A stretch of 63,977 nucleotides of DNA, filler included, from a bacterium (GTDB lineage: Bacteria; UBA9089; CG2-30-40-21; SBAY01): NCBI GenBank assembly GCA_040757115.1. It is 18 parts of 18 records of this genome, joined end to end, with 100 filler letters (N's around TTAATTAATTAA, not from the genome) between each part and the next. Parts side by side here need not be neighbours in the genome. Positions count along the whole stretch, not along the records: positions 1 to 24,480 come from JBFLYA010000038.1; 17 more parts are not named here. One strand, written 5' to 3'. Positions 1 through 63,977 of this stretch are shown here, piece by piece. Made by a program: the position numbers and the translations under genes. The notes below the pieces were generated by a model. The model made no database searches and was not told where the DNA came from. It saw nothing but the letters and a program-made list of their open reading frames with translations. Positions within the stretch are counted from its first letter, which is position 1, and the number at the start of each line of letters is the position of its first letter.

Positions 1-28
1 CGCGTATTGATTTCTCGCTCATTTGTAC

Positions 29-160
29 TCCTAACGATAAAGTTCAGGTGCGGCGGGGAGAATTACCACAAAAGTTTGATAGCAAGATAAAACTTTGAGA
101 GACCACAAAACTCTGACCACGGCACAGCCCCCCGCCGTCAACTGCAACACAGGGTTAGAC
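29..160 (-). repeat. attC-like recombination site (copy 1 of 3, 132 bp)
   Basis: Minus strand reads R'' GTCTAAC, L'' GTTGCAG ... L' CTGAAC, R' GTTAGGA with GGCGGGG/CCCCGCC inner stem; near-identical to 6496-6627 and similar to 8607-8738. Confidence 0.75.
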
Positions 161-287
161 AAAAGCTTTGACTCGCTGTCTTTTCCTTTTCCTCTGCCTC
201 ACCGAATTATTGTGCATTCCACATTCACGGCCAGAATAGTTCCTTTGAGGAAAATTACTTGGAAAGGACCTCTTGGCTCTCGTTTTA

Positions 288-316
288 ATTTTATCAATAA
301 TTAGCTATTATGTCAA
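288..316 (-). promoter_or_regulatory. sigma70 promoter pointing into attC copy 1
   Basis: TTGACA-17 bp-TAAAAT with extended -10 TG on the minus strand. Confidence 0.6.
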
Positions 317-416
317 GACTTTTATCCGAACATATGAATGAGTAACTAACCCCTTGAAATTGCTATATGTTTGGGGAAAGGGGAAGTCGTATCCAATTTT
401 ACTCTAAAGAAAAAAT

Positions 417-1712
417 TTAAAAAAGTGCTTGACTTTTATATGGTAGTCTGACCCTAACTCTCCTTTTCCCGTTTTTAAGGTGCGATCCCTCAACTCCATC
501 TTGCCCCTTTAGTCGCGGGATATCCTCCTGCTCTATGCTCTGTACCATCTCCTCAACGGTCGAAGATATAGCTCTCACGATGTGACTGAAAAGATCTTGT
601 CTGAAAGTACACCAGGGATTTCTTCCGTTGGAGTGACTCTGTGCAAACCAATTTTCAAACCGGCAACCGCCACCGCAAAGAAAGAACCATCTGCACGAGG
701 TGCATTTTGAGGATGGAAGAGAGAGATTTTTCCTGGTCGCCACAACCTTCGGTTGCATCAGTATTGTGTCGATCCCTTGTGACTTCACTTTACCCAGAGC
801 GAAATCAGGCACACCCAAGAAGCGAGCACAAGGATAGACAGTGCCATCGCGGTCAATACCTGTAATGATTCCGCAACCATGTTGAGCAAATGTACAGTCC
901 GAAGGACTACCCCCTAATAATCTCTCGATGATACCAACGAAAGTCCTCACAGGGATCCGTCCATCAAACTCGCCGTACCAAAGGTCAAATGCTCTTTTGA
1001 AGAAGTGCAGAAGTTGCCTGGAAGATGGAATGAAAGTGGAGGAGCCAAGTCGGTCACTACATATGCTAAAGTCAAACCCATACGGCGCCGCTTCGGTCAG
1101 AAAAGAGTAAACGGTCTCAGGATAATCAGCATTAATTTGAGATACAACACAGATAACTCCATATGGCAATCCAACATCTTGGCACAAGCGAAGCTTGTCC
1201 ATCACCACATCAAATGTCCCACGCCCGTTTGGGAATCTGCGGAGACGGTCATGAAATTCCCTTGGCCCGTCAAGGCTTGTGCTTAGTTGGAAGTCATAAT
1301 GCTTGAGCCATTTCGCCATTTTCTTGCTCAATAGCGTCAGATTTGTCTGGATGTGGTTGATTACTTTGGTCCCCTCCGTCGACGCAAAACGCTCTTGGAA
1401 CTTCGCCACTCTTGAGAAGAAATCCTGTCCAGCGAGCAAAGGTTCTCCGCCGTGCCATGTATACTGAACGACTCTGGCTGAGTTCACTGTGGTAGCGATT
1501 ACATTCGTCAAGATTTCCTCACTCATCACGTCAAAAGCGCGTGTACGATGACGGATATCTGCATGATAACAATAAGAGCACGCGAGATTGCAACACGCAC
1601 CAACAGGAGCTATAGTGAAAATGGCCTTCTCCGGCCTTTCATCCATATGACTTCTGTCAATAGGTTGCGAGCCTATCACGTGATGCATCATATTATTGGC
1701 TCTTGATTTCAT
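417..1712 (-). CDS. Radical SAM/SPASM-domain protein (anSME-like fold; probable peptide maturase); start uncertain
   Basis: CNLACSYC cluster motif, WHGGEPLL, SLDGP, SPASM cysteines (C..GC..YPC..CTSCRWFFLCGGGC..WC); overlaps an upstream small ORF; no sulfatase nearby. Confidence 0.9.
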   Translation of the reverse strand: MKSRANNMMHHVIGSQPIDRSHMDERPEKAIFTIAPVGACCNLACSYCYHADIRHRTRAFDVMSEEILTNVIATTVNSARVVQYTWHGGEPLLAGQDFFSRVAKFQERFASTEGTKVINHIQTNLTLLSKKMAKWLKHYDFQLSTSLDGPREFHDRLRRFPNGRGTFDVVMDKLRLCQDVGLPYGVICVVSQINADYPETVYSFLTEAAPYGFDFSICSDRLGSSTFIPSSRQLLHFFKRAFDLWYGEFDGRIPVRTFVGIIERLLGGSPSDCTFAQHGCGIITGIDRDGTVYPCARFLGVPDFALGKVKSQGIDTILMQPKVVATRKNLSLPSSKCTSCRWFFLCGGGCRFENWFAQSHSNGRNPWCTFRQDLFSHIVRAISSTVEEMVQSIEQEDIPRLKGQDGVEGSHLKNGKRRVRVRLPYKSQALF

Positions 1713-1896
1713 TCAGTTTTCGGACAAGCACCTTCAAGTCGTCCACAAGAGATACATTACCTTGCTTCACTGGCGTTGATTGAAAAGCGATATCTGTGCA
1801 TTTGACGTCACAGTGGTACGAGATCCGAGATTCCCTTTGATCTTTTACACGGCTAAGGATGAACTCAACTGCTACTTGGCCAGTAACTTTGCTCAT
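1693..1896 (-). CDS. Candidate RiPP precursor peptide, 67 aa
   Basis: Strong AGGAGG RBS before ATG at 1896; immediately upstream of the rSAM/SPASM gene; central SYHCDVKCTD motif. Confidence 0.6.
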   Translation of the reverse strand: MSKVTGQVAVEFILSRVKDQRESRISYHCDVKCTDIAFQSTPVKQGNVSLVDDLKVLVRKLNEIKSQ

Positions 1897-2075
1897 GTTC
1901 ACCTCCTTTTCTGTTTTGAATGCTCGCGGATAAAATTGAGTATTGATTTTATTGGTGTTCACACACCTCGAACCTTCTCTTCACCCCAAGACCTCCCCAA
2001 AATTCACTCCTTTTCTATAACCAATCCTTATTCCTATCATTGCTCATGATTTTCTAATCGGATAGGTCGAAAAGT

Positions 2076-2635
2076 TTAAATCATTTCTCGTTTTCTCTGT
2101 TCGACTAATGCTCTTGCTTTTTCAGGGTTTGTGCTATTTGATGACTCAGAGACTACTACGCCCTTTGGGCTGATATATCTTATCCACCAAATACCATCAC
2201 GCTCAAACACACATTCAAATTTTATCTGCATAATTAGAGATACACCAGCTTCTTTAAGTTTATGCACTAAATTTACAATCAGCGATTTTTCAACCACATC
2301 AACTTCAAGTGATTCAATTAAATTTGCTGATATGTTTACAATATCGCTTTTGTCATCAGATTTAATTACTTCATGCATTTTTGATGTTAAAACAATACCA
2401 TACTCATCTTCTATTATCATTTCAATGGCATATATAAGCTTGTCTTCTTTAATTCGGATCCCTTTAGTTGCGGGCTTAAGTAGAAGACGGAACAGATTTT
2501 AGTGGGGTATATCAGATATAATATGTCCAGTACCTCCTTATACTTTCTTCCCCCAGAAACTTCTATATATAACCCAATCATTTTTTTAGCATCTAATCCA
2601 TCAATATTGTCAAATAGGCTTCTCATCTTTACCAA
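2076..2635 (-). pseudogene. Hypothetical protein (about 186 aa) split by a probable 1-nt frameshift near 2497-2500
   Basis: ORFs 2417..2635 and 2076..2420; the downstream frame is open back to 2498, and adding one A in ACTAAAATC fuses them (..YPTKNLFRLLLKPATKG..). Confidence 0.55.
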
Positions 2636-2641
2636 ACACTC

Positions 2642-4063
2642 CTAACTCTTTTGGTCTAGCAATTGTTTGATTTCTTCTATAAGTTTTTCACTGTTAACTG
2701 TTTTCTGTCCTATCTGAGCTTTTAGCCATTCCTCCCGTTTTTCAATCTTTTCTGTTTCTTTTTTAAGCACTCTTAAGTCCTTGATTGTAACTTCGTTGTT
2801 TGAAAACTCCTCAGGACCAATAATAACAGCTATCGGAATTGAACATTTATCGGCATATTCAAGTTGTTTACCTATCTTTTGTTCTTTTCCAATATAAACC
2901 TCTGTATTTATGCCTTCTTCTCTGAGACGATGCCCAATTTTCATATATTCAACCATCTTTTCCTTTACCATAACCGTGATAAAAACGTTAGCCACAGAGG
3001 GTCTGCTTTCAGATGGAGCACATTTCTTCATCGCATCAAAAATACGGTCAACCCCTATAGACGCACCTGTGGCTGGAATTTCTTTACCGAGAAATTGTCC
3101 AATTAACTGGTCAAAACGCCCACCACCCATTACACTGCCAAACTCTCTTGCATCAAGAAGAATTGCTTCATAGACAGGTCCAGTATAATAGTCAAGCCCT
3201 CGTGCTATGCTCAAATCAATAGTAACTTTATCATCAGGAATTTCCAGAGCAGATAGATATTTATTAATTTCTTCTAACTCTCTTATTCCTTTATCTGCAG
3301 TAGAAACTCCTTTGAAAAACTCTGTCACTGAAGTTATAGCTTCATTTCGGGTATTCTGAGGAAGTAAAAGGAATTCTTCAATTTTCAATATCTGGTTCAC
3401 CTCAAGGTTAAGACCTTTTATCTCATCCCCTGAACTATCAATTCTCCCTGCCCCTAATTCTTGCTTTACTGCTTCGAGTCCTTGTTTTTCCAATTTATCA
3501 ATGACTTTAAATACAGAATGGCTCGGTTCTACAGGAATGTCTGCATATTTAATTAAACTATCTATAATCTTTCTATTGTTACATCTTATCCGAAAATCAG
3601 TTAATCCCAGAGCATTGAGGGAATCATACATAGCTAATATTATTTCTACATCAGCTATCATCTCACTCGTGCCAACAATATCAATATCAAATTGGATAAA
3701 TTCCCGAAATCGGCCAGGATCAGGTTTATCACATCTCCACACAGGTTGAACCTGATATCTTTTAAATGGCTTAGGAAGTTGTGGATATTGAGCAATAACT
3801 CGTGAAAGAGGAACTGTTAAATCAAATCTTAGACCGACCTCATTTCCATCTTTATCAGTAAAGGTATACATTTGCTTATTAATTTCTTCTCCTCCAAGAC
3901 CTAGTAAAGTTTCTTTGTATTCAAGAGCAGGAGTTGCAAGTGGAACAAAGCCATATAATTCATATACTTTTTTAATAGTGGAGAGTATTTGGTCCCGCAC
4001 ACGCATTTCTTCAGGCATATAATCACGAAAACCCCGTAACGTTTTAATAACTCTACTACTCAT
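2642..4063 (-). CDS. hisS: Histidine--tRNA ligase, Caulobacter/Rhizobiales-like subtype
   Basis: RGFRDY, LRFDLTVP, GRFREFIQFDID, ARGLDYYTG, GGGRFD, GASIGVDR; insert IDKLEKQGLEAVKQELGAGRIDSSGD; C-terminal IKDL..EEW..Q; GGAGG RBS. Confidence 0.95.
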   Translation of the reverse strand: MSSRVIKTLRGFRDYMPEEMRVRDQILSTIKKVYELYGFVPLATPALEYKETLLGLGGEEINKQMYTFTDKDGNEVGLRFDLTVPLSRVIAQYPQLPKPFKRYQVQPVWRCDKPDPGRFREFIQFDIDIVGTSEMIADVEIILAMYDSLNALGLTDFRIRCNNRKIIDSLIKYADIPVEPSHSVFKVIDKLEKQGLEAVKQELGAGRIDSSGDEIKGLNLEVNQILKIEEFLLLPQNTRNEAITSVTEFFKGVSTADKGIRELEEINKYLSALEIPDDKVTIDLSIARGLDYYTGPVYEAILLDAREFGSVMGGGRFDQLIGQFLGKEIPATGASIGVDRIFDAMKKCAPSESRPSVANVFITVMVKEKMVEYMKIGHRLREEGINTEVYIGKEQKIGKQLEYADKCSIPIAVIIGPEEFSNNEVTIKDLRVLKKETEKIEKREEWLKAQIGQKTVNSEKLIEEIKQLLDQKS

Positions 4064-4082
4064 TTTTTTACCTCCAAAAATT

Positions 4083-4159
4083 TGGTACCGGCGATGGGAT
4101 TCGAACCCATACCTTCTGATCCACAGTCAGACACTCTAACCAGTTGGAGCTACGCCGGC
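4083..4159 (-). tRNA. tRNA-His(GUG), 77 nt, encoded CCA, no G-1, G1:U72, A73
   Basis: Cloverleaf GCCGGCG-TA-GCTC..GAGT-G-TCTGA CTGTGGA TCAGA-AGGT-ATGGG TTCGAAT CCCAT-CGCCGGT-A-CCA; position -1 is T. Confidence 0.95.
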
Positions 4160-4214
4160 ATTTACTGCCAACTCACCATATTACATTCTATTTTGTATCA
4201 CTTTAAGTACTTTT

Positions 4215-5102
4215 TTAAGGTACGAACTTGTTCAGTGAATACTCAATAAAGTTAAAAGCCCAACCTCTTGTTTTTAGACTCGAAATTAAATTAGAAACAT
4301 CTTTACCATTAACAACGACATCAACTATATACCACCCTTTTTCTGTAATAAATGGTAAAATAACTTGTGGATATTCTTGGGGAAGTATCCTTCGAACTTT
4401 CTCTATATTTTCATTTTTAACAACCATTTTTAGTCCCACCATTTCCTCAGCACGAAGAGCGGCATTAAGAAAAAGAATTATATTATCTATTTTTTTCTTT
4501 TTCCATTCATTCCTCCATGAATCTTTGTTTACAATAACCTGTACATTTGATTCAAGAATTGTTTCAATTTCAATGAGATTATTAGCTCTTAATGATGCAC
4601 CTGTCTCTGTAACCTCCACAATGGCATCTGCAAGATAAGGTGGTTTTACTTCCGTTGCACCCCATGAGAAATCTACCGTTGCCTCAACGCCTTTAGTCTT
4701 AAGGTATCGTTTTGTGAACTCAACAAGTTCAGTAGCAATACGTTTGCCTTGGATGTCCTTTATTGACTTTATATCTGAACTCGATGGAACTGCAATAACC
4801 CATCTCACGGACTTGAAACCTTCCTTTGCATATTTCAAATCTGCAACTGTTTCTACATCTACATTTTGTTCAAGAACCCAGTCATAACCTGTAAGTCCAC
4901 AATCAAGATGGCCATCCTCAACGTATTTTGGCATCTCCTGTGCTCTAACAAGCATTGATTCTATCTCAGGATCATCAAAAGTAGGGTAATAGGAACGATT
5001 AGATATATTTATATGATAACCTGCCTTTTTGAATAGCCTTAATGTCGACTCCTGAAGACTTCCCTTAGGAAGACCAATCTTAAGTACATTGTTACTCTCC
5101 AT
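4215..5102 (-). CDS. hisG: ATP phosphoribosyltransferase, long form
   Basis: [50 protein letters not shown]-terminal ACT-like domain present but divergent. Confidence 0.93.
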
Positions 5103-5141
5103 ACATATTCACTCTCCACAAAGATAATTTTAATTTCAAAT

Positions 5142-5171
5142 ATAATAGCATATAGAATATCTAAAAGTCAA
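5142..5171 (-). promoter_or_regulatory. Putative sigma70 promoter for hisG-tRNA-hisS
   Basis: TTGACT-18 bp-TATTAT with TGn extended -10, about 40 bp upstream of hisG. Confidence 0.45.
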
Positions 5172-5204
5172 GAACTTTTTTCAGAAATTTCCCTACAACG
5201 ACAC

Positions 5205-6344
5205 TTAGCAACTTCTCATACAATATATTGTAGCCCATTCATATTTATAGTGCTGTATTCCTATAGCTTGAATAAGGTTATACAATTTAACCGCAACAGG
5301 CATGCCATGAAAATGTCCTACACTGATAATATTGATAAATTTATTATCTTCGGTATTTGGGAAAATTAAAGGATTATCCGTAACACTGTTTGTCTCAACT
5401 TCAAGAGCTCTACGGGTTTCCTCTATTAAATCATAACATGTACCCAATATTTGAGCGGCACATCGAATGTTATAAGGATCCTGAACCTCACCATCAATAT
5501 CAAAATCAGAATGAGCTTTGCGAATCGGAGAATCTTTCATCAGTTCCCAAACCCATTTGGAAACTTTCAATGCCCCTCGATGAGGTCTCAATTCATGAAA
5601 CTCAGGATTAAAACAGGTATCAGCCCCAAGCATAACCTGTGTAGAAATGGCTGTTATAACCGTTGCACTTTTCAGGATGTCTATCATCTTAAAATAAGCT
5701 AATATACCAAAGGCGGTGGAATATTGTACACCGTTATTTAATGCTAATCCTTCTTTCATTTCTAAAGAAATTGGAGTGAATACATTATTTGCTTTTTTTC
5801 GGTCTTTGTCTGATCCAACAAAAACATCGCCTTCGCCTATCATTGCCAGTGCAATATGAGACATGGGAGCAAGATCGCCACTGGCACCTACAGAACCGAA
5901 TTTAGGAACTACTGGAGTAATTTTTTTGTTCAGCATCTCAATAAGTTTTTTTATAACTTCGGGACGGACTCCGCTGTACCCTTGTGATAAGGATATGACA
6001 CGTAAAAACATCGCAGCTCTAACAACTTCTATAGGTGTAACATCTCCAACGCCACATGAATGGGAACGAATAAGATTATTCTGAAGTTCAGAATACCTTT
6101 GTTGAGGAACCGGAATATCAACATTATGCCCGAATCCGCGATTAAATCCATAGGCAGGTTTTGGATTCTTTATTATTTCATCTATTACATCTTTTCGTCT
6201 TTTTTCAATAATATCAAGTGCTTTGGAATCTATCTCAATTTCACTTCCATACGCTACTCGCCAAACATCATCTAATGAAACCTTTTCTAATATCCTCTTA
6301 TCTCTTACTTCTTCCGCTATAGCTTTAATATATACTTTATCCAT
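5205..6344 (-). CDS. hutH: MIO-dependent aromatic amino acid ammonia-lyase (histidine ammonia-lyase-like), C-terminally truncated
   Basis: GSVGASGDLAP (MIO), LIRSH, KEGLALNNG, RPHRG, VQDPY, NSVTDNP; 379 aa versus about 500 typical; GAGGAGG RBS. Confidence 0.7.
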   Translation of the reverse strand: MDKVYIKAIAEEVRDKRILEKVSLDDVWRVAYGSEIEIDSKALDIIEKRRKDVIDEIIKNPKPAYGFNRGFGHNVDIPVPQQRYSELQNNLIRSHSCGVGDVTPIEVVRAAMFLRVISLSQGYSGVRPEVIKKLIEMLNKKITPVVPKFGSVGASGDLAPMSHIALAMIGEGDVFVGSDKDRKKANNVFTPISLEMKEGLALNNGVQYSTAFGILAYFKMIDILKSATVITAISTQVMLGADTCFNPEFHELRPHRGALKVSKWVWELMKDSPIRKAHSDFDIDGEVQDPYNIRCAAQILGTCYDLIEETRRALEVETNSVTDNPLIFPNTEDNKFINIISVGHFHGMPVAVKLYNLIQAIGIQHYKYEWATIYCMRSC

Positions 6345-6362
6345 AATTATCCTCCTCTCGTA

Positions 6363-6455
6363 GTTGGGTAGGATTCTGGTGCGGTTTGGTTTTATGCCCT
6401 CGTTTCCAGAGTCCCCCTAAAATTCCGTGCATTAGGTTTTCTCCAACACGGCTTT
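6363..6455 (-). ncRNA. Group II intron 3' relic (domains V-VI only)
   Basis: AAGCCGTGTTGGAGAAAACCTAATGCACGGAATTTTAGGGGG (DV) followed by a CTGG..CCAG hairpin ending CCTACCCAAC. Confidence 0.65.
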
Positions 6456-6495
6456 AAGTAATAGGCATTTATCTATTCAATCAATGTCTTTCTCA

Positions 6496-6627
6496 TCCTA
6501 ACGATAGAGTTCAGGTGCGGCGGGGAGAATTACCACAAAAGTTTGATAGCAAGATAAAACTTTGAGAGACTACAAAACTCTGTCCACGGTACAGTCCCCC
6601 GCCGTCAACTGCAACGCAGGGTTAGAC
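6496..6627 (-). repeat. attC-like site (copy 2); identity with copy 1 extends about 70 bp further to about 6697
   Basis: GTCTAAC..GTTGCAG..CTGAAC..GTTAGGA on the minus strand, 132 bp. Confidence 0.75.
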
Positions 6628-6838
6628 AAAAGCTTTGATTCGCTGTCTTTTCCTTTTCCTCTGCCTTACCGAATTATTGTGCATTCCACATTTACGGTTT
6701 GGTATAATACTTTTATATTTCAAAGATATTAAAAAAGATTTATAAAAAGTCATCCAGACTACCTGATATATGATATAATAGAAAAGGGTTGTCTTTTTAG
6801 ACATTGCCCCAAACATTTATCTAAAGGAGGTAGTCCGG

Positions 6839-7996
6839 ATGAAAAAGATTCATAACAAACAAAAAAGGAAAAAAGTCAAAACCCACATTCAGAAACCTAA
6901 AGGCAGCAGGTTTACTGAAGAGGTCAAACAACTTGAACCTCAAAATGTGGGCGTTATTCCCATCGATGTCCATAAGGATAAACATCAGATTCTTATTTGT
7001 GATTACTACGGTAAAATCCTTAAGGACGAGTTCTCTATACCTAACACCTTAACCGGTGTTCAGGTTCTCTTAACTCATATCTGTGAGGTAATAGACAAAT
7101 TTAATCTCAAAAAGGTCTATGCGGTTATGGAATATACCGGCAAATATCATCAGAATTTGGCTAATAAATTACGACAACACAAAATCTCTGTTGTTTTTGT
7201 TCTCCCCAATAGCACTTACCATCTCCGTCAAGGACAGATGAATTGGGCTAAAACAGACTCTATTGATTTGTGTGCCATTGGCCAAGCATTTGTTAATGGT
7301 TGGGTATCCTCTTGCCCTCCTCTTGATGATTTCTATCAAAACTGGCAAACACTAACCCGAGCCAGACGCGATGAGGTTAATCTTCAAACTCAAGCCAAAA
7401 ACAGAATTACTGACCTCTTACACGACTTAATGCCAGGATGCCAAGAATTGTTTGCTAACTTCTGGGAACATAATGCTCCACCTGTCCTTCTATCCCTTGC
7501 TCATTCTCCAGAACAACTCCTTAACCTCAATCGCATCACCTTAATTCAACAACTCTCAAAAGCAAAAGTCCAAAAACCAGCAGAGCTCGTTGACAAACTC
7601 CATATCTGGGCTAAAAACTCTCTTGGTACATCCTCAAATCCCTCAGCCAAAATCCAGCAGCTCAAAATCCTTTGGCAACACTTCCTTAACTATCAGAACA
7701 ATATTCGTTCCTATAATATCTCCATTGCCCAATATCTGTCTCAAAATCCAGCTCTCCTCTTCCTCTCCATCCCCTGGGTAAATGTCCCCAGTGCCAGTGA
7801 ATATGCCTCTGAAATAGGACCATTTGACAACTTTACCTCTCCTAAACAAATTACCGCTTATCTTGGTCTGGCTCCTAAAAAGTTTCAGACAGGTAAGATT
7901 TCCTTTGAAAATGGCCCTATTACCAGAAAGGGTAAAAATCGTGGTCGAGCTGACCCCTACTCCCCTCCTACTCCTCACACAGATTTCAAGGTTTAA
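6839..7996 (+). mobile_element. IS110-family transposase, probably C-terminally truncated
   Basis: IDVHKD, MEYTGKY, KTDSID (DEDD RuvC domain); SIPWVN, AYLGLAP..QTG..ITRKG, then an abrupt end. Confidence 0.85.
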
Positions 7997-8002
7997 TTCC
8001 TA

Positions 8003-8311
8003 TTATGCTCCAGATTGAACACGGCGAGCAGATAACCAGCTATTAAGTGACTTTTGGCTCTCGCCACTGTGCCGTCCCGCTATCAATCCATCAATACCAA
8101 TATGTTCGTCAAGGTCAGGCCACTCAATTGCATATCCATCTCCCAATAATTGCCAGTTTTGCCGCTCACTTGGTGAAGCATAGAATAATCGTGGATACCA
8201 GGCAAGTGGGACAACAATACGCCGTCCATCTGTCAGGTCCACTACCAATTCCTCATCTGTTACTGTGACTCCTATCGCTATAGGTTCTACTTCAAGCACC
8301 AAAGTATTCAT
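8003..8311 (-). CDS. DUF2442 family protein (putative TA component)
   Basis: LTDGRRIVVPLAWYPRL, IEWPDLDEHI; GGAGG RBS; overlaps the DUF4160 gene. Confidence 0.85.
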   Translation of the reverse strand: MNTLVLEVEPIAIGVTVTDEELVVDLTDGRRIVVPLAWYPRLFYASPSERQNWQLLGDGYAIEWPDLDEHIGIDGLIAGRHSGESQKSLNSWLSARRVQSGA

Positions 8312-8528
8312 ACCACGCCTCCAAAAGAGTTGATTCATGCTCTACTACAAGACGAGCAATCTGATTTAGTTCGTGTCCAGGAAAACCCCGGTTTTTCACC
8401 AAGGAAACAGGAGTTATCCAAAACTTGGCGATTCGACGGTCCCGCTTTACATGAATATGGGGTGGTTCACCCTTATCGGAACTAAAGAAAACAAATCTAT
8501 ATGGGCCATCTTCGAGAACAGTTGGCAT
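8292..8528 (-). CDS. DUF4160 family protein (putative TA component)
   Basis: MPTVL..GPYRFVFFS..EPPHIHV..AKFW..EAWYEYFG. Confidence 0.85.
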   Translation of the reverse strand: MPTVLEDGPYRFVFFSSDKGEPPHIHVKRDRRIAKFWITPVSLVKNRGFPGHELNQIARLVVEHESTLLEAWYEYFGA

Positions 8529-8606
8529 AATCGCCTCTCCTTATATCTCTTGTATAATAAGTTTTACTGGTTAATTTCCAAGTGATAACAGGTTGTCACT
8601 ACTATG

Positions 8607-8738
8607 GGCTAACGATAAAGTTCAGGTGCGGCGGGGAGGATTGCCACTAAACTTTGTAAGCAAGACAAAACTTTGATAAACCACAAACTTTTGAAAAACA
8701 GTTAGCCCCCCGCCGTCCACTGCAACGCCTGGTTAGGT
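8607..8738 (-). repeat. attC-like site (copy 3, 132 bp)
   Basis: ACCTAAC..GTTGCAG..CTGAAC..GTTAGCC on the minus strand; same length and stem as copies 1-2. Confidence 0.75.
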
Positions 8739-8848
8739 ATAATACTTCTCACTGCAATTCTCTTTTCTTCCCTTGCCGGAGAACTATTGTCCATTCCATA
8801 ATCAAGTTTAACCCTAAATCTCTCTCATTTATTCTAACAACTCTTGCT

Positions 8849-10111
8849 TCAGTCGCAGTGAACGAAACGAACAGTTGTCTGCAAGTGTTTGCTATCTGAT
8901 TTTGTAGATTCCTTGTTGGTTTCATATTTTATTAATTTACTTAATCTATCTTTAGTTGCTTTTTCTATCTTAGAAGCATCAGTGTCATTAAATTTAATTT
9001 TATAATGTTCAGCAATTTTCTTTAGAATAGAGTTATCCATTTCTTTAAAAACCTTATTTGTTTTAATAGCATATAAGACATAAAGTTTTTTGTTTTGCTG
9101 GACATCTTCTATGTTGATAAGGGGGGATAAGTTCCCATACAACCACGCATTTTCAGGATTGAACAGATTTTTCAGTGCATAAAGATAGGAATATTTATAA
9201 AGATTCTCCAATGTCACCACAATTCCGTTGGGATGCTCTCTTGTCATAAAAGAGGCATTTTTCTTTAAAGAATTAATATCTCTAAATGAGTAATAATACA
9301 AACCAATAGGAGATTTCTGAACATCATTTTTGCGCGGAGGATATTTATTGATATATCCGTCAGTAGTTTTAAAATCGGATAAAACAAATGTGTTGGGACT
9401 GCCTAATATATTAAATCTGAAATTCCTGATATAATCAAATGTCATTCCATCTGAACATTTTTCATAAAGAGATACTAATATCGGAAATTTTCCTATTCCT
9501 GTTCCATGGAACAATGCGCTGGAAAATATTTCGCCTTTTATTAGTTTGTAGTTATCCTTAAAATCTCGCAATCTCTTAAAATTAGTCTCTTTTATTAAAT
9601 ATGATAGCGGATGCAGCACACAAACAATATCAGCATTGAGTTTATGATATGATTTTAAGAATGAAACCCCTATATCTCTATCGTATAAGTCTTCATCGCA
9701 TATATTTTGCCCCTTCTCGCCGTTTCTGAATTCTGATGTTGTATCGTTGTAAGGAGGATTGCCTACCATTATTAAAAATGCAGAGGAAGAAATTAAATAT
9801 TTATCTCTATTAACTCCCTTTAACGAATTTGTCTGAAAAATATTATGTTGATTAAAATGTTGCTTGAGAAACTGGCAGGCTTTTAAATCACAATCCGCTA
9901 TCCGATAATTATAATTTTTGAGACCAAATATAAAAGCCCCACACCCCCCGGCACTATCAAAAACAATACACTTTTTTCCTATGTCCCTTAAGTAAGGGAT
10001 TATAAATTCATGAACCTGTTTGACAAGGACATCAGGAGTATAGTAACTGCCTAATTGAATTCTTTCATTTTTTGTTAGGTGTTCTGCTAAATGTGCTTGC
10101 ATAATTATCAC
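8849..10111 (-). CDS. N6-adenine DNA methyltransferase
   Basis: GSYYTP, FDSAGGCGAF (motif I), GNPPY (motif IV). Confidence 0.85.
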   Translation of the reverse strand: MIIMQAHLAEHLTKNERIQLGSYYTPDVLVKQVHEFIIPYLRDIGKKCIVFDSAGGCGAFIFGLKNYNYRIADCDLKACQFLKQHFNQHNIFQTNSLKGVNRDKYLISSSAFLIMVGNPPYNDTTSEFRNGEKGQNICDEDLYDRDIGVSFLKSYHKLNADIVCVLHPLSYLIKETNFKRLRDFKDNYKLIKGEIFSSALFHGTGIGKFPILVSLYEKCSDGMTFDYIRNFRFNILGSPNTFVLSDFKTTDGYINKYPPRKNDVQKSPIGLYYYSFRDINSLKKNASFMTREHPNGIVVTLENLYKYSYLYALKNLFNPENAWLYGNLSPLINIEDVQQNKKLYVLYAIKTNKVFKEMDNSILKKIAEHYKIKFNDTDASKIEKATKDRLSKLIKYETNKESTKSDSKHLQTTVRFVHCD

Positions 10112-10857
10112 CTGCTGATAATCTCAAGAAGTATTTTAAGGATTTCAACAACATCATGATTGTGCCGTTTGGATGCCATTCCAAAAACCTTCATCATACA
10201 TATAAGATTTGAGATATTGGCATTGCTGATTACATATTCAAGTTTATCAGTAGGAACAGATGATTTACCAAGGAGGATTGAATAATTCCTAAATGATTTT
10301 AATGGTATGCAAAAATAAACCATTGGTTGAACACCAGTAGCATATTGTTGTTTTTGAATAGATATTTCTACTTGTGTTCCATCTAAAGTTTCAATCATAA
10401 ACAGTGTCGGCAAATTAATACTCGTTTCTTCAAAATTTATTCCATTTATAGTTAACTGTGAATGGTGTTCAACGGTTATGGCTTTTTCATCTATAAAACT
10501 TTTGTAATTACTTATTTCCTTAAGCAGGTTTTGGATTTCTTCTATAGAGACAAATTTTAATTCCATAGCCTTATAAAATATTTCCGATAATTCATAAGGA
10601 TATTTTGTTTTTCCGTTACTTCCAATAAAATGCTTGTTTGTTAATTTTGTTCCTTTTTTGCCTGCTTCAACATCGTTAATAGGGACATCATAACCTATTT
10701 GCCATTCCAAGTATGTTTGGTCATCAAAAGTCCCTTCTCTTGTCGAAAAGGTTTCACCAAAATCTAATCTATTTTGTCTTTTCTTAAATCTGAATTTGCC
10801 GGCATTAGTAGCGGGGATAGTTAATAAAATATTGTTTTCTTTAATTGCATAATCCAT
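10108..10857 (-). CDS. R.PabI-family restriction enzyme (HALFPIPE DNA glycosylase)
   Basis: GKFRFK, FSTR, YLEWQIGYD, YELSE, QYATGVQPM motifs; lies between two MTases. Confidence 0.8.
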   Translation of the reverse strand: MDYAIKENNILLTIPATNAGKFRFKKRQNRLDFGETFSTREGTFDDQTYLEWQIGYDVPINDVEAGKKGTKLTNKHFIGSNGKTKYPYELSEIFYKAMELKFVSIEEIQNLLKEISNYKSFIDEKAITVEHHSQLTINGINFEETSINLPTLFMIETLDGTQVEISIQKQQYATGVQPMVYFCIPLKSFRNYSILLGKSSVPTDKLEYVISNANISNLICMMKVFGMASKRHNHDVVEILKILLEIISR

Positions 10858-10868
10858 TTTTTATCTCC

Positions 10869-11591
10869 CTATTTTATGGTATTTCTTGATTCTTTTATAG
10901 CTGTTCTCAATGCCCATTGGATTCTTTCAAGAGCAATTTTATAATATTTTTCTTCAATTTCAAAACCAATAAATCTTCTATTAAGCTGAAGACAGGCTAC
11001 GGCAGTGCTACCGCTTCCTATGAAAGGATCCAAAATTAAGTCATTCTCTTTTGTGAACATTTTTAATATCTCTTTTATAAAGTGTTTGGGTTTCGGTGTC
11101 GGATGGTCTATATATCCTTCATCAGGTTCAACCATTTTTCCTGGGGTGTCAACAAATATATCTTTATTCCAGCGAATAATTTTAGGTTTTCCTTTTTTAA
11201 AGATAAAACAAGACATAAATTTAGTCAGGCCGATTGGAGATTTAACCCTTCCTTCAGGACAATACAAGATAATCTGCCAGAAATAATTAAATGGATTGTT
11301 CTCAAATAGTCGTGGCAAAAACTTTGTGCTAAAGAATGTAATAAAAAAACTATTGTCTTTTAGAATCCTGTTGCATTCTGAAAGGACATTATAAAAAAGA
11401 CTTAAATCAGCATCGCCTCTGATAGCATCTTTTCTTAATCCATATGGTGGGTCAGTAAGCACGACATCTATCGAATTGTTTGGAATTAATCTTATCAGTT
11501 CCAAACAATTTCCACAAATTATGTTATCAATAAAATCTTCGGGATATTTAAGGTCAAATTTAATTATATTGCTGTTTTTTACCATTTTCAT
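10869..11591 (-). CDS. Beta-class N4/N6 DNA methyltransferase
   Basis: TDPPY, HPTPKP, LDPFIGSGST. Confidence 0.9.
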   Translation of the reverse strand: MKMVKNSNIIKFDLKYPEDFIDNIICGNCLELIRLIPNNSIDVVLTDPPYGLRKDAIRGDADLSLFYNVLSECNRILKDNSFFITFFSTKFLPRLFENNPFNYFWQIILYCPEGRVKSPIGLTKFMSCFIFKKGKPKIIRWNKDIFVDTPGKMVEPDEGYIDHPTPKPKHFIKEILKMFTKENDLILDPFIGSGSTAVACLQLNRRFIGFEIEEKYYKIALERIQWALRTAIKESRNTIK

Positions 11592-11635
11592 TTTAGTTCT
11601 TAATCCTTCACATTTGTAGCCTAACCATGGATTAC

Positions 11636-11723
11636 ATTCGACCCTTTCAGGGTCGAGTTTTGCGGGCGTTTATTTCCGTAGATTGCATCTACGGTTATTT
11701 AAAATTCGACGCTTTCAGCGTCA
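11636..11723. repeat. REP-like palindrome pair
   Basis: ATTCGACCCTTTCAGGGTCGA and ATTCGACGCTTTCAGCGTC. Confidence 0.5.
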
Positions 11724-11953
11724 ATAACCTAAAACCTAACCGCACAGGTCGCAATTTTTCTAATCTTCTAATCTCTAATTCACTAATTCACTAATTCGCT
11801 CATAAATCAATCGGCTCTATGTCAAATTTCGGTTAATAAGTGCTATAAGCGTTCAAGTAGTGTAAGAAAAGGAGAGTGAAAAATGAGGGGTGAAGAATGA
11901 GCAGTAACCATCTGAGTGTTGACACCTGATGGCTGAACGCTTACAACAATTTA

Positions 11954-13420
11954 TTATCCTTTAACCACACCAAGTGGTCTTAATTTAGCTACTCGTCTGG
12001 CGATGCCGGCATTATGAAGGACACTAACTACCTGTGTAACATCCTTATATGCCTCAGGCATTTCTTCGGCTAATGTTTCTCTTCCAGCGGACCGAACCAA
12101 TATTCCTTTAATTTTTAATTCTTCATCGATTGCCCTGCCGCGAGCCTGGTTTATGGCGGCGGTTCTTGAAAGCACTCTGCCGGCACCATGACAGGCAGTG
12201 CCAAATGCCTCTTCCATACCCAGTGCAGTCCCAATTAAAACATAAGAAGCTGTCCCCATATCCCCGGGCACAATCACTGGTTGACCTACACATTTGTAAT
12301 CTTCAGGTAAGACAGGATGATTAGCCGGAAATGCCCGTGTTGCACCTTTGCGGTGGACACAAAGTTTAATCTTTTTGCCAGCAACATTATGTTCCTCAAT
12401 TTTACCAATATTATGTGCAACATCATAGACTAATTCCATGCCTAATTCGGATAGTTTCATCCCCAATACCTGCTTAAATACTTCTCTGGTTAAGTGCATC
12501 AAGCATTGTCTATTTGCCCAGGCGTAATTTGCGGCCGCGGACATTGCTCCAAAATAAGCTTTACCTTCCGGCGAATTAAATGGAGCACATGCCAGCTGCC
12601 TATCGGGTAAAAATATCCCATATTTTCTTACCGCGTCACCCATTGAGTGTAAATAATCTTCACAGACCTGGTAACCCAGTCCTCTTGACCCGGAATGAAT
12701 CATAGTGGTAATTTGTCCTTCTTGTAGTCCAAATACCTTTGCCACTGCCGAGTCATAAATTTTCTCTACTACCTGAACCTCTAAAAAATGATTGCCAGAA
12801 CCTAATGTGCCCAGTTGTGCCAGCCCTCGTTCCATTGCTTTATGACTAATCCTATCCGGAGCCGCCATTGCCAGACATCCTTCTTCTTCGGTATGAGATA
12901 AATCCTCATTTATCCCATATCCTTTTGAAACAGCCCATTTTGACCCATTAATTAAAACATCTACCTCTTCTTTAGGTGAGAGTTTAATCATTCCTTTTGA
13001 GCCTAATCCGGATGGTATGTTATGAAATAAACTATTAATTAATATTGAAAGTTTAGCCTGAATATCTATCAGAGAGAGATTAGTTCGGACCAATCTTACC
13101 CCACAATTAATATCCGAGCCAACTCCACCTGGTGAGATAACACCGCCCTGCTCAATATCTGTTGCGGCAACACCGCCAATTGGCAAGCCATAACCCCAAT
13201 GAATATCAGGCATAGCTAATGAGTATTTAACTATACCTGGCAAACAGGCAACATTTGCAACCTGCACTGGCGTATTATCTTTTTTAATATGGCTAATCAT
13301 CGAGTCATCTGCATATATTAATCCTGGAACTTGCATCTCTCGCCGATAACTTTTCGGGATTCGATAACGATAATCATCAATTTTTTCTAAGGGTCCTTGA
13401 TAACCAACTCCTTGTGACAT
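11954..13420 (-). CDS. rtcB: RNA-splicing/repair ligase RtcB
   Basis: MPDIHWGYG, DINCGVR, GSGNHF, HSGSRG, HRKGAT, HGAGR, EEMPEAYKD. Confidence 0.95.
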   Translation of the reverse strand: MSQGVGYQGPLEKIDDYRYRIPKSYRREMQVPGLIYADDSMISHIKKDNTPVQVANVACLPGIVKYSLAMPDIHWGYGLPIGGVAATDIEQGGVISPGGVGSDINCGVRLVRTNLSLIDIQAKLSILINSLFHNIPSGLGSKGMIKLSPKEEVDVLINGSKWAVSKGYGINEDLSHTEEEGCLAMAAPDRISHKAMERGLAQLGTLGSGNHFLEVQVVEKIYDSAVAKVFGLQEGQITTMIHSGSRGLGYQVCEDYLHSMGDAVRKYGIFLPDRQLACAPFNSPEGKAYFGAMSAAANYAWANRQCLMHLTREVFKQVLGMKLSELGMELVYDVAHNIGKIEEHNVAGKKIKLCVHRKGATRAFPANHPVLPEDYKCVGQPVIVPGDMGTASYVLIGTALGMEEAFGTACHGAGRVLSRTAAINQARGRAIDEELKIKGILVRSAGRETLAEEMPEAYKDVTQVVSVLHNAGIARRVAKLRPLGVVKG

Positions 13421-13645
13421 CTTTATGTTTACCTCCTTTTATCAGAAGAACGCTCTCGGATAAAATTAAGCGGTAATTTTATTAGCCTTCGCACACCGCA
13501 AATTTTTCCTTCACCCCCACTTTTTAAGTAGAGAGTAGAAAGTAGAGAGTAGAGAGTAGGAATTTTGTTTTATTTACTTCCTATTTCCCGTTTCTTACTT
13601 CCTATTTTTATCCGAGAGGCTTCCAGAATAACTGCCTTCTATCTT

Positions 13646-14713
13646 CTACCATGTTTGCTGATTAGATTTAATATAATTTAACCATCGACCTGTCAATTCT
13701 GGCAGGCTTTTAATCTCTGGTGAATAGGCATTTTCTAATGCCTTATTTAACTCCATACCTTCCTTTAAATTCTTGCAAAAGGCATAAAGTTTTCCTCTTC
13801 CATGCACATCTATCAGGTAAGTTACGATACTTAAAGATTCGGTGTACCACAGATGGATAATCTCAATTTTATTCTGTTGTGAGATGTCAATCGCGGTAAG
13901 TTGGTCAGCAGTGAAATATTTTCCTCCTCTTATCTGGTCAAGTATCTCTTGATAATTATTTATGTATGTTTTGCAAAACTTATTCTCTTCATACACGGCT
14001 AATCCCTCGGCAAGCCATTTAGGGAAATTGGGGCTAAATTCCATAAAGTCAGCGAAGATTAAATGAGTTAATTCATGAGGAATAACGGCATCAATTAGGT
14101 TTTCGGCATCTTTATGGGAGTAAATTGAGCGGGTTTTAAATTCACTGTATCCAGATGACCAGGTAGCTTTACCTGTCGCCTTAAAATAATCCTCCGGGGT
14201 ATCAAAAACATAAATAGTAACCTTATCCTTTAACCAGAATCCAGCATCACCAAATCCTAAATCTGTTGGTATATCGTAATAGATTTCTACTTTAGCTACA
14301 ATATCATCCGCTAAAATTGCATCACTGGTATAAATGATAAAGTGGGATGTCTCTCTTTTAACAGCTAATTGATATGCTGGTTGTGTAGTAGCAGTACTAA
14401 ATTCAGAATTTATTTCCGCAGAAGATAACCTGTCAACTGGCACTTTAGTTCTTCTATACATTTCTTCTCGTTTCGTAACGCTATTAATTGCCCAGCAGGC
14501 GACGACAATAATCACGATTAAAGATAACCAGACATCTAATCCTATCCATCTTTTCCATCCTCTTCCCTCACGATGCCTATGCATAATCATATATCTTTCT
14601 TCTTCAGGACTTACATCAGCCTTTTTAGATGATTCCTTTCGAAATACCGCATGGCATAGATTACAAAATAATGCTTCATCTGGATTGTTATAACCACATT
14701 TTGGACATTGCAT
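13646..14713 (-). CDS. Zinc-ribbon + TM + peptidase MA-like metallohydrolase
   Basis: N-terminal CPKC..FCNLC, one TM helix, HELTH..WLAEGLA. Confidence 0.75.
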   Translation of the reverse strand: MQCPKCGYNNPDEALFCNLCHAVFRKESSKKADVSPEEERYMIMHRHREGRGWKRWIGLDVWLSLIVIIVVACWAINSVTKREEMYRRTKVPVDRLSSAEINSEFSTATTQPAYQLAVKRETSHFIIYTSDAILADDIVAKVEIYYDIPTDLGFGDAGFWLKDKVTIYVFDTPEDYFKATGKATWSSGYSEFKTRSIYSHKDAENLIDAVIPHELTHLIFADFMEFSPNFPKWLAEGLAVYEENKFCKTYINNYQEILDQIRGGKYFTADQLTAIDISQQNKIEIIHLWYTESLSIVTYLIDVHGRGKLYAFCKNLKEGMELNKALENAYSPEIKSLPELTGRWLNYIKSNQQTW

Positions 14714-14785
14714 TTCATTATTCCTCTTTATACTTCATCATCCAGGACTTTTAAAGATTTGTCAAGTGGATGACCCAGAATTTTC

Positions 14786-14985
14786 GGTGGTGTCTGAAAA
14801 TAACGCTAATAGTGAAATCTATGCAGATTTGGTGTCCAAAAGGGGATAAGGAAATAAAGGGAGATATGGAGATTATTCATTGTAATTTGCAAAATTTTAG
14901 AATGAATTTATCTCCTTATCTCCATAATCCCCATATCTCCTTTTCTTACACTATTTCAACCTTTATGCTAGATTAAGACACCACC
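14786..14985. mobile_element. MITE with GGTGGTGTCT termini and 8-bp target duplication GAATTTTC (related copy 22279-22634)
   Basis: GGTGGTGTCT..AGACACCACC flanked by GAATTTTC on both sides; supplies the stop codon of the GT39 gene. Confidence 0.7.
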
Positions 14986-16739
14986 GAATTTTCTAAAATC
15001 TTATATATTCTATATCCAACTTTTTCTGCCAAAAATTTATATTCTTTTTCAACCCTATTAATATCAATATTTCTTAGCCTTAGATCTGGCTCGCCAATAA
15101 TGAAGTAATCAATATCCCATTTTTTGATACAATCTAATATAGTTTCCATATTTTCATTAGGAGTAAAGAATCCTTTTCTACCAGTCCAATAAGCAATGGC
15201 ATGGGCATCGCAAATCATAATCTTTTCATCTGACCCTGTATTATCTTTAATCCAGGAATATAATTTTTGTTCTGGAATCTCCTTTTGGCTGTATCTGTCA
15301 TAAACAACATATATAGACTGCAAGATTAAAATAATACCGATAAGAGAAATAAGTATTTTTCTATTTATGATTATATTTATTCCAAATATCCCTAATAATA
15401 CACAATGTGATATTAAAAAGCCTGTATATCCTGCCCGGGGTCCCGATACACATAAACAGATTATCAATCCTAAATAAAATAAAGATGGAATTAGTTTTGT
15501 TGACCATTTGATTATACCATAGAGGACTACTATCAATAAAGGGTATGATAGAAATCCTGCAAGTGCCGCATTTAGTCTTACAGGATTCCAGAGAGCCTGC
15601 ATATCCCAGGTTGAAAATGTAATTGAATATGGTCTGGGCAAAAAGGTCAGGTAGAGACTCCCTATTTTAGTCTGAAGAAAGGTGATGGGATTCAATATAA
15701 ATTCAAGATAGGATTTAAGTGTTGGAGGATTGAGGGTCAGGAATTCTTGCCATGTTCTCGTGATTGAGATATATTTACCAGATGTATGGACAGGATTCCC
15801 AAAGATTAAATAATTCCTTATGAGCCACGGAGATATGAGCAATAAAAAGATAAATATTGGATAGAAATATGACGCCTTTATTTGTATCTTCCTATTTTTT
15901 ATAACCTCAAATATTACCTTCCTATCCCTAATTAATTCAATTAAAATTAATGATAAAATCAGGAATAAAGAAGCTGGATGTAAAAGATAAGAGCCAGCTC
16001 CTATAATTGCAACATAATTCCAGTCTCTTTTTAAATAAAGATAAAAAAGGCACAGGGAAAAATATACACAAGAAGAAGGACCAGTTATCTCAAAGGGACC
16101 AGATAGGAAACAAGGATTTATGGTTATTAAAAGTATAGTTGAGTAAATGGCGCAGTTTTCACTATATAATTTTTTAGCAATAAGGTAAATTGGTAAAAGT
16201 ATTGAAACAATAAATAATACTAGAACCAATTTTGCCACTTCAAAAGATTGACCAAATATAGAGAAAACAAAACCTAAAATTAAATTAAATAGTGGCGGTC
16301 TATATTGGGCATAAAATGCCTTATCAATTCCTTGCCAATAACTCTCCGTAAACGGTAATACTACCCAGGCTTTATCGGTTAAGAAACTTTTTGCAAGCGA
16401 GATATGCCAATATGAATCCCCGCTTATGGGAAATTTTGATATCGTTGACACACTTGCGTAGAGGATTAAAGTTATCCCAAAGATAAGTAATAATTTTCCC
16501 GGGATATTAAAATCTGGTCTTCTAAAAAATAAGGTAATAAGAGACAAAGGGAAAACGGCTAATGACCACAGGATTGGAATTTTAAAGAGATGAAGAACAA
16601 CAGCCAGTCCTGCATACATCAGGATAGAAAAGCCAAATGAAAAGCAAAATCTTTCTTCACCTTGAAATTTCTTGCTTGAAATCAAATAACCTGGTAGATA
16701 AAACAAAATAAATAGAATAAGTATCTGGATAATAAACAT
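14973..16739 (-). CDS. GT-C membrane glycosyltransferase (GT39/ArnT-like)
   Basis: Many TM helices, GDSYWH, YRPPLF, PWLIRNY..FGNP. Confidence 0.75.
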   Translation of the reverse strand: MFIIQILILFILFYLPGYLISSKKFQGEERFCFSFGFSILMYAGLAVVLHLFKIPILWSLAVFPLSLITLFFRRPDFNIPGKLLLIFGITLILYASVSTISKFPISGDSYWHISLAKSFLTDKAWVVLPFTESYWQGIDKAFYAQYRPPLFNLILGFVFSIFGQSFEVAKLVLVLFIVSILLPIYLIAKKLYSENCAIYSTILLITINPCFLSGPFEITGPSSCVYFSLCLFYLYLKRDWNYVAIIGAGSYLLHPASLFLILSLILIELIRDRKVIFEVIKNRKIQIKASYFYPIFIFLLLISPWLIRNYLIFGNPVHTSGKYISITRTWQEFLTLNPPTLKSYLEFILNPITFLQTKIGSLYLTFLPRPYSITFSTWDMQALWNPVRLNAALAGFLSYPLLIVVLYGIIKWSTKLIPSLFYLGLIICLCVSGPRAGYTGFLISHCVLLGIFGINIIINRKILISLIGIILILQSIYVVYDRYSQKEIPEQKLYSWIKDNTGSDEKIMICDAHAIAYWTGRKGFFTPNENMETILDCIKKWDIDYFIIGEPDLRLRNIDINRVEKEYKFLAEKVGYRIYKILENSVVS

Positions 16740-16821
16740 TTTAATATCTCCCTTATGTTTGGTAACTGGTAACTGGTAATTAGTTACCAATCACCAGTTA
16801 CTAATTACCCCATTAACTCTT

Positions 16822-17763
16822 CTAATCAAAAATCCCTTTTCTCGTTAATGCCTGGATAAATCTATTAATTATAGGCAATCTTGACACTTTAATTGATTTT
16901 ATCGCCTCTTCTTCCTTTATCATTACTTCCATCTCTATTTCTTGTAATTTATGAATATAGTTAGTCAAATACTCATCTTCCTTACCTTCACCTCTCTCCA
17001 CAAAGACCTGTAACTTTTCTAATTCATCTTTATCGAGCCAGATACCGTGATTTTTTCTACAGTGGTCAATTATCACTCCTGAGGTATAGCTATAATTTAC
17101 CCGTTCCATTAGATGTCCACAAATGGGACAGAGAAGAGTATCAACTAATTCATGGGGACGTGAGATTTTAGCGTCTTCTTTGTTTGCGGTTATTTCGGGA
17201 AAATGCTCTTGAGTGAACTTTTTCTCTCTGATTTTGAGTATTTGATAGAGTTCATCGCTATCACACCAGATACCACCGCAAATTTTACATATATCAGTTT
17301 TTACGCCTTCGTAATCTATCTCCATTAATTGCTTATGACATCGAGGGCAATCTTTTGTTCCTAATAAAACATCCTTCTCATGAGTCTGCTCTATTCTTTC
17401 TAATGAATTATCATGTTCTTCCATAACTATCTGAATCTTTTCTAACTCACCTTGATTAAACCATAATCCATCTTTTTGAGGACATCGGTCGAGTATAACC
17501 CCAGTATTAATGGCGTAATTAAACTTTTGCATCTGTGAACCACATTTAGGGCAGTTATGGATTTTACCTTTTCCTGCATCTACTCCAATAGACTGAAAGG
17601 TAGTAATTCTTTCTTCTTCACTAAAAGGTGTTTGTCTTCTATCTATTATGGGGCTTAATTCTCCATAATCTAACCAATTCCCGCCGCAGTTATTACAGGA
17701 ATCAATCACTATCCCTTCATACTCCCTTTCTACTAATTCTGAATGACACTCTGGACAAATCAT
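16822..17763 (-). CDS. Protein with four TFIIB-type zinc-finger (zf-TFIIB) repeats
   Basis: Four CPxC..IDxCxxCxG(I/N/L)W(L/F/C)DxxEL units. Confidence 0.8.
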   Translation of the reverse strand: MICPECHSELVEREYEGIVIDSCNNCGGNWLDYGELSPIIDRRQTPFSEEERITTFQSIGVDAGKGKIHNCPKCGSQMQKFNYAINTGVILDRCPQKDGLWFNQGELEKIQIVMEEHDNSLERIEQTHEKDVLLGTKDCPRCHKQLMEIDYEGVKTDICKICGGIWCDSDELYQILKIREKKFTQEHFPEITANKEDAKISRPHELVDTLLCPICGHLMERVNYSYTSGVIIDHCRKNHGIWLDKDELEKLQVFVERGEGKEDEYLTNYIHKLQEIEMEVMIKEEEAIKSIKVSRLPIINRFIQALTRKGIFD

Positions 17764-18370
17764 TTTTTATGCCTCCTTTTTTGCTATAGTTTCGTGATTT
17801 TTAGAAGATTGAAATCCCCTGAAAACACAAGGAAGAGGAATTATTGCAAAGTTATGGCTAAACCATGAGTTGCAAAAAATAGTGAGTGAATTACAAAATT
17901 CCAAATCACAAATTCCAAATTACAAATAAATTCCAATGACCAAAAATCAAAATTCCAAACAAAAGAAGGAGAAGTGCTTTTCAATGAGGCAATAGAATTA
18001 AAGAAAAGTTATATTCCCCTCTTGAGAGGGGTTAGAGGTGTGTCCTTCAATTATTGAAAAACCTAAATCTGACATTATTGAGCAAAATATTCAACTCCCT
18101 TTAACAAAATTGATAAAGCAATAGGTTTTGGAATTTGGTGCTTGGAATTTATTTGGAATTTGTTATTTGAAATTTGGAATTTATATTGCAAGGTTATGGT
18201 TAAACCATGATGAATAAATTCACGAAACTCCAGTTTTTGGTAATTTGGTAACTAAATTACCAGTGACTAATTATCATTCACCAATGTCCTTATCTCTTAT
18301 AATCTTCTGCTATACGCAGGTTAATACAATTTTGGATTTTCGATTGGATAACTCCAAAATCAAAAGTGAC

Positions 18371-19516
18371 TTAAGTGGATACTAACTTAATAAATCCTTT
18401 TTTCCCAACCTGAAGGATTTTCGGCAAACTTAAATCTATTTCAAAATCTACCTGTGCTATTCTTTTTTGGTCTATTTTAACGCCTCCTTGCATAATTAAT
18501 CTTCGTGCCTCACTTTTGCTTGGAGCTAATTTAGTCATAACAATAACCTCTATCAATCCAATAAAAGGCTTATTCACCTTGAATTCAGGTATTTCTTCAG
18601 GCAATTCCTTATCACGAAATATCCGTTCAAATTCTTCGTCCTGGCTTTTTGCTTCAGATTCATCATAATAGCACTTGACTATTTCCTTAGCTAATAGTTT
18701 TTTTGCCTCTTTTGGATGGAGTGATTTTATCTCATCTAAAGAAATATTTGTAAGCAATTCAAAGTATTTGGGCATAATGGCATCGGGGATAGACATCAAT
18801 TTACCAAACATTTCTTTTGGAGAATCGAGGATGCCGATATAATTGCCGTAACTTTTACTCATTTTCCGCACGCCGTCAGTTCCTTCTAACAACGGCATCG
18901 TCATAACAACTTGCGGTTGTTGACCATAATTTTTTTGCAGTTGTCTTGCGACTAAAAGATTGAACTTTTGGTCTGAGCCACCTAATTCTACATCTGCCTT
19001 GACGATAACCGAGTCATATCCTTGAAGTAAAGGATATAGAAATTCAACAATGGTAATTTCCCTTCCTGCGGCATAGCGTTTCTCAAAATCATCCCGTTCT
19101 AACATTCGAGCAACCGTGTAGCAACCTGCAAGTTTCATTATTTGGGCACAATCAAGTTTTTCTAACCAGCGGCTATTGAAAACTACCTCTGTTTTATCTT
19201 TATCCAATATCTTAAATACTTGTTGTTGATAAGTTTTAGCATTTTGTTCAATTTCCTGAGAGGATAATGGTTTTCGGGTTTCATTTCTCCCGGATGGGTC
19301 TCCGATTCTTGCTGTAAAATCACCGATAATGAATATAATTTTATGTCCTAATTCCTGGAATTGGCGTAATTTTCGCAGGATAACCGTATGCCCCAGGTGA
19401 ATATCAGGGGCAGTTGGGTCTGCTCCAAATTTTATACGGAGAGGTGCATTGAGCTTTTTAATAAATTCCTCTTCTGATATTATTTCTTCTACACCGCGTT
19501 TAATTTCGTCTAACAA
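18371..19516 (-). CDS. tyrS: Tyrosine--tRNA ligase
   Basis: HLGH, IGDPSG, GGSDQ, KMSKS, C-terminal S4 domain. Confidence 0.95.
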
Positions 19517-19614
19517 TTTATTATAACTATACTAAATTTTTTGCTTTTTGTCAAGTATAGTTTCGTGAATTTTTCCACCTGTGCAGTCGTAGGCTGTTAA
19601 ATTAAGTTAAACAT

Positions 19615-19763
19615 TTCGCTCCTACGGAGCTGAATTCTTTAAGGATTATCATAATCTACAAATATATCACTCCTAACGGAGTTTAAAAATATATTCAGCC
19701 CTGTAAGGGCGAGATGTTTATAGATTTATCGTCTCAACATCAAATTAGCTCCGTAGGAGCGAT
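19615..19763. repeat. REP-like palindrome cluster
   Basis: TCGCTCCTACGGAGC, TCACTCCTAACGGAGT, GCCCTGTAAGGGCGA, GCTCCGTAGGAGCGA. Confidence 0.55.
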
Positions 19764-19790
19764 ATGTTTATTGAGAAAGTTATAAATATT

Positions 19791-20027
19791 GTAACCGTTC
19801 AGGCTATATATCAAAAGTGTAAGAAAGGGGATAAGGAGATAAGAGTGATATGGAGATAAGATAATAGAAATAGATTGAAATTTATAGAAATAGGTAGAAA
19901 TTGATTGTGGAAAACAACAAATTTCCATAAATTTCTATTAGTTTCTATTAATTTCAATTTTTTTAATAATATCTCCCTATCTCCTTAATCTCCACATCTC
20001 CTTTTGTTACACCACCTGAACGCTTAC
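19791..20027. mobile_element. 237-bp high-copy MITE with GTAACCGTTCAG/CTGAACGCTTAC termini
   Basis: Full copy here; near-identical partial copies at contig ends 24356-24480, 27093-27214, 29380-29501, 29602-29671, 48385-48504, 48605-48724, 62131-62334. Confidence 0.8.
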
Positions 20028-20131
20028 AAGTTCACATTAGTATTGTTGATAGTTGATGGTTGATAGTCTATGAAACTATCAACTATAAACTATCAACCCT
20101 GTTGCTATATCTGTTCTATGAGAAATTTTCG

Positions 20132-20376
20132 TTAATAACTTACTATTATGTATTTAGAGAACGCTATACTAAATACCTTGTCCACCAGGCAATAAAATGG
20201 ATAACCTGGCGGATGAGGGATGCCCAGCAGGAAGGATACAGAGAGCATATCGCCGCTGTCATGGAAGCCAATAGTTGGGGTAGGCGTTTTTAAATAGGTA
20301 AAAAAACGATAAAGAATATAACGGAGGCAATTAGCATCACCTTAGATTGTTTGAACGAACAATTTTCTTTAGTCAT
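20132..20376 (-). pseudogene. DUF2723 (TMEM260-like glycosyltransferase) N-terminal fragment, frameshifted
   Basis: After a shift in a T7 run the frame reads YLKTPTPTIGFHDSGDM..LGIPHPPGYPFY, then stops. Confidence 0.65.
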
Positions 20377-20379
20377 TGT

Positions 20380-21096
20380 TTAGCCACCAGTAATCATTCC
20401 CGTAACCATTCCCAGCTTGTCGGCGAATATCATTATCCCGATGAGGATAAGCAGGATACCGCTGAAGATAGAAATTGGTCTTAAATAGCGTTTCATCCAG
20501 TTAAAATGGGTCAAAAAGGCAGACAGCCCTAATGAAACAATGAGAAAGGGGAGTCCAAGCCCTAAGGAATAAGATGAGAGGAGAATAATCCCTGAATAAA
20601 CATTATCTGAAGTAGCGGCATAGATAAGAATAGCGCCAAGTATAGGACCTATACAGGGAGTCCAGCCAGAAGCAAAGGCTAATCCGACTAAGAAAGAGCC
20701 CAGATAGCCAAAGGGTTTGTTTTTAAGGTGGACACGCTTTTCTTTTTGGAGTAAGTTGAGTGGGACAAGGCCGGTTATATGGATGCCAAAAAGGATAATT
20801 AAGATTCCGCCTACCTTTTGAATAATAAGCTTATAAGTGATTAAAAACTTGCCGATTAAGGTTGCCCCTGCCCCTAAGAAGATAAAAATCAAGGAAAAGC
20901 CAAGAATAAATATAAGGGAATTAAAAAAAAGCCGCCTTTTAATCACGGTTTGATTTTCGTTCATTTCTTCAAAAGACAAACCGGTAATAAAAGCCAGATA
21001 TGAAGGGATGACCGGTAAGACACACGGAGAAAAAAATGATAATAATCCGGCGATAAAGGCAATAATTATGTTTACATCTTGTGCTGTGCTGTTCAT
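20380..21096 (-). CDS. ccdA: Cytochrome c biogenesis protein CcdA
   Basis: SFFSPCVLP and GWTPCIGPIL. Confidence 0.92.
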   Translation of the reverse strand: MNSTAQDVNIIIAFIAGLLSFFSPCVLPVIPSYLAFITGLSFEEMNENQTVIKRRLFFNSLIFILGFSLIFIFLGAGATLIGKFLITYKLIIQKVGGILIILFGIHITGLVPLNLLQKEKRVHLKNKPFGYLGSFLVGLAFASGWTPCIGPILGAILIYAATSDNVYSGIILLSSYSLGLGLPFLIVSLGLSAFLTHFNWMKRYLRPISIFSGILLILIGIMIFADKLGMVTGMITGG

Positions 21097-21179
21097 CTTG
21101 ATTCCTTTCTAAGCCGCTTTGGCATCTCTATCCGATAAAGGTAATAATTCGGAGGCTAATTTAACCACAAAGGGCACAA

Positions 21180-21465
21180 GTAACCGTTCAGCCACAGAGG
21201 CACAGAGTTCACAGAGAATTAAGGGAATTAGTCACAAATGGACACGAATTAACCTGTGACATTCGATAAATGTAGTGCGAACCTTTAGGTTTGCCTTCCG
21301 GTTTGCCAGAAGCGAGGCTAAAACCTCGCACTACAAATCTTTTTGTTGTTCAAGGAGATTCGGGTTCATTCTCGTTAGATAGTAAAACATCTAACGGGAT
21401 TCATTCGTGATTATATATTCCCTCTGTGTTCTCTGTGACTCTGTGGCTATATCCTGAACGGTTAC
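21180..21465. mobile_element. GTAA-ended MITE with 8-bp target duplication GGGCACAA
   Basis: GGGCACAA-GTAACCGTTCAG..CTGAACGGTTAC-GGGCACAA; related copy at 45469-45947. Confidence 0.8.
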
Positions 21466-21580
21466 GGGCACAAATGATTTTCACAAAGTCCACAAAGTGA
21501 AAAACTATCATTCTTTCTCCCACTATGGGGTGGTATATCGTATTTCTCGCACCGATTACCCCCTGTTCCACTTCATAGGG

Positions 21581-22201
21581 TTAAATAGTTACCTGATTTA
21601 AAAAGTTTTTTAGCAGGTTTAATCCGAGTGTCTGGCTCTTTTCAGGATGAAATTGGGTGCCAAAAACATTCTCTTTACAAACCATCGAGGTAAATTTTAT
21701 CCCATAATCAGTTGTCGTCGCAATAATTGCTTCATCTTCAGGGTTGACATAATAAGAATGCACAAAATAAAAGTAAGAATTATCTGGAATGCCATCTAAT
21801 AAAGATACTTTTGCCTCCTGTGCCTTCTGGATAGTATTCCAGCCAATATGTGGGACCTTTAGAGTTTCTGGAAATTTAAGGACATCTCCATAAAGGATAT
21901 TTAATCCTTCGCACTCGCCATATTCATAACTTTTATTAAATAGCAGTTGCATTCCCAGACAAATACCTAAAAATGGCTTACCTGATTCTATGACCCTATG
22001 AATGATAGTATCAAGTTGTAAGTTTTTTAATTGAGTCATTGCATCTTTAAATGCACCTACGCCGGGTAAAATCACGGCTGAGGCAGTAACAATTTTAAGT
22101 GGAGAATTGGTAACTATCACCCTGCCACCCATCTTCTCAATCGCCTTTTGCACACTCCGTAAATTACCCATTCCGTAGTCAATGATTGCAATTGGTGTCA
22201 T
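21581..22201 (-). CDS. hisH: Imidazole glycerol phosphate synthase, glutaminase subunit
   Basis: IIDYGMGN, LPGVGAF, GICLGMQ, YFVHSY, QFHPEKS. Confidence 0.95.
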   Translation of the reverse strand: MTPIAIIDYGMGNLRSVQKAIEKMGGRVIVTNSPLKIVTASAVILPGVGAFKDAMTQLKNLQLDTIIHRVIESGKPFLGICLGMQLLFNKSYEYGECEGLNILYGDVLKFPETLKVPHIGWNTIQKAQEAKVSLLDGIPDNSYFYFVHSYYVNPEDEAIIATTTDYGIKFTSMVCKENVFGTQFHPEKSQTLGLNLLKNFLNQVTI

Positions 22202-22655
22202 TTTTTCACCCCTTTCCAATATTGAGCTCTCTCAACATCTCCAGAGCTCGGATTTGACTGAAGTTTAAAAGCATTTTTGGTGGTGTCTGAAAATAACTCT
22301 AATAGTGAAATCTATTCAGATTTGGTGTCCAAAAGGAATTTCCTCCAAAGAGCAAAATGCAAAAAGCAAATATAAAAATTACATATCAAAATGTAAAATT
22401 ATCTCTTTCCTTTCAGCGTTAAAATACTTGAAGCAAAGATATTACCAAATTCCTCCAACTCTTTGAGAAACCCTGTTACTTCCTCTTTGAAATTTGATTT
22501 GTAATTTTGCATTTTGATATTTATATTTGATATTTAATATTTGATATTTAATATTTATTTGTTGTCTCTCCCAAATCCTATTTTGCAGAACCCTATACAC
22601 TATTTTAACCTTTATGCTAGATTAAGACACCACCAAATTTCCTACAAAAGTGTGG

Positions 22656-24344
22656 TTACAGAAATAACTCAAATCTTTCTTGAGGAGACAAATCCTTTGA
22701 AATCTCATTCCAGAGCCTGCTTAGATTATCCCTTAACCGCTCCCCGTTTTTATTAAGCACCTTCTTGATATATTCAGTTTCTTTATCTGGCAAATCTCTT
22801 TCTACATATTCTCTAAGGGTTTTATCACTCAGTATCTTGAGGGTATCATTATAGAGTTCCACAATATTCTTTATTATCCCGATACTCGCAGATTGCAATT
22901 CATCTGGCATATTATTTATGCTGTAGAGGAATCGAATAATTGGAGGCATATCAAGGATAGAAAGCTGGTTTTTGAAAACATCCTCAGTCCCTTGAATAAG
23001 AGTTGTCCCGAAGGCAATCAAGAGGGAATTGCAAGTGAATCTACGCAAACATTCTGCTTTTACTCTGAATAGAGAACCGACATTTGGTCTTATGTCTGGG
23101 GCAATCTGAACTGATGAATGCCATCCCCTAAACTCTTCTAAAAATATTTTAGGCAGTTGATTTATTGCAGGAGCTAAATGCGAAAGATATTTCTTAGAAA
23201 GACTTTCTTTTACTTCATTAAAGAGTTGCGGATTATAGAGAGGGACAGATTCAGTTAAAAAGGTTATTCGGCGTGTTTTCCACTCATCTGAATCATCTCT
23301 ACTTCCAATCTTACTCAGGAGTTCATCCTTTGGGAATAGGGTTGGAAATCTTCCTTTCCCAAACCCTTCTTGACAGTCTTTTCTAAGTTTTTCAGACAAC
23401 CCCTCAAGATGAACATCAATCCCTTCTTTATCAAACCAATTTGCCGTGTATATCATTGCCTTGATAGCCTCAGAAGATTGCTCTTTATCCTCAAAGATGG
23501 CAAAGAAGTCAGCATCAGAGGTTCTGCTTGCTTCAAGTCGGGAGAATGACCCACAAAGAATAACAGATATGTCTTTGTCTTTAAATTCAGTTAGAATTTT
23601 AGGAAGTTCAGATTGTGCCTTTGAGATTATCTCTTGCGAGAAAGCCATATTTGAAATAAGAGTCTCTGCTCTTCTTATCTTTGTTACTTTCACAAATTCT
23701 TTAAATCCTTGCAGTGATAGTTCAAATTGGTGAGACGCTTTTCCCCCTCCTTCTTGGGTTGCTTCTTCAAAGACAAGGATGGTTTCGTTTCCCATAGAGA
23801 TTTTATCGCCAGAGGTTAATTTAGTCTTCTTTCCTTTGGTGCTCCTTTTCTCATTTATCTTTGTTCCATACCTACTCTTGTCCCTTATCCACCAGGAGTT
23901 ATCCTCAAACCAGACTTGCGCATGCTCTCGAGTTACAGAATTGTCAAAAGACAAATCAATATCCACTTCGGATTCATCCGGTCTTCCAATAGTATAAGTA
24001 TTACCTGGCGTTAATATCCACTCTCCTGGTAACCCCTCAGGAATCTCTTTCTTAGAAGATGATAATGAAATCTTTGCCGTTATATCCTCATCAGGTGGCT
24101 GAGTCGTCTTACCTTTATCTCCTGTTGATTCTTTACCTGGCACATCCTCCTGATGGTTTTTAAGTCTTTTAAGCCTTTCTTCAATCTCCTTAATCCGTAC
24201 CTTTTCTTCCTTAATCCCATTCGTGATATGGACAGGGCAATATAAAGGACCAAACTTAGCCGCCTGTAGTTCTAACTCCCTGAGGTTCTCTTTATGGGTA
24301 TTAAGCAGTTCATTCAAATGGATTATCTCGTCTTGCGTAGCCAT
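22656..24344 (-). CDS. FHA domain + Pol-beta-like nucleotidyltransferase fusion
   Basis: IGRP..VTREHA..SRYGT (FHA); GSFSRLEASRTSDADF (GS..DxD); N-terminal helical NLRELELQAAKFG module. Confidence 0.7.
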   Translation of the reverse strand: MATQDEIIHLNELLNTHKENLRELELQAAKFGPLYCPVHITNGIKEEKVRIKEIEERLKRLKNHQEDVPGKESTGDKGKTTQPPDEDITAKISLSSSKKEIPEGLPGEWILTPGNTYTIGRPDESEVDIDLSFDNSVTREHAQVWFEDNSWWIRDKSRYGTKINEKRSTKGKKTKLTSGDKISMGNETILVFEEATQEGGGKASHQFELSLQGFKEFVKVTKIRRAETLISNMAFSQEIISKAQSELPKILTEFKDKDISVILCGSFSRLEASRTSDADFFAIFEDKEQSSEAIKAMIYTANWFDKEGIDVHLEGLSEKLRKDCQEGFGKGRFPTLFPKDELLSKIGSRDDSDEWKTRRITFLTESVPLYNPQLFNEVKESLSKKYLSHLAPAINQLPKIFLEEFRGWHSSVQIAPDIRPNVGSLFRVKAECLRRFTCNSLLIAFGTTLIQGTEDVFKNQLSILDMPPIIRFLYSINNMPDELQSASIGIIKNIVELYNDTLKILSDKTLREYVERDLPDKETEYIKKVLNKNGERLRDNLSRLWNEISKDLSPQERFELFL

Positions 24345-24615
24345 AGTATTTTCTTGTAACCGTTCAGGCTATATATCAAAAGTGTAAGAAAGGGGATAAG
24401 GAGATAAGAGTGATATGGAGATAAGATAATAGAAATAGATTGAAATTTATAGAAATAGGTAGAAATTGATTGTGGAAAACNNNNNNNNNNNNNNNNNNNN
24501 NNNNNNNNNNNNNNNNNNNNNNNNTTAATTAATTAANNNNNNNNNNNNNNNNNNNNNNNNNNNNNNNNNNNNNNNNNNNNAATATATTTTTTATTTTAAA
24601 AAGTCTTTGTGCATC

Positions 24616-24631
24616 TGGCATACAAATTGCT
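24616..24631 (+). promoter_or_regulatory. sigma54 (-24/-12) promoter
   Basis: TGGCAT-N5-TTGCT upstream of the PEP-CTERM gene; duplicated at 26919-26934. Confidence 0.7.
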
Positions 24632-24698
24632 ACTTTTGAAGTATGATTCACTTTGAAGAATGATCTGATAAATTCTAAATAGAAGGAGGTGAAAAAGA

Positions 24699-25574
24699 AT
24701 GAAAAAGCTCTTGATGTTTTTGTGCGTCGTGTCCCTCGTAGCGCTTTGGGCTCCGGCATTTGCTTTGACGGTAACGCCGCTGGACAGCGCCACTAATTTA
24801 GCCCAAAGTCTTGTGGGGCCGGGGGTCACAATATCGAATGTTACTTATACGGGAGCAAGCGCTGCATCGGGATATTTTACGGGTGGCCTTGCCGCTGGAA
24901 TCGGCATTCAAAGCGGTATTGTCTTGACCTCTGGGTACGCTTCCCACCTGAATGGCACATCTAATACTTCAGACGCCATAACGGGTAATAATGGTTTGCC
25001 GGGTGCCGCCATGCTTAATAATTTGATCCCCGGGTATAGCACAAATGATGCCACGATTCTGGAGTTTGACTTTGTAAGTGCCGGGACCTCAGCTTATTTC
25101 AACTATGTCTTTGGTTCTGAAGAGTATAACGAATGGGTTAATTCAAGTTATAATGACGTGTTTGGCTTCTTTTTTAATGGAACGGCAGTTTCAGATAACG
25201 TGGCGCTTATTCCAGGGACATCGACAGCAGTTGCCATCAACAATGTAAACAACGGATCCAACTCTCTCTATTATAACGATAATGATCCTGGTGACCTATC
25301 TCCGATTCCATTTGCTTTTGAATATGACGGGTTTACCGACGTGTTTACAGCCAGCATACTAGGGCTGACTGCTGGGAATACATATCATCTGACATTGGCC
25401 ATAGCAGATGCCGGTGATAGCGTTTTGGATTCTGGAGTTTTTTTACAGGCAAAAAGTTTTTCTCAAGATCCTGTGAACCCAGATGTTCCAGAGCCCGCGA
25501 CCATGGTGTTGCTTGGTTCCGGTCTGGTTGGTCTGGCCGGGTTTGGACGGAAGAAGCTTTCCAAAAAAGTCTAA
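24699..25574 (+). CDS. PEP-CTERM protein with choice-of-anchor L domain
   Basis: Signal peptide; FNYVFGSEEY..NDVF, YDGFT, IADAGD..DSGVF; VPEPATMVLLGSGLVGLAGFGRKK. Confidence 0.9.
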   Translation: MKKLLMFLCVVSLVALWAPAFALTVTPLDSATNLAQSLVGPGVTISNVTYTGASAASGYFTGGLAAGIGIQSGIVLTSGYASHLNGTSNTSDAITGNNGLPGAAMLNNLIPGYSTNDATILEFDFVSAGTSAYFNYVFGSEEYNEWVNSSYNDVFGFFFNGTAVSDNVALIPGTSTAVAINNVNNGSNSLYYNDNDPGDLSPIPFAFEYDGFTDVFTASILGLTAGNTYHLTLAIADAGDSVLDSGVFLQAKSFSQDPVNPDVPEPATMVLLGSGLVGLAGFGRKKLSKKV

Positions 25575-25606
25575 AAAGAGATAATCAAAAAAGCCATAAA
25601 AGCCAT

Positions 25607-25642
25607 AAAAGCCACCTTGGGGATTCCCCCGAGGTGGCTTTT
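25607..25642 (+). terminator. Rho-independent terminator
   Basis: GCCACCTTGGGG..CCCCGAGGTGGC followed by TTTT. Confidence 0.75.
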
Positions 25643-25969
25643 ATATTATATTTACACTAATGGATGCGTTTTCTCGGGTTCTTTAATTTTGGGGGCAACT
25701 ATTTGTATTATACTAACCATCTTTGCAAGGTCTCATCGTTTACCTTAATTCCATCTATCTCCATAAGCTTCTCAGATGCCGGCGTTAGCCCAAATCCCGG
25801 GGCTTCGCATTTCCTCCCTTTGGCAGAGGGAGGCCAGGAGGGATTTTTTAAAGAATATAAATGCCTGCCCCCGGTAATTTCCCTCCCCCGAAGACTTGCC
25901 TTGTCGTCCCTTTTGCCATTGACAAGGATAAAATATACTTGTACATATATGTGCAAGGAGGTGATCATT

Positions 25970-26218
25970 GTGCCGCAGTTAGCTATCTATATTGACGATC
26001 AGTTGGCCAAGAAACTGGATAAGGCCATAGAGGTCTCAAAGAAATCAAGATCCAAATGGGTTGCCGATTTGATCAGGGCAAGATTGGAAGATGAGTGGCC
26101 GGAAGGTTTTTTTGATCTGGCCGGCAGCTGGGAAGGCGACGAGGGTCCTCAAGAGATTATGGCCAAAATACGAAAGGGTTTAGGACAAACGGACAAAAGA
26201 GAGGATTTATCATCGTGA
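25970..26218 (+). CDS. RHH/CopG antitoxin (VapB-like)
   Basis: GGAGG RBS before GTG; PQLAIYID..SRSKWV..WPEGFFDLAGSW; overlaps vapC. Confidence 0.75.
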   Translation: MPQLAIYIDDQLAKKLDKAIEVSKKSRSKWVADLIRARLEDEWPEGFFDLAGSWEGDEGPQEIMAKIRKGLGQTDKREDLSS

Positions 26219-26613
26219 TTCGATTATTGGATACCAATATCTGCATATATTTTTTGAATCAAACCTCGGAAAGAATAATCGGACGGTTTCAAAATCTGTC
26301 ACCTTCACAAATAAAGTTGCCTTCAATCACCGTAGCAGAATTGTATTATGGTGCGGAAAAAAGTAAGGCCAGGGCAAAAAACCGGGAAAGGGTCAAACGT
26401 TTCGTTTCCACCCTTGAAATCATTCCGTTTGACCAAAAGGCATGTGACACCTATGCGAAAGTTCGATGTGCCCTTGAGAAATCAGGAACTCCCGTAGGAC
26501 CTATGGATCTTCTAATTGCCTCAATCGGCCTCGCCCATAACTTCGTGCTGGTTACGAATAATGTGAAAGAGTTTGAAAGGGTGAAGGGGTTAAAGCTCGA
26601 AAATTGGCTTTGA
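26215..26613 (+). CDS. vapC: VapC PIN-domain toxin
   Basis: LLDTNICI, ELYYG, DLLIAS, LVTNNVKEF, ENW. Confidence 0.92.
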   Translation: MIRLLDTNICIYFLNQTSERIIGRFQNLSPSQIKLPSITVAELYYGAEKSKARAKNRERVKRFVSTLEIIPFDQKACDTYAKVRCALEKSGTPVGPMDLLIASIGLAHNFVLVTNNVKEFERVKGLKLENWL

Positions 26614-26883
26614 GTTCAAGACACAACGAGATCAAAACATTATAGAATTAGTAAATCACAAAGCCGTTCACGAATTCCTTCGTGTCTTCGTGGCAAATTT
26701 GGTTCCGGCTTGTCCGCGTCAGGGCAGAAAAAATACACGCAATGGCAGAAAGAAGTAAAAAGGTACTTTTCAAGAAAGTGGAACTATTTTTCATAAAAGT
26801 GGAAATACTTTTCCACTAAAGAGAAAACCTTTTCCATTCAGCTAAAGATGATCTGCCATCTCCTGCGCTAACTATCCGTAAAT

Positions 26884-26992
26884 AATATATTTTTTATTTT
26901 AAAAAGTCTTTGTGCATCTGGCATACAAATTGCTACTTTTGAAGTATGATTCACTTTGAAGAATGATCTGATAAATTCTAAATAGAAGGAGG
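26884..26992 (+). repeat. Exact copy of 24581-24689 (sigma54 promoter and RBS)
   Basis: Identical 109-bp sequence at both ends of the contig. Confidence 0.85.
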
Positions 26993-27362
26993 NNNNNNNN
27001 NNNNNNNNNNNNNNNNNNNNNNNNNNNNNNNNNNNNTTAATTAATTAANNNNNNNNNNNNNNNNNNNNNNNNNNNNNNNNNNNNNNNNNNNNTGTGGAAA
27101 ACAACAAATTTCCATAAATTTCTATTAGTTTCTATTAATTTCAATTTTTTTAATAATATCTCCCTATCTCCTTAATCTCCACATCTCCTTTTGTTACACC
27201 ACCTGAACGCTTACAAAAAGGCTTAAAAAACAGTTAGTCAAAAGTAAGTATTAAAAGATTAATAAACAACGAAAGACCCGAAATGCACAAAAAAAGGAAA
27301 TTTCTGTCTCTGCGAAATTTTCCTTGACTTTTAACTATTTTTATGTAATAATATCTTCTGCT

Positions 27363-28001
27363 ATGATTGATTTACATACTCATTCTCTTTTATCTGATGG
27401 AGTTCTGTTACCTTCAGAATTAGCCAGTCGAGCCGAAGAAAAAGGGATAGATGTTTTAGCCATTACTGACCATGTAGATGATTCTAACATAGATTTTGTT
27501 ATCCCAAGACTCCTCTACGCCTGTGATGAGTTAAATAAAGTAATGAAGATAAAACTTATTCCTGGTTGTGAGTTGACTCATATTCCACCAGTATTAATTA
27601 GTAAATTAGCCACAAGGGCAAGGAATATGGGGGCAAGGCTAATTATTGTTCATGGGGAGACACTTGTTGAACCGGTAACCAAAGGAACTAATATGGCGGC
27701 TTTACATAGCGATATAGATATTCTGGCACACCCGGGATTGTTAACCAAAGAAGAAACTCAATTGGCTAAAACTCGAAATATTGCTTTAGAGATTACTACA
27801 CGGAGAGGACATTGTCTTACTAATGGACATGTAGTAAAAATGGCACAATTAGCCGGTGCCAAATTAATCTTAAATTCCGATGCCCATCAAATAGAAGACT
27901 TAATTGACCTTTCCTTTGCACAAGGAGTAGCCAGAGGAGCAGGGATAGAAGATTTTAACCTATTATTAGCCAATTCACAAGAAATTGTTGATAGAATATG
28001 A
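27363..28001 (+). CDS. PHP-family phosphoesterase (histidinol-phosphatase-like domain)
   Basis: DLHTHS, AITDH, LAHPG, SDAH. Confidence 0.85.
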   Translation: MIDLHTHSLLSDGVLLPSELASRAEEKGIDVLAITDHVDDSNIDFVIPRLLYACDELNKVMKIKLIPGCELTHIPPVLISKLATRARNMGARLIIVHGETLVEPVTKGTNMAALHSDIDILAHPGLLTKEETQLAKTRNIALEITTRRGHCLTNGHVVKMAQLAGAKLILNSDAHQIEDLIDLSFAQGVARGAGIEDFNLLLANSQEIVDRI

Positions 28002-28559
28002 ATGGTAACTACTTACCATTCACCAGTTACCAATTCCTAAATAGGGTTCTGCAAAATAGGATTTGGGAGAGACAACAAATAAATATCAAATATCAAAAAG
28101 CAAAATTACAAATCAAATTTCAAAATTGGTAAGTTGCCAAAGAATAACGCTGAAAGGAAAGAGATAATTTTACTGAACTTTGGCAAATTTGCAAATTCGC
28201 TGAAAAACTTAAAACTAAAAGCGTAAAACCAAAAACCGTTGATAGTTTGTAGTTGATAGTTTATAGTAGATAGTTGAAGAACTATAGACTATAAACTATA
28301 AACCATAAACTATAAACGAGTTTTGCATTTTGCTCTTTGAAGGAAATTGATAAAAATAGAGGTTTTAAATACCCGCTTAAAAACTACAGTTTCTTAGTTT
28401 TGCAGAACTCTAATTCCTAAATTAGGGTTTCATGAAATTAAGAGCAAATAATCGGTTAATTGGTAATTGATTAAATATCCTCGTCGTGAGCTCAGCCGAA
28501 CGGTATTTAATTACCATTCACCAGTTACCATTTACCAAATGAAAGGAGGTTTATCAAAA

Positions 28560-29345
28560 ATGGATTGGGGAATGAAGAATCGTCTATCACAATTAATTCA
28601 ACCAGATGGTCGATGCTTTTTCATGCCAATAGACCATGGGTATTTTCAGGGTCCAACACGAAAGCTTGAAAAGCCAGGAGAGACCATCAAACCACTTCTC
28701 CCCTATTACGATGCACTATTTGTTACAAGAGGGGTATTACGCAGTTGTATCGATCCGAGTAACACTAAACCAATTATTCTCCGTGTCTCTGGAGGCACAA
28801 GTATGGTGGGGGAAGACCTGGCTAATGAAGGCATCACTACCAGTATGAAAGATGCTGTGCGACTTAATGTCGCCGCGATAGGCATTTCTGTTTTTGTTGG
28901 CAGTGCTTATGAACATCAAACATTATTAAATCTAAGCAAACTCGTAGATGAAGGCGAAGAATATGGTATGCCAGTAATGGCGGTAACTGCGGTAGGTAAA
29001 GAATTAGAAAAGCGTGATGCCCGCTATTTAGCCTTAGCCTGCCGTATTTGTGCCGAATTAGGCGCTAAAGTGGTCAAGACATACTGGTGTGAAAATTTTG
29101 AAAAGGTAGTTCAGGGTTGTCCAGTGCCAGTGATTATGGCTGGTGGACCTAAAGTAGAAACGGATAAGGAAGTATTTGAGTTTGTCTATGATGGCATGCA
29201 AAAAGGTGCAATTGGTGTAAATCTGGGCAGAAATATCTGGCAAAATGAACATCCAGTAGCAATGATTAAAGCCCTGCGAGCTATTGTTCACGAAAATGCC
29301 AGTGTCGAGGATGCAGTAGAGATATTTAATATGAATAGTCAGTGA
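28560..29345 (+). CDS. lsrF: LsrF-like class I aldolase/thiolase
   Basis: MDWGMKNRL, DHGYFQGPT, AELGA..VKTY, AGGPK, GRNIWQ. Confidence 0.85.
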   Translation: MDWGMKNRLSQLIQPDGRCFFMPIDHGYFQGPTRKLEKPGETIKPLLPYYDALFVTRGVLRSCIDPSNTKPIILRVSGGTSMVGEDLANEGITTSMKDAVRLNVAAIGISVFVGSAYEHQTLLNLSKLVDEGEEYGMPVMAVTAVGKELEKRDARYLALACRICAELGAKVVKTYWCENFEKVVQGCPVPVIMAGGPKVETDKEVFEFVYDGMQKGAIGVNLGRNIWQNEHPVAMIKALRAIVHENASVEDAVEIFNMNSQ

Positions 29346-29777
29346 TTGTGCACGAATTATTGCTCATTCTTCATTTTTCGTAACCGTTCAGGCTATATAT
29401 CAAAAGTGTAAGAAAGGGGATAAGGAGATAAGAGTGATATGGAGATAAGATAATAGAAATAGATTGAAATTTATAGAAATAGGTAGAAATTGATTGTGGA
29501 ANNNNNNNNNNNNNNNNNNNNNNNNNNNNNNNNNNNNNNNNNNNNTTAATTAATTAANNNNNNNNNNNNNNNNNNNNNNNNNNNNNNNNNNNNNNNNNNN
29601 NTTTTTTTAATAATATCTCCCTATCTCCTTAATCTCCACATCTCCTTTTGTTACACCACCTGAACGCTTACATAGATTTTAATTTTTTCTCTGCGTCTCT
29701 GTGTCTCTGCGGTGAACGGTTACCAAAAATTTATCATTGACATTTTAACTGAATTAGTGTATCCTTTATATCTTACT

Positions 29778-30191
29778 ATGAATAATGAAAAAAGTTTTGA
29801 GGAAATAGTAGAAGAAATTGTCCAGAAAGACCATCGCTATAAAGCAGAATCTTATTCTTTTGTTATGTCTGCTTTAGGATTTACTCAAAATAAATTAAAA
29901 AGAAACGGACATGTTAGTGGACAAGAGCTTTTAAAAGGTATCCAGGATGTGGCATTAGAACTTTTTGGACCAATGGCTCGCACCGTTTTTGAACACTGGG
30001 GAATATACAAAACTGAGGATTTTGGACATATTGTTTTCAATATGGTTAATTCTGGATTAATGGGTAAGACAGATAGCGATAGTATCGATGATTTTAAGGA
30101 TATATATGATTTTAAGAAGGTTTTTGATGAAGCCCCATTTCCAAAAATAAACCTGAAATCTACCACTAAAAAATTAAGTTGCAAAATATAA
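29778..30191 (+). CDS. Minf_1886-like conserved protein
   Basis: HVSGQELL..FGPMA..WG..TEDFGHIVFNMV. Confidence 0.75.
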   Translation: MNNEKSFEEIVEEIVQKDHRYKAESYSFVMSALGFTQNKLKRNGHVSGQELLKGIQDVALELFGPMARTVFEHWGIYKTEDFGHIVFNMVNSGLMGKTDSDSIDDFKDIYDFKKVFDEAPFPKINLKSTTKKLSCKI

Positions 30192-30278
30192 AATTTATAT
30201 GTTATAATTAAAAAGTGAAAAGTGATTATTGTTCACTGACTACTAACTACTAACTACTTTTATAAGGAGGATATTTCG

Positions 30279-31754
30279 ATGTTTAATACTTTACGCAAAA
30301 AAGCCAAATTTGTATTCTGGATAATTATCGTTACCTTTGTGGCGATGATATTTGTTTCCTGGGGAATGGATTACGGCGGTCAATATTTTAGACCGCAGAT
30401 AGCAACGATAGATGGTAAAATAATCTCACCTGAAGAGTTTCAGATAGCCTATAGAAATTATCTGGATAATCTTAAAAAGGTGTATGGAGAGGATTTTGAC
30501 GCTGAAAGCATCCCTGATTTAAGAAAGACAATTATTGAAAGTCTGGTAAGGCGACAGGTCTTGCTGAATAATGCAAAACGACTGGGGATACAAGTTAGCG
30601 TAGATGAGATACGAAATGAGGTAATGAAATCCTTTGAAGATGCTAATACCTACAATCAATATGTTCAAGGTGCTCACCCACTCTGGTGGAAAATGAAAGA
30701 AAAAGAGGCAATTCAAGATATATTGGTTAATAAGACACGAAATTTGGTTGTCAATCAGGTTAAAGTGAGTCAGGTTGAGTTAAATAACTATTATAAAAAA
30801 GAATATGAGAGTGCACATCTTAAGCAGATTTTGATTGACCCAAAACAATTTGTGCCATTTAAAGAGGTAGAAAAATATTACAATGAGAATGTTGAGGATG
30901 AATTTATGAAACCGGGTAAAATTCGGGTAAGGCATATCCTCATTGGTGTGCCTGAAGGTGCACCGCAAGACCAGGATACTGCCGCCAGAAGTAAAGCAGA
31001 AGATTTACTTAAACAATTAAATGAAGGAGCTGATTTTGCCACATTAGCCGCTCAACATTCTAATTGTGCCAGCCGAGAAAGAGGCGGTGACTTAGGTTAT
31101 TTTGGCGAAGGGGATATGGTGGCAGAGTTTGAAAAAGCCGCTTACAAACTTGAAAAGAAAGGCGATTTAAGCCCTGTTGTCAAAACTAAATTTGGCTACC
31201 ATATTATTAAATTAGAAGATAAATTAAAGGATGAACCAAGAGAATTGAAGGATGTTGAGGAGAAAATTCGGGGGTTTCTGGTGACTAAAAAAGAAGAGAA
31301 AAAGGCACATAAAAAGGCTAAAGAAATACTTAAACAAGTAAAACTGCCAGGGGCTAAGTTTGAGCAGATTGCTCAAACACTCTCTCACGCTAAAAGCGCC
31401 CTACAAGGCGGCGATTTAGGCATAGTCCCAAAAAGATTCCTTGACCCTGACATCGGCACAAAAACATTGGAATCCCTCAGTAAAGAGGTTGGTATAGTTG
31501 GATTTGGAATAAATCCTGATTTCTCAAAAAAGGCTTTTGAATTAGAAGAATCAAAGATTAGCGAGATAATTGAAACCTCATTAGGCTATCATATTGTTAA
31601 AATGGTAGAAAAGATAGCCCCAAAAGAAGAGGATTTTAAAAAGGATTATAATCAAATCCTGGCTAATTGCTTCTACGAAAAAAGGCAAAAGGTCGCAGAT
31701 GACTGGGTTGCTTATCTTGAAAGTAAGGCAAAGATTGTTAAAAATATAGAATAA
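30279..31754 (+). CDS. SurA/PpiD-like peptidyl-prolyl isomerase
   Basis: N-terminal anchor, SurA-N region, parvulin motifs RHILI, GGDLG, FGYHII. Confidence 0.88.
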   Translation: MFNTLRKKAKFVFWIIIVTFVAMIFVSWGMDYGGQYFRPQIATIDGKIISPEEFQIAYRNYLDNLKKVYGEDFDAESIPDLRKTIIESLVRRQVLLNNAKRLGIQVSVDEIRNEVMKSFEDANTYNQYVQGAHPLWWKMKEKEAIQDILVNKTRNLVVNQVKVSQVELNNYYKKEYESAHLKQILIDPKQFVPFKEVEKYYNENVEDEFMKPGKIRVRHILIGVPEGAPQDQDTAARSKAEDLLKQLNEGADFATLAAQHSNCASRERGGDLGYFGEGDMVAEFEKAAYKLEKKGDLSPVVKTKFGYHIIKLEDKLKDEPRELKDVEEKIRGFLVTKKEEKKAHKKAKEILKQVKLPGAKFEQIAQTLSHAKSALQGGDLGIVPKRFLDPDIGTKTLESLSKEVGIVGFGINPDFSKKAFELEESKISEIIETSLGYHIVKMVEKIAPKEEDFKKDYNQILANCFYEKRQKVADDWVAYLESKAKIVKNIE

Positions 31755-32077
31755 AAGGGATTTCGGGACTCGGGGCTCGGGGCTCGGGATTCGGGAATAA
31801 AAGAATTCCCTAATCCCGAGTCCCGAACCCTGATTTTCAGGGGAAACGGTCATGAGCCAAGGCTCACAAAGGGCAATGAAAATGGGAGAAGGACAACCCC
31901 CTAACCCCCTTTATTAAGGGGGAATATGTGTTCTAAACCAGAGGATACGAGTCTGTGGATACTATACTAATTCGCTANNNNNNNNNNNNNNNNNNNNNNN
32001 NNNNNNNNNNNNNNNNNNNNNTTAATTAATTAANNNNNNNNNNNNNNNNNNNNNNNNNNNNNNNNNNNNNNNNNNNN

Positions 32078-32210
32078 TGCCTTCTGTCCTCTGCCCTCTG
32101 CCCTCTGCTTTCTGCCCTCTGCCTTCTGTCCTCTGCCTTCTGTCCTCTGCCTTCTGACCTCTGCCTTTTGTCCTCTGCCTTCTGTCCTCTGCCCTCTGCC
32201 CTCTGTCCTC
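32078..32210. repeat. Heptamer tandem repeat (TGCCYTC/TGTCCTC)n
   Basis: About 19 imperfect 7-bp units at the contig end. Confidence 0.8.
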
Positions 32211-32217
32211 TGTGAAC

Positions 32218-33981
32218 CTAGAAAAGCCCAGTCACTTCGCCTGTGTTCACATCCACATCTACCCTTCTAAATGCGGGATTAGAGCTTGTTCCGGGCATCA
32301 GACTAATAGTCCCTGTGCAAGGACAAAGGAACTTTGCTCCGGCAAATATCAACAGGTCACGCACTGGTAGAATCCAACCTTTAGGAACACCTTTCAATGT
32401 TGGGTCGTGGGTAAGGCTCAAATGGGTTTTAACCATCATCGTTGCAAAATCCTGCATTTCTGGGTCACTTTCTACTGCCTTTGCTTTAGCCTCTGTCTCA
32501 GGTGTCCAGGAAACTCCATCTGCACCGTATATTTCTTTAGCAATCAAATCAACCCTTTGTCGAAGTGGCATTTCCATTGGATAGAGGAATTTAAAATCAA
32601 CTTTTTCATTGCAGGCATCAATAATGGCATCTGCAAGTTCCAGGGCACCTTCTCCACCCATCAACCAGTGTTTACCCAGTGCACAGCGAGCCCCTGCTTC
32701 TTCAACATATTTACGCACCAGAGCAATTTCTTCATTGGTATCGGTATGGAAAGAGTTAATGCAAACTACAGGCTTTGCCCCTGATTTTTTCACATTTTTT
32801 ATGTGATGGAGTAGATTTTCAATTCCTTTTTCAAGCAATCCTAAATTCTCCTTGGTGTATTCTTCAGGAAGAGGTCTGCCAGGAACGACAGTTGGTCCTC
32901 CACCGTGCATTTTTAATGCCCTTATTGTGGCAACGATTACAACCGCATTAGGAGTAAGTCCACTAAATCGGCATTTTACATTCCAAAATTTTTCAAAACC
33001 TATATCTGCACCAAAACCACTCTCAGTTACATGGTAATCAAACATCTTCAAACCAATACGGTCAGCAATGATAGATGATTGACCGACGGCAATATTGGCA
33101 AATGGTCCTGCATGCACCATAACTGGTTGATATTCTGCGGTTGACATCAAAGTAGGATTAATCGTATGTCTCATCCAGGCACACATTGCACCAGCAACTT
33201 CTAAATCATTGGTAGTTACCGGCTTACCATGTTTATCATAAGCCACGATGATTTTAGATAATCGTTCGCGTAAATCCTTAAGGTCTCGGACAATAGAAAG
33301 AATAGCCATCAACTCAGAACTTACCGTAATGCCAAACTTTGACTGCATCATAAACCCATGTTTTTTATCACCAATACCGATAATGATATTGCGTAGTGCC
33401 TGGGCACAGAAATCAATTACCCAACCCATTTCTACCCTTTTTGGGTCAATATCTAATCGTTTCATCTTACTATGTTTTAAAAGCTCTTCATCTGTGTAAT
33501 TTGCCTCATGTTGCATCCTGGCTGTCATAGCGACCATAGCTAAATTATGGGCATTAGCAATGGCATCAATATCGCCTGTTAATCCAAGGGAAAACTCAGT
33601 CATTGGAATAAGCAAGGCATTGCCACCGCCTGCGGCTGTGCCTTTGATATTCATTGTTGGTCCACCAGAAGGCTGACGGATACAACCACCAACATTCATA
33701 CCCCTTTTACCTAAACCTTCTATCAAACCCAGGGTAGTCGTCGTCTTCCCTTCACCTAACGGCGTGGGGGTAATCGCCGTTACATCGATGTATTTACCCT
33801 CAGGTTTATCTTTAAGTCGCTCAATAATTTTTAGAAAATCAAGTCTGGCTATCCTTCCATAAGTAATCACCTCATCCTTTTTAAGCCCTAATTTTTCCTT
33901 CCATTGTTCAGGTGTCGGCATCTTCTTTTCTGTCTCTCTGGCAATCTCCCAATCCTGTAATTTTGTTGCATCATAAGCCAT
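32218..33981 (-). CDS. fhs: Formate--tetrahydrofolate ligase
   Basis: [41 protein letters not shown]. Confidence 0.95.
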
Positions 33982-34520
33982 TTTTTTTAAAATCCTCCTT
34001 TTGTTTTGGTAAATAGTCACTGGTAAATGGTAATTAGTTACCAATTGCCAGTTATTTATTTTTTTGTGAAGTCCTATTTTTTAATTATTAGTTATCAATT
34101 GATAGATTGTGAATTATACCATATTGATTTGAAAAATGTCAAGTAATTTTTTGGAGGGTGTTGAAAAAGTCGTTTTTTAGGAAAGGGTAGTTTTTGGAGA
34201 GGTGAATTTTCTAAAAACTGCAAAACTGCCTCCCTCTTTGAATTTAAACCTCTCCTTTTTAACCTTTCGAGGGTCGGACCTGTTCTAACCCCGCATCAGA
34301 AGTAGGATTAGAGAGATTATGTAATAATTACACCTCCCATCCTTAAATCCTTCCCTTATCTCTTTGTCCTCCCCTTTAATCTTTCCTTAAAATCAATATT
34401 TTTGTTTAGGAATATTCTTANNNNNNNNNNNNNNNNNNNNNNNNNNNNNNNNNNNNNNNNNNNNTTAATTAATTAANNNNNNNNNNNNNNNNNNNNNNNN
34501 NNNNNNNNNNNNNNNNNNNN

Positions 34521-34905
34521 ACTAACTGCCCATTACCATAGACATACGAAGTTTTACTGGTAATAGTTACCTTCTCTGCCGGTGGTGATTCTAACTTCTG
34601 GACTACCCGCACTATTTCGTATGCCTTGCCATTGGCAAGTAATGTCTGACTAATTCCTATTCCCTCTTTTCCTCGCTCATCTTCTATCCCTGCCTTTACC
34701 CAGGAATCTACGCGTTGCAAGTCTTTATACTGAAATATTATTGAACCGTCTACATTCAGTATTACCTGAAATGTCTCTTTTTTATCACCTGGCGAGTACA
34801 ATGGTACATCTTCCCAACTCATTACCCATTTATCACCTAAATCTTTGTAAGTAATCTTACCACCGGCATAAGGATTCAAATCCCTGAAGAACGGTGCTAT
34901 CTCTA
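34521..34905 (-). pseudogene. Orphan fragment of a large extracellular/RHS-type protein (NIDO-like part), runs off contig
   Basis: IAPFFRDL..WEDVP..TFQVIL..DGSIIFQY then TSYVYGNGQL; no proper start. Confidence 0.45.
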
Positions 34906-35034
34906 TTATCAGGAATGCTTAATTTTCAAAGAGCAATTAAGAAAAACTAAATTTTACTATTCCTTTTATTAACAATAAGTTATGTCTAATGTGAATTCTA
35001 TAATCAAGGTTTGATCCCACTATCTATCCACTAT

Positions 35035-36165
35035 CTACCCTTCTTTTTTCAAACTAACCCAAACAGAAGGAGTAAAATAATATCTCCGATGTTGGACCCA
35101 AATAATAAAAGGAGATGGGACAATTTCATATCCTCCTATTCTAATACTCTTTTTAGTCTCTACATCTATAATATAAAGTGTACTTTCATGTCCCTTCATC
35201 CCTGTCTCTCTACCATATAAAATAAACTTACTATCCGGTGACCAAAGTAAATCACCCCAGAGGTCCCCTATTGCCCTTATATAGGAGTCCCTCCATGAAA
35301 CTTCCCCTTTAATGAGAAGTTCTTTACCACTACCATCAGGGTTAAGAAGATAAGCATCACCATCTTTGTCTTTATAAGCTATCTTTCTACCATCAGGAGA
35401 CCAACTTGGACATCTCCCTTCAGCTATTTTTATCGTCTCTTTGGTATTTATATCCATAATCTTGATTTCATAATGTGTTGGAGGTTTATCAAAAAAAACC
35501 TTTTCGGGAGATTCATCTTTTGCAGATTCATAAACAATTTTATTCCCATCAGGAGACCACGCTTGGGAAGAGATCCCCAAACAAGGAGCAGTAGTAAGAA
35601 ATTTCGTCTCACCAGTTTCAATATCAATAATATACAAATTCTCGATACACTTTATTGTATCCGGATGATCTTTCTTCCAACCCTCCGAATAACTTACGGT
35701 AAAAGCAATTAATTTGCCTGAGGGTGACCAGGAAGTACACCAGATATCACTACACCCTGGAAACAACTCTTTTGCTGAAAACAACTCTTTTAGACCACTT
35801 CCATCACTGTTAATTATATATAGACCCTTCCAACTACAACAAAAGGCAAATTTTAATCCATCAATAGAGGAGGATAAAGAATTACAAGTCATTTTTAACT
35901 TACTGATACGATATAAGTTACCTCCTTTTTCCAGAGAGACTCTTATTATTCCATTTTCATACCAAGAATTATTTATTCCTGCTATACACCAATTATTCTC
36001 TTTCTCAAGCCTGACTAATTGTCTTCTTAATCCCATGAGTAATCCTCCTTCTGAGGGGGGAATCACCGATGTAATTAAAATTATGGATACTATAATAGAA
36101 AGTCCCACTTTTTTTATCAATTTTCTTACCATGGTGTCCACCCATTTGGCCAGCCGGGTGTCCAC
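35035..36165 (-). CDS. TolB-like beta-propeller (PD40 repeats)
   Basis: Repeated WSPxG motifs, signal peptide. Confidence 0.8.
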   Translation of the reverse strand: MDTRLAKWVDTMVRKLIKKVGLSIIVSIILITSVIPPSEGGLLMGLRRQLVRLEKENNWCIAGINNSWYENGIIRVSLEKGGNLYRISKLKMTCNSLSSSIDGLKFAFCCSWKGLYIINSDGSGLKELFSAKELFPGCSDIWCTSWSPSGKLIAFTVSYSEGWKKDHPDTIKCIENLYIIDIETGETKFLTTAPCLGISSQAWSPDGNKIVYESAKDESPEKVFFDKPPTHYEIKIMDINTKETIKIAEGRCPSWSPDGRKIAYKDKDGDAYLLNPDGSGKELLIKGEVSWRDSYIRAIGDLWGDLLWSPDSKFILYGRETGMKGHESTLYIIDVETKKSIRIGGYEIVPSPFIIWVQHRRYYFTPSVWVSLKKEG

Positions 36166-36288
36166 CCCATACCTGGAGGAATGTTGGGGTCAGACCGTGA
36201 ATGTTGAATGTAGAAGAAACTACTTTCTACATTCACGGTCTAACCCCCATCCTACCCCCTGTGGTTGACTCAAGAAAATACAATTTGA

Positions 36289-36813
36289 CTACCTTACCCA
36301 CCATCTAAAAAATAATTTATACCACCATGAATTTATTGGTTTTGCTCCGTAAAGAAATCGGTCTGATTTATCATAATATTCATAAAAACGAACAATGATT
36401 CTATAATGTTGTGGCTGTGTTGCATAAAGCAAATAAATGTCCCTGCCACATTTACTTAACCACATAGCCATATCTATATTCCAATCTCGTTTACCCAAAT
36501 ATGTTTTATATTTTTCTTCAAGTTTTTTTATTTCAAGTGTATCAATAACAACAGTTACTCCAGCAAGTTTACCATCTACAAATTCTAATTCCCATCTACT
36601 ACCAGTATTATCATTTCTAATATATTGATAACTACCAATAGTATGTGTACCGAAGCTAATATTTGAAGTAGTTAATTTATTCAATACTTGGTTATATGAA
36701 TCACCATAAAAGTAAGTTCCAAGTCCTATCTCTTCAAGTAGATAAACCTTATTAAGATCAGAGTTTGATTTATAACTATGTGTACAACCAATAGTAAAAA
36801 TTAAAAAAATCCA
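36289..36813 (-). CDS. Hypothetical lipoprotein, 5'-partial
   Basis: Frame open to the contig edge: WIFLIFTIGCT (lipobox-like). Confidence 0.55.
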   Translation of the reverse strand, partial: WIFLIFTIGCTHSYKSNSDLNKVYLLEEIGLGTYFYGDSYNQVLNKLTTSNISFGTHTIGSYQYIRNDNTGSRWELEFVDGKLAGVTVVIDTLEIKKLEEKYKTYLGKRDWNIDMAMWLSKCGRDIYLLYATQPQHYRIIVRFYEYYDKSDRFLYGAKPINSWWYKLFFRWWVR

Positions 36814-36913
36814 NNNNNNNNNNNNNNNNNNNNNNNNNNNNNNNNNNNNNNNNNNNNTTAATTAATTAANNNNNNNNNNNNNNNNNNNNNNNNNNNNNNN
36901 NNNNNNNNNNNNN

Positions 36914-37040
36914 TCTGTCCTATCCTCATCAAATTCAGCCTGCTTAACTTCTCCTGCAACTCCTCATAACTCGTTAATTTACCCATCCTTTTGCCTCCTT
37001 TATTCTGATATTTGGTCATAAATCTTTAATGACCTGGTTT
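36914..37040 (-). mobile_element. Probable IS21 istA 3' end and istB start
   Basis: ..RSLKIYDQISE* then GGAGG RBS and MGKLTSYEELQEKLSRLNL, resembling IS21 istA/istB junctions. Confidence 0.4.
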
Positions 37041-38958
37041 AGCTGGTAGGCTGGAGGGCAAAGCCTCCAACCCCCAATCGTCGCCAAATTTGTTAGACAA
37101 CATAACAAATTCTTTTAAACCATACGTCTTTCTCGTAGTTAGCGACCCCGTATAGTTGCTCTATGGTAGAGAGAAGTTTCTATTTATACACAAGCACATA
37201 CCTTAAGGAATTCTTCTTCAAATGAGAGTAACCCCATTTTCTTGAAGCGGTGTATAGGGAAGCGTTTGTTGTCAGTCCTCCACTTTCTTGAAAACTTGAA
37301 GCTTCTCAGCCTCATACGCAACCAACAGTCTAATCTTCGATATGTCTTCTGCATATCGCCAAGCCAAAAGTAATTGACATTCCCTCTGATGACAGGATTT
37401 AACTTATCAATAACGGTCTTAAGATTAACTCCTTGTGTGCGTTTAGTTATTTCTCTGATGTTGTCCTTGAGCTTACCCAGTGACTTATCTCTTATTCCCT
37501 TATACTTGCCACTGAATTTATATCCAAGAAACCCGAAACCTCTTTTGAAATTAGTTAGCTTGGTTTTATCCTCGCTTAATTTCAATCCAAGTTTTCCTTC
37601 GACAATCTCTTTGACTAAGGATAGGGCGACAGGTAGTTGAGCCTCTGTCTTTGTCATAACCATAAAGTCATCGGCATATCTGACAAACTTATATCCTGCC
37701 TTTTCCAGCTCCTTGTCAATAACATCTCCCACAAGGTTTGCCAGTAACGGAGATATGACCCCACCTTGAGGTGTGCCTTCGTTTGTCTCATAGAAGATAT
37801 TATCTTCCATTACCCCTGCCTTGAGCATATTGGTAATACTGTTTAACACCCAACCATCAGCAATTTTTTCACGCAGTCTATCCAGTATAAGTTTATGGGG
37901 TATGGTGTCATAGAATGCCAATATCAGCATCTAAAACATATCTATACCCTTGTTCCTTATACTCTTCCACCCTCTTGATAGCATCGTGACAGCTTCTTTT
38001 AGGTCTAAATCCAAAACTGTTATCTGAGAATTCGTTCTCAAATATAGGTTCTATGATTTGCCTAAATGCCTGCTGTATAACCCTGTCTCGGACAATTGGA
38101 ATGCCTAATGGTCTCTTGTCATTCCTGCCTTTAGGTATATATACCCTTAAAACAGGAGAAGGTTTGTATATCTCTGTCTTTAGCTCACGATGAATATTTA
38201 TGATATTCATCTCCAGATTAGCCTCAAACTGCTTTATACTTACCCTGTCAAGACCTGCTTTGCCTTTATTCTTCTTTACCTGTTGAAAGGCAGAATAAAG
38301 GTTATTTAGACTGAATACCTTGTCCCTTAATGAATGCCACTTATGCATCTCTTTAAACTTTTCCTCCTGGATAGTCTCCGAATTGTCCATTTATCAACCG
38401 TGTTTCCCCAGTTTACCCCTTCTGATACTTCTGATACGGCAGAGGTTACCGCTTTTGTTCAGATTATCAGTGGTTATACCTGCTGAGCGTATTAAATGGA
38501 CATCTTTGGCTACCTCCTATACGGTTATGTTCCTTCATCCTGATTTTCTCAAGATTACTATGAACAATGCTGACGACTCTAAAGATGGACATTTGAGAGA
38601 TAAACATCCATCACCACCTCATAAAGATTGGATTTCGGATTTCCCTTATACCGCTCTCTTAGTCTTAATTAAAAGACAAGATGTGAGTCCTCCTTTGGTC
38701 ATATGGATTACCCATTTTCCTTCCGTGATGTATGTTTAAACGCATTACCCAGAGATGCTTTAACCTAACCTATTTTTACACCTCCGACAAGGACATTGCC
38801 AGTGCTTCGCTGAGAAAGGGCAGTTGGCACGAGTTAATACGCCATAATCATACACCCCAATAGGTCATCTGTAATTCGTCACTCCATCATATCACCTCAC
38901 GATGATACCCTGTCTTTCTGTAGATACGAATTGCTCCTTTATCTACATAATTACAAAC
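37041..38958 (-). mobile_element. Group II intron (5' boundary approximate)
   Basis: About 560 nt non-coding 5' region, RT/maturase ORF, DV- and DVI-like structures at 37146-37041. Confidence 0.75.
37184..38390 (-). pseudogene. ltrA: Group II intron reverse transcriptase/maturase, frameshifted near 37915-37925, no endonuclease domain
   Basis: RPLGIP..DRVIQ, SFGFRP, DADI/AFYDTI split across frames, GTPQGGVISP, RYADD, domain X LNPVIRG..NYF. Confidence 0.88.
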
Positions 38959-38960
38959 TT

Positions 38961-39156
38961 CTATACAAGGATTAGGTTTGCATAGGTGGTATTCCCAACC
39001 ACTCGGGTATCCCATACTTCAAAGCACACCTTAACTCGAATCTCTCCTACATACAATCTAACTAATCTGCTTGAACCTGCATATCCTAACCCATTTATCT
39101 CTCGAAATAGTCGACTGGCGGTCAACATCGGTTCTCCTTCTATCTTCATCCGTAGA
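38961..39156 (-). mobile_element. IS21 transposase (IstA) N-terminal fragment
   Basis: LTASRLFREI..GYAGS..VRLYV HTH motif. Confidence 0.6.
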
Positions 39157-39410
39157 NNNNNNNNNNNNNNNNNNNNNNNNNNNNNNNNNNNNNNNNNNNN
39201 TTAATTAATTAANNNNNNNNNNNNNNNNNNNNNNNNNNNNNNNNNNNNNNNNNNNNTCTGCCCTCTGCCTTCTGCCTTCTGCCCTCTGCTATTTATCCGT
39301 GCTAATCCGTGTTAATCAGTGGCTGAATAGTTACATTTTCGGATTTTTTTTCAAAAGAGCCGAATTTTCTATTGACACAAGGATAAAATTTGTGGTAACA
39401 TATCCTCACA

Positions 39411-39593
39411 ATGGGCACAAATGGATATAATATCCAAAACACTCAAAAAAGCAATTTCCTATCAGTTAAAATTAAAAATTTGGATGATATTGTGTTTGAT
39501 ATTTTGGGTCTCACTCAGGCAGAGCGGGATGAGGTGTATTGGGCAGTCTGCGAACTGGCCAAAAATAGACTGGAAAAGGCAAGGAATGTGTGA
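39411..39593 (+). pseudogene. C-terminal fragment of a type IIG restriction-modification protein
   Basis: LDDIVFDILGLTQAERDEVYWAVCEL..RLEKA. Confidence 0.5.
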
Positions 39594-39614
39594 GGGATGA
39601 TAATTGCATATTCT

Positions 39615-40083
39615 GTAGCCGTTCAGATAGTAATTCACCGCAGAGACGCAAGAATTTCCAGAGAAGACATGGAAATACATAGGACCTGCTTGCCGAATGT
39701 TCAGCAGGCAAGCCAGATTTGTTAATCAATTTGTAATCGTTCAGGTAACAGGAATAATATTGAATATCGAATGTAGAATACTGAATGTAGAATGATGAAG
39801 TTTCTGGATTTTTCTGTTTGGCCGTTTTTATACTTTGAACATTCTACATTCGATATTCTACATTCTACATTCAATATTTTGTAAGTGTTCCGAAATCTCA
39901 ATCAATATTAGTAACTCAAGACCTGAACGGTTACATCAATTTTAATGTTGTTGTACTCAAGAGCTTGCACTGATGAAAATCAGAGATGGAATTGTTGCGT
40001 ATCGTAAATAGATTTTCCCCTCTTGAGAGGGGTTAGGGGTGTGTTTTTCTCTGCGTCTCTGTGTCTGTGCGGTGAACAGTTAC
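39615..40083. mobile_element. GTAA-ended MITE containing a nested MITE (39733-39934, TSD ATCAATTT)
   Basis: Outer GTAGCCGTTCAG..GTGAACAGTTAC; inner GTAATCGTTCAG..CTGAACGGTTAC flanked by ATCAATTT. Confidence 0.7.
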
Positions 40084-40119
40084 ATTTCTCATTTTACACG
40101 ATTATCTTAGGTAAATATC

Positions 40120-41037
40120 ATGTTTTTAGTTCTACTTTGCAGTTTGGTTTATGGAGAAACTACATTAATGAATGAGTTAGAAAAGAATCTCAGAATCCAT
40201 GTAGAAAAGCTTGCTTTAGATATTGGTGAACGCAATTTTGCTAAATATGAGGAATTAGAAAAAGCAGCTGATTACATTATGAGTGAGTTTAGCAGATATG
40301 GCTATACTTTTAAACTCCAGCAGTATCAAATTGAAGGAAGAATTTATAAAAATATTATTGTTAGTTTAAAAGGGACTAAAGAGCCTGACAAGATTATAAT
40401 TATTGGTGCACATTATGATTCTGTATTGGGCACTCCTGGTGCTGATGACAATGCATCGGCAGTAGCAGGATTATTAGAATTAGCTCGGCTTGTGAGTCTT
40501 AAAGAGAAACCTGCTAAAACAATCAAATTTATTGCCTTTACGAATGAGGAACCACCATTTTTTCAAACAGGACAGATGGGTAGTATGATATATGCAAAAG
40601 AGGCTTATAGATATAAAGAGAAGATTGAGGCGATGATATGTTTAGAGATGATTGGTTATTTTAGGCAAGAAAAGAATTCACAAACCTATCCTTTCCCACT
40701 TAATTTCTTTTATCCTGATACTGGAAATTTTATCGCAGTGGTAGGCAATAGAGCCTCTAAGAAATTAGTAAATAAGGTAACTTCTGCTTTTAAGAAGCAT
40801 TCTAACTTCCCAATAGAATCAATAGCTGCCTTTTCAATTGTTCCAGGGATTGATTTTTCCGACCATGCATCATTCTGGGAATATGGATACGAGGCAGTAA
40901 TGATTACCGATACTGCATTTTATCGCAATCCTCATTACCATAGCCCGACAGATTTACCTCATACACTGCATTATCAGGATTTAGCAGAAGTTGTTAAAGG
41001 ACTTTATTATGTAATTTTAGAGCTTACGGGAAAGTAA
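40120..41037 (+). CDS. M28 family metallopeptidase
   Basis: GAHYDS, GADDNAS, NEE, SDH, YH..TD. Confidence 0.9.
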   Translation: MFLVLLCSLVYGETTLMNELEKNLRIHVEKLALDIGERNFAKYEELEKAADYIMSEFSRYGYTFKLQQYQIEGRIYKNIIVSLKGTKEPDKIIIIGAHYDSVLGTPGADDNASAVAGLLELARLVSLKEKPAKTIKFIAFTNEEPPFFQTGQMGSMIYAKEAYRYKEKIEAMICLEMIGYFRQEKNSQTYPFPLNFFYPDTGNFIAVVGNRASKKLVNKVTSAFKKHSNFPIESIAAFSIVPGIDFSDHASFWEYGYEAVMITDTAFYRNPHYHSPTDLPHTLHYQDLAEVVKGLYYVILELTGK

Positions 41038-41597
41038 TTGTAGTAGTAATTTACTACAGGATAAAGCAGATTGTTCTCTATCTTCTGTCCAATGAGATGA
41101 TAATATTTTAATATTTTTTTCTTGTTGTCAACCACTTTTATAAACTTTTTTACTTGTATTACAGAAGAGCGTTGCGTAGGACATAAAGTTATATCTATGG
41201 TCTCTGGCATTGTGTTACCTCATTTCTTGCCATCTTTTTGTATTTCTTGACATTTTGGAGTCCCAAAAGACAACCCAGAGGGTCATTAACCAAATGTTAA
41301 ACAATAGGATACCGGTGCGAAATATTCCACAAGGAGTTTAATGCAAATATCAAAATGTCCAAATCAAAAGGACAAAGCAAAATGCAAAAATACTTGTAAG
41401 GCAATAAAAAAAATCAAATATTAAAAATCAAAAATAAGAATAAAAGAATTCCTTAATTTTGATATTTGCTCTTTGATTTTTGATATGATATTTGATANNN
41501 NNNNNNNNNNNNNNNNNNNNNNNNNNNNNNNNNNNNNNNNNTTAATTAATTAANNNNNNNNNNNNNNNNNNNNNNNNNNNNNNNNNNNNNNNNNNNN

Positions 41598-41749
41598 TCC
41601 TAATGCTTCAGCAACATATCTCTGTCGTTTCCCCTGAGCAAGCAAAACTATTGCTTGAATCTTTATTCGAACTCGTCCATCTCTCATTTTTTTGCTATCT
41701 TGGCTAATTCTTCAACTGAAACATCACTTCGCACTCTTTGCCATCCCAT
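41598..41749 (-). mobile_element. IS630-like transposase HTH fragment
   Basis: RIKIQAIVLLAQGK..VAEALG after a frameshift; runs off contig. Confidence 0.45.
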
Positions 41750-41843
41750 ATAGTTCACCTCCTTAGAACTATATATCGGCAAAAAGATGCAAAAACTTTA
41801 TAGAATTGATATAAGCTGTGTTAGACGATGTTGCGCCAACTTT

Positions 41844-42647
41844 CTACACCTTTTGTTCTTTTAGTAACCGGTTATTAATTTCTTGAAGAATTCCTTCTTC
41901 TCGCAATCTTAGGCAAATTGAGCAACCTGCAAAACGAATACTCTCCTTCATTAAACCTATTTCATTAAGTAACTTGCTGGTCATTTTGTTTTTATATTTA
42001 TCAATTACTCCAAAAATTGATAACCTTTGTATTTCTTTAATAATTGGTCGGTTCGCAAAGAATGATTCCATCACTTTAAAATTAAGTTTACCAATTTCAG
42101 ATATTACGAACCAATTATATCAATTTTAGTTAATTTCTGCCTCTTTAATAAGCCTTATATCTTAACGCCTATGGGTCAACAACTCCCTAAGCCCCTTTAT
42201 TAAGGGGGAATATTTGCTTCTTATTCGTGTGCATTCGTGTTGACAAAAAGGCAAAAACTTTATAGAATTGATATTACACCCCATTTGTGGAATACAATAA
42301 TAGTATTTACTGCCCCATGAAATATAATAATTTGGTGAGTTTCCACAAACAGAAAGTTTTCTTAGCAATTCTCTATTATTCATTATATAGAAATCTTCTT
42401 CATTTTTAATAATTTTTGAAGTGATCATCCTGTTTAACAATATCTCTCGATATGGACCAAGACTAATTTTGTCAGTTGAGTCAATTTTAACATAACAAGC
42501 TTGGTTTTCTATACCAACTGCTCTTCCCCATATCATAAAATCATTTATATCGTATTGAACTCCTTGTTTTGCATAGATTTCCCAAATATGAAAAGGGCAA
42601 GGTTGCAAAGCAACCGCAGAGTTCTGAACCCCGCCGTAAATGTTCAT
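41844..42647 (-). pseudogene. Disrupted hypothetical gene(s)
   Basis: ORF pieces 42162..42647 and 41844..42074 interrupted by a repeat insertion (CCCCTTTATTAAGGGGG). Confidence 0.35.
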
Positions 42648-42658
42648 TTCTTACAAGC

Positions 42659-43081
42659 CTATTCTTCCAGACTTCTGCCATAGATGGCTGCAATCACCAG
42701 GCCTCCAAGCAAGAGGAATACAATGCCATGCAACCAGCCAACCACAACCATCATAAAAGATACTGGACTCATCGTATAGAAGAACAGTTCTCCCGCCAGT
42801 CTGGTAATAAGCCAGAGGGTTAATCCAAACATTAACCCTTTCTTGATACCTTCACCTGGAATACCTCGGTAGAGAATGGCAAATCCAAGTGAGATCATCA
42901 GGCCATTTAGGATATCGGCCAAGGGCATTCCGATCCTCCATATTGGATCATTTATTGATCTCCATAGATGTTGATATTGACTGGTCCACTTAGCAAATAA
43001 TGCACCATAGAACAACCAGCCACATACCTCTCCAATAATTCCACATGTTAACCCGCCTAAGAACCACCTTAATACTTTCAT
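42659..43081 (-). CDS. 4-TM membrane protein (DUF1761-like)
   Basis: Four hydrophobic helices, KKGLMFGL. Confidence 0.6.
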   Translation of the reverse strand: MKVLRWFLGGLTCGIIGEVCGWLFYGALFAKWTSQYQHLWRSINDPIWRIGMPLADILNGLMISLGFAILYRGIPGEGIKKGLMFGLTLWLITRLAGELFFYTMSPVSFMMVVVGWLHGIVFLLLGGLVIAAIYGRSLEE

Positions 43082-43728
43082 CTTACCTTCCTCCTTCTTT
43101 CTTTTCTTTTTATCAAAGTCCTGGCAACCAATGCGCCAAGCTTTTTTGCTTCTTCTAAATTCTTTGGGTTCTTCACACCACCTTTCGCATCTACACTAAA
43201 AACCTTGTTGTTTATTCTTGGCTGATAAAATCTAAGCAGCCAGGCATATTTCCTTAATGGCTTTAAAACCCAATTGGTAGAATTATCAAAGGATGTGCCA
43301 ATTATACTGAAGGGCTTGCCAGATAAAGTCCAGACAAAATCCTTATCAACCTCACTTGATGAATACACAATCATCATCAACCTCTCGATCAAGGCAGTGA
43401 ACTTTGAGGGAATTGGGGTATAAAGGGGAATACAAGCAATTATTCCATCTGCCTCAACCATCCTTTGAAAAACCTCTTCAAAGTCATCATCTTCAATTAT
43501 ACATTTATGGGGCTTTTTAGCACAACCATAATATTCTACCTGTTGCACACCTGAATAACAGGCTTTGCAGGGCTTTATCTCAAGCTCAGCTAAATGTAAT
43601 ATTTCTGTCTCTATGGATTTGTTTTCTTCCTTTACTCCTTCAAAAGCGGCTTTAAGTAGCTCATACGAATTGCCATCCTTTCTTTGTGAACCATTAATGC
43701 CTAAGATTTTCATTTTTGCTTTCTCCAT
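43078..43728 (-). CDS. Flavodoxin family / iron-sulfur flavoprotein
   Basis: GINGSQRKDGNS, PCKAC..C..C, ADGII. Confidence 0.85.
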   Translation of the reverse strand: MEKAKMKILGINGSQRKDGNSYELLKAAFEGVKEENKSIETEILHLAELEIKPCKACYSGVQQVEYYGCAKKPHKCIIEDDDFEEVFQRMVEADGIIACIPLYTPIPSKFTALIERLMMIVYSSSEVDKDFVWTLSGKPFSIIGTSFDNSTNWVLKPLRKYAWLLRFYQPRINNKVFSVDAKGGVKNPKNLEEAKKLGALVARTLIKRKERRRKVR

Positions 43729-44325
43729 TTTTTATACCCCAAATCTTTTTGCACAGATTTGCAAGATGTTTCATTGTTATAAATTATAATCCCATTTCTT
43801 TTTTGGTATCAGGTTATTTACTTTACAAAGTTTATCNNNNNNNNNNNNNNNNNNNNNNNNNNNNNNNNNNNNNNNNNNNNTTAATTAATTAANNNNNNNN
43901 NNNNNNNNNNNNNNNNNNNNNNNNNNNNNNNNNNNNACTTGGGACTCGGGAAGAAAGAAACTCTCAGCAATTCCCCCTTAATAAAGGGGGTTAGGGGGTT
44001 GTCCTTCTCCCATTTTCATTGCCCTTTGTGAGCCTTGGCTCATGTCCGTTTCTCCTGAAAATATCCGCAGATTTCGCAGAGGACACAGATTTTTAATTTT
44101 TTGTCTCCCCGCTGGCGGGATTAAGGGGTTAGGGGATTCTTTTATTCCCGAGCCCCGAGTCCCGAATCCCGAGTCCCTTAATTTTCATCGTCGTTTGTGT
44201 CCACGCTGTAGGCATGAGCGTTTTCCTTGTTTTTGGTAATTACTTATTATTATACCACAATACTTCTCATATTGTCAATACTTTTGACTGTTCCACTTTC
44301 TCCTTTTCCCACTTTTACATTTTTC

Positions 44326-45144
44326 TCACTTATAGATTTCCCAAAGAATCATTATCAATCCCATTATCCAGCAATACCCTGCGAAGATAATTAATTTTCC
44401 TTGTTTGACTATCTTCAAAAGCACCTTAATTGCCAGATAGCCGCTTATAAAGGCAGATAAAACACCTATGATAAAGAGATATAAACTCTCTATTTCTACA
44501 TCTTTCAGTTGTAAAATAGTTGCACCTAAAATGACCGGTAAGGCAATTAAGAAGGCATAATTAGGGGCTAAATCTTTATTTAACCCACGATATAACCCAG
44601 CTGTAATCGTTATCCCGGAACGGGAAATACCTGGGGCAAGTGCTAATGCCTGGGCGACACCAATAAATAAGGCGTCCTGGACGGTCATATTTAAAATATC
44701 CTTTTTACCATTTAGATTACGCTGACCTATGGCTAATATAAACCCTGTCCCTAACAGGAAAAATCCTACCGCTAAAGGGCTTTTGAATAATGCTTCAATA
44801 TAATCTTCAAGAAATATTCCCACCAGGCATGCTGGAATTGTAGTCAGGATGATTAAAAAAACTAATCTTTTATAATCGTCATTCTGGACGCTTTTAAATT
44901 CCCTTTTAAAAAAAATATCATTTGATATTTCACCGCAGGCACGGATAAGTTTCAAAATATCCTTCCAGTAGATTAACATCAATGATAGGAATGTGCCAAA
45001 ATGTAACATAGTATCAAAACTAAGTGATGGTTTTGCAATCTGTAGTAATTCTGGCACAATGACGAGATGAGCCGAGGAGCTTACCGGAATAAATTCTGTT
45101 ACTCCTTGAACTATACCTAAAATCAACGCATCAAAAATATCCAT
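44326..45144 (-). CDS. uppP: Undecaprenyl-diphosphate phosphatase
   Basis: QGVTEFIPVSSSAHL, PGISRSG. Confidence 0.95.
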   Translation of the reverse strand: MDIFDALILGIVQGVTEFIPVSSSAHLVIVPELLQIAKPSLSFDTMLHFGTFLSLMLIYWKDILKLIRACGEISNDIFFKREFKSVQNDDYKRLVFLIILTTIPACLVGIFLEDYIEALFKSPLAVGFFLLGTGFILAIGQRNLNGKKDILNMTVQDALFIGVAQALALAPGISRSGITITAGLYRGLNKDLAPNYAFLIALPVILGATILQLKDVEIESLYLFIIGVLSAFISGYLAIKVLLKIVKQGKLIIFAGYCWIMGLIMILWEIYK

Positions 45145-45169
45145 ATTTTCTCTTTGACCTCCTTATAAA

Positions 45170-45947
45170 GTAACCGTTCAGGGGGTATTTACCGCAGAGA
45201 CGCAGAGGAACAGAGAAGACATAGAAATAAATCAGATAACAGAAAAGATTATTGAGGCAGACATGGAAATACATAGGACGTGCTTGCCGAATGTTCAGCA
45301 GGCAAGCCAGAATTGTTGCGTATCGTAAATAGATTTTAATTTTTTTCTCTGCGTCTCTGTGTCTCTGCGGTGAACAGTTACGAAAGTTGAAATTGGAAAT
45401 TAGAAATTGGGCTTTTACTTCCTTCCTTAATTTCTAATTTCGAATTTCCAATTTTAACTTCATTTTCTGTAACCGTTCAGAGATATAGCCACAGAGTCAC
45501 AGAGAACACAGAGGGAATATATAACTACGAATGAACACGAATAATAAAAAGATTTGTAGTGCGAGGCTTTAGCTTCGCTTCTGGCAAGCAGGAAGGCGAA
45601 CCTAATGGTTTTTGCAAAATTAACTTCCACTTTTCTGGAATACCATAAAATAAATTAAAAATCAAACATCAAAATGTAAAATTACAAATCAAAAATCAAA
45701 ATATTCTCCAGCTACTTTGTTAATTTACAAGTATTTTTGCATTTTGCATTGTAATTTTGATATTTGCATTTTGATATTTACATTAAAGTTCTTCTTGCTA
45801 TCGCTCTCCCCAAAAGAGGAACCTATTTATGAAAAAGCAATAAGGTTCGCACTACATTTATCGAATGTCAGAGGTTAATTCGTGTCCTTATGTGGCTAAT
45901 TTCTCTAATTCTCTGTGAACTCTGTGCCTCTGTGGCTGAACGGTTAC
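45170..45947. mobile_element. Two adjacent GTAA-ended MITEs (45170-45381 and 45469-45947, the latter with a nested insert)
   Basis: Terminal GTAACCGTTCAG / GAAC(A/G)GTTAC; similarity to 21180-21465 and 63356-63746. Confidence 0.7.
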
Positions 45948-46380
45948 AAATTTTGCTTACTGATAATTATACAGAATTTATTAAATTTGTCAAGTTGATT
46001 AATCGCAATCTGTGATTCAGACAGTAGACTATATAGCAGTTATTATTCAAAATTTTACTTAGAAATGCCGATAAGTATAGTAAATATTAACCAAAACTTC
46101 ACATTAGTATGGTTGATAGTTGATAGTTGATGGTTGATGGTTGATGTCCAGTGTCTGAATCACAGCAGTTACAANNNNNNNNNNNNNNNNNNNNNNNNNN
46201 NNNNNNNNNNNNNNNNNNTTAATTAATTAANNNNNNNNNNNNNNNNNNNNNNNNNNNNNNNNNNNNNNNNNNNNACAAGATTTTGCCACTACAAATGGAT
46301 TTTTTAAATATTTAATTTTCTAACTCACTGATATTATTGATATTTCATTTTTAAAAATGGCAAAAATTAGACCAAAATGG

Positions 46381-46605
46381 TCATTTTAGTATGAAGTTGG
46401 GGTATGCTTTAAAAATGTAGAAAGGGCTCTGGGTATCGGGTTCTGGGTCATAATCTCCACCAAATAATAGGAATATCTCCCATAGTTTCTGTGATTCCTC
46501 AAAACGCTCTGCCGGAGATAAAGCATACCAATCTAAAACCTCATCATCTATCAAGACTCTTTCAATATCTTTAACATTTGATAATATTTTCCCCATCCTA
46601 TTCAC
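46381..46605 (-). CDS. Small hypothetical protein
   Basis: 74-aa ORF, WYALSPAERF..PEPDTQSPF. Confidence 0.5.
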   Translation of the reverse strand: MNRMGKILSNVKDIERVLIDDEVLDWYALSPAERFEESQKLWEIFLLFGGDYDPEPDTQSPFYIFKAYPNFILK

Positions 46606-46715
46606 TTAAAAACCAAAATAATTTTTTATTGGCAATTAGTTTCATCTAATTACCTACGCTAATTATACCATATAAAATTACACTCGTCAATAAAAAACAT
46701 ATTGAAAAAAAAATC

Positions 46716-46743
46716 TTGACATATTTTAATTTTAGTATATAAT
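46716..46743 (+). promoter_or_regulatory. sigma70 promoter
   Basis: TTGACA-16 bp-TATAAT upstream of the DUF502 gene. Confidence 0.65.
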
Positions 46744-46755
46744 ATAAAATTAGTT

Positions 46756-47490
46756 ATGAAGCTATTTTCAAAGACAAAATTAAAGGCTTACTTTTTTACC
46801 GGATTATTTACTTCTTTACCAGTAATGGCAACGGTAGTTGTTGGGTGGTTTATTTTAAAGTTTGTTATAAACTTACTAAGTTTGCCTCTTTCTGGTCTTT
46901 TAGATTTAAAACTCCCAGCCATTAAATTAATTGTTCCATTAGCCGGCTTAATAATTACGATTATGGTTATTTTAGTCATAGGTCTTTTGATGGCAAGTTT
47001 CATCGGGAAAACTATTATTGCGTGGTTTGAGGAACTTTTAGCTCGTGTCCCGATAGTAAGTAATATTTACACAGGTTTTAAGCAATTGATAGAAATATTC
47101 CTGATGAGAGGCAAAGAATCCTTTTCACGAGTAGTATTAGTTGAATATCCGCGTAAAGGGATTTACGCCGTAGGATTTGTCACCTCCGAGGCAAACCCAC
47201 AAATAGGCAACTCTACGGGTAAAGAAGTGGTTAATATTTATCTCCCAACAGCGTTAAATATTGCCTCTGGATTTTTAATTGTTGCACCTGTGAGTGAAAT
47301 TATACCGTTAAATATCTCTGTGGAAGAAGGTTTAAAGTTAGTCATTTCAGGAGGTTTTATTGTTCCTTCAGATAAATTCCAGTTACCAAATGAAGTCTCT
47401 CGGATAAAAATATCAGAGAAGGTAGAGGAGATAAGAGGGAATATGAGCAAATTACAAAATTCCAAATCACAAATTCCAAAAGACAAATAA
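46756..47490 (+). CDS. DUF502 family protein
   Basis: RVPIVSNIY, VVLVEYPRKG..GFVT, YLPT..SGF, GLKLVISGG. Confidence 0.88.
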   Translation: MKLFSKTKLKAYFFTGLFTSLPVMATVVVGWFILKFVINLLSLPLSGLLDLKLPAIKLIVPLAGLIITIMVILVIGLLMASFIGKTIIAWFEELLARVPIVSNIYTGFKQLIEIFLMRGKESFSRVVLVEYPRKGIYAVGFVTSEANPQIGNSTGKEVVNIYLPTALNIASGFLIVAPVSEIIPLNISVEEGLKLVISGGFIVPSDKFQLPNEVSRIKISEKVEEIRGNMSKLQNSKSQIPKDK

Positions 47491-47966
47491 ATTCCAATGA
47501 CCAAAATTCAAAATTCCAAACCATAATAGGACACAGATTTTCGCAGATTATCAGCATAATAAAAAAATTAAATAATTCAGCCACACAGGCATTAACTCGG
47601 TTATTCATCGCATTTTATTTGATTCCCGGCACCGACAGGAACAAACCCTGTCCCTACAACAAAAAAAATCCGTGTTTCATCCGTGTTCATCTGTGGCTAA
47701 TATGTTTAAAATCTTGAAAATCTGCGGAATTCATCTTGTGTCTAACAAAAAGAATGAACTTTGGAATTTGGCGATTGGAATTTGGAATTTATTTGGGATT
47801 TGGTGCTTGGAATTTGGAATTTTGACTGCATCCGTCTGGTAAAAGATGTAGGTAAAGATTTTAAGCTGGGGGGTAAAACATAAACATAAGTAACTGTAAC
47901 TGTGGTAAAATCAAGGGTTAATTTTATCCGAGAGCGTTCCAAACTCAAAAGGGGGTGTGAGAGCAA

Positions 47967-48242
47967 ATGAAGAAAGATGAGTTAATAAAGAGGGTTGCCT
48001 CAAAAATAAATCTTGATAAAAAAGAAGCGAAGCAGGTAGTTGATGTTATTTTAAAGAGTATTATAAATGGATTAAATAAGGACAAGAGATTAGAAATAAG
48101 GGGATTAGGCGTTTTTGTGGTAAAAGATAGAGCACCGCGGCAAGGGAGAATAATCTCTACGGGTAAGAAAGTGCCTATTCCTGCACGAAGGGTGCCTGTA
48201 TTTATCCCGGGTAAGATATTGAAAAGAATAGTAAATAAGTAA
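47967..48242 (+). CDS. HU/IHF family DNA-binding protein
   Basis: MKKDELI, LEIRGLGVF, IPARRVPVFIPGK. Confidence 0.9.
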   Translation: MKKDELIKRVASKINLDKKEAKQVVDVILKSIINGLNKDKRLEIRGLGVFVVKDRAPRQGRIISTGKKVPIPARRVPVFIPGKILKRIVNK

Positions 48243-48768
48243 CTATTCAGCCACTGATTGACAGGGATTAGCACGGATAAGTAGCAGAGGGCAGAGGGCA
48301 GAAGGCAAAAGGCAGAGGATAGAAGGAGGAAAAACCTTCAGCCTAATTACGGACACGGAAAACGGACAGGGATTACGAATTTTTGTAACCGTTCAGGCTA
48401 TATATCAAAAGTGTAAGAAAGGGGATAAGGAGATAAGAGTGATATGGAGATAAGATAATAGAAATAGATTGAAATTTATAGAAATAGGTAGAAATTGATT
48501 GTGGNNNNNNNNNNNNNNNNNNNNNNNNNNNNNNNNNNNNNNNNNNNNTTAATTAATTAANNNNNNNNNNNNNNNNNNNNNNNNNNNNNNNNNNNNNNNN
48601 NNNNCCACAATCAATTTCTACCTATTTCTATAAATTTCAATCTATTTCTATTATCTTATCTCCATATCACTCTTATCTCCTTATCCCCTTTCTTACACTT
48701 TTGATATATAGCCTGAACGGTTACGAATTTTTGAATCCTTACACGATCTTGAAGTAAAAATACTCGAA

Positions 48769-48900
48769 TATATCCAATCGTTGCACCTGACCGCCAACAG
48801 CGGGCGGTTTTTTCAAAGTTCTGTGCCCTATCAAAGTTTAGTTGTTTTCCAAAGTTTTGTGGTGTATACTGTTGGCGGCAGGTGAGCTCTATCGTTGTGG
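48769..48900 (+). repeat. Degenerate attC-like site of the same family as 29-160
   Basis: GTTGCACCTGACCGCC..GGCGGCAGGTGAGCTCTATCGTTGTGG with the same three CAAAGTT internal repeats. Confidence 0.55.
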
Positions 48901-49204
48901 TTATGAAGTTGATATGGAAGTCTGCTCCCCTGATTAAATCAGGGGTTAACCCTAACCCTTTCACCAAAAACTCCTAAATATATCCCCTTATCTCCTTTAT
49001 CTCCTTTTTTTACACAGGTCTAAAGTTACCTGCACAGGTGAAAAGAATTTCGGATTTTGGATTTTTGTAAGCATTCCAATATTCTGGTGTTTCTGTGTTT
49101 TGGTGTCTGGGCTACATAGACTACCAGACACATAGACACCACGCACCAGACCACTTGAACGGTTACGATTTTTCAATCCACAATTTACAATTCGCAATCT
49201 GCAA

Positions 49205-50389
49205 TCAAATAATTCCTAATTTTTTACCCACAAGCTTAAATTTATCCAGGGCGATTTCGAGTTGTCTTTGAGATAGGGTAGCGATGACACTTACCCGAAT
49301 TAGAGAGGATTCCTTTGAAACTGCTGGTGGGACAACAGGATTCACTATTATCCCTTCTTCTTCTAACAAACCAGCGGTTTTAAAGGTTATTTCGTCGTTA
49401 CCAATGATGACAGGGATAATGGGGGTTACTGTTTCTTCCAGGGTAAATCCTAATTCCATTAACCCTTTTTTCATAAAGTTAGCATTATGATGTAGTTGTT
49501 GTAGTAATTGTGGTTCTTCTTCTAATACTTCAAGACCAGCAATGACAGTAGCGGCTATAGCCGGTGGGGGGCTGGCTGTGAAGATAAAGGCTCTTGAGTT
49601 AAGTTTTAAGAAAGCAATTATTTGAGCAGTTGCACCAGTAAATCCACCTATGGTAGCAAAGGTTTTACTGAATGTGCCGCAGATGAGGTCTATTTGCCCT
49701 TCCATATTGTAATACTCAAGTATGCCATGTCCTTTGTCACCTAAGACGCCGCTGCCATGTGCATCATCTACCATAACTTTAGCACCATATTTATCTGCCA
49801 CCTGCTTTATCTGCGGGAGATTAGCCAGTGTGCCTTTCATACTGAAGACACCATCAGTAACAATAAGCTTATTCCTGGAAGGGTCAACTGTAGCGAGTTC
49901 TTCTTCAAGATTTGTCATATTGTTATGTTGGTATATCTTTACTTCTGCCTTTGACAGGCGACAGCCTTCTATAATACTGGCATGATTTAATTCATCACTA
50001 AATATCATATCTCCTTCTTTAACCAGGGCCGCAATGGTTCCCATCATAGTCATAAATCCTGTGCTAAAAACGATTGTATCTTCAGTGCCTTTAAATTGTG
50101 CGAGTTTTTTCTCCAGCCGATTATGTAAGGTAGTAGTGCCGGTAAGCACCCGTGAGCTACACGCACCTGTGCCATATTCCTGGATAGCCTTGATAGTTGC
50201 AGAGATAACCTTTGGATGAGTGGCTAATCCCAGATAATTATTTGACCCCAGCAAAATCATCTCCTTACCTTTCATTCTCACCAACGGTGCTGGTGCACTT
50301 TCCATCTCCCGAAGGTAAAAGAATTGGTGATGAGATTTTAGGTAGTCTATTTTTTTATTGAACTCATAACATTTATCGAAAAGCCCCAT
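49205..50389 (-). CDS. PLP-dependent alpha-oxoamine synthase (BioF/Kbl/serine palmitoyltransferase family)
   Basis: GSNNYLGL, NHASI, DGVFSM, VDDAHG, GTFSK. Confidence 0.9.
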   Translation of the reverse strand: MGLFDKCYEFNKKIDYLKSHHQFFYLREMESAPAPLVRMKGKEMILLGSNNYLGLATHPKVISATIKAIQEYGTGACSSRVLTGTTTLHNRLEKKLAQFKGTEDTIVFSTGFMTMMGTIAALVKEGDMIFSDELNHASIIEGCRLSKAEVKIYQHNNMTNLEEELATVDPSRNKLIVTDGVFSMKGTLANLPQIKQVADKYGAKVMVDDAHGSGVLGDKGHGILEYYNMEGQIDLICGTFSKTFATIGGFTGATAQIIAFLKLNSRAFIFTASPPPAIAATVIAGLEVLEEEPQLLQQLHHNANFMKKGLMELGFTLEETVTPIIPVIIGNDEITFKTAGLLEEEGIIVNPVVPPAVSKESSLIRVSVIATLSQRQLEIALDKFKLVGKKLGII

Positions 50390-50923
50390 TTTTGTTCTCC
50401 TGAAAATAAGGAAGTAGAAAGTAGAGAGTAGAGAGTAGAAAGTAAAGAAAACATCACTCCTCACGCTTATCGCCCCATCTCCCACTTTCTATCTCCTATC
50501 TACTATTTTCATCTTCATTTGTGAACTAACGGTTCATGAGCGTTCTCCTGAAAATAGCCGTAAGAATAGAACACGGATGACACGGATTAAACGGATGAGC
50601 ACGGATTTTTTATTTTTTAGTAATCGGATTGAGCGGATTAATCGGATTTCTTTTCTGTTTTTTTATCTGCTCAATCCGCTAAATCCGCTTACTACTTATT
50701 TACTGATAGGAATTTGCTTTTTGAGGATTTTTTGCTTCGCAACATTTTGCGGACGCAACATTCTCGCTTTGCTCGAATTCGGATGTTACCTTCACTTTTG
50801 CCCATTAGGGAAATATTANNNNNNNNNNNNNNNNNNNNNNNNNNNNNNNNNNNNNNNNNNNNTTAATTAATTAANNNNNNNNNNNNNNNNNNNNNNNNNN
50901 NNNNNNNNNNNNNNNNNNAATCG

Positions 50924-51044
50924 AGAGTGGGGACATTTGGAATCAACCCCTTTCTTGAAATGGAGAACAGCATATTGTCTCACTTGAGCTAAAATAAAAA
51001 TAAGGACTTTATGCCCCTAAAACTAAAAAACTTGAACATCGAGT
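50924..51044 (+). mobile_element. End of an IS/MITE (121 bp), inverted copy at 53009-53129
   Basis: Exact reverse complement at the other end of the contig; terminus ..CTTGAACATCGAGT. Confidence 0.75.
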
Positions 51045-51045
51045 T

Positions 51046-52056
51046 ATAGATATTCTAAGGGATAACCCAGTGGCATTAAATGAGTTTGGCAAGGGAGAAT
51101 TTGAGATAAAAAGATTCCTGGATGACTACAAAATTTTATACAAGGATGTCGAAAAATACCATCTTGCCATTCTAACACCAGGGAAAGAGATAAATGAGTT
51201 TGTTAAGACAGGGTTTGGCAACCCTTATATCCCAGGAAGCTCAATCAAAGGAGCTCTGAGAACGGTAATCTTATGGCATCTCATAAAGAATTCACCACCA
51301 GATAAAATTAATGATAGATTAGACGAAATACTTAACAACCCTAAGGTAAAAAAAGAACAAGCAGATAATCTTCTTGATAAATATCTATTTGGGAAAGATG
51401 ATAAATATCTATTTGGGAAAGAGCCGAACTATGATTTTTTAAGAGGATTACAGGTAGGGGATGTGGAGTTTGAAATAAAAAACCTTGCTGTAGAAGAGAT
51501 AAGAACCTTAACCCTTACTAATGCTGATAACTATGGCTGGAAAAGGTGGCAGACTTTTGCTGAAGTGCTTCCTTTATCTGAATCTGTTAGCTCGTTGGTA
51601 AATATAGAGATAGATAATTTTTTATTCGAGCATCCAAAGGCAAAGGGAATACTCAAATTTGACCATAAAAAAGGATACCTTACCCAAATCCCTAAGATGT
51701 GCAATGATTATGCCAGGGTGTTTATCCAAAATGAGATTAAATTCTTTGCTGACTGCAAAATGCAACCACTTAAAAAATATTACGAAGAATTGTTAGCTAA
51801 AATACCTACTGACCACAGAAAAGGGGTTCTCCTTCATTTAGGTTGGGGAAGTGGTTGGCGAGGAATGACAGGAAATTATTTAGATAACCAGATGTTAAGA
51901 AGATTTAGAGGTAAATTCCGGATGGGGAAATCAATAAAAAATCCTCGTACTGGTAAATGGGAACAATTCCCTATCTTCCCAAAGACGCGCAGGATTGTTT
52001 TTAGAGATAATCAACCAGCCTATCCGTTGGGCTGGATAATGATGGAAGAAAAGTGA
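51046..52056 (+). CDS. csm5: Type III-A CRISPR RAMP protein Csm5, 5'-truncated
   Basis: PYIPGSSIKGALRT, LQVGD, LGWGSGW, FPKTRR, PLGW. Confidence 0.85.
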   Translation: MDILRDNPVALNEFGKGEFEIKRFLDDYKILYKDVEKYHLAILTPGKEINEFVKTGFGNPYIPGSSIKGALRTVILWHLIKNSPPDKINDRLDEILNNPKVKKEQADNLLDKYLFGKDDKYLFGKEPNYDFLRGLQVGDVEFEIKNLAVEEIRTLTLTNADNYGWKRWQTFAEVLPLSESVSSLVNIEIDNFLFEHPKAKGILKFDHKKGYLTQIPKMCNDYARVFIQNEIKFFADCKMQPLKKYYEELLAKIPTDHRKGVLLHLGWGSGWRGMTGNYLDNQMLRRFRGKFRMGKSIKNPRTGKWEQFPIFPKTRRIVFRDNQPAYPLGWIMMEEK

Positions 52057-52067
52057 GGTGTAAATTA

Positions 52068-53030
52068 ATGGCAAAGGCATTGTTTTATCCCATTGGTAAT
52101 AGTGATATTCAGGTAAATTCTCATTTACGATTTGAAAGATTCTATGAAGTTACGCAGAAACTTGCTCAACTACTGAAAGATGAAGTAAAAAAGTGTAACG
52201 GGAAACTTAAGAGGATTTCCCAAGGACAAGGGATTGAATTTCAATTCATAAAAGAAGAAATCGAAGACTTGCAAGGAAAAGCTAATACAATAACCTTTCC
52301 AATATTCGCTCCATTAATGGAACATCTAAAAAACCGTGGTATTGATAGTCTTTATCTCATTGCTACCTCCCAGCAACCTTCACCACAGCGACAAGATACT
52401 ATCTGGGCGGCTGAATTAATCAAAATCTATGCCCAACAGAGTTATAAAATTTCAAAGGTGGAAATTATTAAAATCACAAATAATCCATCAGACTACAACC
52501 TGATGAGTAAATTCTTTAAGGATTTGTTTAAACAGATGTTTCCTGAGATCAATACAAATCTTGAAAATTATGCCTTCCTTACCACTGGAACACCAGCTAT
52601 GACTACTTCAATAGCTCTAAATATGGTAAGTCTTCCTGTCAAACATCTTTATGTTAGTCGAGAAGATTCAAAGATTTATGAGGTGAATGTATTTTCTGAG
52701 TTAAATCGTGAGAGATACATAGCCATCGTAACGCCTCTAATCCTCAATTATGAATATGGCCAGGCCATAAAGGTTATTCAACAGTCACCACTAAGGGCTA
52801 ACTTTCAGTTGGTAAATTTACTGGAGGTAATGAAAGAGCGAGTCTTATTCAATTTTGATAAAGCGATGGAGTTAATCCACCTTTGTCAAGAAGAGCTCAG
52901 GAAGGAATTTACTGACCTTTCTAATCTTGCACAAAAAGAAGAGAAGGCTATTCTCTTAGAATTCCTTGCCCTTATAGAATTGAACTTTAAGAAGGGAGAT
53001 TATCTAATACTCGATGTTCAAGTTTTTTAG
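52068..53030 (+). CDS. CRISPR-associated CARF-like accessory protein (Csm6/Csx1-like), 3'-truncated
   Basis: Follows csm5; PIGNSD, QDT..AELIK, LTTGTPAM; interrupted at 53009 by the repeat. Confidence 0.6.
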   Translation: MAKALFYPIGNSDIQVNSHLRFERFYEVTQKLAQLLKDEVKKCNGKLKRISQGQGIEFQFIKEEIEDLQGKANTITFPIFAPLMEHLKNRGIDSLYLIATSQQPSPQRQDTIWAAELIKIYAQQSYKISKVEIIKITNNPSDYNLMSKFFKDLFKQMFPEINTNLENYAFLTTGTPAMTTSIALNMVSLPVKHLYVSREDSKIYEVNVFSELNRERYIAIVTPLILNYEYGQAIKVIQQSPLRANFQLVNLLEVMKERVLFNFDKAMELIHLCQEELRKEFTDLSNLAQKEEKAILLEFLALIELNFKKGDYLILDVQVF

Positions 53031-53129
53031 TTTTAGGGGCATAAAGTCCTTATTTTTATTTTAGCTCAAGTGAGACAATATGCTGTTCTCCATTTCAAGA
53101 AAGGGGTTGATTCCAAATGTCCCCACTCT
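53009..53129 (-). mobile_element. End of the same IS/MITE as 50924-51044, inverted
   Basis: Reverse complement identity over 121 bp. Confidence 0.75.
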
Positions 53130-53229
53130 NNNNNNNNNNNNNNNNNNNNNNNNNNNNNNNNNNNNNNNNNNNNTTAATTAATTAANNNNNNNNNNNNNNN
53201 NNNNNNNNNNNNNNNNNNNNNNNNNNNNN

Positions 53230-53275
53230 TAACGATAAAATAACCTGCTCTGTCAGGTTCATTGTTTTGTTAGAC
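53230..53275 (-). repeat. Short attC-like site (cut by the contig edge)
   Basis: GTCTAAC AAAAC AATGAAC CTGAC AGA GCAG GTTATT TTATC GTTA. Confidence 0.6.
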
Positions 53276-53708
53276 TGTTCTTTTACCACGAAGAGCACGA
53301 AGGTCACGAAGATTGGACAAGACAAATCTTTTTATGCCTTCTTTCAACCTTTCTACATTGAAATTTATCAACATAACAAGCCAACTTTAATATTTGCTAA
53401 CTTTATTTGATATTTCATCAAATTTCACTTCGTGCCCTCCCTGCCCTTCGTGGTTTAATCTCTTTTAGTCTAACCAGTTATTATATAGTTTCTGTATATC
53501 ATCACTTATTTGTTAAATTTATAGCATAACTTTTTAACGATTATCAAATGTTTTTTTCTGAAACTTACCCATAATCTTAATAAATTACTCAACTTAAATA
53601 AAAAAATGCCGATAACCTATTTAGAGTTTTTTCTGGATAACATACATTTTTGTAATGATATACAGAAATAGGATAATTTTCAATGATAAGCATTCCTCCA
53701 TCTTAGCA

Positions 53709-54527
53709 TTATTCTTCCTCACGCTCAAGCACTGTATAAGCCTTCTTCAATTCTCTTTCCACCTTCTTCAAAGACTTATATCGGGTATTCAAATCGGTTG
53801 AAGGGGATACAACTACCTGAGCAAATTCCACACTGGCTTTGACTAAACCAAAAGCAGAACCGTATGTTAAGGGATAATGGGGTCCTCCTTTTAATTGTTT
53901 AACTTTTTCATAGATATCCTGGATTTCAGGTTCCCAATCTTTGAGTGCTTGAACCTTGAGTTCCCTGGCAATGGGTGGAGACTCAAGGCTTTCTATGATG
54001 CGATTATTCTGTTTAGCAATCATATAGATTTCTTTGAGATTACTACAGATTCCACTACCAAAATGAACCTTGTAACTATGAAAAATTCCATCGTATACTA
54101 TTTTCCCAGCAAAGGGTAATAGTACCGTTTCTACTAAAAGAGGCAAATGAGATGGATGAATCAGTTCATCGAATCCCTGATAAAGCCCATAGACTCCATA
54201 AACCTGCTCTTTCTCTGAAATAAAAATAGCCTGTTTTTTTAAGAACCGCTCGATATAGAACTCTCCTTTTATGAAGTCTCGCCATTTACTTACAGTTAAC
54301 AACTTCTCTTCGGAGAATTGCTGAGGATTTTCTTTCACAAACAAATCAATCAATTGCTGGTTTTTGTATAGTGCCTCACGAACCTTAACCTTCTCATTCT
54401 TAGAAAGTGCCTTATACTCCTCCAGCGTTTTAATGGAAGGTAACACCTTAAGTTTTTGATTGACAAAGAACTGAAGTGCCCACATTATCTCAAAAAATAA
54501 GTCTGCTTCTTGTGTAGGAAGTTTCAT
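53709..54527 (-). CDS. Hypothetical protein (cassette-like)
   Basis: 272-aa ORF with GAGG RBS; LLPFAGKIVYDG motif. Confidence 0.7.
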   Translation of the reverse strand: MKLPTQEADLFFEIMWALQFFVNQKLKVLPSIKTLEEYKALSKNEKVKVREALYKNQQLIDLFVKENPQQFSEEKLLTVSKWRDFIKGEFYIERFLKKQAIFISEKEQVYGVYGLYQGFDELIHPSHLPLLVETVLLPFAGKIVYDGIFHSYKVHFGSGICSNLKEIYMIAKQNNRIIESLESPPIARELKVQALKDWEPEIQDIYEKVKQLKGGPHYPLTYGSAFGLVKASVEFAQVVVSPSTDLNTRYKSLKKVERELKKAYTVLEREEE

Positions 54528-54542
54528 AACAATAAATTACCT

Positions 54543-54665
54543 CTCTAATGAATAGGTTGATTCGTGCCTACCCGCCCTTACTGGCAAGTCTCGCCTGAAT
54601 CACTGATACCTGCGCAGGCAAAGGACGATAGTTTAAGTAGGCGTTGGCTCCAACCAATGTTATGC
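54543..54665 (-). repeat. Degenerate attC site overlapping the stop codon of the upstream gene
   Basis: R'' GCATAAC, GTTGGAG, GCCTAC/GTAGGC stem, TCAAC, R' ATTAGAG. Confidence 0.5.
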
Positions 54666-55208
54666 GGGCTGCTCCCGTGTGCGAATTCTCTTAAAAATCT
54701 GCACCAGGTTCCCGTTCTTAATATCTGAAACATCTACTCCATAAACTTCCGCAATCTTTCGATGATATTCCTCGTTCGTTTCCTCGCTGTGGAAATCCCA
54801 CAGGCTGGATTCGTCTGTTACCAGACATTCGTCGTAGTTCATCGCCAATATCTGCTTAAAAAACTCACCAGCAAGCGGTTCGTATTGTGCGATTTCGACA
54901 GTCGGAGCAAACTCTATTTTTATCTTACCCCTCGTCCCAGGCCGAGGTAGTGTTTTGTTCCCACCTTTGTATTCCTCAAAACGCCGCTTCAGGTTAGCAT
55001 AAGCTTCTTCTTGTGTCTGGCCATGACCGAACATTAGCGGCCAGTTGAGCACCTGAGCCATCCAGGGGGCGGCTGTTAGTCTTCGCCTGGAGATTGAAGT
55101 GTTCACCCCAAAATGCCGGAATCTGATTGGGTAATCCGCCACAGCCCAATCACTCTTGAAGAAAGATAAAATGTACTTGCTACAAATCTTCAAATTAACC
55201 ATGTTCAA
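54660..55208 (-). CDS. Hypothetical protein (gene-cassette-like)
   Basis: 182-aa ORF, LPRPGT, VTDESSLWDF; stop codon inside R''. Confidence 0.7.
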   Translation of the reverse strand: MNMVNLKICSKYILSFFKSDWAVADYPIRFRHFGVNTSISRRRLTAAPWMAQVLNWPLMFGHGQTQEEAYANLKRRFEEYKGGNKTLPRPGTRGKIKIEFAPTVEIAQYEPLAGEFFKQILAMNYDECLVTDESSLWDFHSEETNEEYHRKIAEVYGVDVSDIKNGNLVQIFKRIRTREQPA

Positions 55209-55475
55209 ACCCGAGTTTCATCGCTCCCTGGGGAATGTTCTGTGCGACTCGCTTCCTTCTGCTTTCGTCCTGACAGGACCCGCATAGTAACCCAGTTCAC
55301 CCTCAGCAGGAAGAATTGCCCCTAAACTTTATCATCATTAAGGAGACGCGGAGTCATCTTGTAATTAGTATTANNNNNNNNNNNNNNNNNNNNNNNNNNN
55401 NNNNNNNNNNNNNNNNNTTAATTAATTAANNNNNNNNNNNNNNNNNNNNNNNNNNNNNNNNNNNNNNNNNNNNTA

Positions 55476-56087
55476 TTAGAAGATTATAGTGATAAATTAG
55501 ATGATGAGGCTAAAGATTTTCTGAAACGAATATCAGCCAGTGCCAATCGTATGAAAAATATGATTGGTGACCTCTTAACTTTATCAAGATTCTCAAAGAT
55601 GGAATCCTCTTTTGAATCAATTGTCCCCGAAACAATCATTAAATCTGCACTAAAGAGAATAGAGCCAATTATCAGTGAGAAAAATGTCCAGATTAAGATA
55701 GCCGATGATTTACCCATCATTTACGGCGATAAGGTTAAACTTGTCGAGGTCTTTTATAATCTTATTTCAAATGCCATCAAATATAATAACCGTGAAAAGC
55801 CGATAATAGAAATTGACCAGCCAATGCCTCAGCCTGCAAAAGATGAGGTAGTGATTTATGTCAAAGACAATGGGATTGGTATAGAAGAACAGTATTATGA
55901 GGAGATATTCAAGATATTTAAAAGATTGCATACTCGTGAAGAATATGGTGGTGGCACAGGTGTCGGATTACCCATTGTTAGAAAGATAATGGATGACCAT
56001 AACGGTCGGGTCTGGCTTGAAAGCAAAGTGGAACAGGGAACAACATTTTATCTTGCCTTTCCGAAAAAGGTAATTGGTAATTTGTAA
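55476..56087 (+). CDS. Sensor histidine kinase, 5'-partial
   Basis: NLISNAIKY, DNGIG, F..LH, GTGVGL (HATPase). Confidence 0.9.
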   Translation, partial: LEDYSDKLDDEAKDFLKRISASANRMKNMIGDLLTLSRFSKMESSFESIVPETIIKSALKRIEPIISEKNVQIKIADDLPIIYGDKVKLVEVFYNLISNAIKYNNREKPIIEIDQPMPQPAKDEVVIYVKDNGIGIEEQYYEEIFKIFKRLHTREEYGGGTGVGLPIVRKIMDDHNGRVWLESKVEQGTTFYLAFPKKVIGNL

Positions 56088-56117
56088 CTGGTAACAATTC
56101 CAGATGGAGGAAATACT

Positions 56118-57551
56118 ATGCAAAAGAAGATACTCATTATCGAGGATAATCCAGATGATATTCTGATAATAAAGAGAATTCTAAGTAAGACACCAGAGTT
56201 TGCCGAAGCTGACTTAGTCGCCGCTACTTCTGGTAAGGAAGGATTAAATTTGCTTGAAAAAGGTCAATTTGACTGCCTTATTCTTGATTACCTTCTGCCG
56301 GATACAAATGCATTAGAGTTGTTAAAAACAATCATAAAAACTCATCAATATTTACCGACGATAATCCTTACTGGACTTAAAGATGATAGGCTATTGGCAG
56401 GGGCATTAAAACTTGGGGCACTTGATTTTCTTACAAAAGACCAGATTAATATCTTGCCAAAGATAATATCGCAGGTCAGTATCTCCGGGCAAAGAAGTCA
56501 GTTTATCGAGCAAATGCGGGAACATCTCTACGAAGAGGTAATTGACTCAATGGGTGAAGGGTTATTTGCCCTTGACCTGACTCAGACTATAGTTCTGGTC
56601 AATCAGAGATTGATACAACTCATAGGTTTTAAAGAAGATGAATTGTTGGGTAAATCTCTGCAGACAATAATAGGAAATGAAGCAGGAAAGGTTTTCGTAG
56701 AAAAGTATCCTCAAATCGTAGCCGGAAAACCACAAACCTTTAAGATAACCCTTGTCTCTAAAACAAAGGATAGAATTCCTACCCTTATCACGCAAACACC
56801 ATTATTTGATGGTGAAGGTAATTTTAACGGTAGTCTTGTTCTTGTCGCAGATTTAACAGAATTAAAGGAAATGGAGGCTAAATTAATCGAGGCAGAAAAA
56901 TTAGCCGCAATGGCTCAGCTTGCTTATGAAGCCGTTCATGAGATTCGTAATCCATTGACAATAATTAAGTTAGGAATTTATAATCTTAAAAATACCCTGC
57001 CCCCAGAAAAAAGAAGTGAGGATGATTTCCTTCTTATAGAAAGGGCAATCGAGCGAATGAGTTTTTTCCTTAATGACCTATTAAATTTCGCCCGACCAGT
57101 TAAGCTTAATTTAAACCTGATATCGATAAATCCCCTCATTAGACAGGTTATAGAGCATACAGCTCAGAGAACCTTCCCAAATATAAAATTTCAGCTTGAA
57201 CTATCAGATGAGCTTTCTGAAATAAAAATTGACTATGAAAGGATAAAACAGGTATTTATTAATTTGATTAAAAATGCCTGCGAGGCAATGCATGAGGTAG
57301 GCACACTGAAGATTGACACTAAACGGGTGAATGATTTTATCCAGATAACATTTGAGGATACTGGGGTAGGGATTCCAGAGAAAAATCTAAGTGAGATATT
57401 CAACCCTTTTTTTACCACCAAAAAGGATAAGGGCACGGGATTAGGGCTGGCAATCTGCAAACGCATCATCGAGACACATCAGGGAGAGATTAAGGTAGAG
57501 AGTAAGGTTGGGCAGGGAGCAAGTTTTTATGTTCTCCTGCCGGTAACATAA
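56118..57551 (+). CDS. Hybrid response regulator-PAS-histidine kinase
   Basis: REC (IIEDN, LDY), PAS, HEIRNP, NLIKNA, DTGVG, GTGLGL. Confidence 0.92.
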   Translation: MQKKILIIEDNPDDILIIKRILSKTPEFAEADLVAATSGKEGLNLLEKGQFDCLILDYLLPDTNALELLKTIIKTHQYLPTIILTGLKDDRLLAGALKLGALDFLTKDQINILPKIISQVSISGQRSQFIEQMREHLYEEVIDSMGEGLFALDLTQTIVLVNQRLIQLIGFKEDELLGKSLQTIIGNEAGKVFVEKYPQIVAGKPQTFKITLVSKTKDRIPTLITQTPLFDGEGNFNGSLVLVADLTELKEMEAKLIEAEKLAAMAQLAYEAVHEIRNPLTIIKLGIYNLKNTLPPEKRSEDDFLLIERAIERMSFFLNDLLNFARPVKLNLNLISINPLIRQVIEHTAQRTFPNIKFQLELSDELSEIKIDYERIKQVFINLIKNACEAMHEVGTLKIDTKRVNDFIQITFEDTGVGIPEKNLSEIFNPFFTTKKDKGTGLGLAICKRIIETHQGEIKVESKVGQGASFYVLLPVT

Positions 57552-57702
57552 GCCTGTCCCACATTTTTTACTGGACACCGTGAAGAGTAATAATTCACAA
57601 TTNNNNNNNNNNNNNNNNNNNNNNNNNNNNNNNNNNNNNNNNNNNNTTAATTAATTAANNNNNNNNNNNNNNNNNNNNNNNNNNNNNNNNNNNNNNNNNN
57701 NN

Positions 57703-58061
57703 TGTTGTGCCTCGTGGTGTTGAACTCGCAAAGCACTTTGCTGACCAGGAATAATAGTTGATTTTCCATCCGAAGTTTCTCCATTAGAACAGATATATCG
57801 CCTGTTTTGACATAAATTGCATCCTTCATTAGACTTATTTAGATGAACAATTTCTTTACTTATCTTCTCGTTATTTATCAAGAAATTAAATATAGAATGA
57901 AAAGAGCCTATTTGCCAACTACGAGGATTACTTTCTGCTGGATTTTGAGGGAAATTAGTTCGGCTAAGAGGCAAGGAGTTAGTAGTTCGGTTATTTAAAT
58001 GAAAATATACCCGATAAGCGCCACTAATTCGACTTACAGCATCAACCCCTGAAATTTCCAT
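57703..58061 (-). CDS. Hypothetical protein, 3'-partial
   Basis: GGAGG RBS and ATG; runs off contig. Confidence 0.4.
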
Positions 58062-58294
58062 TTTCTAAAACCTCCAATAGAGTTCTGCAAAACTAAGAAA
58101 CTGTAGTTTTTAAGCGGGTATTTAAAACCTCTATTTTTATCAATTTCCTCCAAAGAGCAAAATGCAAAACTCGTTTATAGTTTATGGTTTATAGTTTATA
58201 GTCTATAGTCTATAGTCCTTCAACTATCAACTATCAACTATCTACGGTTTCTCCCCCAAATCCTATTTTGCAGAACCCTAGTAAACAGTTACCC

Positions 58295-58963
58295 TTAAAT
58301 CAACTCTTTAAGCAGGCGGAAGAAGAAGAGATGTGCTCTTCTGAAAGTTGGTAATTTAGAGTTACCCCATTTTCGTTCATATTCATGACTTGGCACTTCA
58401 CAAATCCGATAGCCTTTTTTTAAACATTTCATTATCATTTCATGTTCAATATCAAACTGATTGGCTTTAAGATTCAGGTTTAAAGCAACACCTTTCTTAA
58501 TTGCCCGAAAGCCATTAAGGCAATCCGTTAATGTTGTTTTAAACCGGAGGTTAATAATCAAGGTAATTAATCCTCCGCCAACCATTCGGACATAATTAGA
58601 GAAATTTCCATGAAACTCATCACTTCCGCCTAACATTCGAGAGGCAATAACCAAATCTGCCTTATTTTGAATGATAGGTTCAATCAATCCGGGAATATCC
58701 TTTGGTTCATGAGAACCATCCGCATCGATAAACGCAACAATATCGTTTTTTGCCACTGATATTCCGACTCGATATGCGTCTCCTTTCCCCTTTTTATTAT
58801 CTAAAATTACCTTTACCCCGGATTGGGAGGCAATTTCGCAGGTATTATCCGTTGAATGACCATCAACCACAATAACTTCATCGGCATAAGGTCTTACCTG
58901 TTCAATAATCTGTTTAATCCCTTCTGATTCATTCCGTGTTGGAATAATGACTGAAGTTTTCAT
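58295..58963 (-). CDS. GT2 glycosyltransferase (DPM1-like)
   Basis: SVIIP..NE, VVDGHSTD, DADGSH, GFRA. Confidence 0.92.
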   Translation of the reverse strand: MKTSVIIPTRNESEGIKQIIEQVRPYADEVIVVDGHSTDNTCEIASQSGVKVILDNKKGKGDAYRVGISVAKNDIVAFIDADGSHEPKDIPGLIEPIIQNKADLVIASRMLGGSDEFHGNFSNYVRMVGGGLITLIINLRFKTTLTDCLNGFRAIKKGVALNLNLKANQFDIEHEMIMKCLKKGYRICEVPSHEYERKWGNSKLPTFRRAHLFFFRLLKELI

Positions 58964-59021
58964 CTTGTTACCTCTTTATAATTCCCAGGGCACAAAGAAT
59001 TATAAAATAAATCTTTCAATT

Positions 59022-59435
59022 TCATCCCTCAAGCCAATTCTCGACCCTTAAACCTTTTATCCGATTGAAATGCTTGATATTCCCTGTGACCAGAGTGGCA
59101 TCATTTACTAAAGATATAGCGGCTATTCTTATATCTGGCTCTGCAAGTAATTCTCCTCTGGTTTCCAATTCTGTTCGAATCCGTCCATATTCTCTTGCTG
59201 TGTTTTCATCAAATGAAAGAATTCCACATAGAGAAGGGAATACTTCTTCTTCTATCTTTTTTATAATGAGCTGAGGATAAGGTGACTTGAAAGCCCCATA
59301 ATACATCTCTCCGACGGTAATGCTTGATGTGTACTGGAATTGAGGAGGTAAATCTTTAAGCCTTTCAATAAGAGCAGAGGAAGGATTCCTTTTCATTAGG
59401 TTACTCAAGATATCCGTATCAAAGAGATATTTCAT
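59022..59435 (-). CDS. vapC: VapC PIN-domain toxin
   Basis: YLFDTD, EMYYG, DIRIAA, VTGNIKHF, ENW. Confidence 0.9.
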   Translation of the reverse strand: MKYLFDTDILSNLMKRNPSSALIERLKDLPPQFQYTSSITVGEMYYGAFKSPYPQLIIKKIEEEVFPSLCGILSFDENTAREYGRIRTELETRGELLAEPDIRIAAISLVNDATLVTGNIKHFNRIKGLRVENWLEG

Positions 59436-59725
59436 TACAAAATTACCTCTCTGTCCTTTGATTTTTCCCGCAGGGAATACACTCTTTCCACTTCTTTAAC
59501 AAAGTTTTGAGCATCATCGAATTTGCCCACAATACTAATCAGTCCTTTTCTCTCTTGCTTCTTGTTTAAGGAATGGAGTAGATTAAGATATTCTGGCTTG
59601 ATTATGGCCACCATAGGTCTTCCCCTTCGCTCGACGATATACTCATCGTCCTTATAAACCACCCTGGTCATCAACTCAGAAAAAGATCTTTTGGCTTCAG
59701 CAACACTTACTGATTTAATACTCAT
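59435..59725 (-). CDS. Phd/YefM-family antitoxin
   Basis: SVAEAKRSFSEL..IVERRGRPMVAI; abuts vapC. Confidence 0.88.
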   Translation of the reverse strand: MSIKSVSVAEAKRSFSELMTRVVYKDDEYIVERRGRPMVAIIKPEYLNLLHSLNKKQERKGLISIVGKFDDAQNFVKEVERVYSLREKSKDREVIL

Positions 59726-59919
59726 AATTCTTCCTCCCTTTTAGTTATTTTGACATAATGTCATTATGACCTATAATACATAATATCAGATTTAGATAAA
59801 ATAGTCAACTGTTTTTTTTNNNNNNNNNNNNNNNNNNNNNNNNNNNNNNNNNNNNNNNNNNNNTTAATTAATTAANNNNNNNNNNNNNNNNNNNNNNNNN
59901 NNNNNNNNNNNNNNNNNNN

Positions 59920-60112
59920 TTTATGGTTTATGGTTTATGGTTTATAGTTTATGGTTTATGGTTTATGGTTTATAGTTTATAGTTTATGGTTTATGGTTTA
60001 TGGTTTATAGTTTATGGTTTATAGTTTATAGTTTATGGTCTATAATCAACTATCAACTATCAACTATCAACTATAAACTATCAACTATAAACTATCAACT
60101 ATAAACTATCAA
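59920..60112. repeat. Heptamer array (TTTATRG)n followed by the inverted (CTATMAA)n
   Basis: Direct inspection; forms a long imperfect hairpin. Confidence 0.8.
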
Positions 60113-60158
60113 CGTTAAGTTTTTTAGAGAATTTGCAAATTTGCCAAAGTTCAGTATT

Positions 60159-61817
60159 TTATTTAACACTTCCCCTAAAAAATATCCCGGCATCGTATCG
60201 AAAATCACCATTTTCTTTACCCAGACCAATTAAAACCTCAAATTGATGAGCAAGAGGGAATCTCAAACCTACTCCATAGCCCTCAATTTTATCATATTCA
60301 AGCAATAAAAACAAATCCCGTGTCAATTGGCTCATTAAACCACCACTATATCGCAATTTACTCTGGGCATTTTTTCTTAATAATCCTGCCCCTAAGTAAT
60401 ATTCAGAATGTCCGAATGGCAATTTAATTGGTGCAGATAGAAGTGTGGAAATACCGCAGGATTTTTCCTTCTGATGTTCCCGCATATCATAAGTCTGATA
60501 ATAAAAATCTAAGGCGAGGTTTTTTAAAAGTGTATGCTTTGCTCCAATCCCTAATCCCTGGATACGGAGTTCTAACTTCTCTATTGGTGAAGCGGCTCTC
60601 AGAATAAATCCTTCTGGATACTTTAACCCAATGTCTATTTCATTTTCTTTTAGAACATTTGGCGTTTGAACTGTCAATAATTCTGGCGGTGCCTCTTTAG
60701 GTGGTAATGATGGAAGAATAGATTTTAGTTTTACATCTACCTTTTTCTGACCAGGTCCATCTATTATCACTCTGTTTTCCACATCCTCATATCCTGGTTT
60801 TCCAATATTTATTCGATACACACCCGCAGGTAAATTAGATATAAGTAAAGGCGTCATCCCTTTAAGGGTTTTACCCATATAGACATACGCTGATGATGGT
60901 GAAGAGGTAATAAGCACCGAACCTTCTACCTTAGGAATTATCTCTTGTTCAACTGATTTAGGTAAAGCAAAGGAAAGGTTTAACAGCGAATAATCATAGA
61001 AATTTATCCTGGCTAATGTAGGTTTATACCCGGCTTTAGTTATCTTTAATGTAATTTCTTTGTTCTGGACATTTTTGATGATAAGTGGACTGACTCCAAT
61101 CGATTTTTCATCAAGTTCTATTTGTTGAACGGCTGGTGTTGGACTGACAATTAAATGTCTTGTGGTCTTAGGTGTCCATTCCAGTGGATATTTCCTGACT
61201 TTATCACCGACACTTAGTTTTATCTCTGTGGTTGGGACTATTTCTGAAGATTCTTTATCTACTTTCACTATTTTTACATTTCCGGTTGAGACATTATTCT
61301 GAATAACTGTAAAATTATCCCCTAATTTTAAACCTGCATCTTCTCCAATATCAATAAAAATACCTTTTTTATCAATTTCTTTTATCCGACCTTCTAAACT
61401 AAAAACTCGCTCAAAACAATTAAGAATCTGTTTATCTAAATCCGGGATTTCCTCATAGTGGGTATTAATAAAAGCGGTATTTATAAGTAATGAATCCTTT
61501 TCTAAAATCTGGTAATTACCGATAACCAATACATCTGCATCTAACAATTTTCCTAAGGAATACGCCCTATCTTTGGTAATTACACCCATTTTTTTAAATG
61601 AGGCTAAATCAAATACCTTTTTTACTACCCCCTGGTCAATTATATTAAACTCTTTTGCAAGAGAATATGCAATTAAATCATAAGAAATTTGTTGACCAGC
61701 AAGATTAAGTGGGCTACTTAAATCCTCAAATTCTAAGATAGCCACTGTTTTTGCCTCTAAATTTCTGTTCAAAAACAATAATAAGGCTAAAATAAGAATT
61801 TGTCTTCTGAAAGGCAT
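60159..61817 (-). CDS. PEGA-domain secreted/outer-membrane protein
   Basis: Signal peptide, CsgG/FlgT-like N-terminus, two PEGA repeats (ITSSPSSAYVY..GMTPL..KPGY), barrel-like C-terminus. Confidence 0.75.
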   Translation of the reverse strand: MPFRRQILILALLLFLNRNLEAKTVAILEFEDLSSPLNLAGQQISYDLIAYSLAKEFNIIDQGVVKKVFDLASFKKMGVITKDRAYSLGKLLDADVLVIGNYQILEKDSLLINTAFINTHYEEIPDLDKQILNCFERVFSLEGRIKEIDKKGIFIDIGEDAGLKLGDNFTVIQNNVSTGNVKIVKVDKESSEIVPTTEIKLSVGDKVRKYPLEWTPKTTRHLIVSPTPAVQQIELDEKSIGVSPLIIKNVQNKEITLKITKAGYKPTLARINFYDYSLLNLSFALPKSVEQEIIPKVEGSVLITSSPSSAYVYMGKTLKGMTPLLISNLPAGVYRINIGKPGYEDVENRVIIDGPGQKKVDVKLKSILPSLPPKEAPPELLTVQTPNVLKENEIDIGLKYPEGFILRAASPIEKLELRIQGLGIGAKHTLLKNLALDFYYQTYDMREHQKEKSCGISTLLSAPIKLPFGHSEYYLGAGLLRKNAQSKLRYSGGLMSQLTRDLFLLLEYDKIEGYGVGLRFPLAHQFEVLIGLGKENGDFRYDAGIFFRGSVK

Positions 61818-62415
61818 AATAAATAGTATCATATCATAAAATGGAAGAATTGTCAATAAAAAATCTTATCTTTCGTAATGGGTCAGTGAAATGGGGGATT
61901 CTTCTGAAAGTAGGAAGTAGGAGAGTAGGAAAGTAGGAAAGGGGGAGACATTGCCCCCAGAAGAGGAATACCGTGCACATCCTTTATCCCTTTCCTACTT
62001 CCCTACTACCTACTTGCCTACTATTTTCATNNNNNNNNNNNNNNNNNNNNNNNNNNNNNNNNNNNNNNNNNNNNTTAATTAATTAANNNNNNNNNNNNNN
62101 NNNNNNNNNNNNNNNNNNNNNNNNNNNNNNGAAAGGGGATAAGGAGATAAGAGTGATATGGAGATAAGATAATAGAAATAGATTGAAATTTATAGAAATA
62201 GGTAGAAATTGATTGGGGAAAACAACAAATTTCCATAAATTTCTATTAGTTTCTATTAATTTCAATTTTTTTATAATATCTCCCTATCTCCTTAATCTCC
62301 ACATCTCCTTTTGTTACACCACCTGAACGCTTACATAAATGCTATAGTTTCGTGAATTTTAATGGGCTGAAATCTTTTGAAAACATAAGGGAGAAGAATT
62401 ATTGCAATGTCGAGG

Positions 62416-63207
62416 TTAAAACCATTTAGTTAAAGAAAAAAGGTGGGTTGGTCCTAAAGCAGGATGAAAAATACACCCGTAATCAAGCTGAATAAGGTTA
62501 ATTAATATCCCTATCCCTAGAGTTGGCTGAGTCTGGGGATTCCTTTTCATCCCTGCCCGAAAACAAAAATTATTGGTAAGCCAAAATTCCTGCCCCAGTC
62601 TAATCTCTAAATCAAACCGATTGGTTTTTTCTAAATCAACGGCGATGGTAAGATTTTCTTTTGGGTTAATGCTTAACCCTAAATTATAGCTTTTTTCGAC
62701 ATCAATCAATGGCTGGTTTAAATTAAAGATAGCTAATCCCATCTTTATTTTTGGACTAACTTCGTATAATCCCCCAACATCTATCCCAATGTCACCCTCC
62801 TGTCCATATCCACCAATCTTTAAATACATCTGTTTAAAATTAATTCCAAGACAAAGATTTCTATGGACAAAAGTGCCCAGACCAACGATTAATAATTCTT
62901 CTCTATAATTAGTAGAGGCGATGAACTGATGATATGAAAAACCTCTACCTCCTTTGGGGAACGATTGAGCAAAATAGATAAGATTTTGTTTTAAATCTGG
63001 CAGGTCAAAAGGATGGGTATAAAAGAAGGTAATTTCGTTGAGGTTAAGCTGAGCCAATCCTGCGGGATTATAGTAAATAGCCTCAGCACCATCGGCAACA
63101 GCCGTAAAAGCCCCAGCCATTCCTTCTGCTCGCACACTTAAAGTCTTATTCTCAAAAGCCGCCTCAACATTAGATATTATTAGTAAAAACAGGAAAACAA
63201 TCCTCAT
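62416..63207 (-). CDS. PorV/PorQ-like outer-membrane beta-barrel
   Basis: RAEGMAGAFTAVADGAEAIYYNPAGL, LDYG, LGPTHLFSL, terminal F. Confidence 0.8.
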   Translation of the reverse strand: MRIVFLFLLIISNVEAAFENKTLSVRAEGMAGAFTAVADGAEAIYYNPAGLAQLNLNEITFFYTHPFDLPDLKQNLIYFAQSFPKGGRGFSYHQFIASTNYREELLIVGLGTFVHRNLCLGINFKQMYLKIGGYGQEGDIGIDVGGLYEVSPKIKMGLAIFNLNQPLIDVEKSYNLGLSINPKENLTIAVDLEKTNRFDLEIRLGQEFWLTNNFCFRAGMKRNPQTQPTLGIGILINLIQLDYGCIFHPALGPTHLFSLTKWF

Positions 63208-63355
63208 ATTAAAAATTAACCCATTTTAAAAGGCATTCATCTAAAGTAAGCACTTGCTCTCTGATGGCGGAAAATTCACAGATGAACACTTGTATCCATT
63301 ATACCCTCTATCTTTATTTAAGTCAAGGATTTTTATTTGTTTTCAACTCCCTGGA

Positions 63356-63746
63356 GACCGTTCAGGTGGTAATTTACCGCAGAGACGCAGAGGAACAGAG
63401 AAGACATAGAAATAAATTAAATCACATAAAAAGATTATTGATGCAGACATTGAAATACATAGTGTCGTGTTGAACAAATAACGCACGGAATTTGATTCTG
63501 GTAACTGGTGATTGGTAACTGGTAATTAAATACCGTTCGGCTGATCTCAGGACGAAACTATTTAACCAGTTACCAGTTACCAATTATCCGTTTGCAGGTT
63601 ATGAAATCTGATGATACGCCGTGCAAAACTTACTCAACACGACAATAGAACCTGCTTGCCGAATGTTCAGCAGGCAAGCCAGATTGGTTAATCATAAATT
63701 TTAATTTTCTTCTCTGCGTCTCTGTGTCTGTGCGGTGAACGGTTAC
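63356..63746. mobile_element. GTAA-family MITE with a nested element
   Basis: GAGACCGTTCAG..GTGAACGGTTAC; homologous to 45170-45381 with an insert GTGTCGTGTTGA..TCAACACGAC. Confidence 0.65.
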
Positions 63747-63888
63747 TTAATTTTTAATTAATTTTAGTAGGTTTTACCAAAATAGTATAAGATATTTTAA
63801 AAAAATTCTCGCCAGCCTCTTGACAATAAAAGAAAATTATGTTATATTTTAAGTAACTATTCACCACGAAGGGTACGGAGAGCACGAA

Positions 63889-63977
63889 GTGAAATTTGAT
63901 GAATTATCGAATAGAGTCATTGGATGCGCTATAGCGGTGCATCGAACTCTTGGGCCAGGTTTGCTTGACACCGTGAA
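63889..63977 (+). CDS. GxxExxY protein, N-terminal part
   Basis: MKFDELSNRVIGCAIAVHRTLGPGLL. Confidence 0.75.
   Translation, partial: MKFDELSNRVIGCAIAVHRTLGPGLLDTV

Follow-up and report, generated by a model that had tools for sequence, protein, structure and literature searches.

The window analysed here is a stretch of 63,977 nucleotides of bacterial DNA; beyond position 24480 it consists of small contigs strung together with N linkers, and the locus of interest sits within a real contig of 24,480 nt. This locus is an attC-bounded unit of 6,467 contiguous nucleotides (35-6501, minus strand) carrying seven genes, among them a tRNA gene and an aminoacyl-tRNA synthetase gene. The first-pass annotation had described a transferable "histidine island", and all the parts it named are present in place, on the minus strand and between two repeats with attC structure (Table 1). 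Run X1 probably derives from the source sample; in its independently assembled Logan contigs, a single 5070-nt contig spans positions 1458-6527 with 0 differences, at a depth of ~327 versus 298-339 for the flanking single-copy DNA.

Table 1. Features of the unit and its surroundings (window positions)
Feature	Position	Strand	Remarks
attC closing the unit	29-230	-	covariance model R1, 178.8 bits
Promoter-like site TTGACA-17-TAAAAT	288-316	-	11/12; consensus match only; points to attC and next cassette
Radical SAM/SPASM gene, anSME/DynA-like group	417 to about 1691-1712	-	under every NCBIfam cut-off
67-aa ORF, possible precursor peptide	1693-1896	-	good RBS; stops 1 nt ahead of the radical SAM start
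5' leader of the peptide gene	1897-1987	-	74% identical to the rtcB gene leader at 13425-13517
Gene with frameshift	2076 to about 2626-2635	-	ORFs of 72 and 114 aa; relative P0362
hisS	2642-4063	-	TIGR00442, 391.9 bits (cut-off 286.75); intact
tRNA-His(GUG)	4083-4159	-	ARAGORN; Rfam tRNA model, 65.1 bits
hisG, long-form ATP phosphoribosyltransferase	4215-5102	-	intact, full length in alignment
Promoter-like site TTGACT-18-TATTAT with TG	5142-5171	-	consensus match only; 40 nt upstream of hisG
HAL/PAL/TAL-family lyase, 3'-truncated	5205-6344	-	379 aa; Ala-Ser-Gly MIO motif present
attC opening the unit	6496-6697	-	R'' 6627-6621, R' 6502-6496; 177 bits
IS110-family transposase, neighbouring cassette space	6839-7996	+	
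Third attC of the same family, diverged	8597-8808	-	148 bits

The two attC sites bounding the unit are 94% identical (repeat copies 22-230 and 6489-6697, over 209 nt), with a diverged third copy at 8600-8808. An attC site was defined by R'' (RYYYAAC) and R' (GTTRRRY) at its ends, with similarity between cassettes stopping at R'. The core of the closing site (29-160) runs from an R'' of GTCTAAC (160-154) to an R' of GTTAGGA (35-29), the latter agreeing with 6/7 consensus positions; the architecture is R'' GTCTAAC and R' GTTAG|N, and likeness among 25 aligned copies stops right after GTTAG. A 70-nt extension (161-230) is common to only a subset of the cassettes. In the predicted consensus hairpin the R and L boxes are paired; of its 21 pairs, 4 show compensatory (double) changes, and in both flanking copies the bottom strand, opposite the genes, is predicted to give the more stable fold (-19 and -23.2 kcal/mol, versus -16.9 and -19.5 for the gene strand); the third copy at 8600 is an exception (-18.1 versus -20.1 kcal/mol). 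In the nearest related genome (G001), which matches the core part of our contig (11.7-22.2 kb) at 94-98% DNA identity, 56 of the 58 matches to window positions 1-7000 fall on this repeat, giving at least 56 attC copies, which stand in same-orientation arrays at spacings of about 0.3-4.5 kb. Two of its contigs, C220 and C611, carry abutting integrase halves (model positions 25-142 and 144-313) whose best NCBIfam match is integron integrase (125 and 208 bits, versus 29 and 95 for XerC). No attC was found on these two contigs, and neither an integrase nor a Pc promoter on the window's contig. The array most likely represents, from these sequence features, a large chromosomal integron-type array of an uncultivated bacterium whose close relatives are labelled Nitrospirota by NCBI.

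This context resembles the sedentary chromosomal integrons of the Vibrio and Treponema type, or integrase-less attC clusters, in its near-identical attC sites of the same orientation, its R''/R' boxes and imperfect hairpin, its lineage with an integron integrase and its content varying by strain. It differs from sedentary integrons in the attC core of ~132 nt with a 70-nt conserved extension and in the position of the integrase, which is not on this contig. A typical cassette is one small promoterless gene, whereas here 6.5 kb hold seven genes. A multi-gene cassette of this size exceeds the 0.36-4.5 kb array spacings of G001, which speaks against the reading preferred below; the unit may have been enlarged by insertion into a smaller cassette.

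The tRNA-His of the island has a T at position -1, a G1-U72 pair, A73 and an encoded CCA, and thus no encoded G-1. Its synthetase reads KDGN where the Thermus enzyme has RGGR in the G-1 pocket, and has KPD where canonical enzymes show PQ, the site of the motif-2 Gln. We took the criteria for the HisRS class from PMC4357726 and PMC3937112: the G-1 pocket is formed by a GG dipeptide, for which Caulobacter HisRS has two Asp (PMC4357726), and the G-1-less clade is recognised by its missing motif IIb Gln (PMC3937112). The pocket change in the island enzyme is partial (Asp-Gly), and the canonical HisRS of G001 carries Gly-Asn at these positions, so the pocket site cannot by itself separate the two types cleanly. 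By the signatures taken together, a tRNA lacking G-1 but bearing A73 and G1-U72 and an enzyme with neither GG pocket nor motif-2 Gln, the two are classed as a matched G-1-independent pair, which is a rare kind. The proposal of a dedicated tRNA-His/HisRS pair holds up in this sense, and a host-type enzyme should not serve the island tRNA. A family search for Thg1 homologues in G001 and four genomes with this HisRS type found none (0/5).

The closest described counterpart is the pair of Caulobacter and related RRCH alphaproteobacteria, including most SAR11, which according to the available text of PMC3064791 and PMC3937112 likewise has no G-1, a G1-U72 pair and A73, with loss of the GG pocket and of the motif-2 Gln. 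One HisRS from Pelagibacterales shares 41% identity with the island enzyme, and its tRNA-His, with the same acceptor end, lies 51 nt upstream. The island HisRS differs from that of Caulobacter in having Asp instead of Gly at the motif-2 residue and Asp-Gly instead of Asp-Asp in the pocket, and the island pair differs from the alphaproteobacterial one in residing in an attC-bounded accessory unit, in a non-proteobacterial lineage whose nearest genome is canonical. The Caulobacter pair, which relies on U72, A73 and the anticodon, has been shown to behave orthogonally to the pair of E. coli (PMC3064791); by analogy with this one studied system, the island pair would be orthogonal to the canonical pair.

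HisG scores above the cut-offs of TIGR00070 (185.2 bits, cut-off 75.75) and TIGR03455 (50.3 bits, cut-off 40.05) and possesses the catalytic and the C-terminal regulatory domains. The regulatory domain is diverged, with LPQEYPQV where relatives read LPALKKPT. Feedback-resistant Corynebacterium enzymes carry a mutated Thr in this domain (PMC10464499), and the equivalent Thr, mapped by motif only, is seemingly lost from the island protein. These features are only suggestive of the deregulated HisG first proposed.

The lyase belongs, as first annotated, to the HAL-like family and keeps the MIO motif, but homology stops near residue 357 of about 585 (relatives have 580-600 aa). A full-length histidine ammonia-lyase (HutH) was rejected, since the protein is truncated and scores under the family cut-off (342.7 bits, cut-off 539; profile positions 7-342 of 506). 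It is 30-37% identical to most of the hisS-linked lyases described below, with a best full-length value of 40% and one 104-residue stretch at 52%. The "unknown gene" of the first-pass annotation is present as well, but as one gene split into two ORFs by a frameshift; its intact relative P0362 is a single 175-aa protein. The "His-containing peptide" exists as an ORF with just one His, and two Cys, among its 67 residues; no family match and no homologue was found for it. The radical SAM enzyme reaches best NCBIfam scores of 236 (cut-off 349) and 221.6 (cut-off 450), and its closest relative is 47% identical, every other one 34% or less. With the enzyme below the cut-offs and the peptide lacking family and homologue, the two match no named RiPP family. 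Their block has a GC content of 45%, compared with ~36% (34-37%) elsewhere in the unit, with a step near position 2000. Two of the six protein genes being broken, the unit is partly decayed, and it is a mosaic rather than a single pathway.

The first-pass annotation had asked for a second, canonical set of hisS, hisG and tRNA-His; in G001, taken as a proxy genome, all three are present. There is one hisS above the cut-off (29% identical to the island gene), one hisG (58% identical) and a tRNA-His bearing G-1 and C73; no HAL was found. Window positions 231-6488 are unmatched in G001 apart from two 71-72-nt bits. Since the unit is bounded by attC and absent from G001, it is reasonable to call it transferable. 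With no island and its own canonical set in G001, the island is most likely a second histidine-charging module, and the genome of the window probably keeps a canonical pair too. Within the family of G001, two genomes (G009 and G010) have only the G-1-less HisRS, with which the island enzyme branches, while G001 and G008 each encode the canonical type alone. Both types occurred together in 0 of the 60 related genomes searched, so a two-pair state is unprecedented in that sample.

Among loci that encode relatives of the island HisRS, a tRNA-His occurs in 18 of 37 from genomes and 24 of 40 from metagenomes, within 300 nt upstream of hisS in 15 and 22 of these, respectively; in such relatives the two genes, tRNA-His and then hisS, are closely paired in many phyla. 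None of the 42 tRNAs combines G-1 with C73; A73 is found in 39 and U72 in 34. The order hisG-tRNA-His-hisS recurs in two genomes of the same phylum (G018 and G026) and hisG-tRNA-His in a third (G027), and a long HAL-family gene adjoins hisS in 10/37 and 7/40 loci. The impression that no such gene combination is known is not supported by this comparison, as tRNA-His-hisS, hisS-HAL and hisG-tRNA-His-hisS all recur in chromosomes of the HisRS clade; there the genes are sole copies in an ordinary context, and a full-length lyase follows hisS, unlike the truncated one upstream in the island. In these neighbourhoods the peptide and the radical SAM gene never stand with HisRS relatives: homologues of the peptide, the radical SAM enzyme and the small ORFs are encoded at 0/37, 0/40 and 0/12 such loci (0/89).

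Auxiliary or self-resistance synthetase copies are found near antibiotic clusters or on plasmids, as with mupirocin-resistant IleRS; these act on the tRNA already present in the host and are not accompanied by a tRNA gene. The island HisRS would be similar in being a horizontally acquired, divergent second enzyme for an amino acid already served, but it brings its own differently marked tRNA, and no inhibitor pathway is linked to it.

We propose, with a probability of roughly 0.6, that the island is a second, self-sufficient G-1-independent histidine-charging module carried in an integron array, with hisG, tRNA-His and hisS as its core, and that the remaining genes (the cut lyase, the gene with the frameshift, and the peptide/radical SAM pair) came from elsewhere, as passengers or relics, and are not pathway steps. 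The core is probably self-promoted. The tRNA would be made without an extra 5' G and carry U72 and A73, and the HisRS, lacking a G-1 pocket, would read U72, A73 and the anticodon, as the Caulobacter enzyme does. The host lineage's own system would consist of a G-1:C73 tRNA and a bacterial-type HisRS, and neither synthetase would charge the other system's tRNA well, which would explain why the tRNA gene is carried along with its enzyme. With the island, the cell would gain an independent second route to His-tRNA-His and an extra first enzyme of histidine synthesis; both the island's expression and any benefit to the cell we infer.

The unit could instead be inert DNA, a fragment of a relative's chromosome trapped in the array, silent and decaying, which we consider unlikely. 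Integron arrays of this kind are stores of unexpressed cassettes, two genes are broken, the contig has neither integrase nor Pc promoter, and a promoter scan of the region gave 19 sites versus 19.6 in shuffles, not above chance. Yet hisG, tRNA-His and hisS keep their full length and every family motif while the neighbouring genes decayed, and a strong promoter-like site (a consensus match) stands just upstream of hisG. Still less probable is that the G-1-less pair is the genome's only histidine-decoding set, the canonical one having already been replaced and the attC flanks being incidental. The intact core, an island depth equal to that of the flanks and the same-family genomes that live on the G-1-less type alone would agree with this, but the complete canonical set and lack of island DNA in so close a genome as G001 argue against it, as does the location of the unit in a variable attC array, beside an IS110 element and a restriction-modification system in neighbouring cassettes that are both missing from G001.

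A histidine-centred natural-product cluster, in which HisG raises the histidine supply and a radical SAM-matured peptide draws on a dedicated His-tRNA-His, or on a self-resistant HisRS, is very improbable. Such a cluster would fit the co-oriented genes within one attC-bounded unit, the small ORF directly ahead of a SPASM enzyme and the diverged HisG regulatory domain, but it is opposed by the 0/89 loci, the GC step, the frameshifted gene separating the two blocks, the truncated lyase, the single His of the peptide and a HisRS with an ordinary place in a housekeeping clade; much the same evidence leaves the single natural-product or conflict pathway first suggested unsupported. We give equally little credence to a conflict or backup module, in which the second pair sustains histidine decoding under phage or toxin attack on the host tRNA-His or HisRS: the nearby restriction-modification system and an acceptor end unlike that of the host-type tRNA speak for it, but PADLOC returned no hit for the small ORFs and the peptide and only weak viperin-model matches for the radical SAM enzyme (35 and 25 bits), the anticodon GUG is identical to that of the G001 tRNA-His within a common CTGTGG stretch, and in many genomes this type of pair is simply the housekeeping set.

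The G-1-less trait has been treated, in the available text of PMC3064791 and PMC3937112, as special to one alphaproteobacterial clade; we find this HisRS type in loci labelled Acidobacteriota, Planctomycetota, Zixibacteria, WOR-3, Coatesbacteria and Ignavibacteriales. If the island indeed holds a spare pair, it may illustrate how one set of tRNA recognition rules is exchanged for another in bacteria.

The island (window positions 35-6501, minus strand) lies as the first-pass annotation had observed it, its parts set between two near-identical repeats with attC structure (94% identity); a third copy follows to the right. Its limits are placed by the G|TT crossover convention, which gives a unit running from 6501 to 35 (6,467 nt). 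In an assembly made independently from the probable source run, one 5,070-nt contig spans 1458-6527 with 0 differences, at a depth (~327) near the 298-339 of the single-copy DNA alongside; the island is therefore physically contiguous, including the GC step near position 2000.

Features of the attC-bounded island and of its surroundings, in window positions
Feature	Position	Strand	Remarks
Radical SAM/SPASM gene (rSAM)	417-1691	minus	start 1 nt past the 67-aa ORF
67-aa ORF (peptide)	1693-1896	minus	strong ribosome-binding site
Two small overlapping ORFs	2076-2635	minus	
hisS	2642-4063	minus	473 aa; TIGR00442 391.9 bits, cut-off 286.75
tRNA-His(GUG)	4083-4159	minus	
Long-form hisG	4215-5102	minus	
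Lyase gene, histidine ammonia-lyase (HAL) family	5205-6344	minus	379 aa
attC repeat copies	22-230; 6489-6697; 8600-8808		
70-nt attC extensions	161-230; 6628-6697		
Best promoter-like site of the region	316-288		
Promoter-like site ahead of hisG	5142-5171		TTGACT-18-TATTAT with TG
Leader of the peptide gene	1895-1987		
Leader of rtcB	13425-13517		
IS110-family transposase gene	6839-7996	plus	
DUF2442 gene	8003-8338	minus	
Restriction-modification set	8849-11591	minus	type II methyltransferase, R.Pab1-like endonuclease, N6/N4 methylase
Dispersed repeat, ~245 nt	19785-20029		
Dispersed repeat, ~285 nt	21180-21465		
Tandem heptanucleotide repeats	28239-28325; 32064-32231; 58153-58246; 59906-60114		TTTATGG, CTATCAA, TCTGCCC etc.

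Judged by its acceptor-end, pocket and motif-2 signatures, the intact core of the island is a tRNA-His/HisRS pair that is independent of G-1, the extra 5' G of canonical tRNA-His; the dedicated tRNA/synthetase core proposed earlier is thus upheld in a sharper form. The tRNA gene has T instead of G before position 1; G1 pairs with U72, position 73 is A and the CCA is encoded. The tRNA-His genes of G001, the nearest related genome, and of G008, a relative in the same family, have G at -1 and C73. In the island HisRS the pocket reads KDGN and the motif-2 site KPD; the enzyme shares only 29% identity with the HisRS of G001, which retains the motif-2 Gln (PQ). The island enzyme scores ~122 bits against the HisRS of E. 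coli or Thermus and 225-237 bits against solved eukaryote-type HisRS, to which it is closer in sequence. A search for Thg1 in G001 and in four genomes with the island-type HisRS gave no homologue. In PMC3064791, the G-1-less tRNA-His of Caulobacter and its allies is described as carrying A73 and G1-U72, its HisRS as reading the anticodon and U72 with no gain from G-1, and the pair as orthogonal to that of E. coli. According to two further papers, the G-1 pocket lies in a Gly-Gly that is conserved (RGGR in Thermus) and gives way to two Asp in the Caulobacter HisRS (PMC4357726), and the Caulobacter-type clade is marked by having lost the motif IIb Gln (PMC3937112).

A maximum-likelihood tree joins the island HisRS to a metagenome protein with which it shares 86% identity; the two fall within a clade of full support that also includes the enzymes of G009 and G010 (same family as G001) and G027 (same phylum). 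The tRNA of G027 is almost identical to that of the island; HisG sequences across the phylum share 53-60% identity with the island HisG, the closest being that of G027, which has the diverged C-terminal domain in common with it. G009 and G010 show the G-1-less HisRS only; G009 yielded a single tRNA-His, a G-1-less one, and G010 none. In G001 and G008 only the canonical HisRS type was seen, and none of 60 related genomes searched showed both types. G001 is without any island DNA, yet from ~11.7 kb rightwards the contig is core genome common to both at 94-98% identity; the most likely state of the window's genome is hence two sets, the island and a canonical one (bacterial-type hisS, hisG and tRNA-His with G-1:C73), with G001 serving as proxy for the window's own assembly.

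The proposal that the unit is transferable is supported, in that it is an attC-bounded accessory unit with no counterpart DNA in G001, where the attC repeat accounts for 56 of the 58 matches to window 1-7000. Alignment of 25 distinct copies places the start of the conserved attC core at GTCTAAC (R'') and the loss of similarity immediately past GTTAG (R'); the ends pair in a consensus hairpin, in which 4 of 21 pairs are kept by changes on both sides. Of the two strands, the one opposite the genes folds more stably in both flanking copies and less stably in the third. Many G001 copies lie at contig ends, and many in same-orientation arrays with a spacing of 0.36-4.5 kb; in the source run the attC bins reach ~170 times single-copy depth, a figure that sums all contigs and hence gives a rough copy count only. 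Two G001 contigs (C220 and C611) carry abutting gene halves whose best NCBIfam match is an integron integrase. An attC covariance model detected no attC on these integrase contigs, three copies only on the window's 24,480-nt contig and no further one inside the island; no integrase was found on the 24,480-nt contig.

Immediately ahead of the R'' box, both flanking attC copies include a conserved stretch of 70 nt (see also G001 loci L060-L065), an extension present in a subset of cassettes only; other copies begin at R''. On G001 contig C423 (16498-16713) a 71-nt stretch like window 384-454 directly abuts this extension, which leaves ~160 extra bases in the window at 222-383; the best promoter-like site of the region falls within them. 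The gap between the second and third attC is filled by the IS110-family transposase and DUF2442 genes, and some IS110 relatives target attC sites. The restriction-modification set just past the last attC is absent from G001. Two dispersed repeat families farther along the contig look like MITEs, with tens of G001 copies at 91-100% identity. The island is on the first contig of the window, a real one of 24,480 nt. Positions 24481-63977 consist of contigs of ~2.2-2.5 kb in falling length with 17 junctions of the form N44-TTAATTAATTAA-N44; repeats called across these junctions (family D1) were rejected as linker artefacts, and tandem heptanucleotide repeats occur within the small contigs.

Loci encoding relatives of the island HisRS (identity 40-73%) were collected from reference genomes (37 loci) and metagenomes (40 loci), two sets with some contigs in common. 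The genome loci are labelled Nitrospirota, WOR-3, Coatesbacteria, Zixibacteria, Acidobacteriota, Planctomycetota, Ignavibacteriales, Cloacimonadota and Pelagibacterales. A tRNA-His is present at 18 of the 37 (at most 300 nt upstream on the same strand in 15) and at 24 of the 40 (22 likewise), counts that are lower bounds because several tRNA-free loci begin at hisS. G-1 and C73 occur together in 0 of 42 tRNA-His genes; A73 is found in 39 and U72 in 34. The motif-2 Gln is absent from every HisRS relative at 40% identity or above and is kept only by the three most distant relatives (at most 39%) and the G001 enzyme. In five genomes the G-1-less type is the sole hisS above the cut-off. A long HAL-family gene lies near hisS at 10 of the 37 genome loci and 7 of the 40 metagenome loci, in most cases immediately 3' of it and in the same orientation, and one of these genes passes the hutH cut-off. 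HAL genes of ~577-595 aa directly 3' of a G-1-less hisS were seen in several phyla (loci L026, L036-L038, L042, L045, L053, L056, L058, L113, L116, L118, L123, L126 and L131). Within the phylum, hisG-tRNA-His-hisS stands in island order in G018 and G026, hisS-hisG in G025 and hisG-tRNA-His in G027. The histidine theme, first read as a new operon, is thus a recurrent chromosomal neighbourhood of this HisRS clade. A search for co-localised genes had been suggested: the linkage of hisS with tRNA-His, hisG and HAL genes does recur, while homologues of the peptide, rSAM and small ORFs occur at 0 of the 37 genome, 40 metagenome and 12 related-genome loci encoding HisRS relatives.

The island as a whole is a mosaic. 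The lyase covers only the first 334 of 466 Pfam positions and its relatives are 580-600 aa long (identity at most 65%, query cover ~90%), which indicates a 3'-truncated remnant, still with the Ala-Ser-Gly motif; no HAL relative was found in 24 genomes of the phylum examined or in G001. P0362, a 175-aa relative of the small ORFs, aligns over its first 57 residues with the 72-aa ORF (55%) and over residues 64-173 with the 114-aa ORF (45%); on this alignment the two ORFs are a single gene, with a frame change between the aligned parts, and only three relatives exist among 1.84 billion representatives. An integrase-arm-like fold considered for the C-terminus of the 114-aa ORF fell below the protein atlas bars and had no profile support. 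The peptide and rSAM block has a GC content of 45-46% versus 34-37% for 2001-7000. The rSAM enzyme scores under every family cut-off; its relatives are few and distant (one at 47%, the others at most 34%), and the metagenome scan returned none. The peptide has one His, and neither it nor the small ORFs matched PADLOC, PHROGs or relaxed Pfam. Given the truncated lyase, the frameshifted gene, the GC step and the lack of co-occurrence with HisRS relatives, the single pathway that the first-pass annotation had read into these genes is unsupported.

A second rSAM considered at 11954-13420 is an RtcB ORF, the likeness being confined to its 5' leader. The leaders of the peptide gene and rtcB are 74% identical over 93 nt and share an AT-rich inverted repeat just ahead of the ribosome-binding site; this arrangement may represent an operator common to both genes. 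A search of window 1-14000 against Rfam at E up to 1 matched the tRNA alone, with no family for the shared leader.

We propose that the promoter-like site 40 nt ahead of hisG could give rise to a single transcript of hisG, the tRNA and hisS, with the tRNA then cut out of it; the promoter scan as a whole was not above chance. The island enzyme would then charge the island tRNA only and the host enzyme the host tRNA only, resulting in two parallel routes to His-tRNA-His. The island HisG has LPQEYPQV in place of the LPALKKPT of its relatives, whose Thr seems, by motif mapping only (PMC10464499), to be the Thr changed in feedback-resistant Corynebacterium mutants; the extra HisG may accordingly be less sensitive to histidine. 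The island may benefit the cell, be a neutral store or mark the beginning of a replacement of the canonical pair.

The attC arrays, G-1-less pair, long HisG, HAL remnant and SPASM enzyme are all of known kinds. New against the literature examined are the G-1-less pair within an attC-bounded accessory unit, the canonical pair in the nearest genome of the host lineage, and the spread of the G-1-less pair and its gene linkage over many phyla. In that literature, covered in part, we found no G-1-less pair described from bacteria other than Alphaproteobacteria or from a mobile element, and no mention of a tRNA synthetase in connection with integrons. A broader reading, to which we give a probability of about 0.35, is that the G-1-less tRNA-His/hisS pair is a portable "identity module" that moves between phyla as one unit, here caught in an integron array, and repeatedly displaces the canonical G-1 system. 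The window would then represent a transitional cell with both mutually orthogonal pairs, and the alphaproteobacterial system, thought to have arisen once only, would be one acquisition from a wider pool. A cell with both orthogonal His pairs should be possible according to PMC3064791, and the island-bearing cell may be a natural case.

The identity rules of tRNAs are thought to be nearly frozen, since enzyme and tRNA must change together, and the G-1 rule of tRNA-His is a textbook case with one known bacterial exception. Here a matched G-1-less pair lies in a mobile-type array, in a lineage whose nearest genome has the canonical pair and whose family includes both types; this offers a concrete route for switching such a rule: co-transfer, then coexistence of two orthogonal pairs, then loss of one. 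The importance of the finding rests mainly on the two-pair state that we infer. The finding is also a pointer to naturally occurring orthogonal HisRS/tRNA pairs that could serve genetic-code engineering, and shows that integron-type arrays are able to store genes of the translation machinery, beyond small adaptive cassettes.

What the first reader, a model, noticed from the sequence alone, without database searches (positions are those of the whole stretch)
2642..4159. tRNA-His without G-1 (G1:U72, A73) next to a Caulobacter-type HisRS: a natural orthogonal pair outside Alphaproteobacteria
Seen: the tRNA has anticodon GUG, T at position -1, a G1:U72 pair and discriminator A73, instead of the standard bacterial G-1:C73. 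It ends about 20 bp before the hisS start codon. Known: this identity set is characteristic of the Caulobacterales/Rhizobiales clade, whose HisRS reads the anticodon and is orthogonal to the E. coli system. The adjacent HisRS has that clade's insert (DKL..G..V..LG.GR.DSSGD..KG) and its C-terminal IKDL..W..Q extension. Inference: the pair was moved together as a self-contained unit into a low-GC host that does not look alphaproteobacterial.
Basis: partly seen in the sequence, partly recalled or inferred. Interest (0 to 1): 0.85.

Follow-up and report, generated by a model that had tools for sequence, protein, structure and literature searches.

The report
Portable G-1-less tRNA-His/HisRS gene cassette
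A histidine tRNA that lacks the near-universal extra 5' G lies next to the unusual synthetase built for such tRNAs in an uncultivated groundwater bacterium, so this rule-breaking pair, described so far only in some Alphaproteobacteria, occurs in distant bacteria and appears to move between them as a linked unit.

Summary
Window 4083-4159 (-) is a tRNA-His(GUG) with T at -1, G1:U72, A73 and an encoded CCA. It ends 19 nt before hisS (2642-4063, -). The HisRS shares three features with named Rhodobacterales and Rhizobiales enzymes: it has lost the motif-2 Gln, and it carries two inserts. In a careful tree it lies in the same clade as those enzymes but not among them; the alphaproteobacterial enzymes are one nested branch of a multi-phylum clade.

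Enzyme type and tRNA type go together. All 21 genomes with this HisRS type in which a tRNA-His was seen have U72+A73, and 20 of 21 have no G at -1. All 17 genomes without this HisRS type have G-1/C72/C73. In 11 of the 21 the tRNA lies directly upstream of hisS.

In the host's small phylum, 6 of 24 genomes carry the type, and the state differs within genera. The nearest genome (97-98% identical TyrRS and FTHFS) lacks the cassette and has the canonical pair. The probable source metagenome also holds a canonical hisS about 96.7% identical to that relative's gene, so the organism probably carries both systems; this is not proven.

The same pair has been noted earlier in this scan on other DNA. Charging specificity and the mature 5' end are untested.

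The parts
4083..4159 (-). tRNA-His(GUG) gene of the G-1-less type: T at -1, G1:U72, C3:G70, A73, CCA encoded, 10-nt D-loop ending GGUUA
   Evidence: ARAGORN; Rfam 65.1 bits; acceptor-stem register worked out by script; sequence read directly
4064..4082 (-). 19-nt spacer between the tRNA 3' end and the hisS start codon. It contains GGAGG. No terminator-like site was found on this strand.
   Evidence: Sequence. The terminator scan found none on the minus strand between hisG and hisS. Co-transcription is inferred.
2642..4063 (-). hisS, 473 aa (P0001): HisRS of the 'extended', G-1-independent type. Its motif-2 loop reads KPD-PGRFREF where canonical enzymes have PQ-xGR. It has an insertion-domain insert (residues about 203-217) and an insert of about 19 aa in the anticodon-binding domain (about 437-455).
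   Evidence: TIGR00442 391.9 bits; Pfam; alignment with named RRCH enzymes; trees
4215..5102 (-). hisG, long-form ATP phosphoribosyltransferase (295 aa), 55 nt upstream of the tRNA. It is a second, non-orthologous copy relative to the nearest genome.
   Evidence: TIGR00070 185.2 bits plus HisG_C. G001's hisG is only 58% identical, whereas TyrRS and FTHFS are 97-98% identical. The order hisG-tRNA-His-hisS recurs in G021 (45% identical HisG), and hisG-tRNA-His recurs in G022.
5205..6344 (-). Histidine ammonia-lyase (hutH) fragment, 379 aa. It matches only positions 7-342 of the 506-position model, so the C-terminal third is missing where the hisG cassette begins.
   Evidence: Pfam Lyase_aromatic 2-334/466; TIGR01225 342.7 bits, below the cut-off of 539
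6839..7996 (+). IS110-family transposase bordering the segment
   Evidence: Pfam DEDD_Tnp_IS110 plus Transposase_20
1..7976 (.). Strain-specific segment that holds the cassette. The nearest genome G001 has no counterpart apart from short dispersed repeats (19-230; 6498-6720 at 83%).
   Evidence: BLAST of window 1-20000 against G001
417..1712 (-). Radical SAM/SPASM maturase-like gene downstream of hisS, with two unassigned small ORFs (2076-2420 and 2417-2635) in between. Whether it relates to the cassette is unknown.
   Evidence: Pfam and NCBIfam. A different rSAM/SPASM gene (23% identical) lies upstream of the tRNA in G004.

Best explanation
The locus is a working, self-contained histidine-identity cassette, hisG - tRNA-His - hisS.

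Proposed mechanism (inferred unless marked otherwise):
- The tRNA is made without G-1. With T at -1 and A73 no G-1:C73 pair can form, so RNase P should cut at +1.
- The tRNA is charged by the HisRS encoded 19 nt downstream. That enzyme has lost the motif-2 Gln that canonical enzymes use on G-1:C73. It has gained two inserts, one of them in the anticodon-binding domain.
- By analogy with the tested Caulobacter enzyme, it should read the anticodon together with U72 and A73.

Because neither partner should work well with a canonical partner, the enzyme can establish itself in a new host only if its tRNA comes too. That explains why the two genes are so often adjacent.

The cassette belongs to a multi-phylum lineage of such pairs, of which the alphaproteobacterial system is one branch. 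It reached this bacterium or its recent ancestors by lateral transfer. It lies in a strain-specific, IS-bordered segment, most likely alongside the resident canonical pair.

Shown here: the gene features, the enzyme-tRNA covariation, the linkage, the phylogeny and the patchy distribution. Inferred: the processing, the charging specificity, orthogonality, co-transcription, and co-residence with the canonical pair.
For: tRNA and enzyme features.

Shared derived characters (62 of 77 aligned rows were printed):
- Motif-2 Gln is present in 21 of 21 non-extended rows. It is replaced by D, G, A or N in 41 of 41 extended rows.
- Both inserts are present in 41 of 41 extended rows.
- The anticodon-domain insert is present in 0 of 21 non-extended rows.

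Careful IQ-TREE (46 rows):
- Extended clade: 92/90 support.
- Extended clade plus its canonical sister L075/L101: 100/95.
- Alphaproteobacteria monophyletic (100/99) and nested beside Blastocatellia and Planctomycetota rows (100/100).
- The window lies in a 5-row clade (100/100) with G004 and G022.

Covariation of enzyme and tRNA:
- 21 of 21 genomes with an extended HisRS and a visible tRNA-His have U72+A73. 20 of 21 have G1, and 20 of 21 have no G at -1.
- 17 of 17 genomes without the extended type have G-1, G1:C72 and C73. This includes the genome of L101, whose enzyme belongs to the sister group of the extended clade.

Linkage: the tRNA is directly upstream of hisS in 11 of the 21. Among the 80 named loci, 7 of 22 extended-type loci have an adjacent tRNA-His, against 1 of 58 other loci.

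Host phylum:
- 6 of 24 genomes carry the type. The state differs within genus g7 (G013, G021 versus G018) and within g13 (G022 versus G023, G024).
- HisRS identity to the window is 73% for G022, which belongs to another family. TyrRS of G022's genus mate G024 (no TyrRS match was found in G022 itself) is 59% identical, and same-family TyrRS is 79-81%.
- G004 and G022 are sisters in the tree (100/97).

Nearest genome G001: TyrRS 97% and FTHFS 98% identical, yet it has no cassette DNA, a canonical HisRS (30% identical) and a G-1:C73 tRNA-His.

Thg1 (PF04446): 0 of 5 genomes.

Published kinetics for the Caulobacter pair (abstract and passages of PMC3064791):
- Added G-1 does not help charging.
- Anticodon mutants lose 91- to 1000-fold in efficiency.
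- U72 and A73 matter.
- E. coli tRNA-His is a more than 250-fold worse substrate.
Against: - No RNA or biochemical data exist for this organism. The mature 5' end and the charging specificity are inferred.
- The window enzyme has Asp where RRCH enzymes have Gly in the motif-2 loop, so its recognition could differ in detail.
- Support for the extended clade is 92/90, below the tree tool's strong-support threshold.
- The cassette's GC content (35-36%) does not differ from the rest of the window. There is therefore no compositional sign of recent import. An older presence in the family, followed by loss in G001, fits about as well as a recent gain.
- No extended-type HisRS was found in phage records or viral contigs. 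On plasmid records it appears only on alphaproteobacterial chromid-like replicons. The vehicle is unknown.
- Many taxon labels come from metagenome bins and could be mis-binned.
- Genome-wide tRNA searches looked only at the top R1 hits in each genome.
Confidence: 0.8

Rival explanations
1. Sole pair. The window's organism has already replaced its canonical HisRS and tRNA-His with the cassette. The canonical hisS seen in the source metagenome belongs to a co-occurring sister strain.
For: In all 6 of 6 held genomes of the phylum that carry the extended type, it is the only HisRS match. A metagenome can hold several strains, and the contig depths could not be compared with the window's own depth.
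Against: Run X1 holds all sampled words of the cassette (share 1.00). It also holds a 1729-nt contig covering L001 192-1844, which is nearly the whole canonical hisS, with 51 differences and one 3-nt in-frame insertion (about 96.7% identity). That is the divergence seen between the window and G001 in shared genes (94-98% DNA). At species-level relatedness (TyrRS 97%, FTHFS 98%) a core gene is expected to be shared.
Confidence: 0.3
2. Vertical inheritance. The extended pair was present in the ancestor of the family or the phylum, and the patchiness comes only from repeated loss, without lateral transfer.
For: Identity to the same-family genomes G004 and G005 (71-73%) is not far below their TyrRS identity (79-81%). 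The cassette shows no GC anomaly.
Against: - G022, from another family, is as similar (73%) as same-family genomes and is sister to G004 (100/97). Cross-family TyrRS identity is 57-59%.
- The extended enzymes of the phylum fall in three separate places in the tree: the window clade, G020, and G013/G021 beside a Chitinophagales-labelled row.
- The canonical tRNA-His is nearly the same sequence in 12 of 12 genomes of the phylum in which it was seen, across seven families.
- The nearest genome lacks the cassette.
Confidence: 0.12
3. G-1 is added after transcription by a Thg1-like enzyme, and the tRNA is then used by a G-1-dependent synthetase.
For: A73 with post-transcriptional G-1 addition is the eukaryotic arrangement. 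One related tRNA (L047) has a G at -1 opposite A73.
Against: Thg1 (PF04446) was found in 0 of 5 genomes: G001, G004, G013, G020 and G022, which are 87-100% complete. The control hit in Methanosarcina worked. The adjacent HisRS lacks the Gln that contacts G-1:C73. According to passages of PMC3245924, archaeal-type Thg1, the type found in bacteria, needs C73. The window's own genome could not be searched.
Confidence: 0.04
4. The tRNA-like gene is mainly a cis-acting leader or processing signal for hisS and is not a decoding tRNA.
For: It lies 19 nt before the start codon on the same strand, with no terminator-like site in between.
Against: It is a full cloverleaf with encoded CCA that scores 65 bits. 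In the 13 extended-type genomes searched genome-wide, a tRNA of this type was the only kind of tRNA-His found among the loci examined. It must therefore decode His codons in those genomes.
Confidence: 0.03

Closest known systems
G-1-less tRNA-His / divergent HisRS pair of the RRCH Alphaproteobacteria (Caulobacter crescentus model). Yuan et al. 2011, PMC3064791: abstract and passages read. Wang 2007 and Ardell & Andersson 2006 are known here only through citations; neither paper is held.
   Same: No encoded G-1, G1:U72, A73, C3:G70 and an enlarged D-loop. The HisRS lacks the motif-2 Gln and has the same two inserts. The two enzymes align end to end at 36-39% identity and share a clade.
   Different: The host is not alphaproteobacterial. 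The enzyme lies in a sister subclade. The motif-2 residue is Asp rather than Gly. The tRNA is fused to hisS in a hisG-tRNA-hisS cassette. The cassette probably coexists with a canonical pair.
G-1-independent HisRS of some protists (Trypanosoma brucei, Acanthamoeba castellanii). Review PMC9976931, passages read.
   Same: tRNA-His without G-1 is charged by a non-canonical HisRS in organisms that lack Thg1.
   Different: A separate, eukaryotic origin. The T. cruzi and T. brucei HisRS structures are more distant matches (E about 5e-47) than 6nhi, 3net or human HARS. No gene linkage is described.
pylT-pylS pyrrolysine cassette
   Same: A tRNA gene and its dedicated synthetase gene lie side by side and can be transferred as a self-sufficient, orthogonal unit.
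   Different: The Pyl cassette adds a new amino acid at a stop codon. This cassette decodes the ordinary His codons, so it is redundant with the host system and does not expand the code.
Second, laterally acquired aaRS copies that confer resistance to natural aaRS inhibitors (recalled from memory)
   Same: An extra synthetase gene of foreign type lies in an accessory region beside the housekeeping one.
   Different: Those copies use the host tRNA. Here the enzyme brings its own tRNA with a different identity set. No inhibitor gene cluster was recognised nearby.

Membership tests
G-1-less (RRCH-type) tRNA-His | No genomically encoded G at -1 | tested here: met
   T at -1, and seven bases before U8
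G-1-less (RRCH-type) tRNA-His | Discriminator A73 in place of C73 | tested here: met
   A73 followed by CCA
G-1-less (RRCH-type) tRNA-His | G1:U72 pair and C3:G70 | tested here: met
   GCCGGCG pairs with CGCCGGU. The feature list is taken from passages of PMC3064791.
G-1-less (RRCH-type) tRNA-His | Nine-base D-loop with extra U20a | tested here: inconclusive
   The window D-loop has 10 bases (CAACUGGUUA), with two U after GG. Related tRNAs of the type have 7-10 bases. The loop is enlarged but not the published nine.
G-1-less (RRCH-type) tRNA-His | Mature tRNA starts at +1 (no G-1 added later) | not testable with these tools
   No RNA data. Thg1 was found in 0 of 5 related genomes. The window's own genome is not held.
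G-1-independent (RRCH-type) HisRS | Motif-2 loop lacks the Gln that contacts G-1:C73 (Gly in RRCH) | tested here: met
   The window reads KPD-PGRFREF. Gln is present in 21 of 21 non-extended rows and absent in 41 of 41 extended rows. The residue is Asp here and Gly in the alphaproteobacterial rows.
G-1-independent (RRCH-type) HisRS | Clade-specific inserts, including one in the anticodon-binding domain | tested here: met
   Both inserts align with those of Cereibacter, Paracoccus, Sinorhizobium and Methylobacterium. They are present in 41 of 41 extended rows, and the anticodon-domain insert is present in 0 of 21 other rows.
G-1-independent (RRCH-type) HisRS | Groups phylogenetically with RRCH enzymes rather than with G-1-dependent ones | tested here: met
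   Same clade (UFBoot 92, SH-aLRT 90; 100/95 when the nearest canonical sister is included). The window is outside the alphaproteobacterial subclade, which has 100/99 support.
G-1-independent (RRCH-type) HisRS | Charges tRNA-His without G-1 by reading the anticodon, U72 and A73; poor on canonical tRNA-His | not testable with these tools
   Biochemistry is known only for C. crescentus.
Alphaproteobacterial RRCH clade (taxonomic restriction stated in the literature) | Host is a member of Rhodobacterales, Rhizobiales, Caulobacterales, Hyphomonadaceae or SAR11 | tested here: not met
   The window's relatives form a separate phylum of 24 held genomes. G004's HisRS is identical to a protein that NCBI names 'Nitrospirota bacterium'.

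The most novel reading that the evidence does not exclude
This bacterium holds two mutually incompatible histidine-identity systems at once: the resident G-1:C73 pair and an acquired G-1-less pair. It would then be a natural snapshot of a tRNA-identity swap in progress. Its own family shows all three stages: canonical only (G001, G003), both (the window's organism), and G-1-less only (G004, G005). Physical fusion of the tRNA and synthetase genes would be what lets an identity rule cross phylum boundaries. The famous alphaproteobacterial system would itself have arisen by capture of such a cassette from another bacterial phylum, not from eukaryotes and not by in-place co-evolution.
Probability: 0.5. 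Interest if true: 0.8.

Novelty: new member of a known kind. Interest (0 to 1): 0.6.

Why it matters
Reviews up to 2023 describe the loss of G-1 in bacterial tRNA-His as confined to one alphaproteobacterial clade and as probably having arisen once (passages of PMC3937112, PMC3245924 and PMC9976931). Four full-text searches found no report of it in other phyla.

- The system appears here in genomes labelled as at least eight other phyla.
- Enzyme type and tRNA type covary without exception.
- The alphaproteobacterial enzymes are nested inside this diversity. That recasts the origin of the textbook case as capture from other bacteria.
- tRNA-hisS cassettes are naturally portable, presumably orthogonal pairs that could serve synthetic biology.
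- A host that probably carries both systems would allow a direct test of how a cell tolerates, and then resolves, two identity rules for one amino acid.

Tried and rejected
- The window's own assembly is not held. No search for a second hisS, a second tRNA-His or Thg1 could be made in the organism itself; relatives and one metagenome stood in for it.
- Runs X2 and X3 of the same study gave next to nothing on either stretch. Parts of L001 had no cover in X1 (2332-2997). Neither says anything about absence.
- The promoter scan found 16 sites against 16.5 expected from shuffles, so no promoter is claimed. The best site, 5171-5142 (-), lies before hisG.
- Phage records: the best match was 34% identical and stopped at residue 385. 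No match carried the C-terminal insert region.
- Viral contigs: 2 loci, each 26% identical. No viral vehicle was found.
- Plasmid records: extended-type matches occurred only on alphaproteobacterial replicons.
- The small ORFs 2417-2635, 2076-2420 and 1693-1962 matched no Pfam or NCBIfam family. They are not the missing C-terminal part of hutH.
- The lyase beside hisS in Thermoanaerobaculia is only 32% identical to the window's hutH fragment. The rSAM gene beside the G004 pair is only 23% identical to the window's. No larger shared block is claimed beyond hisG-tRNA-hisS.
- tRNA-His was not found in G005, where the contig starts 107 nt before hisS. It was also not found among the top R1 hits of G046 (the genome of L075), G002, G007, G008, G011, G016 or G019.
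- The second HisRS-like gene after hisS in L100 was not resolved. It has no motif-2 Gln and may be a HisZ-like protein.
- Wang 2007 and Ardell & Andersson 2006 are not held. Their content is cited only through later papers. Supplements were not consulted.
- A look-up of earlier findings using the canonical hisS sequence found nothing.
- Structure prediction and complex prediction were not run.
Full report
**1. The observation**

ARAGORN finds a single tRNA gene in the window: tRNA-His(GTG) at 4083-4159 on the minus strand. Rfam's tRNA model scores it at 65.1 bits against a gathering score of 29.

Read on its own strand, the gene is ...AAT | GCCGGCG-UA-...-CGCCGGU-A-CCA.
- Seven bases precede U8.
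- The base at -1 is T.
- The acceptor stem has seven pairs with G1:U72 and C3:G70.
- The discriminator is A73, and CCA is encoded.

Nineteen bases further on, after a GGAGG, hisS starts (2642-4063, 473 aa, P0001). It scores 391.9 bits on the hisS equivalog TIGR00442 (cut-off 286.75) and has the HisRS catalytic and HGTP anticodon-binding domains.

**2. Is the enzyme of the 'Caulobacter type'?**

A tblastn search of plasmid and chromid records returns Rhodobacterales and Rhizobiales hisS genes as the best matches (36-39% identity). These are the only matches that align to the end of the query (residues 469-473). Bacteroidota, Bacillota and other matches stop near residue 430.

Six of these loci were fetched: Cereibacter sphaeroides, Paracoccus versutus, Sinorhizobium meliloti, Methylobacterium bullatum, Parabacteroides distasonis and Vescimonas fastidiosa. 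They were aligned with 70 other HisRS sequences (77 rows in all, of which 62 were printed). Three characters separate an 'extended' group from all the rest:

- **Motif-2 loop.** It reads ...P-Q-x-G-R in 21 of 21 non-extended rows. In 41 of 41 extended rows the Gln is replaced by D, G, A or N, nearly always followed by Pro. The window reads KPD-PGRFREF and the alphaproteobacterial rows read KPG-PGRF. This is the published Gln-to-Gly change at the residue that contacts G-1:C73 (passages of PMC3937112).
- **Insertion-domain insert.** An insert of the form G-x-G-R-x-D-x-S-G-D-x-I-x-G is present in 41 of 41 extended rows.
- **Anticodon-domain insert.** An insert of about 19 residues (E-x-R-E-E-W-L-K-x-R-x-G-Q-x-T-V) lies near the end of the anticodon-binding domain. 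It is present in 41 of 41 extended rows and in 0 of 21 others.

The literature names an insert unique among class IIa anticodon-binding domains as the likely basis of anticodon reading in the Caulobacter enzyme (passages of PMC3064791).

**3. Phylogeny**

A quick tree of the 77 rows and a careful IQ-TREE of 46 rows (LG+C20+F+G4 by PMSF, ultrafast bootstrap / SH-aLRT) agree.

- The extended enzymes form one clade (92/90).
- Together with its nearest sister, two deltaproteobacterial-type rows L075 and L101 that keep the Gln, the support is 100/95.
- Inside the clade there are three groups:
  - Hydrogenedentota plus a Nitrospiraceae bin.
  - A group (100/100) made of Phycisphaerae and Planctomycetota rows, a Blastocatellia row, and a monophyletic alphaproteobacterial clade (100/99). 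That clade holds Cereibacter, Paracoccus, Sinorhizobium, Methylobacterium, Rhizomicrobium, an alphaproteobacterial bin and a Pelagibacteraceae bin.
  - The window's group (86/95), with rows labelled Acidobacteriota, Zixibacteria, TA06, WOR-3, Ignavibacteriota, Chitinophagales and Bacteroidetes.
- The window sits in a 5-row clade (100/100) with an unnamed metagenome protein (P0002, 87% identical), P0003, G004 and G022.

The window enzyme is therefore a relative of the Caulobacter-type enzymes but not a descendant of them. The alphaproteobacterial enzymes are one nested branch of a wider bacterial radiation.

Solved structures point the same way. The nearest are 6nhi, 3net and human cytoplasmic HisRS. 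The E. coli, Thermus and Staphylococcus enzymes are far more distant.

**4. Does the tRNA type follow the enzyme type?**

tRNA-His genes were collected in two ways: from the flanks of hisS loci, and genome-wide with a covariance model of tRNA-His, R1. ARAGORN confirmed each hit, and a script set the acceptor-stem register.

Genomes with an extended HisRS in which a tRNA-His was seen number 21:
- the window;
- G004, G013, G020, G021 and G022;
- the loci or genomes of L044, L045, L046, L047, L048, L050, L051, L052, L054, L055, L056, L057, L060, L100 and L103.

Of these 21:
- All 21 have U72 and A73.
- 20 have G1. The genome of L046 has U1.
- 20 have a base other than G at -1: 18 T, 1 A and 1 C. 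L047 has G.

Genomes without an extended HisRS in which a tRNA-His was seen number 17:
- G001, G003, G006, G009, G010, G012, G014, G015, G017, G018, G023 and G024;
- an archaeon (L097);
- the genomes of L091, L092, L101 and L105.

All 17 have G-1, G1:C72 and C73. G024 showed no HisRS match of any type. The genome of L101 matters most here: its enzyme belongs to the sister group of the extended clade, and its tRNA is canonical. The change of tRNA type therefore maps to the same branch as the loss of Gln and the gain of the anticodon-domain insert.

One caution applies. The genome-wide searches inspected only the top-scoring loci in each genome. Canonical tRNA-His genes scored 76-90 bits, which is inside the inspected range.

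**5. Linkage and context**

In 11 of the 21 genomes the tRNA lies directly upstream of hisS on the same strand. These include the Pelagibacteraceae bin.

Among the 80 named loci, 7 of the 22 extended-type loci have an adjacent tRNA-His. Only 1 of the 58 other loci does, and that one is the archaeon.

Histidine-related genes recur beside the pair:
- hisG - tRNA-His - hisS in the window and in G021 (HisG 45% identical).
- hisG - tRNA-His in G022, with hisS elsewhere in the genome.
- A histidine ammonia-lyase-like gene after hisS in two Thermoanaerobaculia bins.
- An EgtD-like histidine methyltransferase before the tRNA in a third Thermoanaerobaculia bin.
- hisD nearby in the Pelagibacteraceae bin.
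- hisZ after hisS in Cereibacter.

In the window, a hutH gene upstream of hisG matches only positions 7-342 of the 506-position model. It is cut off where the cassette begins. An IS110 transposase follows.

**6. The host and its relatives**

The window is chromosomal. It carries RtcB, TyrRS, formate-tetrahydrofolate ligase, a SurA-like isomerase, BacA and other housekeeping genes. These match the nearest held genome, G001, at 94-99% DNA identity, on many small contigs of that fragmented assembly. TyrRS is 97% and FTHFS 98% identical in protein, which is species-level relatedness.

G001 nonetheless differs at this locus:
- It has no DNA matching window 1-7976 except dispersed repeats.
- Its only HisRS match is 30% identical and keeps the Gln.
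- Its tRNA-His has G-1:C73.
- Its hisG is only 58% identical to the window's.

The phylum around G001 has 24 held genomes, and 6 carry the extended type: family f1 2 of 5, f8 1 of 3, and f4 3 of 4. The state differs within genera. In g7, G013 and G021 are extended with a G-1-less tRNA, while G018 is canonical. In g13, G022 is extended, while G023 and G024 are canonical.

The extended enzymes of the phylum fall in three separate places in the tree. G022, from another family, is as similar to the window (73%) as the same-family genomes G004 and G005 (73% and 71%). It is sister to G004 (100/97). Cross-family TyrRS identity, by contrast, is only 57-59%. These conflicts call for lateral transfer of the pair within and into the phylum.

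G004's HisRS is identical to a protein that NCBI names 'Nitrospirota bacterium'. I could not name the phylum more precisely.

**7. One system or two in this organism?**

The organism's own assembly is not held.

One run, a groundwater metagenome flagged as the possible source, holds all sampled words of window 2642-6344. Its contigs were laid on G001's canonical hisS locus. One 1729-nt contig covers positions 192-1844, which is all but the last few codons of the gene. It differs at 51 positions and has one in-frame 3-nt insertion, giving about 96.7% identity. That matches the divergence between the window and G001 elsewhere.

The simplest reading is that the window's organism keeps the canonical hisS and carries the cassette as a second system. 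A co-occurring sister strain cannot be excluded, and I could not compare depths. I put co-residence at about two in three, with replacement as the main rival.

In either case the family holds canonical-only genomes, extended-only genomes, and this probable intermediate.

**8. How it most likely works**

Shown here: intact genes, the shared derived characters, the covariation, the linkage and the phylogeny.

Inferred from established knowledge:
- Without a G-1:C73 pair, RNase P cuts at +1 (passages of PMC3245924).
- The enzyme, lacking the Gln and carrying the anticodon-domain insert, recognises the anticodon plus U72 and A73, as measured for C. crescentus. In that system added G-1 does not help, anticodon mutants lose 91- to 1000-fold, and E. 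coli tRNA-His is a more than 250-fold worse substrate.
- The pair and a canonical pair should therefore cross-react poorly.

This explains the linkage. The enzyme is of little use in a new host without its tRNA, so transfers that carry both genes together are the ones that persist.

No Thg1 homologue was found in 5 of 5 related genomes searched, and the positive control worked. This argues against later addition of G-1.

Co-transcription of the tRNA and hisS is suggested only by the 19-nt spacer and the lack of a terminator-like site. The promoter scan was uninformative.

**9. What is known, and novelty**

The system itself is known. The papers I could read restrict it, among bacteria, to the RRCH Alphaproteobacteria:
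[quoted passage not shown] - the 2023 review (PMC9976931).

These papers also debate a eukaryotic origin for the enzyme (PMC3937112; PMC5370408). Four full-text searches found no report from other phyla. The two founding papers are not held, and supplements were not seen.

Earlier notes of this scan describe the same linked pair in a Bacteroidales-like, an Ignavibacteria-like and another non-alphaproteobacterial genome. They also describe the tRNA type in a T4-like phage. I found these notes after my own analysis, and they agree with it.

I therefore class the finding as a new member of a known kind. This window adds three things:
- Switching of the pair within genera, with perfect tRNA covariation, in one small phylum.
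- A hisG-tRNA-hisS cassette lying in a strain-specific segment.
- Evidence that the host may hold both identity systems at once.

**10. Verdict**

I put confidence at 0.8 that this is a functional G-1-less pair of the extended lineage acquired as a linked unit. Interest is 0.6. That would rise to about 0.8 if co-residence of the two identity systems is shown.

Noticed in passing
window 19-230, 14786-14990, 19784-20000: A dispersed repeat of about 200 bp. It has dozens of copies at 93-100% identity across G001's contigs, often at contig ends. It looks like a MITE-like element and probably explains why that assembly has 770 contigs.
   Followed up: no
L197 (G051:C97, the genome of the Blastocatellia locus L100): An array of 29 tRNA genes within about 3 kb. 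It includes a second tRNA-His that is also of the G-1-less type (T at -1, G1:U72, A73).
   Followed up: no
L100 5731-7257: A second HisRS-like gene (508 aa, with an anticodon-binding domain and Arg in place of the motif-2 Gln) lies directly after the extended hisS of a Blastocatellia bin. That extended hisS itself carries an extra insert of about 65 aa.
   Followed up: partly
L194 (G054, the genome of L046): This tRNA-His has U at position 1 opposite U72 (a U1-U72 mismatch) with A73. It could be a variant, an assembly error or a decaying gene.
   Followed up: no
L047 3855-3929: A G-1-less-type tRNA-His (G1:U72, A73) that happens to have G at -1 opposite A73, which is the eukaryote-like configuration.
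   Followed up: no
L001 and L040 (G001, G003): The 'canonical' HisRS of the window's nearest relatives forms a very long-branched type of its own (branch length 2.34). It differs from the E. coli-like type found in most of the phylum, so the family holds two foreign-looking HisRS types.
   Followed up: partly
window 8849-11591: A restriction-modification module (R.Pab1-like endonuclease, N6/N4 DNA methylase and an unassigned 420-aa ORF) that is absent from G001.
   Followed up: no
window 16822-17763: A 313-aa protein made of four TFIIB-type zinc ribbons.
   Followed up: no
window 37184-37930 and 51070-53030: A group II intron reverse-transcriptase/maturase fragment, and further along a RAMP-family (CRISPR-associated) gene pair.
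   Followed up: no
window 32218-34044 versus G001, G002, G003, G005 and G008: The formate-tetrahydrofolate ligase matches in several relatives include in-frame stop codons (1 TAA, or 1 TGA plus 1 TAA) near the 5' end of the match. These probably mark a start upstream of the true one, but they were not examined.
   Followed up: no
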